Below are positions 1 to 35,546 of a DNA stretch of 35,546 nucleotides, one piece after another (position 1 is the stretch's first letter; each line of letters begins with the position of its first letter). Source of the stretch: Jimgerdemannia flammicorona (taxonomy: Eukaryota); the NCBI GenBank assembly GCA_003990765.1, contig RBNJ01000248.1, positions 1-35,546 on the forward strand. The letters are read 5' to 3'. Under the pieces are notes generated by a model, which did no database searches, was not told where the DNA came from, and worked only from the letters and a program-made list of their open reading frames with translations. Both the position numbers and the translations under genes were made by a program.

Positions 1-24
1 AAAAAAAAAAAAAAAAAAAAAAAA

Positions 25-2455
25 TAAGACAATTATACTTACAAAGTCTATATATACTTCTTTATAGCTATTTGAAAAATTCTAAAAATTCAAGACAACT
101 GTGAAAAATGAAACAAAATATAAGATATAGACTCTATACTCAGATAATAATAATAAATATATCAACAAAGTCTTTAGATATGTATTTTTTGAAGAAGTAT
201 AGTATTCAATACTCTATAACAGCTCTCTATATATTTGAACAGAATGTATAACAGAATACTTTAATCAAATGATAAAAGATGGCTTAAATGATGATAAATA
301 TAGCTGGCTTATTATATATCTTTTGGGTCAAAGTAATGAATATAGTAGTATATATCTGAAATTATTATATTTCTTAAGTTCTAAGTAAGAAATTTAATAA
401 TAATCAGCAATATAGAAATAATAGTAATCTTATCTCTAAAGAATTATAGAGATTCAAGCCTAATATCTCATACTTATAGATATTTAGAAATAAGACTTAT
501 GTTCTAGATAAAAGCAGTAATAGAGACAAATTCAAGTCCAAAGTAGATAAGTATATACTTCTTAGATATGATAGAGCAATATATAGATTATAGAATCTAC
601 AAAAATATTACATTATCATCTCTTGTAATATTTAATTTAAAGAAACCAAAGAGCAGAAAATTTATATAAAAATTTCTATTTCTATAAATCTAATAGTATT
701 ATCAATGATATTTATACCAACTTCAAAGATGAACAGAATAGCACCTATGCTAGTACCAGTATAATCTATATATACTAATGAGGCTATCAGAGCCAAGAAT
801 TATAGAAATTACAAATGAGGACAATGATGAGGATATCACTCTAAAAGAATAAGAAAAAGTGCAAATCTAGACTACAAAATAAAGTCAAAGTAGATTTAGG
901 AGATTATTGGGATCAGTCTAAGATATCTCATTATAATAGCAAATAACATTATATGAACTATATCTACAAGTGTACTTACATAAGTAGCAACAACTGATGA
1001 GCCAGCAAACTATAATGAAGTCATATATTTAAATGATAAGAAAGAGTAGAAAAAGGCTATAAATGAGAAATATAATTCACTCATCAAGAAAGACACATAA
1101 GATCTAGTCTCTCTTTTAGCAAATTGATAAGTAATAGAATTTTACTAGATATATAAAGTCAAATATAATAGTAATAACAATATAAAGTGATATAAGGCTT
1201 GATTTGTAGTAAAGAAGTATTCACAAGGATATGGTATAGATTATGATAAGACCTTCTCTGATATTTAAGCTTACTTTACTTAGAGTACTTTTTGTAATTA
1301 GAGCTAAATATAACTATGAAATTTACTAAATAAATTTAAAACAGTCTTCTTGAGTAATGATATAGATATAGAGCTATATATTTATTAACTACAGAGATAT
1401 AAACTATATAATAATGAGTAAAAGGAGCTCATATGCAAATTACATAAGAGTTTCTATGATATTAAATAAGCAATAAGGCCATGGAACTAAAAAATTAACT
1501 AATATCTCTTAGATAATAAATTTAAGTATTGTGATACTAATATATATATATATATCTAGTATACATTCTCAGAAATAACATATCTAGGAATTTGAATAGA
1601 TGATATCATTCTGGTTAGAATGATAAGTAAGATTAATAATATAAAGATGACACTATACTAGGAATTCAAGATAACAGATATGGGTAATATATTATATCTT
1701 CTTGGAATATCAATTATATGTAACAGGCATAAGCATACTATATATCTATTATAAGCCACATATATTCAGACTATACTCAAACAATTCAGCATAAGTAAAT
1801 ATAAATCTATCAGAATTTCTATGGAGATATCTGTGAAATTAAAGAAGTCTAACACTATATCTAAATTTAATAATATTTCCTATTAGTAAGCTGTGGAATC
1901 TCTCATATATCTTATACTTAAGATGAGGTCTAATGTATTATATATAGTCAAAAATGTAGCACAGTACTTATTCTGCTATAATAATTTATATTAGATAATA
2001 ATCAAGTATATTTTCTAGTATATTAAAGATATGATATACTATATGCTCAGTTTGAATAATGATAAGAAACAAAATAAGAGTACTATAAGATTATCTGGTA
2101 TATGTGATACTAATTGAATTGACAATCTGGATGACAGATAGTCTATGACTAGATATCTCTTTAAAATTAGCAAAAATGAGATCATTTTATAGTAAATACA
2201 TAAGTAATCTTCAGTAGTAATATCATCTATATAAGTAGAGTACCAAGCATTTTCTATAGTAATAAAGAAAGCTATAGCTTTGGGAACTGCTAAAGGAGTT
2301 AGAATATAATTAATAGTACTCTATACTACTTTAATAAGATAATTAATCTACAATTACTATAACAAAGAACCCTATATATTATATAAGAACTAAATATATT
2401 GATATATAACATTATTTTATATTAAAGTATATGGAAAACAGTATTATATATATAT
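25..2455 (+). mobile_element. Degenerate Ty1/Copia pol remnant (integrase C-terminus, RT, RNase H)
   Basis: Stop-riddled + strand translation keeps Copia motifs in IN-RT-RH order: EP.NY.E (~1000), YKA*FV.K.YSQGYGIDYDKTFS (~1190-1260), LGI*IDDII (=WVDD, 1593-1604), CD.N*..NLDDR*S.T.Y (~2100-2160), RTKYIDI (~2385-2410). Ends approximate. Confidence 0.85.
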
Positions 2456-2469
2456 CTAGAATACACTCT

Positions 2470-3400
2470 AAGGTCCTTCTTACTTAGGCTTCAGTTTTCA
2501 TAACTATGAAGTTTCTACTATATTCCAATATACTAGGACTTTATCTCCTATCTTAATAATCTTTAGAGACTTGTGAATCTTTTTTACATTATTTTGCTAT
2601 AGTACCTGTATCTTGGTTATATAATTCTTGATCTTCTTTCTAATTTAGTATAATCTCCATATTTCTGTATCTATATATTTCTATATAGTATCTCTATTAG
2701 ATAATAAGGTTTTTTATAAACTTTCTTCTCCAAATAGTATCTTTTGAGAGGTAAAATATGTACTTTGTGATCAGATATCCCAAAGAGTAGATAATATCAT
2801 TAGCAGATAGTGATCCTAGTTTTATAGTTATTGTAGATCTTGGTAATAATGTTCTTGAGAATCTTATTAGTCCTTTCTGCTTGTCTATTTCTCTGAGAAT
2901 GATAGACTATAGTCTAAATATACTGAGTCTTATACTTCTTATAGAGAACTTCAAAGAACTGATTTATAAATTCTATTCCTCTGTCTGTAGTTACTTGTAC
3001 TGGAGTCTTAAATCAGCAAATAATTTCTTTGTGGAAGAAATCAGCAATTGACTATATTAGTTTCTTTGAGAGGTCCTGCCTCTATCCATTTTGTGAAAAG
3101 GTCTATAATGATGATAATATATTGGTTGCTAATCAGAGTCAAGGATAGAGGGCCAATTATATTTATTGCAATGTGTGTAAAGAGTACTAGTTCTATATGT
3201 ACTTATCTGGAGTTTTGATTTCATTGGTCTTATTTCTATTTCTGGCATTTGTCACAGGTCTTAACAAATCATCTGATATCTTTTTCAATTCCTAGTCACT
3301 ATATTGTTCTTCTTGCTTTTTTGTAAGTATTTATTTCTCCTATATATCTAAGTTTATATACTGATTTCATTGTTTGCTCCTTCTTATATTTGGATACATA
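2470..3400 (-). mobile_element. Degenerate Ty3/Gypsy integrase remnant, related to the element at 21.7-30.9 kb
   Basis: Minus strand reads NQYIIIIIDLFTKWIEAGPLKE (~3065-3130) and KLKPK*EGP (~2472-2500), parallel to IVDLFTKWIEVG and KLEPKWEGPF of the larger element. Confidence 0.8.
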
Positions 3401-5340
3401 TGACTAGTAGCTCTGTCATATGCCTTCTTCTGGTCCAGAAATACTAGCTGACTATCTACCCCTACAGTATGTACTCCTTCAATGATATTATATATCTATA
3501 CTATTCTGTTTCTTATCAAATAGCCTCCTATAAAGCCCCTCTGCTCTGCCCCCAGCACCTACTGAGCTACTCCTTACAGTCTAGCCACTAATATCTTTAT
3601 AACCAGCTTATAATTCATATCTAGAAGTATGATTAACCTCCAGTTCTTCTACTCCTCTCTTCTCTCCTTATTCTTATATAATAGAGCTATAGAACCCAGA
3701 TATTACCTCTCAATCCAAGTCTCTAAGTCAATAACTTCATCACATATCCATGTTATCTCCTTTAAAGTTAACTCAATATCTGCCATCCTCTTTCAGAAAT
3801 CTCAAGATAGACCATCCTCCCCAGAGATCATCTCAAGACTTATTATTATCAATACTCTACAAATCTTCTCTTCTCAGACAGGTACTCTAAGTTCACCTAA
3901 GCCCTCTGCTAGGTCTGGGTGCCAATCCTCCAGATGCTGTTCAATGTTCAGTACATCCTCTCCATCTTCCTCCTCACTCTATAATTGCTCTCACTATGAA
4001 CTCAACTGGTCCAAGATCTCTGAAGTTCTAACTACTATCTCTTTTTTCTCATTCAATACTTCTTCTCACTATTTCCTCACCCTCCTTATCTGAAGAAGTC
4101 TTGACAGAAACTTTATAGGTCTCTCCTCTTCTTCCAAGTTCTACTATCATAGCCAGGCTATTATACTCTTTACCTATAAGTCTTATTCCTATCTCAGTAG
4201 CCTCTTCAGCTCCTCTATCTCAAGTCAGACCTACTGAACTCTCTAATCTCCCTCCTCTCCATCATTCAGCAAATCAGTCTATGTCATCAATAACTTCTCT
4301 AACCTTCAGAAGGCCCACCTTAAATAACTCCTCTTTTAAGCATCCCTCACTCTCTCTGTCTTTTCTCAGAACTATTGAGTATCTAATTTCAAATACCACT
4401 ATTAATTCTCAATCTCCAGCCTCTTTATCCTCTAGCTAAGAATCTTGAAGCTAATGTTCACTATCTATACATTCTATAAGGAGGGCTCCCTCAGTAATGA
4501 GGTATTCAGACACTAATATCTAGGCTCCTCTCCACTTCTCCTAAACCTCTCACAATATAGTAGACCCAATTATCTAATTATGGGTACTAAACCATCTCCA
4601 AATATCTCCAGACATCTTCTTTCCAGCACTTAATAGTCAAGATCCAGTTAATCCTTAAGCCCAATCCTGCCATTCAGTGGGTATAGACTCTATACCACCT
4701 CCTTCTTCACTATAGATATATTTACTACTACTAGCTGCACTACTTGGAGGTCTCAGTATAAGTACTGAGCCATAGGAATCACTACCCTTCTTTTTCCAAT
4801 GTCTTAACATCAGATCCTTCTTCTCAAAACCTATCTCTATCTCTTTCAGATCCTTCAAGAACTTCACTGAGACTACTTCTTTCACTTTCTGGACCAGAAG
4901 CCCTAGAACTATTTTTGCTATAACTATTAAGCCCTAGAAGCACAACATAATGATGAATTCAGATACTGATTTCTTGAGTAATAGTACTATTACCAGACTT
5001 ATTAAGATCTCCAGGCCTTATATCTCCCCCTGCTCAACTCTATCATCAGCTATTATATCTGTATTTTTTTCAAATTAGTAGTTTCTTCTCCATTAGTAGT
5101 CTTCCTCTCCTCCCTAGCCACTACTCTTCTAGCCCCATCAATACTACTATCTAGGACTACTCCCCCAGACCTAGTTTTCTCTTCCTTCTCCTTGTCTCTT
5201 TGTGGCCAACTCTCTAGACTTATTAACAGATACTTTATCTTGATCTTGTTAGCAAATCTCACCTTCCCCATCTCTCATCTACTAGTACTGCTGTTCTTCC
5301 CTTAATATTCACTAGAAAGAGAGTCTAACAGACTCTCCTC
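3400..5340 (-). mobile_element. Truncated degenerate non-LTR retrotransposon (L1/Tx1-like ORF2: endonuclease end and RT N-terminus)
   Basis: Minus strand: GEEPRY*CLNTSLLREP (~4485-4530, the W.LN.SLL motif), ISGEDGLS*DF*K (~3790-3830), LLYKNK...KNWRLIILLDMNYKL..KILVARL and EQRGFIGG (~3525-3685). These are diagnostic LINE RT N-terminal motifs. Ends approximate. Confidence 0.8.
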
Positions 5341-5344
5341 TAAG

Positions 5345-7350
5345 TTATGATTTTGTCTAACATACTGTCACTAGGACTGTTCTGCCTAGCATACATCTCA
5401 GAATAATTATTGGTCTCTATATTACTATTATCTTTTCTCTAAAAGTTATACTAAAAGTATTATCAGAAGTTTATATAACCTGAGTAGTTCTGAAGAGTTA
5501 TTATTCTATACTAATTTTCATCTTCTTTTGAGTAATTACTATATAAGTTTTTTCTTTTTATTTACTGATCTTTTTCTTTATCTTAGAAAGTATCTTTTTT
5601 TAATATATATGTATTAATTAGAATTTATATCTTCTATCTATAATAAATAATCTATATCTTCTGAATATTTATATTAATTATTACTCTAACATTATAAAAC
5701 TATTGATTGCTAATAAGAATATTATAGTTAGTTATATTAGTTATTATTATATTTACTAAAAGAGTTATTTCTCTAAACTTAATAAAAATATCTTAAATCT
5801 TCTCTAAAAAGATAGCTCTTATACAATCTATTGTAATAAATACTAGTTTTATAATATCTTCAATTTTTCAATCTAAGTAGTCTACTATGTATCTTCTTAC
5901 TAAGAAAATATTCTCTTACTCTTGTATCAATAATAATCTCAAAGACACTATTTTTAATTTAGTAGATTTTATAGATAGAGGTCTTGTAATTATCTTTACT
6001 TTCTTTACTAGAGTCTTTTTGGACATTGTTAGTCTCTACTATTTTTCAATCTTAGTACTTAACTATCTCAGCTAGTTTAAGTTTCATTTGTTATCTGAAG
6101 GTAAAAATTTTTATCAATAATATCTAAAAGTTATATTGACTTTTTTCTATATTTAAAGATCTTGCTTTTGTATAGCATTTTTTTCTTTACTTCTTTACTG
6201 ACAGAGGTAGTATTTTAAATGATACCTTCAACTACTTATTTAAGCTTCATATCTTTATCAACTTCTTCTAGTCTGGTTTTACTCTTTATAACTATTTCTG
6301 ATTATCTATCTATAAGTTTCTCAGTTGAGATCTTCTTGGATCTTTCTAATGATCTTCTATAAGACTCTCTATATATACTTCTTCTAAATATCTTAACAGA
6401 ATGGATTTTTCATTTCTGCTCTTTATCTGATTCTCCAATTTTCTCAAAGGTAATAATATTGGTCTGTTTATAATTTTTAATAATATTTCTTAGCTAGACT
6501 TTATACTTAGTTTCACTTATACTTTTATAGAAATAGTAACCTTCTTCTCTATTAGGGATCTCAGATAGCTGACCATATGGTCAATGGCTAACTAGAGTGA
6601 TTCAGTCTTAAAATTTATGAATTGGCTAGTTGATCAAGTAGCTAGGTCTTATTTGGCTGTTTTGATTTCCAAATTTTCCAAATTAAGTAAAAGGTTCATA
6701 AATGCCACTTAACCAGTTGACTATAAATTTAAGATAGAGACAGAGTGGCTTAGTCTTAAATTTATAAATTGGCTAGCTGGCTAGACTAAATTTAAGATCA
6801 GTTAACTATAAATTTAAGACTGAGTCACCCTAGCTAGCTATTGGCTATATAGCCAGCTATCTGGGATCTCTATTCTCTATAGATATAGCAGATACTTCTC
6901 TTTTTATCTAAAATAGTAGCAAACTTCTGAACTAAGTGATAATTTTCTTAGATCTCTTTTACTATATCTTTTAAGTAAGCAGTTATTTTGGTGAACTTCT
7001 TGGTAAGTTTTTCTATAAGATCATTGTTCTTTTACTACTCTATAACCTTTAGCTGAGATATATTTTAATTGATAAAAGTTGTAGAAATTATACTAATAAT
7101 CTTGAGTACTTTGATTCTGACTCCTATAACTCTCTCTATTGTATAGTCTTAAGAGTGTCTAGCTATTCAGTATTGCTGAACATAGGTCATCTTTTATAGC
7201 AGATCAAAGATCATAGATAAGAATCAAATAGTAAGAACTATCTTTAGATGAATTTTTTTCATAAAGATTACTTCAGCTACTTGATCTCAGATGGTGTCTG
7301 CATAGTTAGTAAGAATTATCTGGTAGTGGATTTAGATATAGAAGGTGTTT
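5345..7350 (-). mobile_element. Degenerate Ty3/Gypsy gag-protease remnant, probably the 5' part of the integrase remnant at 2470-3400
   Basis: Minus strand ~5615-5820 reads ITNYNILISNQ*FYNVRVIININIQKI, matching TTNYDILIGNQWLHKTKAIIDLNAQKI in the protease of the large Gypsy. The rest is AT-rich and CpG-free. Confidence 0.6.
6553..6872. mobile_element. 320-bp non-autonomous hAT-type MITE
   Basis: ~60-bp imperfect TIRs (TAGGGATCTCAGATAGCTG... / ...CAGCTATCTGGGATCTCTA) and a perfect 8-bp TSD TTCTCTAT at 6545-6552 and 6873-6880. An 8-bp TSD with TAG termini is typical of hAT. Confidence 0.9.
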
Positions 7351-7685
7351 GAGTCCTCACTCATTTCTTAGCAGATTGTATTGAGTTGAATTCAGCCCCT
7401 TCAGATACCTTCTGCACTTATGTATCAGGGTATTTTGAACTGCATAAAATATATGAGAATTCCGATTTCTTTGCTGGATCGAATGTACAGTGTGGGTTAC
7501 AATGAAAACTTGGACATATTGAACTTCTACATCTGATGATGAAACAGTGTTAACATTCAATCAACAGCACTATGTAAGGTAAATATAAAGAATGTAACAG
7601 ATATTAATGACTACAGATCTTGGTACAAAACAATGACGGTATTCATATCGATAAGTAATGGCCTATCCATCCGTGATTTCATCAT

Positions 7686-9180
7686 TCAATCTCGGCGATC
7701 TTTTATCCGATACTTGCATCCTCCATTTAAAGTCACAGCAGGGTACACCTTGTCGGGGAGATTGCTCCAGGCAGTCCCGTAATTAATTCCATTGATCGAA
7801 AGGGCACAGGTATGGTTATTTAGGTTTAAATGCAAGGTTATGACATCGCCATTTTCAACACGTTTACCATAATCGAGCCATTTTTCTCCATCAAACGTAC
7901 GGCCATTGTTGCCGTAGGATTGGAAAGTCCATGCATATGGTCGGGATGGCATGCAAATATCATAGTTCGCGAATTCCTCTCCAACGAGCCCAATCTCACA
8001 GATGCCGGAGCTGGCATACCACCCAATTGATTCAACGACAATGTCCCATTCGCATACACCATTGTGAACCTTCGACCCGGGGACAGAAAGCCGTGCTGTT
8101 TGTGCCGAACCACCCGACGGAAGCACCACAGCCTTGCCATCTTCCGAAACGACGACTCGAGAACCGATATTCGATCGATCCCACTGGAGATTGACATTGG
8201 GATGTGCCTCTCTGCGACTTACAGATGGATGACCCATAGGGCATACAGTGTTCTTGCAGGCGTGATGGCAGAACGCCATGTAGTGTGGGGAAGTCTCAGC
8301 AAACGTGTCAACTGCCTCCGCGAGGGTTTTGAGTCGATGCGGGCAAACGAGCGTGAGGTCAAAGTGGCTCATCATTTTGAGTAGCAATGCGCGTGGCGCA
8401 CCATCTCCTAGCTGGACAGCACCATCGCACCCCGCGACCATATTGTTGATATTATGCAAAATAGCATGGCGCTCCGAAGCCGACGGTGCATTGTCGTTGC
8501 GTCCCCAGACCCAGTCGACGACACACAGCAACAGGTCGTGTTCGGGCGTGGAAAGGGTGGCTGCCTCAGTGAGGAGCAACTCAAGGGCCTCTTCGGAGAG
8601 ATCGGTCAGCTCGCCGATGTCGAGTTTGTGAGCGCGAAAGGGGTTGATAAGCACATCGTAGAGATCTTGGTTAGCTTCGCTCCACGGAATAGCGACGACA
8701 GCTTCGTTGAGAAGCGATGAGACGACACCAAAATCAGCGAGATCGTGCGCGCGCTCCAGTACCATCTTCATGAGCTTGGGTAGGAGGAGAAAGCTTGCTG
8801 CCCGGTATATTCCTACCGCGATGGAAATGTTGACAGCGTTGTCAATTTTTTCGGTGTGAATAAAGCCGAGGACAATGTTGAGCACCGTGGAGTTGATATC
8901 GTTGAGTACAACACGATGAGAGGAACCCTCTCGCATGTTTCGCTTTGAAGACTGGGCATCTTTTATAGACCATATGAAATCAGTGTGGAAATAGTGTGTA
9001 AAAAACGAAGAACACAACCAAACTGTATATCCGGACAAACCTTGAAGCCAATACGGCACGGCACGCGCCTAGCTCGACGCCGTCAGCGCAGACGATGATC
9101 AGATCGTGGTAGGTTGGGTCCTTCCAGATGGAAGCGATATCGTCCCTGAGACTAAGGCCGTTGTCGGATTGCTCGACCAT
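7686..9180 (-). CDS. BTB/POZ-(BACK-like)-SPRY/B30.2 domain protein; exon 1 9180-9041, intron 9040-8960, exon 2 8959-7686; apparent 11-bp frameshift at 8941/8942
   Basis: BTB start DPTYHDLIIVCADGVELGACRAVLASR|CPVFK, then MREG...VVLNDIN...LGFIHT. SPRY C-terminus GVCEWDIVV...IGLV...YG..VENGDVITLHLNLNNHTCALSING.NYG.AW.NLPDKVYPAV. The GT..AG intron sits at the same place in the paralog. Spliced length is 1414 nt (not a multiple of 3), or 1425 nt with the paralog's 11 nt restored. Confidence 0.75.
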
Positions 9181-10761
9181 GTTAATAAAAGCGAGAGAAA
9201 TGAAGAGTTTTGTTTTAGATATTGAGGTGTGATTTCGGCTGGAGAAAGAACCCCTCTGTTGGTAATTATATCAAAATCGTTGACAAGGTTGGTGCTTGTA
9301 AGGCACGAGTTTTAAAATTGACGCGACCAAATCGAGTTTTGTGGAACGATGAGGTCTCCAGCGTGAGCACACAAGCTGAAACAGTTCTACGAAAGCTGCG
9401 TGTAGGCTTATGCACAGGCTTACGCGGGCTTACGCGGCGCGTTTACATAGGAGCAGTGTTAGAGTTGATAATAAACTCAGCCTTTGAAGAATTGGAACTA
9501 TAGGAATTCGCGCATTCAGGCAAGCAACGAGTTATCCTAGGAGTCCGCATATTCATAGGTCGCTAATTTCAGGCTCGACAGGTTGCATTACGACGAAATT
9601 CCTTAGTAAATACGTGGTGCTCGATCGGCCTTTATTTGAGGCGAAGTTTATTAAAAAGTACCATATGGCCTCTATCTCATTTGTTAGCGACAAATTTCTG
9701 GTGGAACGTCACAGTGCTGTGGACAAAATTAGCTAAATATTAAACACACATCCGATGCCTTTCGTCTGTAGCACATAAAAATGTGGAGCATCCAACTAAC
9801 GCATATTGCGATGCCACGTCTCGGTCATAAGCACTGATGTACACTTTTTGCATAGGCAGTTCAAGAGATATAAAATATATAAGCGCTTCGCTTGATTCTG
9901 AAGATCAGTCCGATGAAAATGTTTATAATTTATAACAAGGTGTCATTTCGCGCTAGAAGGTGTTGGCTGATTGGAAGTATATACGCTGGAGGACCGCGAT
10001 TCGCGAAGGGGAGGCGCATGTCTCATTTTTCCACCCATATATAGACGGAGCAACGAAGTTCATTAGCCTCCACCCGTTTACTCACAGATAGACATCCCAA
10101 CCTTATTAACAAAGTGTAACCCTCCAATTCACGACCTAGAGTCTTCGCACAGCCATCCCACCCTTCCCAGCTTATTTATTTTATTTTGAATAAACGGAGT
10201 GAGCGAGACTGGGTGAGTGAGACTGGAGAAACCGAGTGACCGGGTGAGCGAGACCAGGAAGACCGAGTGATTGTGCTTTTGGTGTCTTTGCCGAATTGAC
10301 CTTCGTTCATAACTGTGATTTTACTTTTTGTTTTTATTGAAAAGTTGGTCTCTAGTGCCACAAACAAACCCGAGAATTATGAGGGATGTCGTATTGTACT
10401 GAAAATTTTATACTGAGGTTCTAGAGCATCCAATCGTCAACTCTATGCAGTAAAATATATCTAATACAGAATTTCAACCATTCCAATGTTTATTGGGGAT
10501 TCTATTCTCGGTTAAGCATAGACCGCCTTCAGCGCTTATGTGTGTAGAGAATATGGTGATTCTGGATCGAATATAGTCTAGCACAGTTACAATGCAGCTC
10601 AGGACTCTAATATTAGACTTCTAAGTCTGATGATGGTCGCTTTGTCAATAGCACTACTTAAGGTGATTATAAGGATATGGCAGACATAAATTATTATACA
10701 AACGATAACAGTATTCATATTGCTAAGCTAAGAGCTGATGGACCATCCATGACTTCATCAT

Positions 10762-12072
10762 TCAGGCTCGACGATCTTGTATCCGATGCTTGCATCCTTC
10801 ACGTAAGGTCACGGCAGGGTACACTTTGTCGGATAGATGGTTCCGGGCTGTCCCGTAATTGATTCCACGGATCGAAAGGGCACATGTATAGTTATTTAGG
10901 TTTAAATGCATGGTTATAACATCGGCATTTTTTAATACTTTTGCCGTATTTGAATTGTCCTCTTCTATAATACGTATATTGGTTGTCGTTGTAGGATTGG
11001 AATGTCCATGTATGAGGCCGCTTTGTCATGTAACTATCAAAATATGTGAATTACTAACAATCGTACATATGCCGGTGTTGTCATACGATCCAATGGATTC
11101 AACGACAATGTTCCATTCGCATAGACCGTTGTGACCTTCGTCCCGGGGTCGAAAAGCCGTGCTGTCCGTGATGAAACCCCGGATAGAATTTCCACAACCT
11201 GGCCATCTTCCGATACGATCGATCCCACTGGAAATTGACTTTGTGCGCGCCTCTACACGGCTTGCGGACGGATGACCCGTAGGGCATACGGTATTCTTGC
11301 AGGCGTAATGGCAAAACACTATGTAGTGTGGAGAAGTCTCCACAAACGTGTCAACTGCCTCCGTGAGGGTCTTGAGTCGATGCGGGCAAATGAGCGTGAG
11401 GTCAAAGTGGCGCGTGACGCACCATCTCCTAGCCGGACCGTGCCCTCGCACCCCGCAACCATATCTGCAGAACAGCATGACGCTCCGAAGTCGACGGTGC
11501 ATTCTTGTTGCGTTCCCAGACCCAGTCGGCGACGCACAGCAATAGGTCGTGCTCGGGCGTGGCAAAGATTGATGCCTCGGTGAGGAGCAGCTCGAGGACT
11601 TCCTCGGATAGGTCGGCCAGCTCGCCGATGGCGAATAGTACGTCGTAGCGGTCTTCATTGGTTTCGCTCCATGGAATAGTGACGACGGCTTCGCTGAGAA
11701 GCGAAGAGGCGGTACCAAAATCAGCGAGGTTGTGCATCATCTTTATGAGCTTTGGGAAGGAGGAAAAAATTTGATGTGCGGTATATATCCACCGCAACGA
11801 AAATATTAATGTTACCGATGTTTCGGTGTGAATGAATCTGGGTACAATGAGATGGGAGAAATCCTATGTTTCCATACAGCATTACCTTGAAGACTGAGCA
11901 TCTTTTAAGAGATCATACGAAATTAGGTATCATAAAAAGCGAAGGACATCACTAAACTGTATAAGAGAATCGAAATCGGACAAACCTTAAAGCCAGTGCA
12001 GCACGGCACGGCGCAGGCGATGGTCACATCGTGATAGGATGTCGTCAAACAGCTGTCAGATTGCTCGACCAT
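10762..12072 (-). pseudogene. Decayed tandem paralog of the BTB-SPRY gene
   Basis: Collinear similarity to 7686-9180 (e.g. PEHDLLLCVADWVW, HFDLTLICPHRLKTL, GLCEWNIVVESIG) split over several frames with multiple deletions. Same ATG context, same intron (11985-11902), and shared upstream (~12085-12160 vs ~9230-9297) and downstream flanks. Confidence 0.9.
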
Positions 12073-12652
12073 GTTCTGTTTGGGATGATTTCGACTGTGG
12101 AAAGAATCCCTCTGTTTTGTATATCTGAATCATGGCGCAGCATTGACAAGGTTGGTGCTGTCAAAGTATAGGATTGAAAATAGGAATTCAGATCGATGCA
12201 TTTTGTTACAGCTTTGCACGTCACTTACGTGCTCTGGGAAGACTGGCGTGTCGACTCACTCAACTCCGCTGTGAAAGGGTCTCGTTATATTTTTTTTATA
12301 TTTTTTGCAATCATGAACGACAGCAGCTCCGAAAGCTCGGTAAGCATGGCGAAATAAAAGGAAGCCAACCTCGCTCTCTCCAATAGTATCATCTATAGTC
12401 ACACAAATTTCCACCCAACACGCAAGTACTCCACATTGCATCTTTATTGTCATCGCAAAAAAGCATCTTGGCCGTGCTCACCCGAGCTAAATCCGTCAAC
12501 AAGACTACCGAAACGACGTTACATGTCTTCCTGTAGAGCATGGCCACCAAAATCGCAAACTTCAGCGACACCGCTGGCTTCCAGGGCCAGCCCTATTCCG
12601 TCGAAGCCTGGGCTCAGTGTAATGAGTTTTATTGAATAGTGAAATGTTATCC

Positions 12653-12691
<39 letters not shown>

Positions 12692-13543
12692 CCCCTTTTG
12701 CTCGTAGACCATCGACGGCGAGAACCAGAACTACAGAGTCTGTAAGTACTTCGTTGCCAATAACCTAACTGTGGAAATTTCGTATATATACGTTTACAGT
12801 TTTATACTAAATATGGTCTTTGAGATCGCACTGTAATTTGCTTTATATAGTCGTGCACCTAAACTTTGGAACCGGTGGAATTACACCAATCTCCGTGTAT
12901 TCTTGTGCGCCCATCAACTAAACAAATGGCCACTATCAAGATGGCTATCTCAAGCAGCCCATACCTCATAATTCACCTTTTCTGTATACATAGTCTATTT
13001 TATAAGTGTATACCACCTACATTTCCGTGTACATATTGAACTTTGATGGGTTTTCTGCGAGAGATTTATTGCTGGAGCAAAAAACAGCGTGTCATGCATG
13101 AGTGTAATCAACTCGCTCACCTTTTCAATATCTTGCGCAATCGGTTGAAAAAACCAAAGTATATTAAAAGGGGGGAAATGGTGCCACATGACACTTCGGC
13201 ATGATCCAAATTGGGCAAGAGGTCGTGGAAGTGATAGCCCATGTGGCTGAAGTCCTTTCAGTAGGTATTTATCAAGCATCGGCCTGTGCAACGAGATAGA
13301 AGAGGCTACACATCTGGGTCTTGATGGATGGCAACGTCACCAGGTGTAAGACGGATGGCTTGCGCAGTTGATCTACGGTCTCGCGAAACAGGGCTCTACT
13401 AGTACCAAACACAAAACTGAATGCAATGGGCGTTAGCTACGATGTAATAACTGGGTAGGTTTGTGCGCAATTTAACTAGCAATTTATCTTTCTATATCAA
13501 TTCGTATAAATATTTCGTTCTCGTTCAAAATAGATTGGACTTA

Positions 13544-13960
13544 CAGAATCGATTCATTGTCCAAATTGCAATCCATAAAATTTCACATATGGGAAAGTGC
13601 TTTCCCATAGTAACATATTTTTCAGGATTAGCAGCTGGCTGTTGCCAAAAACAAAATAAAGTAAAATCATACATCCCATCAGAATCGATTCGTTCAAATT
13701 TCAATCCATAAAATTTCACATATGGGAAAGCGCTTTCCCATAGTAACATATCTTTCAGAATTAACAGCTGGCTGTTGTCAAAAAGACCAACAAAATAAAA
13801 TAAAATAAAATAGAGTAAAATCATATATCTCATCAGAATCGATTCGTTGTTCAAATTGCAATCCATACAATTTCACATATGGGAAAGTGCTTTCCCATAG
13901 TAACATATTTTTCAGAATTAACAGCTGGCTATTGCCAAAAAGGCCGGAAAATAAAATAAA
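13544..13960. repeat. Three tandem ~130-155-bp units, each with a 22-bp palindrome TATGGGAAAG-(T/C)G-CTTTCCCATA
   Basis: Units start at 13544, 13680 and 13834 with CAGAATCGATTC. Palindromes at 13588-13609, 13721-13742 and 13878-13899. Confidence 0.9.
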
Positions 13961-14129
13961 AAGGTTCAACATATATGTAAATAAGCAGGGATCGGAAAGA
14001 GGCAAAAAATACCTAAGCGAAATAATGCATGTCTATTCTTTGCAATAAGCGATGTCATTTACATGACATGTGAGCCTTGAGAATATACCAAAAATCCTTG
14101 TCAACAAAAAAATAAAATAAAATAAAATT

Positions 14130-15533
14130 CTACGCATGCGGTTTATCCGCGTTAGGATCATCATTTCTCGGCGAAGACGAACTAGCATTATTGTTCCTCG
14201 GCGACACGTTATCGCTATCCCCCGTCGACACGACGTTCTGCCATGCCCCGCCCACATTCCGGATCGTTGAGATGGGCGGCGGCAATGGCGGCTGTTGGGG
14301 TCTCTGAGTGTGTGGCATCATTTTTTGCGGATAATAGGCGGGGGTGTAGAGCTGTTGAGTCTGATAAACGTCGGCGCCGCCTTCGGCCGGGTATGGCATG
14401 AAGAATTGCTGTTGCTGCGGGTACGCGAAGGGGTTATCGGAGGGATACGGCGTCGTAGCGTTCGGTTGCGGTGGGTGGTACAAAGTAGATTGGTTGTTGT
14501 GTGGGGCGGACGTCGTGCTGATGGCGTTGGGTGAGTTACTTTTGAGCGTTGGGGTGTGGGGGATTGGCGAACGGTCCGGTTTCAATCCGGTGCTGGCGAG
14601 GTTCACGGTTGGCGAGACGACGGGTGAGTTCCCCGAGAGGTTGGGATCTATCGTGGGCGGTAGGTAGCTCGCAGAATCCGTCTCCTGTAGGTGATAATTA
14701 TTGGTATTGATATTTTTGTTTCTATTTCGGACGATGATGGCGAACACCAGAGCCGCGACCGCAAGGACACCAGTTCCACCAACCACAATTCCGGCGATGA
14801 CAGCCGTGGAAAGGGGACTACCTGTTCCTTCGCTAACGGCGGCCACGGACGGTTTGACGGTAGCGATTGGCATGACGGTAACGCCGATTGGCGCTGCGAC
14901 AACCGTTCGTAGGGCCCCCACGCCGCACTGGATATTGCCCATTTTAAAATGGGCGAGGATCATGTATTGATCGGGCTGCGATAGCGAGAAGTCGCCAGAC
15001 TCCCACGTCTGACCAGGGAATCCATACAGGGAGGGCGACCCCGTAACGAGAATGCTTCCCGAGGAACTATTTTGAGGTGGGATCCAAGGCAGACATTCGC
15101 TCCTGTTCATGAATGTCATGGAGCAGAAGTGCCAGTTGAGGTGGGGAACGCAGCAAGTGGCGTTGGAGATAGGCGGGATACAAGCGGCTTGTGTCGGGTT
15201 CTGCGGGTTGACATGCCTTAGGCACAGCTGGCTGAACTCTACGGACGCGGGGTCGGGCAGGAAGCCATTGTTGCTAGTGTAAAAGTTGTTCTGAAGGTTC
15301 AGCCGGACGGTGGAATTGATGGGTACATTGGCAGTGAGCGTGGCGGGAAGCGGGTTGACGAAGCCAAAATCGATCCCCGCGATTGACACGAGGGAGGGGG
15401 TCGTCGCGTCGCCGTACGAGGGAACGGTGAAGCAGGCGACGGTGTTCTCGTCGCCAAGGATCCAGGGAGCCGTTTGGGCAATTGCGGGCTGGGCGCACAG
15501 AAAGAGGAAGAGCAGGAATGTGGTAATGACCAT
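14130..15533 (-). CDS. Uncharacterised type I single-pass membrane protein (467 aa)
   Basis: Intact intronless ORF: signal peptide (MVITTFLLFLFLCAQPAIA), Cys-containing ectodomain, S/T/A stalk, TM helix (AVIAGIVVGGTGVLAVAALVFAIIV) followed by basic RNRNK, and a P/Q/Y/S-rich tail. Confidence 0.85.
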   Translation of the reverse strand: MVITTFLLFLFLCAQPAIAQTAPWILGDENTVACFTVPSYGDATTPSLVSIAGIDFGFVNPLPATLTANVPINSTVRLNLQNNFYTSNNGFLPDPASVEFSQLCLRHVNPQNPTQAACIPPISNATCCVPHLNWHFCSMTFMNRSECLPWIPPQNSSSGSILVTGSPSLYGFPGQTWESGDFSLSQPDQYMILAHFKMGNIQCGVGALRTVVAAPIGVTVMPIATVKPSVAAVSEGTGSPLSTAVIAGIVVGGTGVLAVAALVFAIIVRNRNKNINTNNYHLQETDSASYLPPTIDPNLSGNSPVVSPTVNLASTGLKPDRSPIPHTPTLKSNSPNAISTTSAPHNNQSTLYHPPQPNATTPYPSDNPFAYPQQQQFFMPYPAEGGADVYQTQQLYTPAYYPQKMMPHTQRPQQPPLPPPISTIRNVGGAWQNVVSTGDSDNVSPRNNNASSSSPRNDDPNADKPHA

Positions 15534-17238
15534 TTTTCCTGTTCCTGGTATTACTTGGGTGGCTGTACAGAACTGTGTTGGTAATGCGATTCAATTAGCC
15601 AGGATGTGGTATATATGGATTCCCTTGGAGAGCTGCGCCTCTGGCACTGTTTGATGAATTGCGCTGACGCATTTTTTTTTTTCTTTTTCATTTTCTTTTT
15701 TCTTTTTCTTTTTGCTGCGCGAATACTTTGTGATGAACATTCCATTTGTTCCATTGCAAGCTATTTAAGATGATCTATTGATTCGATTCATCTCCTATTT
15801 TTGGTACTGCGCCATCATTTCACACACGTGGCTCCATCTGTGACTTCGCTCAGCCACACTTATACTGGGTAGAATATACATTTTCGAGGACATGAAATCC
15901 GTAATATATTGAGAATATAATTATGAGCATGATTGGATCCAGCTCTGGGTGGAAGTGACGTGTAGGTGGCGGAACGAAGGAGTACTGGCGCTCACGCTCT
16001 ATCAAAGATTTTCTTACTGAACGAGCCTTGGCAATATGGTAACGGCGCCTTCCCAGCCGGCAACAAGCGCATTACGATGATCAGATAGGCAGGCAGTTGT
16101 AAATGCCCCCCCTTCCTTCCCTGCTCGTACAAATAATGTGGTAGTTGGATAAATGGGTTAGAAAGGAGCGGCGAGTTCCAAAACAGGCGACCCCGGCAAG
16201 GTCTCGGACTTACCGGCGGGGACTGTCGCACAGCGAATTGGATCGACGCCTTCTCTGCTTTAAAAGGGACAATGCATGTAAACACTCCCGCGTTTCTCGG
16301 CATTGGTCACTCGCAAGTGGGATACGGTTTTAGTCATTGAACACACTGTGTTAAGGGTATGACGGGGTTTGAATTCCTTGACAGAAGGCCCTTCCTGTAT
16401 TTAGCGCTCATGTGGTCGTGGCATCCGTCACTACTCCCAAACCAGAATTAAAGCCGAGCAAACAAATCATTGGTGGGAATGAAAAAGGAGGTGAAATTGG
16501 TCACAAGTATGTGCATGCGACCTATTGTACGATGTATTGGAAATGGTCAGAAAAACAAAAGGGGGAGAGCAAGAACTAGCGACGGCCTTTCTAGAATCAA
16601 AGGTCACTAAAGGGGTTCGCAGTGAGCGAATAAGGGACTTGACGAAAGTGAATTTCGGACGGATATGCTGGTGGGCGTCTCATTATAGATGACAATTGAG
16701 CCTGTTGTCATATTTTTATATTTTTGTACCTAATGCTGTCTGTGAGATGGCGATGCTCGGGGGGGGTTTTTTTTTTTTCCTTTCGGATATGCTGTTCCTG
16801 ATGTTTCGACAAAAAAACCGTCCGCTGCGGCCGATTTGGCCAGGGTGGCCGATTTTCATGAACGCCAGCCATAAAACCTAAGGCCGAGGAGGGGGTTAAT
16901 GCATTATTTGCGACTTGCATAGGATAACTGTAATCGCACCCTTGCATCGACATGGCACCCTACCATTAATTTTTGAAGCGTCAAAAGCTATAGAGTGGTC
17001 GCGAGATTTCCACACGCTGAAGACCCCTTGACGATAACCACGATAAGGACGACCTACGTGTCCAGCGAAATAATATATATATATATATACATGTTTGGTG
17101 GCTTGTAAGTCTGGTAAAACCAATCAAGTATCAATGAACCCAAACGACTTAAAGAATAGGCACCTCTAGCATGTGACCCCCATTACCAGTTTCACCGCCC
17201 TGATAACGTTTCCCCACTTGACCCCACCAACAATCCGA

Positions 17239-18891
17239 TCACGTCCCTCCACCGCCAGCCAAAGGCTTTCTCCCATACGCGAAATCGATATAGATATACG
17301 TCTTATGGCTCGAAAACTCGTCCGCCGCGTCGTCCACCAGCTTGTCGTACTCCTCCTCGGTAATCCCCATAGCCATCAACATGTGCGGTTTCATCGCCCC
17401 GAAGAAGCTCTCCGCATTCTATTTAAGAAAGTGCGGAAATGTTAGAATGCGGAGGAAATGTCTATAACTCGGCTTTAATATGGCACACTTAGGTGTATGT
17501 ACCTTCCGCGACGCCTCGGCGATCTCGGGTGGGCCCCATCCGAAGGGTAGCGAGCACTGGTCTTGGATAACGTCCTCGAGTGAGGCGGCTCGGAGCATGT
17601 GACCAAAGTTAGAGATATAGCGCGGATCAACGTCACGCAAGTTCATCATTTCGTGGGCTGCGCAAAGGTGTTGAGGAAGTGAAAGATCAGGGTGTTGTTT
17701 TCGTCTGAGATGCCCAAGGGATGATGCGCAGGAGCCTCTGTTTACCTTTGCTGTAGTACTCGGTAGTCCGTGGGCCGCCGCTATGTGGCCAGCCCTCTGA
17801 GTCGACTTTATAGAATGAAAGGAAAGAAAAGAAAGAAAAAGAGAGAGAGAGAGAGAGACAGAGAGAGAGAGGACCAATTAATCAATTCTATTATTTCAGG
17901 CGTATTCAACCACCTAAGCATATTCCTATACAATCCCACCCATACTCACTCAGCTCGACCCACCCTCCAGGTTTAGTGACCCTCACGAGCTCCTTGATGA
18001 CAGTGGGCCACTCGTGAACCCGAAAACTCGCCGTCTGGAATCGCTGGAAGGCGTAGTCAAACGTGTTGTCCTCGAACGGAAGGCCCTTGAGCGTGTCGCC
18101 TATCTGGAAGCGACAGTTTTCTAGCTCCAGTGGTAGAGATATCTTGTGTATGCCCACGATGTCTGTGCCAGTGAATTCACTTTGCGGGTAGGCTTGCGCC
18201 ATTTCCTGATGGGAAGGAAGGTTTACGGATGACTTGAGTTGGTTGTGATTCGCTATATAGCAGCACCTGTGCTTGTGAAGCTTTGTCAAACCGTGGTGCG
18301 TTTCGCTAGTAATGGTAAAATCAAACCTACAATTGACCAGACTCCGGTTCCGCAACTAATTAAAACATCCACATTGGTCATAATTTATTACGCGTCTTAG
18401 CAAATTAACTTAATTCTCATAAAACGGGTGGAATACCTACCCAGCGTCCAGAACCTTGATACCGCGCTTAAGATGCTTTCGCACCGGCGCCATTTGGTTT
18501 CTAAATAAACGGGATCATGAACAACGGGCATTGTTTTGCGAGCGAACTCACACGAAATAGTTGTTGACTTCCCTACGTACCCGTTTAAAACAAACCTAAG
18601 GCCAAACCCCAAGCCAAAAGTTAATCAGTCAGCAAGCACAATTGCCGTCCGTAACAAACCACCAGCGTAATCATCTAACACTCACCGTATCAAATAATGC
18701 TGCAGATTCAAGCGGCTCGCCTCGGAATCATCGCATGGCAACGGGTACGCGCTGTTCCCCTCCATCTTGAACCCCCTTCCGCTCTGCCACTTAAATCCAG
18801 CAGGAAGATCAGACACCACCGGTTGTGGTTGCACCCAGTCGCGGTCGGACGTGCCTCGCTTCCTACGAACTTTGGAAATCGGCTGGCCCAT
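17239..18891 (-). CDS. Class I SAM-dependent methyltransferase (fungal LaeA-like/Methyltransf_25 type), 318 aa, 8 exons
   Basis: Exons 18891-18686, 18595-18581, 18500-18441, 18355-18331, 18205-17950, 17805-17746, 17657-17503, 17418-17239, all with GT..AG introns, sum to 957 nt in frame. Motifs: YPLPCD.SEASRLNLQHYL, VLDAG|CGTGVWS (motif I), FTGTDI, GLPFEDNTFDY, ELVRVTKPGGWVEL, AYGRKP. Confidence 0.92.
17841..17871. repeat. (GA)n microsatellite in methyltransferase intron 5
   Basis: Directly visible GA run with one CA interruption. Confidence 0.9.
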
Positions 18892-20004
18892 CGATGGTGA
18901 AAGAAACGAAGTGAACACCGCATGATGCAACCTCTGTTTGGCCTATTATGTATGGGCGGATAAAAACCGGAGAATTGAGAACCCCGAATTGCGACTCTTG
19001 GAATTTCGGGCCGTGGCGCGGCCGAACAGTAGTGCGACGTTGTCGGAGTACGTGGGAACAGCTTTAGATCGGATCGGTTGACAGCACTGACCACGAGGAG
19101 GCTCCTAAACCAACCCGTCATGTGCGCTATACCACCAAGTGTCGATCGTGGTTGGTGGCGTAACGTGAGAGCTTACGCTTTTGGAAGAAATACCAGTCTC
19201 TCGGGCACGCCACCCTCATGACAAACGACACCGGGTGGAACCCGCATATGCCCGTTGAGAGCAGGGTCCGAAGTGGCCCCTGTTCGACAGGTTTTATATA
19301 AGCTCTCAAAGGGAGGAAAACAGAGAAAACAACCCACTTTGTTGCCAGCATCCCTATGCACTACACGGTGTTATACTCCTTATCGAGGTTATTCATTAAG
19401 CGGAAGCCACGAATACGGAATTCCCAACCTGAGAACCAAACGTATGATGCCCGCGAGTATATACGCTGAATGATCCTTAACTGCGATGGGCCGAAATCGT
19501 GTGCCCATATTGGAAACATACCATGCAGCGGAGACAGGGTCCGAGCTATTAGTTTAATAAAGACATCTTGAGGTTGGTGGAGAGCCACCCACACCGCAAC
19601 CCAATCAGCTATATTATATATAATCCAGGACAGCATCAAATCACCATAATAATAGACACAAATAGATTTGGACCACCAAAACTGCCAGACCATATATATC
19701 AACCCAGACAAATAAGGTTTTACTGGAAAATTATGTCGTGCAATGGAACACAGGTTTCACTGGGAAATTCAATGACGTAATACACAATTCAAAGATTGCA
19801 AGAAGACCAAGGCATGATAACAAAAAGTTGTATCTCGCTGCTTGCGGATTCAGGAAAAGAATTACACTTGTACTCGCCAAATAGTGACGTGGTTTTTATT
19901 TTATTTTGTTTTTACGTTCAGCCGCCAACATTCATTTTGATGTAACATAAAAAGAGGCAACCAAGGGATCGCCGGCAGTAATCCTACTGGAAAGCTTCCC
20001 TAGG

Positions 20005-21735
20005 GCAAATAAATACAAAGAAAATCTAAAATAGAGAAGCCCTAAGATAGCTAGGAAGAGAAGAAAAAAGAAATCTAAATATTGATATAATTATTATAAT
20101 AAAGTCAGTAGCATATTATATAGCTCCAAGATTATTCATAATACTGGTTAATGATACTTCTATATGTTTCATTTGTATTTATATATATGTTTACTAAGAA
20201 AGAAGAACTATTGTTATAGTACTTTAATCTGAAATCTATAAGGTTACAATTCTTCTCTATTTGCTATCTTATATTATTTATAGAATAAATATTAAAATGA
20301 GGGGCTTGAGAAAGATTCTACTTGTAAAAAAGCTTAACAGATAGCTTACAAGTCAATAAATAGAAGTAATATTTATCTTTTATTAATGGTAAGTATTTAG
20401 ATATATTAAATATATTTTATAATATCTTAATTTATATTCTTAGAATAAAACTATATATTGATAGAATTAATATATTATAGATAATTAATAGTGACTATTA
20501 GTCCTAAGTTCTGAGTTCTTGAGAAAGTACTGAGTTCCAAAGTGCCTATAGTATAGGTCTTATCTAAGTATTGCTTTTGATAAATTATAAGGAAAATACC
20601 ATACTTATATCTCAAGTTAATCAGGCTTAGAATTATTAATAAGTTAGGTCTAAGAATTTTTGGATAAGAATACTGATTTATTCTTGAGAGAGAAAAGTGG
20701 AGCTGAGGTTATAATACTCAGTATAGAGAGTATTTATACATATTTGAGGCTATAACTAAATATAGTATACTGAGTATATTAATTTATATTTATACTATTA
20801 TGAGTAACTATAACTGCTAGTTGGAAATTCTATAGGAATTTCTATAGGAATTTCTATTAGAATTTTTATCAAAATTTCCAGTGGCTTATAGATATATAAT
20901 AATTTATTATATCTTTCTCTTCTTTGCCTGAGTCTATTTATTAAACTTAGTACTAAACTCTAGATACTTATCAAACTAAAGAGCAGTATACTAGACTATT
21001 TGAAAAATAATATTACTCTATTGTTCATTACTTAAATTAACAATATTCTCAAGAGATATTCTATAGAGATGGTCAAGGACTTAAAGTCAGATATAGAAAA
21101 AGATATAGAGTCTTTTGATAATAATATAGATATAGTTGTTAATAAAAAGACAGACTTATTGTTTAGCAGTACTGAGAGTAGCTTATTGATAGATAAGATA
21201 TTCTATCTCATAATACTTCTTTAATTCTTATTAGTAGTAGAAAGTCTGAAAATATTAGATTCTTTTAAGAGATTATTGGACTTCAATTAGATTTGAGTCT
21301 CTAGAGATTTATATATTAATAGAAGATAGTTTAATAGAATTCTATAGTTATAAGAACAGTAGTAGCAATCTTATTCTTAGTTTGTTCTTGATGTTATTAC
21401 TAGATATTTATATTGAGAGTAAGTTATCTATATAAGATTATTTAGAATATTTATACTTCTCTTTATCAAGAGTATTTAGGAATATAACTATCTTTTAGAA
21501 ATTTTATCAGAATTTCTATTATATTAGATATCTATATCAGATTACTACTTCTTCTATATTTAGTAAAAAATTGTCTTCTTTTTCTAGATGATATTATACT
21601 CAGACTATTCTTTCTATTTCATAAGATAGTACTGAGTAGACTTGATAGCTTATTCAAATTAATAATTCTTATAATCTAGGATATAATCTACTTTATATTT
21701 TGATTATTAATCAATAATTACTAGATCTAGAGATA
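20005..21735. mobile_element. Unclassified, heavily mutated transposon-derived DNA
   Basis: Abrupt switch to AT-rich, CpG-free sequence with short GGAATTTCTAT-like repeats at ~20823-20880. No motif could be assigned by eye. Confidence 0.45.
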
Positions 21736-22218
21736 GTATAGTTCTTCCTTCAAATATGTCAGATTCTCTTTAAGGTATATCTCTTAGACTAACTCAAGTT
21801 TGTTATAAGCAAGTTCTTATTAGAGTGTCTTTCTAAGGTCTTATAGTCCTCAAACTTCTTATCTTTAAACTGTCTTGTTATCTCTTAGATTGCTTGCAAG
21901 GAAGTGTATATAAGTAAACTTGACTGACTTTATTTCAGAAAAAATAAGAAGGATATTTATATAAAATATAATTCAATAATTACTAAGATATAAAGCTAAA
22001 TATAAATTCCAATAATCAAATAAAATGCTGAAATATAGAAAACTGCCAAGTTTCAGGGTCAGTATGGATGGTTGCACAGATTTAAGATACTGGTATAATT
22101 TTGGTAATATAGAAAAATAGTGCTGGAAAAATTCTAAGTTACAAGGTCAGAATATTAGTAGAGGAATAGCTGTTATATAAGAAAAGGATGCTGGCATAAT
22201 TTAGTGTAACTAAGAGAC

Positions 22219-23451
22219 TTAGAGCAGAATATTCAGAACTACAAGAGCTTTATCCTCATCATTACTATTCTCAAAAAAGATAAGGTCTACAAATGTTTCA
22301 GTCTTATTGCATAGGTTATATATTTTGTATGCTTCATATCCCTTTGTCTGTAGATAAGATTGTCTTTTAAAATCATTTAGCAGACAAATTAAAGTTTGAA
22401 AAAAATGATTTTTTGAAACATTGTTTTTCTGTTAAAAAAATATCTCAATTTGTTTAAAAACAAATTTTTTTTTTTTTGTAAAATTTTTACCAAAGGTAGA
22501 ATTATTATATAAAAAATTATTGGTAAATTTTTTTTTTAAAAGCTATTATGATTTTAAAAGTTATAAACTTTTAAAATCTTATCTCTAAATATAGGTGCAA
22601 AACAGTCAAAGAGATATATTATGCAGAATGACATCATTGCTAATGATGTCATCACATTTGGCAGTAGTGGGAACAAGGAGGTCTGGGGCTCTCCAGTCTA
22701 TGAGGTTCTCTTCTACAAAATAGGGAACAAATGTGGAGTCTTGGGGAGGTCTAACCTAGATACTTGGGCCTTGGAATACTGAGATCAATCCTTGTAGAAA
22801 TTGATCTGGGTTGTCCTGGAGAATAGGATGTCAGAAGTCTTCTACTTCATTACTATTGAGAGTGATAGTGGACTGAGCTTCTGTAGCTACCCTGGCTTCT
22901 AGTACATTGATATGGCAGGCTGACAGATCTCTAAAATCTGAGACTCTAACATACTCCAAGTTGGGGATCAACCATGATGCATACCTGAAGATCTGATGAA
23001 TCTTCTTAGCTGTCTTTATTTTATATATATCTATAGGAATGGTATCTTATAACTCTTAGAGGCTGGTCTGTGGGAACTCCTGGCAGAGAAGGTTTCCTAT
23101 TTCATACTCCTGTTATATTTAGAGGTATTCAGTAGCAATGGTGATTCTTGTTTCCATCTTATGGTAGTAGAGAATAAAGTGATAAAAATCTGCAGTACCC
23201 AGGTTGAAACTAGGAGTCCTTCTTATATGGGTCCTCATGGCTCTTCTGATGTCTTGGAACATCTTTTCTTCAACTGAGGTACCTTGGTGATTCCTTGACC
23301 TTGAGGTTTGGCAAGCAGCAGGCATTTCATTTGTGGTAAGTCTTTGAGCTATTTTGGAATTAGTGGGTCTTATTGAGTTGCTACTACTGTGATTCCTTGA
23401 TCCTTTTTTTATATTTCTCAAGATGCCTAAACTGTGGTCACAATGACTCAC
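22219..23451 (-). pseudogene. LTR-encoded ORF of unknown function, 3' LTR copy (MITE-interrupted)
   Basis: Same frame as 30737-29781. All but one of its stop codons are CAA/CAG/TGG in the other LTR. Confidence 0.65.
22340..22613. mobile_element. 274-bp MITE, consensus termini CCCTTTGACTG...CAGTCAAAG(A/G)G, AT target duplication
   Basis: Absent from the homologous site in the other LTR (~29898). Comparison with the empty site gives a 2-bp AT TSD. Second copy at 30936-31207. Confidence 0.88.
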
Positions 23452-23578
23452 AGTTAGTCATCATTACTCATCTCATAGCCTGAGTTATGCCATATGATCT
23501 TCTTGTGTTCTGATCTGGTGGCTTGCAAGAAAAGGCTGTCTCTTGTGCTGATGTCATTATTCTGAGATTACTATTACA

Positions 23579-23619
23579 TCTTTCTCCTGAATAAGGATCT
23601 TCTTGAATATCCTTATTCA
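23579..23619 (-). promoter_or_regulatory. Polypurine tract (AGGAGAAAGA) preceded by an 11-bp-stem hairpin
   Basis: PPT 23588-23579 abuts the LTR TG. Inverted repeat TGAATAAGGAT (23588-23598) / ATCCTTATTCA (23609-23619). Confidence 0.8.
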
Positions 23620-23944
23620 TTGGTCTAGTTTTAAAATATTTGCTGATCCCATAACCTCTGGCAAGGAGTCAAAAAGTGGTATTTATGGGCTGGCATCTTC
23701 CTTATGTATTTTGGTATAATGGTGAAGGGTTACTCCCTTCATATAGAGCAAGGGCCTGATTCTGATCTTGATCAATCAGTTGATGGTTTGAACTTCTCTG
23801 GCTTCAAAAGTCTCACAGATGAGTAGTTGCTGGTGTCATATTCCTTAGAAAATGGTCCAGACAGATAGCCTGCTGGTCATGGAATATGCTGTTGTGATTC
23901 ACAGACTAGAACCTTGTGGGCAGTCATCACATTTTACTTCTCTT

Positions 23945-26900
23945 ATATAGATTTATGATACTTCTTAAGTCTATTCCTATGTACTATAGTAGGTAATATA
24001 GTCTCTGAGATTTTTCTAAGCCAGAAGGTAGTTCTCTTGATATCTTACATGTAGAAGGGTCCTTCCCATTTGGGCTCCAGTTTTCATGATCATGAGGCTT
24101 CTATTATATTTTGATACAGTAGGACCTTTTCTCTGATTTAGATGAGTTCTAGGATCTTGTGATTCTTTTCTACATTCTTCCTTATCAGTACTTGTGACTT
24201 GATGATGTAATCTTCAGCCTTCTTTCTGATTTGGTATAGCCTCCATATTTCTGCATTAACTTATCTCCAAGTTAGATCTTGATTTATGGCTGAGGTTTTA
24301 TCAAAATCTTCTTCTCTGAAGAGCAGTTCTCTTGAGGTAAAGTGTGTGCTCTGTGACCATATATCTCATAGAACAGAGAGGGCAGTTGAGAGATAGTTAT
24401 CCCAATTCTTGTACATATGTCTCTGAGATCTTTGCCAGGATGTTCTTGAGGGTTTTATTGGTTCTTTCTGTTTGTCTATTTCCTTAAGGGTGGTACATGG
24501 TGGTCTTGATGTACTGAATCTTGTATTTCTGATATATTATCTTATAGAATCTATTGATAAATTCTGTGCCATGGTCTGTAGTGATTTGCCTTGGTATCTT
24601 ATAGTAGCAGATGATTTCTTGGTACAGGAAGTCAGCTATAGAGAGGGCATTGGCTTCTTGTAATACTCCTACTTCTATCCATTTGGTAAAGAGATCTACA
24701 ATAACTATAATATAGTAGTTTCCTGATAGTATTACTAGTAGTAGCCCAATAATATCCATTGTGATGTGGTAGAAGGGGATAGGCTCAATTCTTAATGACT
24801 CAGATATTTGGTCTTACTGATCTTGTTTCTATTTTTGGCACTTATTATACCCTTTGACAAATTGACACAAGTCTTTTTCTATTTTGGGCCACTACATAGT
24901 TCTTCTTGCCTTGTTGTATATATTGGTTCCTCCTAGATATCCTTGTTCATATACTTCCTTCATTACTTGATACTTCTTGTGTTTGGATATTATAAGCTTT
25001 TCTCCTTTTCTGAGTGTGGTGTTATCTAGTTCAAACTGTTTCTAAGTCTGGTTGATGATGGTGATTATCTAGGGTTCAAGGTAGTTGGGCATCTTTTGCT
25101 GCCTAAGATAGCTGATTAATCTATAGTATAACTCCTTATCATATTAAATAGTCTTGATAGGGGTGTTTTAGAGTATTCTTGAGAGTGCATCAGCATTGAT
25201 ATTGGTTCTCCCTGAGTGGTGCTTAACAGTACAATCATACTCTTGCAGCCTGTAGATCCATCTGGTATATATTCCTTTTGGAGTTCAGAGTGTGGAACAG
25301 CTAGGCAAGAGCAGAATAGTCTGTTTAAATAGTAAAGTATTTTCTGACTAGATAGTAGTAGAACTTGTCTACTGCCCAAACTACTGCTAAGCATTTAAGC
25401 TTGTATGACTTGTAGTTCTGTTCTGCTCTATGGGTACCTCAGTTTAGATAGGAGATAACATATTTATATTTATCTTTCTTCTGAGCTAGGACTGCTCCAA
25501 GTCCTATAGTACTTACATCTATCTGTAGGATGAACTCTAGGTTCCAATCTGGTCTTCTGAGGATAAGTGCTTGGGTTAATCTGGTCTTGAGTCTATTGAA
25601 GATTTCTTGGCATTTCTTGGTCTATTTAAATTTGGTCTCCTTCTTCAGTAGCTCGTAGATAGGTGCTGCAATATTAGAGTATTCTTTGATGAATCTTCTG
25701 TAGTAGGAGGCCAGTCCAAGGAAGGCATGGACTTCTGTAGTTATTCTGGGTCTTGGATAGACTGCAACAGCCTCAATATTTATGGAGTCTATATGTATTC
25801 TAGTCTGGTTAATGAGATATCCTAGATAGGTAATTTTCTGAGCTGCAAACTTATATTTCTTGGGCTTGATGTAGAGGCCATGCTTCTTGAGCTTCTTGAG
25901 AGCTAGCTATATGTGGTTGATATATTCCTGTATAGTATTACTGAAGATGATCACATTATCAATATAGATAAAGAGCCATTTTCTAATCTCATTACTGAAG
26001 ACTCTGTTCATCATTCACTGAAAACTTGCTGGGGTATTGTACATTCCAAATAGCATTCACAGGTAGATATAGGTGGCATTAGGTGTGATAAAGGCTAATT
26101 TCTCACTGGTATCTTGAGTGAGACCAATCTGATAGAAGCCTGAGAATAGATCCAAGGTGGTGTAGTATTTGGCTTTACTTCCAAGAGTAGTAAGAATTTC
26201 TTGAATATTTGGCAAGGGCTATCTATCCTTCTTGGTAATTGTATTGAGCTTCCTATAGTCAATGCAGAGTCTTGGTACAAACTCTCCAGGTTTACTTTCT
26301 TTCTTTGGAGTAAGAACAATAGGTGAAGCCCAGAGAATGATAGCTTGCTTGATGATTCTGACTTCTTCCATTTCCTTGAGTTCTGCTCACAGCCATTCTC
26401 TGTAGGCAGGTGGTATAGGTCTGGCTTTCTGGTAGATGGGCTTGGTATTACTAGTGTCAACTTTATGATAGTACTTAGGTTCTTGATTGTGGATTTCCCA
26501 AAATCTGTGGCAAGTACTTCTTCATTCTGATGCAGGATCTTGAGAAGTTGTTCTTTTAGGGGAAAGTTTTCTCCAATGATATATATGTACTTATTCTGAT
26601 CCTTGTCTTTCTTGTACTCAAGTTTAGTAATCTTGGTGGCAGCATAGGCTCCTCTTCCAGTATATCCAAAGCCTTATTCTCCTCTCTTAGTCTTGATGAG
26701 TTTGATGGCTTCAGTGATCTTGGGCTTCTTGATTTTATAGATTAGCATCTGGTCAATTCTGTCATGCTTCTTGACTTTGAATGGGGTGGTGGGTTGTGAT
26801 TTCTGACTATGAGGAAGATCTTGCCAGTGTAATTAGGGTCAATTACTCCTCCTTCAACTGAGATTTTGCTTTTGGTCAGACTGCTCCTGATCTTGATAAT

Positions 26901-29162
26901 TCCAGTATAGTTCTCTAGCAGCTTGACTCCAATTCCAGTACCAAGTAGAGTAGTAGTCTATGGTTCAAGAGTAGCATCTTGAATGCTGGCAAGGTTTATT
27001 TCTATAGCTTCTTCAGTCTTGTATTCTGGGATCTTGGCTTCAGGGTGAAACTTCTTAACCTTGAGGGTAATATCTAGTTCTTGTTTCTCCTCATCATCAC
27101 TGTCAGCTTATAGCTCTGGGGGCTGGTCATCTTCTTTGGCTTTCCTTTTTGCTTCAGCAGCTTCTTACTTATACTTCTGTTGGTGGATTTTCCTGACTTC
27201 ACTGATATAGGACCAGCAGTCATTCAGGTATTCAGAGCAGTACATTCTAGTACCATGGGGGTATCTTTCTTGAGAGACATAGCCATCAATGATCTTATTG
27301 TACTACTGCTTATCTGTGAGCTTAGGTGTCTTGTTCTTATTCTTATTCACCAAGTACATGAAGACTTCTGTGTCCTCTTTATCTTCTTCCTCTATATCTG
27401 GTAGAACTCCTTTGTGGATATTGATAGAGACTTGTACCTTTCTTCCTCTATAGTTGATCTGTATCTTCTGGGCATTGAGATCAATGATGGCCTTGGTCTT
27501 GTGAAGCCATTGGTTGCCAATGAGGATATCATAGTTGGTGGTGCTTATAATAATTACATCTACTGAGATGATAGCTCCTCCTATCTTAATAGAGACTTCT
27601 CAGATTTTGCTAAGGAGGATAGCTTATATATCATCTACTGTGACATAGATCATCTTGATAGACTTTTCAATATCCCAGCCTAGGCAGTCAATTGCCTTCT
27701 TGCTTATGAGGCATTCTCTAGCACTGGTATCAATGATGGCATCAAAGATACAATCTTTGATCTGATATAGAGTATAGGCTGATGTCTTGTACTGGTCTTC
27801 AGATTCTTTACCTGAGTCTTCTTGATCATCTTCTTATACATTGTGAGCTTCTACAATCTTGTACTCTTAATTCTTGGTATTAGTTGCAAGTTCTACTCTT
27901 AACTGCTATCTGAAGGCAGAAACTTCAGCTAGCTGTCCAAAAGTAACATTGATCTTCTGTTTCTTGAGATTCTTGTAGATATTATATTAGTGGATCTTGG
28001 TCTTATATAGCTTCTGTTTCTTCTTGCTTTCACTTTCTCCTGAGACTGAAGTAGTGTCTTCAATAATTTTACAGATAGCTTTCTCTAACTCTATGTCTTG
28101 ATCAATCTCCTCAGATTGGGTCTTGCTTTGAATAGTGATAGTTGGGGTCTTCTTTGGTCTTCCAACTGGCTTACTGTTGCTCTTCTTATCATAGGGCTTG
28201 GACTAGGTTCTGGTACCTTCAGTAGTAGGGTAGAATTTAAGCTTCTCATAGTATTCTTTATTATCAGTATTACCAATCTCCTTGATGACTACTGTATTGG
28301 TTTGTTCTCTGGTTCTACTAGTATTGCTTAGTTGGGCTTTGCATCTTGTTTCAGTTATGCAATTCTTTGCATAGTGGTCTTTTTCTCTATATCTGAAGTA
28401 TATGATATTATATTCTTCTATAACAGCTACAAATCTCTATACTGGTCTCTTGTTGGTGCTTCAGACTTCTCTAATAACATCACTAAGGTGTGCAGTCATC
28501 TCAGCAAACTACTTGGCAAGTTCCTCTACTGGGTCAACTTTAGTTGCCTTGGGGATAGGTGGAAATGGTTGTCTGTTTATAACTGTGGTGGGTATGATAC
28601 TAGTTGACTTTGATAACTCTATCTTGATGCTAGTTATTTTCTCTATTGAGTGTTTGGTGGGGTGTCTGGTAGTCTAATATCTCTATGCAAAGACCACTTT
28701 CTGATCAAGAGTCAGTGCAGCTGGGGTAGACCAGATTGCTAGGACAATTTCAGGGTGAACTCCTTTGAGAAAGGTTGAATCTGCTATTTGTTCCTTGAGG
28801 TGGTCATTACAGCCAGCCAAGACAATCTGGTGATAGATTCAAGTATAGAATGAGTTGGGATCTTCACTGAGTCTCTGGCAGATAGTATTGAGTTATTACT
28901 TGAGAGCTTGCTTGATCTCTTCAGTATAGTATGTTGTTCTGAGAAAGACCTTCATGTTGGCAAGTTTGGCTGTATCAGCATTAGCAATGATGGCTATATT
29001 GAACTTGTCTCTGATAAGTCCTCTGAGGCTGACTGGTAGAAGGGCCAATTGTGCATCTATATTAAGAGCTTATATAGCAGCAAATTGTTCAAAGTCTTCA
29101 ATGAAGATCAGGATTGACTCTTCAGTAGTATATCTATAGAATATGGGGGGATATATTTCCAT
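23945..29162 (-). pseudogene. gag-pol of the Gypsy element (many stops and some frameshifts)
   Basis: Gag starts MEIYPPIF (ATG 29162). Knuckle (C)FR(C).EK.HYAKNC ~28350-28400. Protease AIIDTSA (27720-27740). RT FIYIDN (=YIDD, 25955-25966). RNase H FILQ.D.S..GLGAVLAQ (~25485-25535). Integrase VDLFTKWIE, TDHG.EF, YHP, WEGPF (~24055-24070). Confidence 0.9.
26650..27068 (-). pseudogene. dut: Trimeric dUTPase domain between protease and RT
   Basis: All five motifs readable on the minus strand: LKVKKFHPEAKIPEYKTEEAIEINLAS (I, AGxDL eroded by transitions), YTGIIKIRSSL (II), EGGVIDPNYTGKI (III), KKHDRIDQMLI (IV), TKRGE*GFGYTG (V). Confidence 0.9.
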
Positions 29163-29212
29163 CTTATCTTGAATTCTTACAGAGGTGACTCTTGTAGTCA
29201 GGGTAGTTATTG

Positions 29213-29282
29213 TGGTAGTTGTTCATTTTTTAGCTTAAAAGTGAGGAATTCATCTTGAATCACCAGCTAATGGGTACCAAGT
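29213..29282 (-). promoter_or_regulatory. Primer-binding site and conserved leader of the Gypsy element
   Basis: ACT then TGGTACCCATTAGC (TGG at 29279) directly after the LTR-terminal CA. A near-identical 69-nt block lies at 32491-32559. Confidence 0.85.
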
Positions 29283-30864
29283 TGTCACATAGTTGTCACT
29301 GAGTCCTTCAAATATATCAGATTCTCTTTAAGGTATGTATATCTCTTAGACTAACTTAAGTTTGTTATAATCAAGTTCTTATTAGAGTGTCTTCCCAAGA
29401 TCTTATAATCCTCAAACTTCTTATCTTTAAACTGTTTTATTATCTCTTAGATTACTTACAAGAAAGTATATATAAGTGAACTTAACTGACTTTATTTCAG
29501 AGGAAATAAGAAGGGTATTTATATAAAATATAATTCAATGGTTACTAAGATATAAAGCTAAATATAAATTCCAATAACCAAATAAAATGCTAGAATACAG
29601 AAAACTACCAAGTTTCAGGGTTGATACAGATAGTTGTATAGATTCAAGATGCTGGTATAATTTTGGTAATATAGGAAAATAGTGCTGGAATAATTCTGAG
29701 TTACAAGGTCAGAATGCCAGTAGAGGAATAGCTGTTACACAGAAAAAGGATGCTGGTATAATTCAGTATAACTAAGAGACTTAGAGTAGAATGTTTAGGA
29801 CCATAGAGGCTTCATCCTCATCATCACTGTCCTCAAAGGAGATGAGGTCTGCAAACATTTCAGTCTTATCATATAGGTCATGTATTTTGTATACTTCACA
29901 TATATTGTGCAGAATAATATCATTGCTGATGATGTCATCATATTTAGTGGCAGTGAGAATAAGGAGGTCTGGGGCTCTCTAGTCTATGAGGTTCTCTTCT
30001 ACAAAATAGAGAACAAATGTGGGGTCTTGGAGAGGTCTAACCTGGATACTTGGGCCTTGGAATACTGAGATCAATCCTTGCAGAAATTGATCTGGGTTGT
30101 TCTGGAGGATGGGATACCAGAAGTCTTCTACTTCATTACTATTGAGGGTAATAGTGAACTGGGCTTCTGTAGCCACCCTGACTTCTAGTGCATTGATATA
30201 GTGGACTGACAGATCTCTGAAATCTGAGACTCTAACATACTCCAAGTTGGGGATTGACCATGGTGCATACCTGAAGATCTGATGAATCTTCTTAGCTATC
30301 CTTATTTCATATATATCTATAGGAATGGCATCTTGTAACTCTTGGGGGCTGGCCTGTGGGAACTCCTAGTAGAGAAGATTTCCTATTTCATACTCCTACT
30401 ATATTTGGAGACATTCAGTAGTAATGGTGATCCTTATTTCCATCTTATAGTGGTAGAGGATAAAGTGATAAGGATCTGCAGTACTCAGGTTAAGGCTAGG
30501 AGTTCTTCTTGTATAGGTCCTTATAGCTCTTCTGATGTCTTGGAACATCCTTTCTTTGACTGAGGTGTCTTGGTAATTCCTTGACCTTGAGGTTTGGTGA
30601 GCAGTAGATATTTCATTTGTGATAAGTCTTTGAGCTATTTTGGGATTAGTGGGTCTTATTGAGTTGCTGCTACTACAGTTCCTTGATCCTTCTTTTATAT
30701 TTCTCAAGATACCTGAACTATGGTCACAATAACTCATAGTTGGTTATCATTACTCATCTTATAGCCTAAGTCATGCTGTATGATCTTCTTGTATTCTGAT
30801 CTGGTAGCTTGCAAGGAAAGGCTGTCTCTTGTACTGATATCATCATTCTGAGATCACTGTTATA
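29283..30864 (-). repeat. 5' LTR (1582 bp)
   Basis: Minus strand T(A/G)TAACAG...ATGTGACA, followed by the PBS. Direct repeat of 21746-23578. Confidence 0.92.
29781..30737 (-). pseudogene. LTR-encoded ORF of unknown function (~318 codons), 5' LTR copy
   Basis: Track ORFs 30399-30737 and 29979-30245 are in one frame that continues to TAA at 29783-29781. It has only four internal TAGs, three of which are CAG/CAG/TGG in the other LTR. Confidence 0.7.
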
Positions 30865-30935
30865 ATAGCTAAAGTTGAGATATATAGAATACTAAGTGAA
30901 TTCTTCTTAGTATTACTAAAAGGTCTAACTTATAT

Positions 30936-31207
30936 CTCTTTGATTATAGATAAGATTGTCTTTTAAAATCATTTAGCAGACAAATTAAGATTTGAAAAAA
31001 ATGATTTTTTGAAACATTGTTTTTCTGTTAAAAATATATCTCAATTTGTTTAAAAACAAATTTTTTTTTTTTTATAAAATTTTTACCAAAGATAAAATTA
31101 TTATATAAAAATTATTAGTAAATTTTTTTTTAAAAGCTATTATGATTTTAAAAGTTATAAACTTTTAAAATATTGCCTTTAAATATAGATGCAAAACAGT
31201 CAAAGAG
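30936..31207. mobile_element. Second copy of the ~273-bp AT-target MITE
   Basis: Aligns end to end with 22340-22613 and is flanked by AT on both sides. Confidence 0.88.
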
Positions 31208-32552
31208 ATACAATAGATCCATATTTTTCAAAAATCTTAAATAGTCTAATATAGTAGAGTCTAAGCTTTTTTTTAAGTTTATATTATCTAGAGTTAAATA
31301 TTAGGTACTAAGTAATACTTGTTCTCCTTTTTCATAAGTAACTTCTCTTTTATTTTTATCAATATATACTACTTATATTCTTTGTACCTCCATAAGAGTA
31401 TTTCATACTTACTAAATGTTATTTTATATAATATCAGTAATTTCTTATATAGCTGATACTATGGTTTGAGTGGCAACTATAGAAGTTTGTAGATATTGTC
31501 CATAGTTCAGATAAAATAATATCATTTTGATACTTATACTTAAGCTATTATTATATATAAATTTGGCTAAAATCAGTTTATTATCTCACTTATTTTATTT
31601 ATAGTTACAATAGATACTAAGTATCTACTTTAGAGTTTGATTGATTCTTTCTGTCTAACTATCTATTTGTTGATAATATACTGTAAATATTTTTAGTTAT
31701 ACTCCTAGACTCTTGAAGAGTACTTATCAAAAGTTATTTATAAATTTTGTATCTTAGTCTAAGATAATTGCTAATAGTAGTCTATAAAGATAGAATATAT
31801 TATTAATAAATAACTATATTATTTCTAGTACTATTACAGTAGTAGTTATTGTAATAAAGTAAGTTTACTTACTAAGGTAATTAATAAAAACAATAATTAT
31901 ACCTCTTTCTTTCTTAGTTTTTGACAACTAGATAATAAAATCCATTCTGATATAGTTTGAATTTTAGATAGGAATTAATGGTAGCTATAGTATGTATACC
32001 AGCTAGTGCCTGGTTGCTAAACTTATATCTTTGGTAGATATAGTAGAATATAATATAATTCTTGATATTAAATATCATTTTTGATCAGTAAAAGTTTTGG
32101 ATGATATATTGGTATATCTTGTTAAATCTTATATATTGTGATGTATGGTATGAAATAGAAACAGGAAATAGACATTTGATCATAGTATCTGAATCCAATT
32201 TCCGATTTAGTATAGTCTTTTACTGCGGACACTGCATCTAAAACATTATCAGTGAAACTCTTGTTACTTTCACAAATTTCAGATAGGATTTCACATGAGA
32301 TTCTACCTGAGAATTTCATATGAAAAGACTTAATACTTAGCCACATATTTAGTAGCAGAATTAGCGCACAAATCTGTATAAATAACTCAGTATTTTAGAG
32401 TGAATAAACCTCAGTCAGAATGAGTCAGATCAAACCAGTCCAATTCCAAAATCCATCCAACTTACTAAATTCTGTGTCCACTACATTACAACTTGGTGCC
32501 CATTGGCTAGTGATTCAAGATGAATCCTCACTTTTAAGCTGAAAAACGAACA

Positions 32553-32661
32553 ACCACCAGACCGCCAGACCGCCAGACCACCAGACCGCCAGACCGCCAG
32601 ACCGCCAGACCGCCAGACCGCCAGACTGCCAGACCGCCAGACTGCCAGACCACCAGACTGC
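32553..32661 (+). repeat. 8-bp tandem repeat (CCGCCAGA)n, ~13 copies
   Basis: Directly visible. Variants CCACCAGA and CTGCCAGA are CpG transitions. Confidence 0.92.
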
Positions 32662-32681
32662 CATATAGACCACCATATTGC

Positions 32682-33147
32682 ACATGGTGTTTGTCTGCAC
32701 CATCTGCTGTTAATTACTTGTTCTGGTTGTCAGCCTCATTTCTGTGAACTGTCGTCAATATTGAACAATAGATGCTCTGCAAAGGACCGCATCATTGAGT
32801 TAATAGCCGGGTCGCTCCTTAGTTCGAGGGACAATATTACAAGAATTAATCGCCGAAAAATGCCGAACAAACCATCATGCCGAATAGACCGCTGTACGGA
32901 CCACAAAGAAAACTGCTGTACGAACTATTGCTACCCGAATTTTGAAGACATTGTTTGTCTGCGCTATCTGCTGTTAATTGGTTATTCCGGTTGTCAGCCT
33001 CGTTTCTGTGAACTATCGTCGGTATTGAACAATAGACGCTCTGCAAAGGACCGCATCGTTAAGTTAATAGCCGGGTCGCTCCTTAGTTCGAGAGACAACG
33101 TTACAAGAATTAATCGCTGAAAAATGCCGAACGAACCACCATGCGAA
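32682..33147 (+). repeat. ~200-bp internal direct duplication (32682-32884 vs 32948-33147)
   Basis: Both copies share TGTTTGTCTGC...CTCTGCAAAGGACCGCATC...GCCGGGTCGCTCCTTAGTTCGAG...AAAAATGCCGAAC. Confidence 0.88.
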
Positions 33148-35382
33148 ACGCCACCACCGCCCGACTTTTGAAGAATGTCCCGCGACATACGAATGGACCG
33201 CCATCGAGAATAGAACATACGAACTGTCGTCTGACTTTTGATGACATACGAACGGAACGGACCACCCAGGAGAATTAAAAGACGTTGCCCGAGTTAATTA
33301 TTTGAAGAATGCCACCCTACTTTTGACCACAGAATTGAAGACGTTGTATATGAACTGCCCGAGTGAAGAATACCGTCATCCGACTTTTGACGACATATGA
33401 ATGCCTATGACATACAAACATCTCCCGACATACGAATGGACTGCCACGGAGAGCTGAAGACATCATATATGAACCATTCGAGTTAATTATTTGAAGAATG
33501 CTGCCCGACATACGAACGCCTATGACATCCTGGAGAATTTGAAGACGAGCCGCCACCCGATTTTTGAAGACCCTGTCACCCGAACCGTCACCCGAAACCG
33601 CTGTCCGAATTAATTATTTGAAGACTTTTGAAACCTCGAATAACATTTTAACAATTGCCTGGATATATCATAAATATGTCCATGTAGGGGGAACAAATAT
33701 ATAAACATTGCAATGTAAGAATTTGAATAGGTATTTTTGTGTCAAAAATAACCTATTCAGGGGGAAGATGTGACGTATGGTATGAAATAGAAACAGGAAA
33801 TAGACATTTGATCGTAGTATCTGAATCCAATTTCCGATTTAGTATAGTCTTTTACTGCAGACACTGCATCTAAAACATTATCAGTGAAACTCTTGTTACT
33901 TTCACGAATTTCAGATAGGATTTCACATGAGATTCTACCTGAGAATTTCATATGAAAAGACTTAATACTTAGCCACATATTTAGTAGCAGAATTAGTGCA
34001 CAAATCTGTATAAATAACTCAGTATTTTAGAGTGAATAAACCTCAGTCAGAACAAGTCAGATCAAATCAGTCCAATTCCAAAATCTATCCAACTTACTAA
34101 ATTCCGTGTCCACTATGTTACAATATCTAGCTATAGATATATCATATAGTTCTTATGGGATTTATAAGTAGATAGAGGTATTAGAGATCTAAATTCTTAT
34201 ATTATTAAGTTATAGATCTTCTTTATAATGTGTTTCCTTTTTTGAGGATTTATTTAGCAATTTCTTATATATTGATATCCTTGGTATACTCTTTCTTAAC
34301 TTCTTTAAAAGACTGGTGATAATATTGCTAATTGCAGTAAGATCATTCTTCTGAGTACTCTAAGAGAGTATATTAGCTATTTTATTCTTAGTTCTAGTAA
34401 TATACTTGATTTCATTATCAAAGAGTATAAGGATCTACATCTATCAGATCTGTCTTTCTATAAGAATTAGCTATATCTGGATATATCAGAGGTCTTGATA
34501 ATTTGTCCATAAGGTAAATTTTTTGTTAAAGAGAAAATATCTTTATATTTTATAGAGATCAGATGATAGTGAAGAGTTCCTTATCTTATATAATATAGTT
34601 TCTTTTATATTTATTGAGTTTCAAAGATAGGTAGATAACAGAGTATTTATATTGAGTCAGAACAGCTCTAATGGTAATATTTGAAGTATTATTAGTATTT
34701 ATAAAGAGTTTTATTAAATCAGAACTAATTAAAATTAGTATATTAGTCAGTATTCTCTTAAGAGTATTCATGACTATAGTGTATCCTTCTGTTTATTCAT
34801 TTTTGACATTAACTCCTATTCTGATGAGACTTGTGAGTAGAAAGGCAATTATGGAGAATTTTTGAATAAATCTTTTATAATATCCTACTAGTCTATTGAA
34901 TCCTTATAAAAACTCAAGAGTCTTCAGAATAAGTTAATTATAGATTGTTTGGATCTTCTTAGGATTGATAAAAATACTATTTTCTGAGATAATGTATTCT
35001 ATATATTTGATTTTCTTCTTGAAGAAGTAGTATTTCTTCCTTTTTGCTAAGAGTTTGTATTTATGAAGTATGTCAAAAATCATTTATAAATATTATTAAT
35101 AGATGATATACCAGAATATCATCCAGATAGACCAGAATAAATATTTTAAGATATTTATAAAAGATATTGTTCATCAGTATTTGAAAGATTACTGATATAT
35201 TAGTAAGGTCAAATAGTATTATACAGAATTCATTATATCCAAATCTTATTTAAAAGGCTATTTTGGAGATATCTTCTTTTTTGATATAAATTTAGTAATA
35301 TTTAGATATATATAAGATTGATAAGTGAAAAGGTCTTAGCCTTATATACTTAATTAAGTAGTTTATCAATTTATAGAAGTAT

Positions 35383-35546
35383 TGTAATGTAGCGGACGCT
35401 TACTCTTGAAAGTACGTCGGATTTCTGTATCTTGAAAACTTGACTGTTCTGACTCTCGCAGAGTCTTCTTGAAGTTGCAGGGGAGGGTGGGTGAGTTCGA
35501 AGTGTATCTGCCCGCAGGCTTACTAGTTCCTTTGCTATCTCTTTGC
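35383..35546 (-). mobile_element. Probable LTR end of another, younger related element running off the window
   Basis: CpGs reappear at TGTAATGTAGCGGAC, whose reverse complement GTCCGCTACATTACA matches the small element's LTR end GTCCACTACATTACA. Confidence 0.6.

Follow-up and report, generated by a model that had tools for sequence, protein, structure and literature searches.

A small non-coding LTR retrotransposon and a dUTPase-bearing Gypsy element with matching leader, polypurine tract and LTR tips in Jimgerdemannia flammicorona

Can an LTR retrotransposon that encodes nothing be moved by the proteins of another family, and which of its nucleotides would it then have to keep? The question is raised by a 35,546-nt stretch of Jimgerdemannia flammicorona DNA (the window), in which a 2-kb element without apparent genes lies close to a degraded Gypsy element carrying a dUTPase domain. 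An earlier note, made from the letters of the window, proposed that the small element carries the cis signals of the large one and is a parasite of its lineage.

Anatomy and setting of the two elements

The small element is a real integrated LTR element (Table 1). Its two LTRs differ at 12 of 354 positions (3.4%) and have the termini TGT...ACA. A putative PBS, TGGTGCCCATTGG, starts 3 nt past the 5′ LTR, and its TGG fits a CCA end; at the other side of the interior the polypurine tract AGGGGGAAGA ends at 33768, directly before the LTR. Within the 5′ LTR, TATAAATA at 32377 and AATAAA at 32403 were called at motif level only. The LTR sizes given in the earlier note hold, at 354 bp for the small element and about 1583 bp for the large.

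Table 1. Features of the small and large elements and of the host relic, in window coordinates
Feature	Position	Strand	Remarks
Small non-coding LTR retrotransposon, 1986 bp	32137..34122	+	LTR pair 96.6% identical; TG..CA ends, PBS, PPT
Small-element 5′ LTR, 354 bp	32137..32490	+	
Shared block: 3-nt spacer ACT, PBS beginning TGGTGCCCATTGG, leader	32491..32559	+	Similarity to 29282-29213
8-bp microsatellite ACCGCCAG, 13.9 copies, beginning at shared-block end	32553..32663	+	
Tandem duplication, period 264 bp	32675..33202	+	32675-32880 vs 32939-33144 at 88%
Degenerate internal repeats, mutual likeness 62-68%	33167..33624	+	
PPT block TATTCAGGGGGAAGA, adjoining small 3′ LTR	33754..33768	+	Two transitions vs 23591-23577
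Small-element 3′ LTR, 354 bp	33769..34122	+	
ATAT, possible 4-bp target-site duplication	left 32133..32136, right 34123-34126	.	Surrounding DNA only 22-24% GC, weak evidence
Degraded dUTPase-bearing Ty3/Gypsy element	21746..30865	-	Pfam domains, LTR matches
Large-element 5′ LTR, about 1583 bp	29283..30865	-	
Large-element spacer, PBS, leader, 70 nt	29213..29282	-	
Large-element PPT block TATTCAGGAGAAAGA	23577..23591	-	
Large-element 3′ LTR, 3′ tip damaged	21746..23576	-	
Older Gypsy relic hosting small element (RT/RNase H part)	34123..35380	-	Pfam RT_RNaseH_2, E 7.6e-8
Older Gypsy relic, continuation beyond small element (integrase-like part)	31211-32136		

The interior of the small element consists of tandem repeats, about 1.2 kb of them between its shared ends. 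Searches in six frames gave no Pfam family at E <= 0.1, and tblastn against the large element returned the leader as the only match, so the description of the element as non-coding stands. The longest open stretch, of 198 aa, was rejected as a hidden coding region; it covers both the in-frame microsatellite and the 264-bp duplication and has no real homologue, its single database match being a low-complexity repeat, and the two duplication units within it differ mainly by amino-acid changes. A small-RNA gene taken up by the element, of the sort known from Cassandra and Helenus, was likewise rejected: Rfam gave 0 matches (E <= 1, over 29000-34400), and no tRNA gene was found in the window.

The large element, a Gypsy with the layout gag-PR-dUTPase-RT-RNaseH-IN, is dead. 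Its Pfam matches (RVP_2, dUTPase, RVT_1, RT_RNaseH, Integrase_H2C2 and rve) are spread across three frames, each frame with 86-134 stops, and follow one another along 29282 to 23577 in the order PR-(dUTPase)-RT-RNase H-IN of Ty3/Gypsy elements with dUTPase. Beyond the 70-nt block about 50 nt of further leader precede the gag ATG, which lies about 120 nt from the LTR. A MITE-like insert of ~274 bp sits in the 3′ LTR at about 22340-22613. Among the matches listed, the closest proteins are unnamed dUTPase-bearing metagenome polyproteins, at most 47% identical; PF00692 occurs in 8 of the 120 matches listed. The named RT relatives, among the matches listed, include Rhizophagus. A partial match to a Mucoromycota protein was also seen, whereas Ascomycota make up most of the atlas neighbours (scores no higher than 0.79); judged by these comparisons, the source is a fungus, at no finer rank.

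Both lie among decayed Gypsy elements nested in one another. The small one inserted cleanly within the pol of an older Gypsy relic, and on either side of it the relic is colinear with the pol of the large element, to nt 4343 and 4330 of which the flanks project at the insertion point. The proximity of the small and large copies is incidental.

Signals in common

The earlier note reported a 69-nt leader match broken by six transitions and a single 1-nt indel, and both alignment and BLASTN bear it out: 32491-32559 and the reverse complement of 29213-29282 differ at 6 positions, each time by a transition, and by one 1-nt gap. The BLASTN match runs 20 nt on into the LTR ends (32471-32559 vs 29302-29213, 90 nt, 85.6%; E 7e-22 in the window self-search, 6.7e-21 for small against large). 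In purine/pyrimidine coding, the 69 post-LTR nt hold 0 transversions and the 20 LTR-end nt hold 4. The PBS is common to both elements, its region differing by transitions only, and a transition-tolerant 32-nt pattern for that region matched these two sites only in the window and none of 100 shuffles.

The PPT junctions, TATTCAGGGGGAAGA|TGT (33754-33768|33769) and TATTCAGGAGAAAGA|TGT (23591-23577|23576), differ by two transitions; the 31-nt block around them reaches only E 0.15 by BLAST alone, and its position is equivalent in both elements. The LTR ends ACTATGTTACA and ACTATGTGACA are alike, with a left tip of 7 nt in common, TGTRACR, and a right tip of 11 nt (11-12 nt), ACTAYGTKACA, that includes one transversion. 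Direct comparison thus agrees with the earlier note on the junctions and on the LTR ends.

Nothing else was found to be shared, in line with the earlier note's impression of the LTR bodies and the interiors. Word-7 BLASTN of small against large gave 16 rows, among which the leader row alone is clearly significant; a stray row (33661-33713 vs 24958-24906, E 0.008) is AT-rich and non-colinear and was treated as chance. Transition-tolerant local alignment was equalled or beaten by 32 of 100 shuffles for LTR against LTR and by 8 of 40 for interior against interior. Neither the 120 nt past the shared block (260/500), nor the LTR starts (45/500), nor the LTR ends (151/500) rose above shuffles, and the score of the 3′ UTR ends (13/500) is driven by the PPT block. 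Since the remainder can no longer be aligned, comparison of the two elements picks out the nucleotides that were kept: 7 and ~11 nt of LTR tips, 15 nt of PPT and ~70 nt of PBS and leader. This yields a short candidate packaging or priming signal for a dUTPase-bearing Gypsy lineage, for which none was found in the literature searched.

At five of the six leader differences the large copy has A/T and the small copy G/C. The elements' own LTR divergences predict 5.2 differences (P(>=6) = 0.42), and since the observed number equals the expected post-insertion decay, the two elements, while active, may have carried one and the same leader.

Self-priming as in Tf1 has no support here, because the complement of the first 11 or 13 PBS nt (<=2 mismatches) is absent from all four LTRs, and it was rejected. 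Leader folding energies are unremarkable (z from -0.87 to +0.91) and lend no thermodynamic support to a structure. The leader substitutions keep all 20 predicted pairs, as do 25% of random deamination sets, and neither the lack of a broken pair (P = 0.25) nor the presence of at least one compensated pair (P = 0.19) is significant. The post-PBS leader might serve in Gag/NC recognition or form a primer-docking hairpin that holds the PBS, and the earlier note's packaging or dimerisation signal would fall in the same block. A bolder reading, which we consider doubtful, is that the 70-nt post-LTR block is a self-contained, transferable mobilisation cassette, with the PBS in a hairpin closed by a stem of the PBS start UGGUG and a tRNA-end mimic CACCA, and moved by template switching between LTR families otherwise without likeness; in the non-coding captor family, CpG-rich tandem repeats would have come to occupy the interior, and the family would outnumber its helper in at least one related organism.

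Other copies and the source of the mobilising proteins

Thirteen sequencing runs share a small part of the window (at most 0.18 of its words); none is listed as RNA, and two of the runs discussed below, X2 and X3, may be RNA. Contigs of all four public runs examined, from four studies, cover the small element, one of these runs being possibly the window's own source. The contigs show structural variants and unlike upstream flanks, so the element is multi-copy, a member of a dispersed family; the single-copy state that would have told against the earlier note did not materialise. In run X2 two contigs retain the leader but are missing the microsatellite and, with it, the first 264-bp unit, and four begin at the LTR edge 33769 with unlike letters upstream (agreement 0.59). 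Runs X2 and X3 carry copy-number variants of the 33167-33624 repeats, seen as joints skipping 48-247 nt. One X3 contig joins a leader assigned to the large copy to the microsatellite of the small element, and a contig of run X1 (record 8, 33595-33827, 5 differences) spans the junction of interior and 3′ LTR. LTR variants break at 32375 and at 32414-32418/34046, each break on 1-3 short contigs; other LTR types therefore share parts of the small LTR, and the true partner of the small element could be one of them.

A metagenome scan with the transition-tolerant leader pattern gave no true copy; its single locus, L001, resembles neither element and matches by chance through A and T letters only. 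The exact 31-nt leader pattern had 0 matches in the genome contig collection and 0 in the viral contig collection.

We infer that the small element is probably a copy of a multi-copy, non-autonomous fungal LTR family that is mobilised in trans by the dUTPase-Gypsy lineage or by a close sibling of it. Promoter and terminator would come from its own 354-bp LTRs, and it carries the cis signals of that Ty3/Gypsy lineage, namely the left tip, the right tip, the PBS with ~50 nt of leader and the 15-nt PPT block. Proteins of the lineage, or of a close sibling that has these signals too, would package its RNA, reverse-transcribe it after priming at the shared PBS, and integrate the resulting DNA.

The large copy itself is dead and older (LTRs 11.7%, 183/1561, vs 3.4%), which speaks against this reading. 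Also against it are the missing LTR promoter similarity, a flanking repeat no longer than ATAT, and the unremarkable leader folding. A further such point is that run X2, which has the small interior at the highest summed depth (depth in these contig runs is not copy number), shows depth 0 over the large gag start and leader (28900-29267).

A variant compatible with trans-mobilisation, possible in our view though on the unlikely side, is that the leader was gained by recombination: a template switch by reverse transcriptase between co-packaged RNAs would have copied the dUTPase-Gypsy leader cassette into an unrelated non-autonomous element, and the block would be recent rather than anciently conserved. 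The block has sharp edges, at the LTR/PBS boundary and at the microsatellite start (32559/32560), and its ancestral state is near-identical, although an old shared leader under strong purifying selection would look no different and the leader sequences compared are two. The TATA box and the predicted R region are where the LTR variants break, a pattern that strand-transfer exchange would produce, but these break points come from 1-3 short contigs each. Template switching between families is described in PMC13570524 and PMC9744471.

It is unlikely that the small element derives instead from an autonomous sibling family of its own, with the same 354-bp LTRs, that mobilises it in place of the dUTPase-Gypsy seen here, the leader, PPT and tips being signals conserved across a related Gypsy clade. 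Several sibling Gypsy families do coexist, since the window holds at least two further relics (2469-7385 and 31211-35380); the LTR variants have either the U3 or the R-U5 part in common with the small LTR (loose ends 32375, 32418, 34046), and the 4 transversions in the last 20 LTR nt suggest divergence at family level. The small interior, however, has no trace of gag or pol, and a leader with 0 transversions, its differences fully explained by post-insertion decay, is unexpected between families so far apart that their LTRs can no longer be aligned. In the four runs, moreover, the summed depth of the small LTR bins has no large excess over the interior bins, a weak argument as depth is not copy number.

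That the similarity is a local accident without functional meaning, through gene conversion between neighbouring inverted elements or an assembly artefact, is highly improbable: the blocks are indeed 3.2 kb apart and inverted, but X2 contigs join the leader to the small interior (32555/32559 to 32949/32952), further matches occur elsewhere, in the PPT block and at both LTR tips, and a conversion tract needs flanking homology, which is not present.

Comparison with known systems

The TRIM and LARD classes and the pairs Dasheng/RIRE2 and BARE2/BARE1 comprise non-coding or gag-only elements that depend on a partner with which they share PBS, PPT and leader signals; LARDs exceed about 4 kb. With 1986 bp and 354-bp LTRs, the small element is larger than a TRIM (below about 1 kb, with short LTRs) and smaller than a LARD. 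The TRIM limit is put at <1000 bp in PMC10886601.

The same account describes a rust-fungal pair, Helenus LTR-1_PTrit and Copia-9_PGr (Kojima 2024, PMC10886601), in which the LTRs of the non-autonomous element are unlike those of the autonomous partner and its entire internal region equals the internal 5′ 198 bp and 3′ 12 bp of the partner; because the internal ends correspond, the pair shares the PBS side and the PPT side. The small element resembles it in being fungal and non-autonomous, with LTRs unlike its partner's and with the PBS and PPT sides shared. The Helenus pair, as described there, is Copia with tRNA-like sequence in its LTRs, whereas ours is Gypsy with dUTPase and has no Rfam match; the Helenus interior is wholly shared, whereas the small element has its unrelated tandem repeats between the shared ends.

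In the wheat system described in PMC9744471 (2021), a Gypsy helper likewise has non-autonomous partners whose homology is reduced to signals, there the PBS, the LTR termini and a short motif. The PBS is identical in wheat and the neighbouring sequence poorly conserved, whereas here ~50 nt past the PBS are conserved; the wheat elements share an LTR promoter motif, whereas our LTR bodies have no motif in common. Five partner criteria are given in that account, including the same PBS, conserved LTR termini, some LTR promoter similarity, matching population structure and overlapping activity times (PMC9744471). The small/large pair has the same PBS and conserved termini; promoter similarity is lacking, as the shuffles of LTR against LTR (32/100) indicate.

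PMC13570524 presents eight non-autonomous LTR families of sugar beet that have <50% LTR similarity but hold their 5′ UTRs or internal regions in common with partners; short duplications within elements are frequent in that set, as are chimeric families. The small element is like them in its link to a presumed partner through the 5′ UTR despite differing LTRs, and in its internal duplications; the sugar beet families are plant elements, and the comparison is one of structure (PMC13570524). In some fungal Gypsy elements a dUTPase lies between PR and RT (PosPlaTy3-5 and others, PMC2864245), and the large element has the same PR-dUTPase-RT order, the comparison being of domain order.

Close precedents exist, since plants and rust fungi are known to have parasite-and-helper arrangements of this kind. 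The general phenomenon being well documented, the locus is of use as an annotated example and for mapping rather than as a new principle: the small/large pair offers a clean case from the Gypsy side in fungi, in which likeness to the presumed helper is reduced to the signals of replication and integration.

Shared leader, PPT and LTR ends

The small non-coding LTR retrotransposon and the neighbouring large dUTPase-bearing Ty3/Gypsy element share a real feature, a short block of spacer, PBS and downstream leader that follows the 5′ LTR of each. The earlier note had claimed that these blocks, the PPT junctions and the LTR ends match while the LTR bodies and interiors are unrelated, and all of this was confirmed. 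The leaders differ by six mismatches, all of them transitions, and one 1-nt gap. The PPT blocks differ by two transitions, each adjoining an LTR that begins TGT, and the right LTR tips are ACTATGTTACA and ACTATGTGACA. Neither BLASTN nor transition-tolerant alignment finds homology between the LTR bodies or between the interiors.

In BLASTN the leader match continues for 20 nt within the LTR ends, giving 90 nt at 85.6% identity (E = 7e-22 in a self-search of the window, 6.7e-21 for small versus large element). A 32-nt transition-tolerant pattern has no matches in the window other than these two and was found in none of 100 shuffles. With purine/pyrimidine coding, there are 0 transversions in the 69 nt after the LTR, versus 4 in the last 20 LTR nt. 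Word-7 BLASTN of the two elements gave 16 rows, of which the leader row alone is clearly significant; the PPT row has an E value of 0.15, and an AT-rich row (E 0.008), considered as further homology, was rejected as stray and non-colinear. Local alignment with mild transition scoring detected no hidden homology in the LTRs (32 of 100 shuffles score as well) or in the interiors (8 of 40). The 120-nt junction neighbourhoods of the two elements show no excess over shuffles, except on the PPT side (13/500).

Between the LTRs of the large element there are 183 differences in 1561 sites, 181 of them transitions, and between those of the small element 12 in 354, every one a transition. Under a decay model in which each copy bears half its LTR divergence and the leaders were identical at insertion, 5.2 differences in 69 nt are expected, versus 6 observed (P(≥6) = 0.42). 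Five of the six have A or T in the older large copy and G or C in the small one, which is the direction of C-to-T decay across all repeats of the window. Because the differences match both the expected count and the decay direction, the block is compatible with identity during activity, and the two sequences are consistent with leaders that were the same when the elements were active. An old shared leader under strong constraint fits these data, as does a leader recently captured through template switching, each history being judged from two leader sequences; the neighbouring LTR tips, unlike the leader, carry real transversions.

Anatomy and insertion context

Features of the window discussed here
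Feature	Positions	Strand	Remarks
Sibling Gypsy relic	2469-7385	-	gag and integrase parts; translated identity to large element 34-60%
Two tandem paralogous genes	7561-8877 and 10645-11849		GC-rich; 73% alike in DNA
Large element	21746-30865	-	5′ LTR 29283-30865, 3′ LTR 21746-23576
MITE-like copy 1	~22340-22613		within large 3′ LTR; empty site in 5′ LTR near 29900
PPT block, large element	23591-23577	-	
Shared block, large element	29213-29282	-	matched as reverse complement
MITE-like copy 2	~30936-31209		~70 bp beyond large 5′ LTR; 93.6% alike to copy 1
Host relic, integrase-like part	31211-32136	-	left of small element
Small element	32137-34122	+	LTRs 32137-32490 and 33769-34122
Shared block, small element	32491-32559	+	
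PPT block, small element	33754-33768	+	
Host relic, RT/RNase H part	34123-35380	-	right of small element

The small element has TG..CA termini, a TGG-initial PBS 3 nt past the LTR and a PPT adjoining the 3′ LTR. Its 354-bp LTRs contain, at the motif level only, TATAAATA at 32377 and AATAAA at 32403. Repeats make up the 1278-bp interior. A microsatellite with 13.9 units of 8 bp starts exactly at the end of the shared block; a tandem duplication of 264 bp and, at 33167-33624, degenerate repeats are also present. Searches of all frames found no Pfam family and no likeness to the proteins of the large element, Rfam searches of the element found no family, and the longest open stretch (198 aa) gave only a low-complexity repeat match in a large protein collection.

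The large element is a dead copy, in which gag, protease, dUTPase, RT, RNase H and integrase follow in this order over three frames, each with 86-134 stops. Some 120 nt separate its LTR from the gag ATG, so the shared block makes up more than half of its leader. Among the matches listed from the protein collection, those closest to it include metagenomic dUTPase-bearing polyproteins (≤47% identity), and at least eight of the 120 carry the dUTPase family. Fungal Gypsy elements with a dUTPase between PR and RT are already described (PMC2864245). No alignment with the 5′ LTR tip is obtained past ...TTTGAAGGA for the 3′ tip of the large 3′ LTR (21746-21800), and no target-site duplication of the element is readable. 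Two copies are present of an AT-rich MITE-like element, ~274 bp long and bounded by imperfect terminal inverted repeats of ~14 nt (CYCTTTGWCTGT...).

The small element is nested in a third, older Gypsy relic, which it divides between the RNase H and integrase parts; this host relic has 22-24% GC and ends abruptly at ~35380, at the onset of GC-rich sequence. Projected on the large pol, the two flanks meet at nt 4343 and 4330, so the insertion is clean, without loss of host sequence; the direct repeat flanking the element is ATAT only. The small and large elements are adjacent through landing in one transposon nest, with no functional reason for the adjacency apparent. No RT region was detected in the sibling relic, which lacks a 5′ end and is therefore uninformative on the leader. 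The first of the tandem genes reads as a BTB/POZ and SPRY protein whose best relatives are unnamed proteins (39-44% identity).

CpG is nearly absent from the old repeats (1 in the 9120 bp of the large Gypsy, 0 in the host relic), and the genes (7500-20000) have a CpG o/e of 1.05-1.12. Within the small element the ratio is 1.14-1.27 in the interior (74 CpG) and 0.32 and 0.53 in the LTRs, where roughly half of the CpG sites are gone, with 10 of the 12 LTR-LTR differences at CpG, contexts being judged by reading. Differences between the large LTRs affect 14/14 CpG, 60/158 CpA, 27/116 CpC and 8/150 CpT sites, with 0/109 transversions. The pattern resembles C-to-T decay of the RIP or MIP type, which up to now has acted on the LTRs of the small element and spared its interior.

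Copies in public sequencing runs

Small shares of the small element are contained in 13 public runs; scans of metagenome, genome-contig and viral-contig collections found no true copies. Contigs of four runs from four studies (1596, 123, 76 and 150 per run; one run may equal the window's own source) were compared with 28900-34400 at 80% likeness, and the evidence covers 32 of 1997 pieces, 24 of 395 loose ends and 15 of 29 joints listed. In each of the four runs, contigs cover the small element as well as the large LTR. One near-identical contig of run X1 spans the junction of interior and 3′ LTR (5 differences in 233 nt). At least two contigs of run X2 pass from the leader end (32555, 32559) through 35-39 other letters to the second 264-bp unit (32949, 32952); these are copies with the leader but without the microsatellite and the first 264-bp unit. 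In at least one contig of run X3, a leader that matches the large copy as far as 29220 is joined to the small-element microsatellite at 32593. At least four X2 contigs start at the LTR edge 33769 with differing upstream letters (agreement 0.59), as for separate insertion sites, and many of the joints listed omit 48-247 nt of the repeats inside the element, suggesting copy-number variants. Given these variants and upstream letters the small element is multi-copy, and the single-copy occurrence that the earlier note had set against its own reading is not what we find. The leader belongs to the small-element family.

Two observations speak against the reading proposed below. Both X2 bins over the large gag start and leader have depth 0 while the LTR bins are covered, depth in contig runs not being equal to copy number. 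At loose ends at 32375 (X1 and X5) contigs match the small LTR from the TATA box onward only, and at 32414-32418/34046 (X2 and run X5) only up to the predicted R region, with 1-3 short contigs at each break point; such variants, with the R-U5 part only or the U3 part only, bring other LTR types into play. They suggest a modular exchange of U3 and R-U5 among types of LTR.

Proposed trans-mobilisation and known pairs

In the mechanism we propose, the small element would be transcribed from its own LTR. Proteins supplied by the dUTPase-Gypsy lineage, or by a close sibling, would recognise its RNA, prime and copy it and carry out integration. Of the shared signals, the LTR tips would act with the integrase, the PBS in primer binding and the PPT in plus-strand priming, and the ~50 nt beyond the PBS may serve packaging or primer docking. 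The PBS sequence to be paired with a tRNA 3′ end is TGGTGCCCATTGGCTG. Such complementarity, read against standard tRNA numbering, presumably extends ~16 nt at most before the T-loop consensus fails, so the remainder of the block needs another reason. In Ty1, additional boxes pair with the T or D arm of the primer tRNA.

The earlier note had suspected a packaging or dimerisation signal here; folding upheld a common shape but gave it no unusual stability. Both leaders are predicted to fold alike: a hairpin is enclosed by a 5-bp stem between the PBS start and CACCA/UACCA, which forms the extreme end of the block. Of the six substitutions, five lie in paired columns, and 20 of 20 predicted pairs are kept, one by a G-C to A-U double change. 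Folding energies are ordinary (z -0.87 to +0.91) and pair keeping is not rare under random deamination (all pairs kept in 25% of cases, a compensated pair in 19%), so that the substitutions lend weak support to a predicted leader structure. Self-priming finds no support, the complement of the PBS being absent from all four LTRs.

The reading of the earlier note is largely right in kind, with the small element as a putative parasite rather than deletion derivative and the leader as a candidate packaging or dimerisation signal. Its main value lies in a short stretch with defined limits that is a candidate for the cis signals of the dUTPase-Gypsy lineage. Dasheng/RIRE2 and BARE2/BARE1 are further pairs for comparison. 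In rust fungi, the interior of LTR-1_PTrit equals that of Copia-9_PGr reduced to its initial 198 bp and final 12 bp, and the LTRs are unlike (Kojima, PMC10886601). In sugar beet, according to PMC13570524, eight non-autonomous families are tied to partners by common 5′ UTRs or internal regions, with LTR similarity below 50%. In wheat, PMC9744471 has Wilma, Sabrina and WHAM sharing little beyond the PBS, LTR tips and one motif; of the five partner criteria it gives, our pair shares the PBS and LTR tips and lacks promoter similarity. Compared with the known pairs, the host here is a fungus, the partner is a Gypsy with a dUTPase, the conserved stretch beyond the PBS is long and the interior consists of tandem repeats; in size the small element is intermediate between TRIM and LARD.

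Follow-up and report, generated by a model that had tools for sequence, protein, structure and literature searches.

The window, i.e. the whole stretch of 35,546 nt that was analysed, contains a Ty3/Gypsy retrotransposon on the minus strand, bounded by two long terminal repeats (LTRs; Table 1). The internal region was full of stops and frame changes. Pfam matches in minus-strand order were RVP_2 (residues 520-617), dUTPase (755-837), RVT_1 (1011-1162), RT_RNaseH_2 (1228-1325), Integrase_H2C2 (1440-1493) and rve (1508-1600). The element thus has the pol order of the Ty3/Gypsy group (Metaviridae), protease - reverse transcriptase - RNase H - integrase, with the dUTPase located between protease and reverse transcriptase.

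The initial TG of the 5' LTR is now TA by a G>A change, and its last letters are ...ACTATGTGACA. The end of this LTR was shifted from 29304 to 29283 on the basis of homology of the LTR end, primer-binding site and leader with those of a small non-autonomous element in the same window. The terminal bases of the 3' LTR are apparently missing. No clean target-site duplication was found at the element ends; the candidate pair, GCTAT and ACTAT, needs a small deletion at the 3' LTR end. The MITE-like insertion in the 3' LTR, which an earlier note on this DNA did not mention, has a further copy at ~ 30932-31210. A BTB/SPRY gene neighbours the element; its ESM Atlas clusters came from Nematoda, Haptophyta and Mucoromycota. 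In run X1, a single contig linked 30862 to 23577, which is consistent with the 5' LTR start and lends weak support to the LTR residence of the gene described below. Compared with the window, run X1 also displayed a depth dip at 29652-29894, and 517 differences were listed.

Table 1. Positions in the window of the retrotransposon, its LTR gene and associated signals.
Feature	Position	Strand	Details
5' LTR, Ty3/Gypsy element	29283..30864	-	1582 nt; LTR-LTR alignment
Putative P1 upstream control region, LTR 5' end	30730..30864	-	motif search, restored sequence
TATA-like box ATATAAAAG, proposed gene promoter P1	30692..30700	-	89 nt 5' of start codon
16-nt block just before start codon	30616..30631	-	identical in 3' LTR copy and L001
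LTR gene, 5' LTR copy	29781..30611	-	276 codons + TAA; start codon now ATA
TTATNCCAGCA-type motif, four copies	29588..29764	-	between gene stop and second TATA box
TATATAAATA (29525-29516) then AATAAA (29496-29491)	29491..29525	-	proposed P2 for genomic RNA + poly(A) signal
Putative primer-binding site TGGTACCCATTAGCTGGTG	29261..29279	-	3 nt past LTR end; also in small element, 32495-32513
Internal region: gag, protease, dUTPase, reverse transcriptase, RNase H, integrase	23579..29282	-	Pfam matches
Polypurine tract AGGAGAAAGA	23579..23588	-	immediately precedes 3' LTR; similar tract in small element
3' LTR	21746..23578	-	88% identity to 5' LTR; split by 276-nt insertion
LTR gene, 3' LTR copy	22219..23325	-	ATG retained at 23325; 6 internal stops; split at 22340-22615
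MITE-like insertion in 3' LTR gene copy	22340..22615	-	276 nt; TIRs ATCTCTTTGA, 2-bp AT duplication
Small non-autonomous element	32138..34121		LTRs 355 bp, without the gene

A 276-codon gene inside the LTR

The minus-strand read of 29781-30737 gave 319 codons with four internal stops and a final TAA. The earlier note had taken this frame for a hidden ORF of ~ 318 codons, interrupted four times in the 5' LTR and six times in the 3' LTR. Codon-by-codon comparison of the LTRs reproduced both counts, the terminal TAA common to the two copies, and the complementarity of the stops, each of which corresponds to CAA, CAG or TGG in the partner LTR save at codon 113 (TAG vs TAA). The stops of the 5' copy are located at codons 113, 114, 124 and 253, numbered from 30737. 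Every internal stop in either copy arose by a C>T or G>A transition from a sense codon present in intact homologues. Codon 113 is Trp in all of them, so the ancestral codon was TGG. With C/G restored at the discordant sites, a six-frame check found an open run of 205 codons in the sense frame; the other five frames were closed (≤ 74 codons).

The frame is real, but the length claimed for it did not hold. The ATG that the 5' copy has at 30737 corresponds to GTG in the 3' LTR and is thus itself the product of a G>A change. In a tblastn search with P0002, a protein of the window's subfamily, residues 1-271 mapped to 30611-29784, and all five sequences that reach the N-terminus begin with MP at the same alignment column. 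Judged by this alignment, the true start is the Met at 30611, giving 276 codons. The window's lineage has an ATG in another frame 5 nt ahead of the start codon, which would lower translation.

Homologues were few and came from short environmental contigs (567-4848 nt; 4848 nt for P0007 and 2375 nt for P0004), mostly via gene calls, which report open frames only. One search gave three matches among 334 candidates. At E ≤ 0.001, five representatives were retrieved out of 1.84 billion, and the scoring of 8000 candidates yielded 12 proteins; the last set comprised four subfamilies with a lowest identity of 27%. The open frames of the four subfamilies span 215-342 codons. Among metagenome contigs, one of 86 pattern matches was a relative, L001, with an open frame of 291 codons. 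No relatives were present among the 268 pattern matches of the first metagenome scan or the 81 of the viral-contig scan. The flanks of L001 showed no similarity to pol, to any Pfam family or to the window LTR save short motifs, and LTR residence of the gene is shown for the element in the window only.

The coding regions of the window gene and L001 have only ~ 46% of residues in common. Identity by codon position was 0.565/0.677/0.415 (chi-square 34.7, p 3e-8), and the same pattern was observed when the unrestored 5' copy was compared with L001. In frame, pS was 0.74 and pN 0.37, whereas the corresponding pairs for the two shifted frames were 0.49/0.44 and 0.37/0.46. Down to 27-30% identity, the four subfamilies have retained an open frame, a common start column and a constant core length, which, together with the codon bias, points to long-term purifying selection while the gene was repeat-associated. 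These comparisons show that the 1.58-kb LTR holds a real protein-coding gene of 276 codons, and that it is a member of a small, previously unnamed protein family evolving under purifying selection. The claim of a protein-coding accessory gene inside the LTR was thus supported, both by intact homologues devoid of stops and frameshifts and by the codon-position bias against a related subfamily.

We also weighed the reading that there is no gene, merely a chance open frame once the stops are explained away. C/G restoration is permissive with two copies, and one stop is common to both; that stop, however, is Trp in all homologues, and the environmental frames are intact independently of any restoration. 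The homologues, the comparison of frames and the codon bias already refute this reading, to which we assign next to no probability. A captured host or foreign gene, open in young copies merely by youth and with no role for the element, is in our judgement very improbable. The family is without recognisable relatives, so capture is possible, and the non-autonomous partner element manages without the gene in cis. A passenger would not, however, be expected to retain its frame, start column and core length across four subfamilies so diverged, or such a strong codon-position bias. Moreover, no longer host protein with this domain was found among the 8000 scored candidates of 600-2000 residues, although this is weak evidence.

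Both gene copies in the window are dead, owing to C>T/G>A hypermutation after integration, in which all CpG was lost and CpA and CpC were heavily hit. The 3' copy is additionally broken by the MITE-like insertion. Over 1559 aligned bases, the LTR pair differed by 183 transitions and 3 transversions. Transition rates were 0.22 at CpA, 0.15 at CpC and 0.025 at CpT; no CpG remained in the element, against a CpG observed/expected ratio of 1.05 in host DNA. Differences between the two LTRs were distributed 39/29/39 over the codon positions, and this lack of bias is expected if decay followed insertion. This profile, with its large contributions from CpG and CpC and its sparing of CpT, is unlike the classical Neurospora pattern of repeat-induced point mutation (RIP). 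As an alternative to RIP, the C>T changes may represent deamination of methylated cytosine. Among the relatives, P0012 compared with P0010 also displayed decay of Arg to Cys, His or Trp.

Signals around the gene and its place in the LTR

In the restored LTR, TATAAA occurs at 30699 and 29523 only, and AATAAA at 29496 only. The second TATA box follows the gene end by 256 nt. L001 has CTATAAAAG 80 nt 5' of its ATG, and blastn over the pre-ATG region aligned 29 nt between the window and L001 (89.7%, E 0.017). Within the putative control region at the LTR 5' end, we observed two TCAGAA-type motifs and two AP-1/Gcn4-like heptamers, one of which is intact in the 3' copy only and the other seen only after C/G restoration. 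A related GATCAGAACA motif is located upstream of the TATA box in L001. Downstream of the gene, at the position equivalent to that of the TTATNCCAGCA-type motifs, L001 carries five AGCCAC-type repeats. A splice acceptor before the ATG was considered and dropped, as L001 does not share the branch-point-like motif. An internal duplication of the LTR start 3' of the gene was likewise rejected, with only 8-nt matches, i.e. at chance level.

The small element shares the polypurine tract, LTR end, primer-binding site, leader and TATA-AATAAA-TCAGT module of the carrier, and its LTR has the order TATAAATA - AATAAA - TCAGT, as in the carrier. The presence of the same module in this short LTR fits the gene as the source of ~ 1.2 kb of extra LTR, in agreement with the earlier suggestion that the gene explains the long LTR. 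Since the gene lies upstream of a TATA and AATAAA module that is conserved in the gene-less LTRs of the sister element, the anatomy makes it probable that the gene is located in U3.

A TATA box 80-90 nt before the ATG, with motifs upstream of it, is conserved in two subfamilies. On this basis the gene may well be a self-contained transcription unit, for which we put the chances slightly above even, bearing in mind that the promoter and poly(A) assignments concern motifs in AT-rich, mutated DNA compared between two lineages. The mRNA would end at the LTR's own poly(A) signal, and any LTR, solo LTRs included, could express the gene.

Conceivably, the element has no promoter other than the TATA box in front of the gene, in which case the gene would be the first cistron in a very long R/leader and not in U3. 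The TATA box, the upstream motifs and the pre-ATG block are indeed the best-conserved non-coding parts between the window and L001, and the LTR start lies only ~ 165 nt upstream of the first TATA box, a normal U3 size. In such an arrangement, however, the lone AATAAA would fall ~ 1.2 kb into the 5' R, ending most transcripts before gag, and gag translation would have to follow a 276-codon upstream frame. Moreover, the sister's short LTR retains the second TATA-AATAAA module, not the first. We regard this arrangement as unlikely.

Composition of the protein and its possible function

The predicted protein would consist of a mildly basic N-terminus, a conserved helical core of 142 residues and a fast-evolving, disordered and strongly acidic tail. 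The core length was exactly 142 residues in three subfamilies. The C-terminal tails span 59-126 residues with a net charge of -15 to -22. In P0002, the N-terminus is Arg-rich, with 13 K+R in 70 residues and a net charge of +7; elsewhere, the net charge ranges from +1 to +3 (+1 in P0007). The extreme C-terminus in the window's subfamily is rich in leucine and other hydrophobic residues. AlphaFold2 models had mean pLDDT of 53 and 42 and showed a helical core and a disordered tail (tail pLDDT < 50); at such low confidence, no fold is stated. Of the earlier description of the C-terminal ~ 200 residues as globular with an acidic end, the acidic tail stood, but globularity is not shown by the low-pLDDT models.

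No membrane segment or signal peptide was found in the five full-length members, in which peak 19-residue hydropathy was 0.59-1.07. This agrees with the earlier view that the window protein is no typical env. An Env- or Sag-like membrane protein was ruled out by hydropathy, and a duplicated gag by an hhalign probability of 0.1%. Pfam gave no match for the window frame of the LTR gene and none at E ≤ 0.01 for 16 family members; the best was ATG5_HBR, with E 0.028, in three of them. There were no matches among PDB sequences at E ≤ 1, and none by Foldseek against PDB and BFVD at E ≤ 0.001. The best ESM Atlas score, 0.83, was under the lead threshold, and the top Z of VIA-align wide, 3.6, was at noise level. 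No fused or longer forms were present in the 8000 scored candidates of 600-2000 residues, which again is weak evidence.

All five full-length proteins contain 39-residue tiles with a net charge ≤ -9 and at least seven W/F/Y/L, a cut-off that comes from the activation-domain literature. In four of these proteins, all tiles fall within the C-terminal tail. P0002 has 16 of them, starting at residues 139-233, some within the core. With its aromatic and leucine residues, the tail would resemble an acidic activation domain in make-up. Acidic, aromatic-rich tails are also found in chaperones, adaptor-binding proteins and other disordered regions. The function we favour, tentatively, is that of a nuclear regulator akin to the transactivators of complex retroviruses. 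The searches recognised neither a fold nor a family nor a DNA-binding domain, so that it is composition that suggests a transactivator. Such a regulator would target the repeated motifs between the gene and the element promoter, which would result in positive feedback on transcription of the element.

A role in RNA handling was also considered, with the product serving as an adaptor in the export or packaging of unspliced RNA from the element. Proteins of the Rev, Rex, Rem and CERV type combine an Arg-rich RNA-binding motif with a nuclear export signal and act on unspliced RNA. The Arg-rich N-terminus and the leucine/hydrophobic-rich extreme C-terminus of the window's subfamily are compatible with such a role, and a regulator of this kind in an LTR retrotransposon is described in PMC10309623. 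The basic charge of the N-terminus, however, is not conserved in the other subfamilies, no RNA-binding domain or export signal was recognised, and there was no sequence or fold match to any protein of this type. This role appears improbable to us.

We hold a counter-defence factor, the anti-silencing role suggested in the earlier note, to be no more probable. It would blunt host defences such as cytosine methylation, repeat-induced mutation or small-RNA silencing, perhaps with an acidic tail that sequesters a host factor. The heavy hypermutation of the element, with its complete loss of CpG, and the Arg decay in relatives speak for this reading, and a suppressor that acts in trans could profit from being expressed by each LTR. 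We must also note that the copy in the window was mutated to death all the same, and that neither similarity to a known silencing suppressor or methyltransferase inhibitor nor a link to such pathways was found.

Taken as a whole, the locus is best explained, with a probability that we place a little short of even, by a real U3 gene that forms its own unit and would encode a transactivator-like nuclear regulator. A bolder and rather doubtful version holds that the LTR is a full gene cassette, with promoter, coding region and poly(A) signal, for a sequence-specific transactivator of the element promoter a few hundred bases downstream, i.e. Tas-like feedback in a non-vertebrate, probably fungal, element. 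Solo LTRs would then persist as dispersed, expressible copies of the regulator. If the favoured explanation is true, retrotransposons evolved trans-acting regulators in the LTR independently of retroviruses, the gene dose doubles with each insertion and the gene survives in solo LTRs, and the unusually long LTRs of this lineage are explained. The family is a new orphan protein family, for which the intact environmental homologues offer an experimental handle. Repeat masking and hypermutation conceal LTR genes from annotation.

Comparison with known systems

Accessory genes set complex retroviruses apart from simple ones and, to our knowledge, very few retroviruses carry genes inside the LTR. 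In mouse mammary tumour virus (MMTV), a vertebrate retrovirus, the superantigen gene sag is a sense ORF of ~ 320 codons in the U3 region of an LTR of ~ 1.3 kb and encodes a type II membrane glycoprotein. The tas/bel1 gene of foamy viruses and nef of primate lentiviruses are 3'-end accessory genes that overlap U3. Expression of tas is driven by an internal promoter of its own, and the product carries an acidic activation domain at its C-terminus.

Full-text searches of a limited literature collection returned no non-vertebrate LTR retrotransposon with a conserved protein gene under selection wholly inside the LTR. Matches to the term "LTR ORF" were MMTV papers or concerned ORFs of LTR elements. 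In the passages found of the crapaud paper, an LTR gene was unreported.

Extra, often orphan ORFs beside gag-pol are described for plant LTR retrotransposons, as aORFs (PMC7264820), and for elements of bdelloid rotifers, as ORF3s (PMC5408684). These ORFs are internal, either 5' of gag or downstream of pol ahead of the 3' LTR, whereas the window gene lies wholly inside the repeat (30864-29283), is present in both LTRs and runs on the same strand as gag-pol. The phrases "in the LTR" and "within the LTR" do not occur in the plant review (PMC7264820). As reported in passages of PMC2864245, PosPlaTy3-5 of Postia placenta shows the same placement of the dUTPase as the carrier element, and Tmt1 of Tuber melanosporum is cited as dUTPase-bearing. 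The dUTPase-carrying fungal Gypsy elements (Tmt1, PosPlaTy3 and the Phanerochaete elements) resemble our carrier in this enzyme, a likeness drawn by description only, and an LTR-borne gene was unmentioned in those passages of PMC2864245. CERV of the C. elegans element Cer1 is presented in PMC10309623 as a novel accessory nuclear regulator of a Ty3/Gypsy-type element, besides gag and pol. The spliced mRNA for CERV stems from the internal part of Cer1, whereas the window gene is in the LTR, and no sequence relation between them was found.

The location of the MMTV sag ORF in the LTR is given, for example, in PMC2118998. As with sag, the window gene is a sense-strand ORF within an unusually long LTR and is present in both LTRs. 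Unlike Sag, the window protein has no hydrophobic segment or Pfam match, and the element has no env and apparently its own TATA box for the gene. In terms of the proposed mode of action, the closest match would be foamy virus Tas. The whole window gene, unlike tas, lies within the LTR and is hence duplicated; the two share no sequence or fold similarity, and DNA binding and activation by the window protein are hypothetical. Like Tas, however, it would be an accessory regulator of ~ 300 residues encoded at or within U3.

The carrier retrotransposon and its hypermutation

Self-comparison of the window revealed two direct repeats on the minus strand, ~7.3 kb apart, and Pfam placed between them protease, dUTPase, reverse transcriptase, RNase H and integrase domains, in that order. 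The element is therefore a Ty3/Gypsy LTR retrotransposon. Gypsy elements bearing a dUTPase are on record from fungi (PMC2864245).

The 5′ and 3′ LTRs were 88% identical and differed by 183 transitions and 3 transversions over 1559 aligned bases. The changes were C>T or G>A, with rates of 0.22 at CpA, 0.15 at CpC and 0.025 at CpT; this preference for CpA and CpC and avoidance of CpT is not that of classical RIP. The CpG count in the retrotransposon (21746-30864) was zero, the observed/expected CpG ratio of host DNA at 14000-20000 was 1.05, and hypermutation was restricted to repeats. Its source is either a RIP-like process or the deamination of methylated cytosines. Since the two LTRs of a single insertion are identical upon integration, the element was hypermutated after insertion. 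Moreover, 4587 contig pieces from one soil-metagenome run matched across the Gypsy element with at least 80% likeness; with the window as reference, their differences were mostly A>G and T>C, which marks the window copy as the mutated party. One contig of this run connected the LTR start with the end of the internal region, which fits the expected 3′ LTR junction. A fungal host is likely from three observations: the confinement of hypermutation to repeats, the record of dUTPase-bearing Gypsy elements in fungi, and a Mucoromycota cluster among those closest to a neighbouring gene.

Coordinates of the retrotransposon, the LTR gene and other features of the window
Feature	Position	Strand	Details
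5′ LTR	30864 down to 29283	-	element orientation
3′ LTR	23578 down to 21746	-	element orientation
Putative primer-binding site	after 5′ LTR	-	TGG-initiated; from sequence
Polypurine tract	directly before 3′ LTR	-	AGGAGAAAGA; from sequence
dUTPase domain in pol	26790-27040	-	flanked by protease and reverse transcriptase; E 2e-9 in Pfam; spread over two frames via a frameshift
LTR gene, corrected	30611-29781	-	276 codons
First TATA-like box	30700	-	ATATAAAAG; 89 nt before start codon
Second TATA box	29525	-	TATATAAATA; 256 nt after gene stop, ~24 nt before AATAAA
MITE-like element, two copies	22340-22615 (in 3′ LTR gene copy) and ~30932-31210		~274-276 nt, AT-rich, 94% identical
Small non-autonomous LTR element	32138-34121	+	355-bp LTRs, 96.6% identical; internal tandem repeats at 32688-33144
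Older Gypsy pol remnant	2472-3396		strongly decayed; 68% identity to 24058-24989; in a 23-35% GC region
BTB/SPRY-type gene	7686-9068	-	intact, 460 codons
Degenerate BTB/SPRY duplicate	10645-11849		73% identical, frame broken, ~3 kb from the intact gene
Tandem unit, three copies	13544-13961		124-133 nt, 78-90% identical; adjoin, on the downstream side, the stop of the membrane-protein gene
Membrane-protein gene	14130-15590	-

A protein gene in both LTRs

The earlier note had described a minus-strand frame of ~318 codons (29781-30737) inside both LTRs and read it as an accessory gene. As it stated, four internal stops interrupt the frame within the 5′ LTR, six interrupt the matching frame of the 3′ LTR, and the terminal TAA is common to both. 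The stops are complementary, each being a transition from CAA, CAG or TGG of the other copy, with the exception of codon 113, where TAG in one copy meets TAA in the other. With C/G restored at the sites discordant between the copies, the frame was open over 205 codons, whereas none of the remaining five frames exceeded 74.

Used as a query with its stops read as X, the frame retrieved three intact proteins of 65-75% identity among 334 candidates. When 1.84 billion cluster representatives were searched exhaustively with a profile, five clusters matched, and a second profile search (8000 scored candidates) matched 12 proteins. These environmental homologues form four subfamilies, namely the window's own (P0001-5, 9, 11, 13), P0006/L001, P0007 and P0010/8/12/14, with identity to the window's subfamily as low as 27-30%. 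A peptide-pattern scan of metagenome contigs, which is independent of gene calling, yielded one relative among 86 pattern matches: L001, a contig of 1535 nt with an open frame of 291 codons. Some environmental homologues (P0011, P0012) are decayed copies too; P0012 differs from P0010 by Arg-to-Cys/His/Trp changes, a CpG-deamination signature, and the C-terminus of P0011 is unrelated beyond the conserved DLISF motif.

The homologues corrected the start of the gene and hence its length. The ATG at 30737 is GTG in the other LTR copy and was therefore made by hypermutation. Five sequences extend to the N-terminus (P0002, L001/P0006, P0007, P0010, P0012), and all of them start with Met-Pro at one alignment column, which in the window falls on ATA in the 5′ LTR and on ATG, at 23325, in the 3′ LTR; because of this shared column, the gene was shortened to the limits in the table. 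The window's stop positions are Trp, Gln or Arg in the homologues. Codon 113 is Trp in every one, so it was ancestrally TGG and, lying in the favoured TG/CA context, was mutated in each copy. The 3′ gene copy is also broken by the MITE-like element, inserted over 276 nt just past the base that corresponds to 29902. This element is bounded by 10-nt terminal inverted repeats (ATCTCTTTGA), with a 2-bp AT duplication, and its second copy lies ~70 nt outside the 5′ LTR. We must also note an out-of-frame ATG 5 nt upstream of the start codon (30616-30614 and 23330-23328 in the 5′ and 3′ LTRs), which opens an overlapping frame of 31 codons in the window's lineage and is absent in L001.

Nucleotide identity between the window and L001 was 0.565, 0.677 and 0.415 at the three codon positions (chi-square 34.7, p 3e-8), and the pattern was unchanged with the unrestored 5′ copy. 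The proportions of synonymous and non-synonymous differences were 0.74 and 0.37, a contrast gone in both shifted frames. Differences between the two LTRs of the insertion were spread evenly over codon positions (39/29/39), as expected for decay without selection. On all three points by which the earlier note would have had the gene fail, the outcome favoured it: homologues are intact, the other frames closed and codon-position bias present. The same observations exclude a chance open frame. The accessory protein-coding gene is thus upheld at corrected coordinates, and we have shown that each LTR carries a selected protein gene, which in the present copy is dead. That it is a passenger gene seems to us very improbable.

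Probable placement in U3 and candidate promoters

The restored LTR contains TATAAA twice and AATAAA once, and a TTATNCCAGCA-type motif occurs four times between the gene stop and the second TATA box. The small element has the same primer-binding site and leader as the Gypsy element, a near-identical polypurine tract and an identical LTR end (…CACTATGTTACA); its interior is 1.28 kb long and non-coding. Its LTR keeps the order TATAAATA, AATAAA, TCAGT of the Gypsy LTR and has no coding region. Judged by sequence, the small element is a non-autonomous partner within the Gypsy element's family, probably mobilised by it, and through this homology the end of the 5′ LTR, first set at 29304, was moved to 29283. 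The shared second TATA/poly(A) module indicates a promoter and terminator of the Gypsy element itself, and its retention in the small element would place the LTR gene in U3. The gene also accounts, as had been supposed, for the long LTR, making up most of the extra 1.2 kb relative to the gene-less sister LTR.

L001 carries CTATAAAAG 80 nt ahead of its ATG. It has in common with the window a 16-nt block directly 5′ of the ATG and, at a greater distance on that side, a GATCAGAACA-type motif, although the two proteins share just 46% of residues. We read the conserved TATA-like box, block and upstream motif as a separate gene promoter. Going by these motifs, the LTR gene would have its own promoter, with transcripts ending at the LTR poly(A) signal, and would be expressed from every LTR. 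An architecture with a single promoter, in which the gene would form the genomic RNA's first cistron, appears unlikely. We also observed in L001 a 33-nt motif (GTCAGGCGGAAC...TCAGAACA...) at 170-202, ahead of the TATA box that precedes the gene, and again at 1481-1513, ~230 nt past the stop (82% identical); it may mark where a neighbouring repeat begins, or be an enhancer that two promoters share.

The protein, its possible role and known systems

For the LTR gene protein, no family was recognised in Pfam, no match was present among PDB sequences, nothing was recognised in the ESM Atlas, and no fold was recognised by Foldseek (PDB and viral models) or VIA-align (best Z 3.6). Kinship with the Gypsy element's gag was rejected by comparison of the two proteins. 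Two AlphaFold2 models, both of low confidence (pLDDT 53 and 42), were predominantly helical in the core, and their tails had pLDDT <50. Signal peptide and membrane segment are absent, in agreement with the earlier note. The N-terminal part (~70 residues) has a net charge of +1 to +7, and the core is exactly 142 residues long in three subfamilies. The C-terminal tail (59-126 residues) varies in sequence and length, has a net charge of -15 to -22 and is rich in Phe, Trp and Leu. All five full-length members passed a composition cut-off for acidic activation domains; the passing tiles lay in the tail in four, and in P0002 they started at residue 139, within the core.

As the likeliest role, though still a tentative one, we suggest that the product might be a nuclear transactivator-like regulator. 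It would act through the repeated motifs that precede the Gypsy element's promoter, in a mode resembling foamy virus Tas. These motifs are of the CCAGCA type in the window and of the AGCCAC type in L001, and the proteins differ likewise. An RNA export or packaging factor, by analogy with Rev or CERV, is a doubtful candidate, and we would give equally little credence to a counter-defence factor.

In MMTV, sag is an LTR-resident ORF, and in foamy viruses and lentiviruses accessory genes overlap U3. Full-text searches of the accessible literature found no retrotransposon in which a conserved gene lies within the LTR. The extra ORFs of LTR retrotransposons from plants (PMC7264820) and rotifers (PMC5408684), and that of nematodes (CERV; PMC10309623), sit in the internal region, whereas the present gene lies inside the LTR. 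We rate it as an LTR retroelement accessory gene for which the place, the protein family and the host group are all new.
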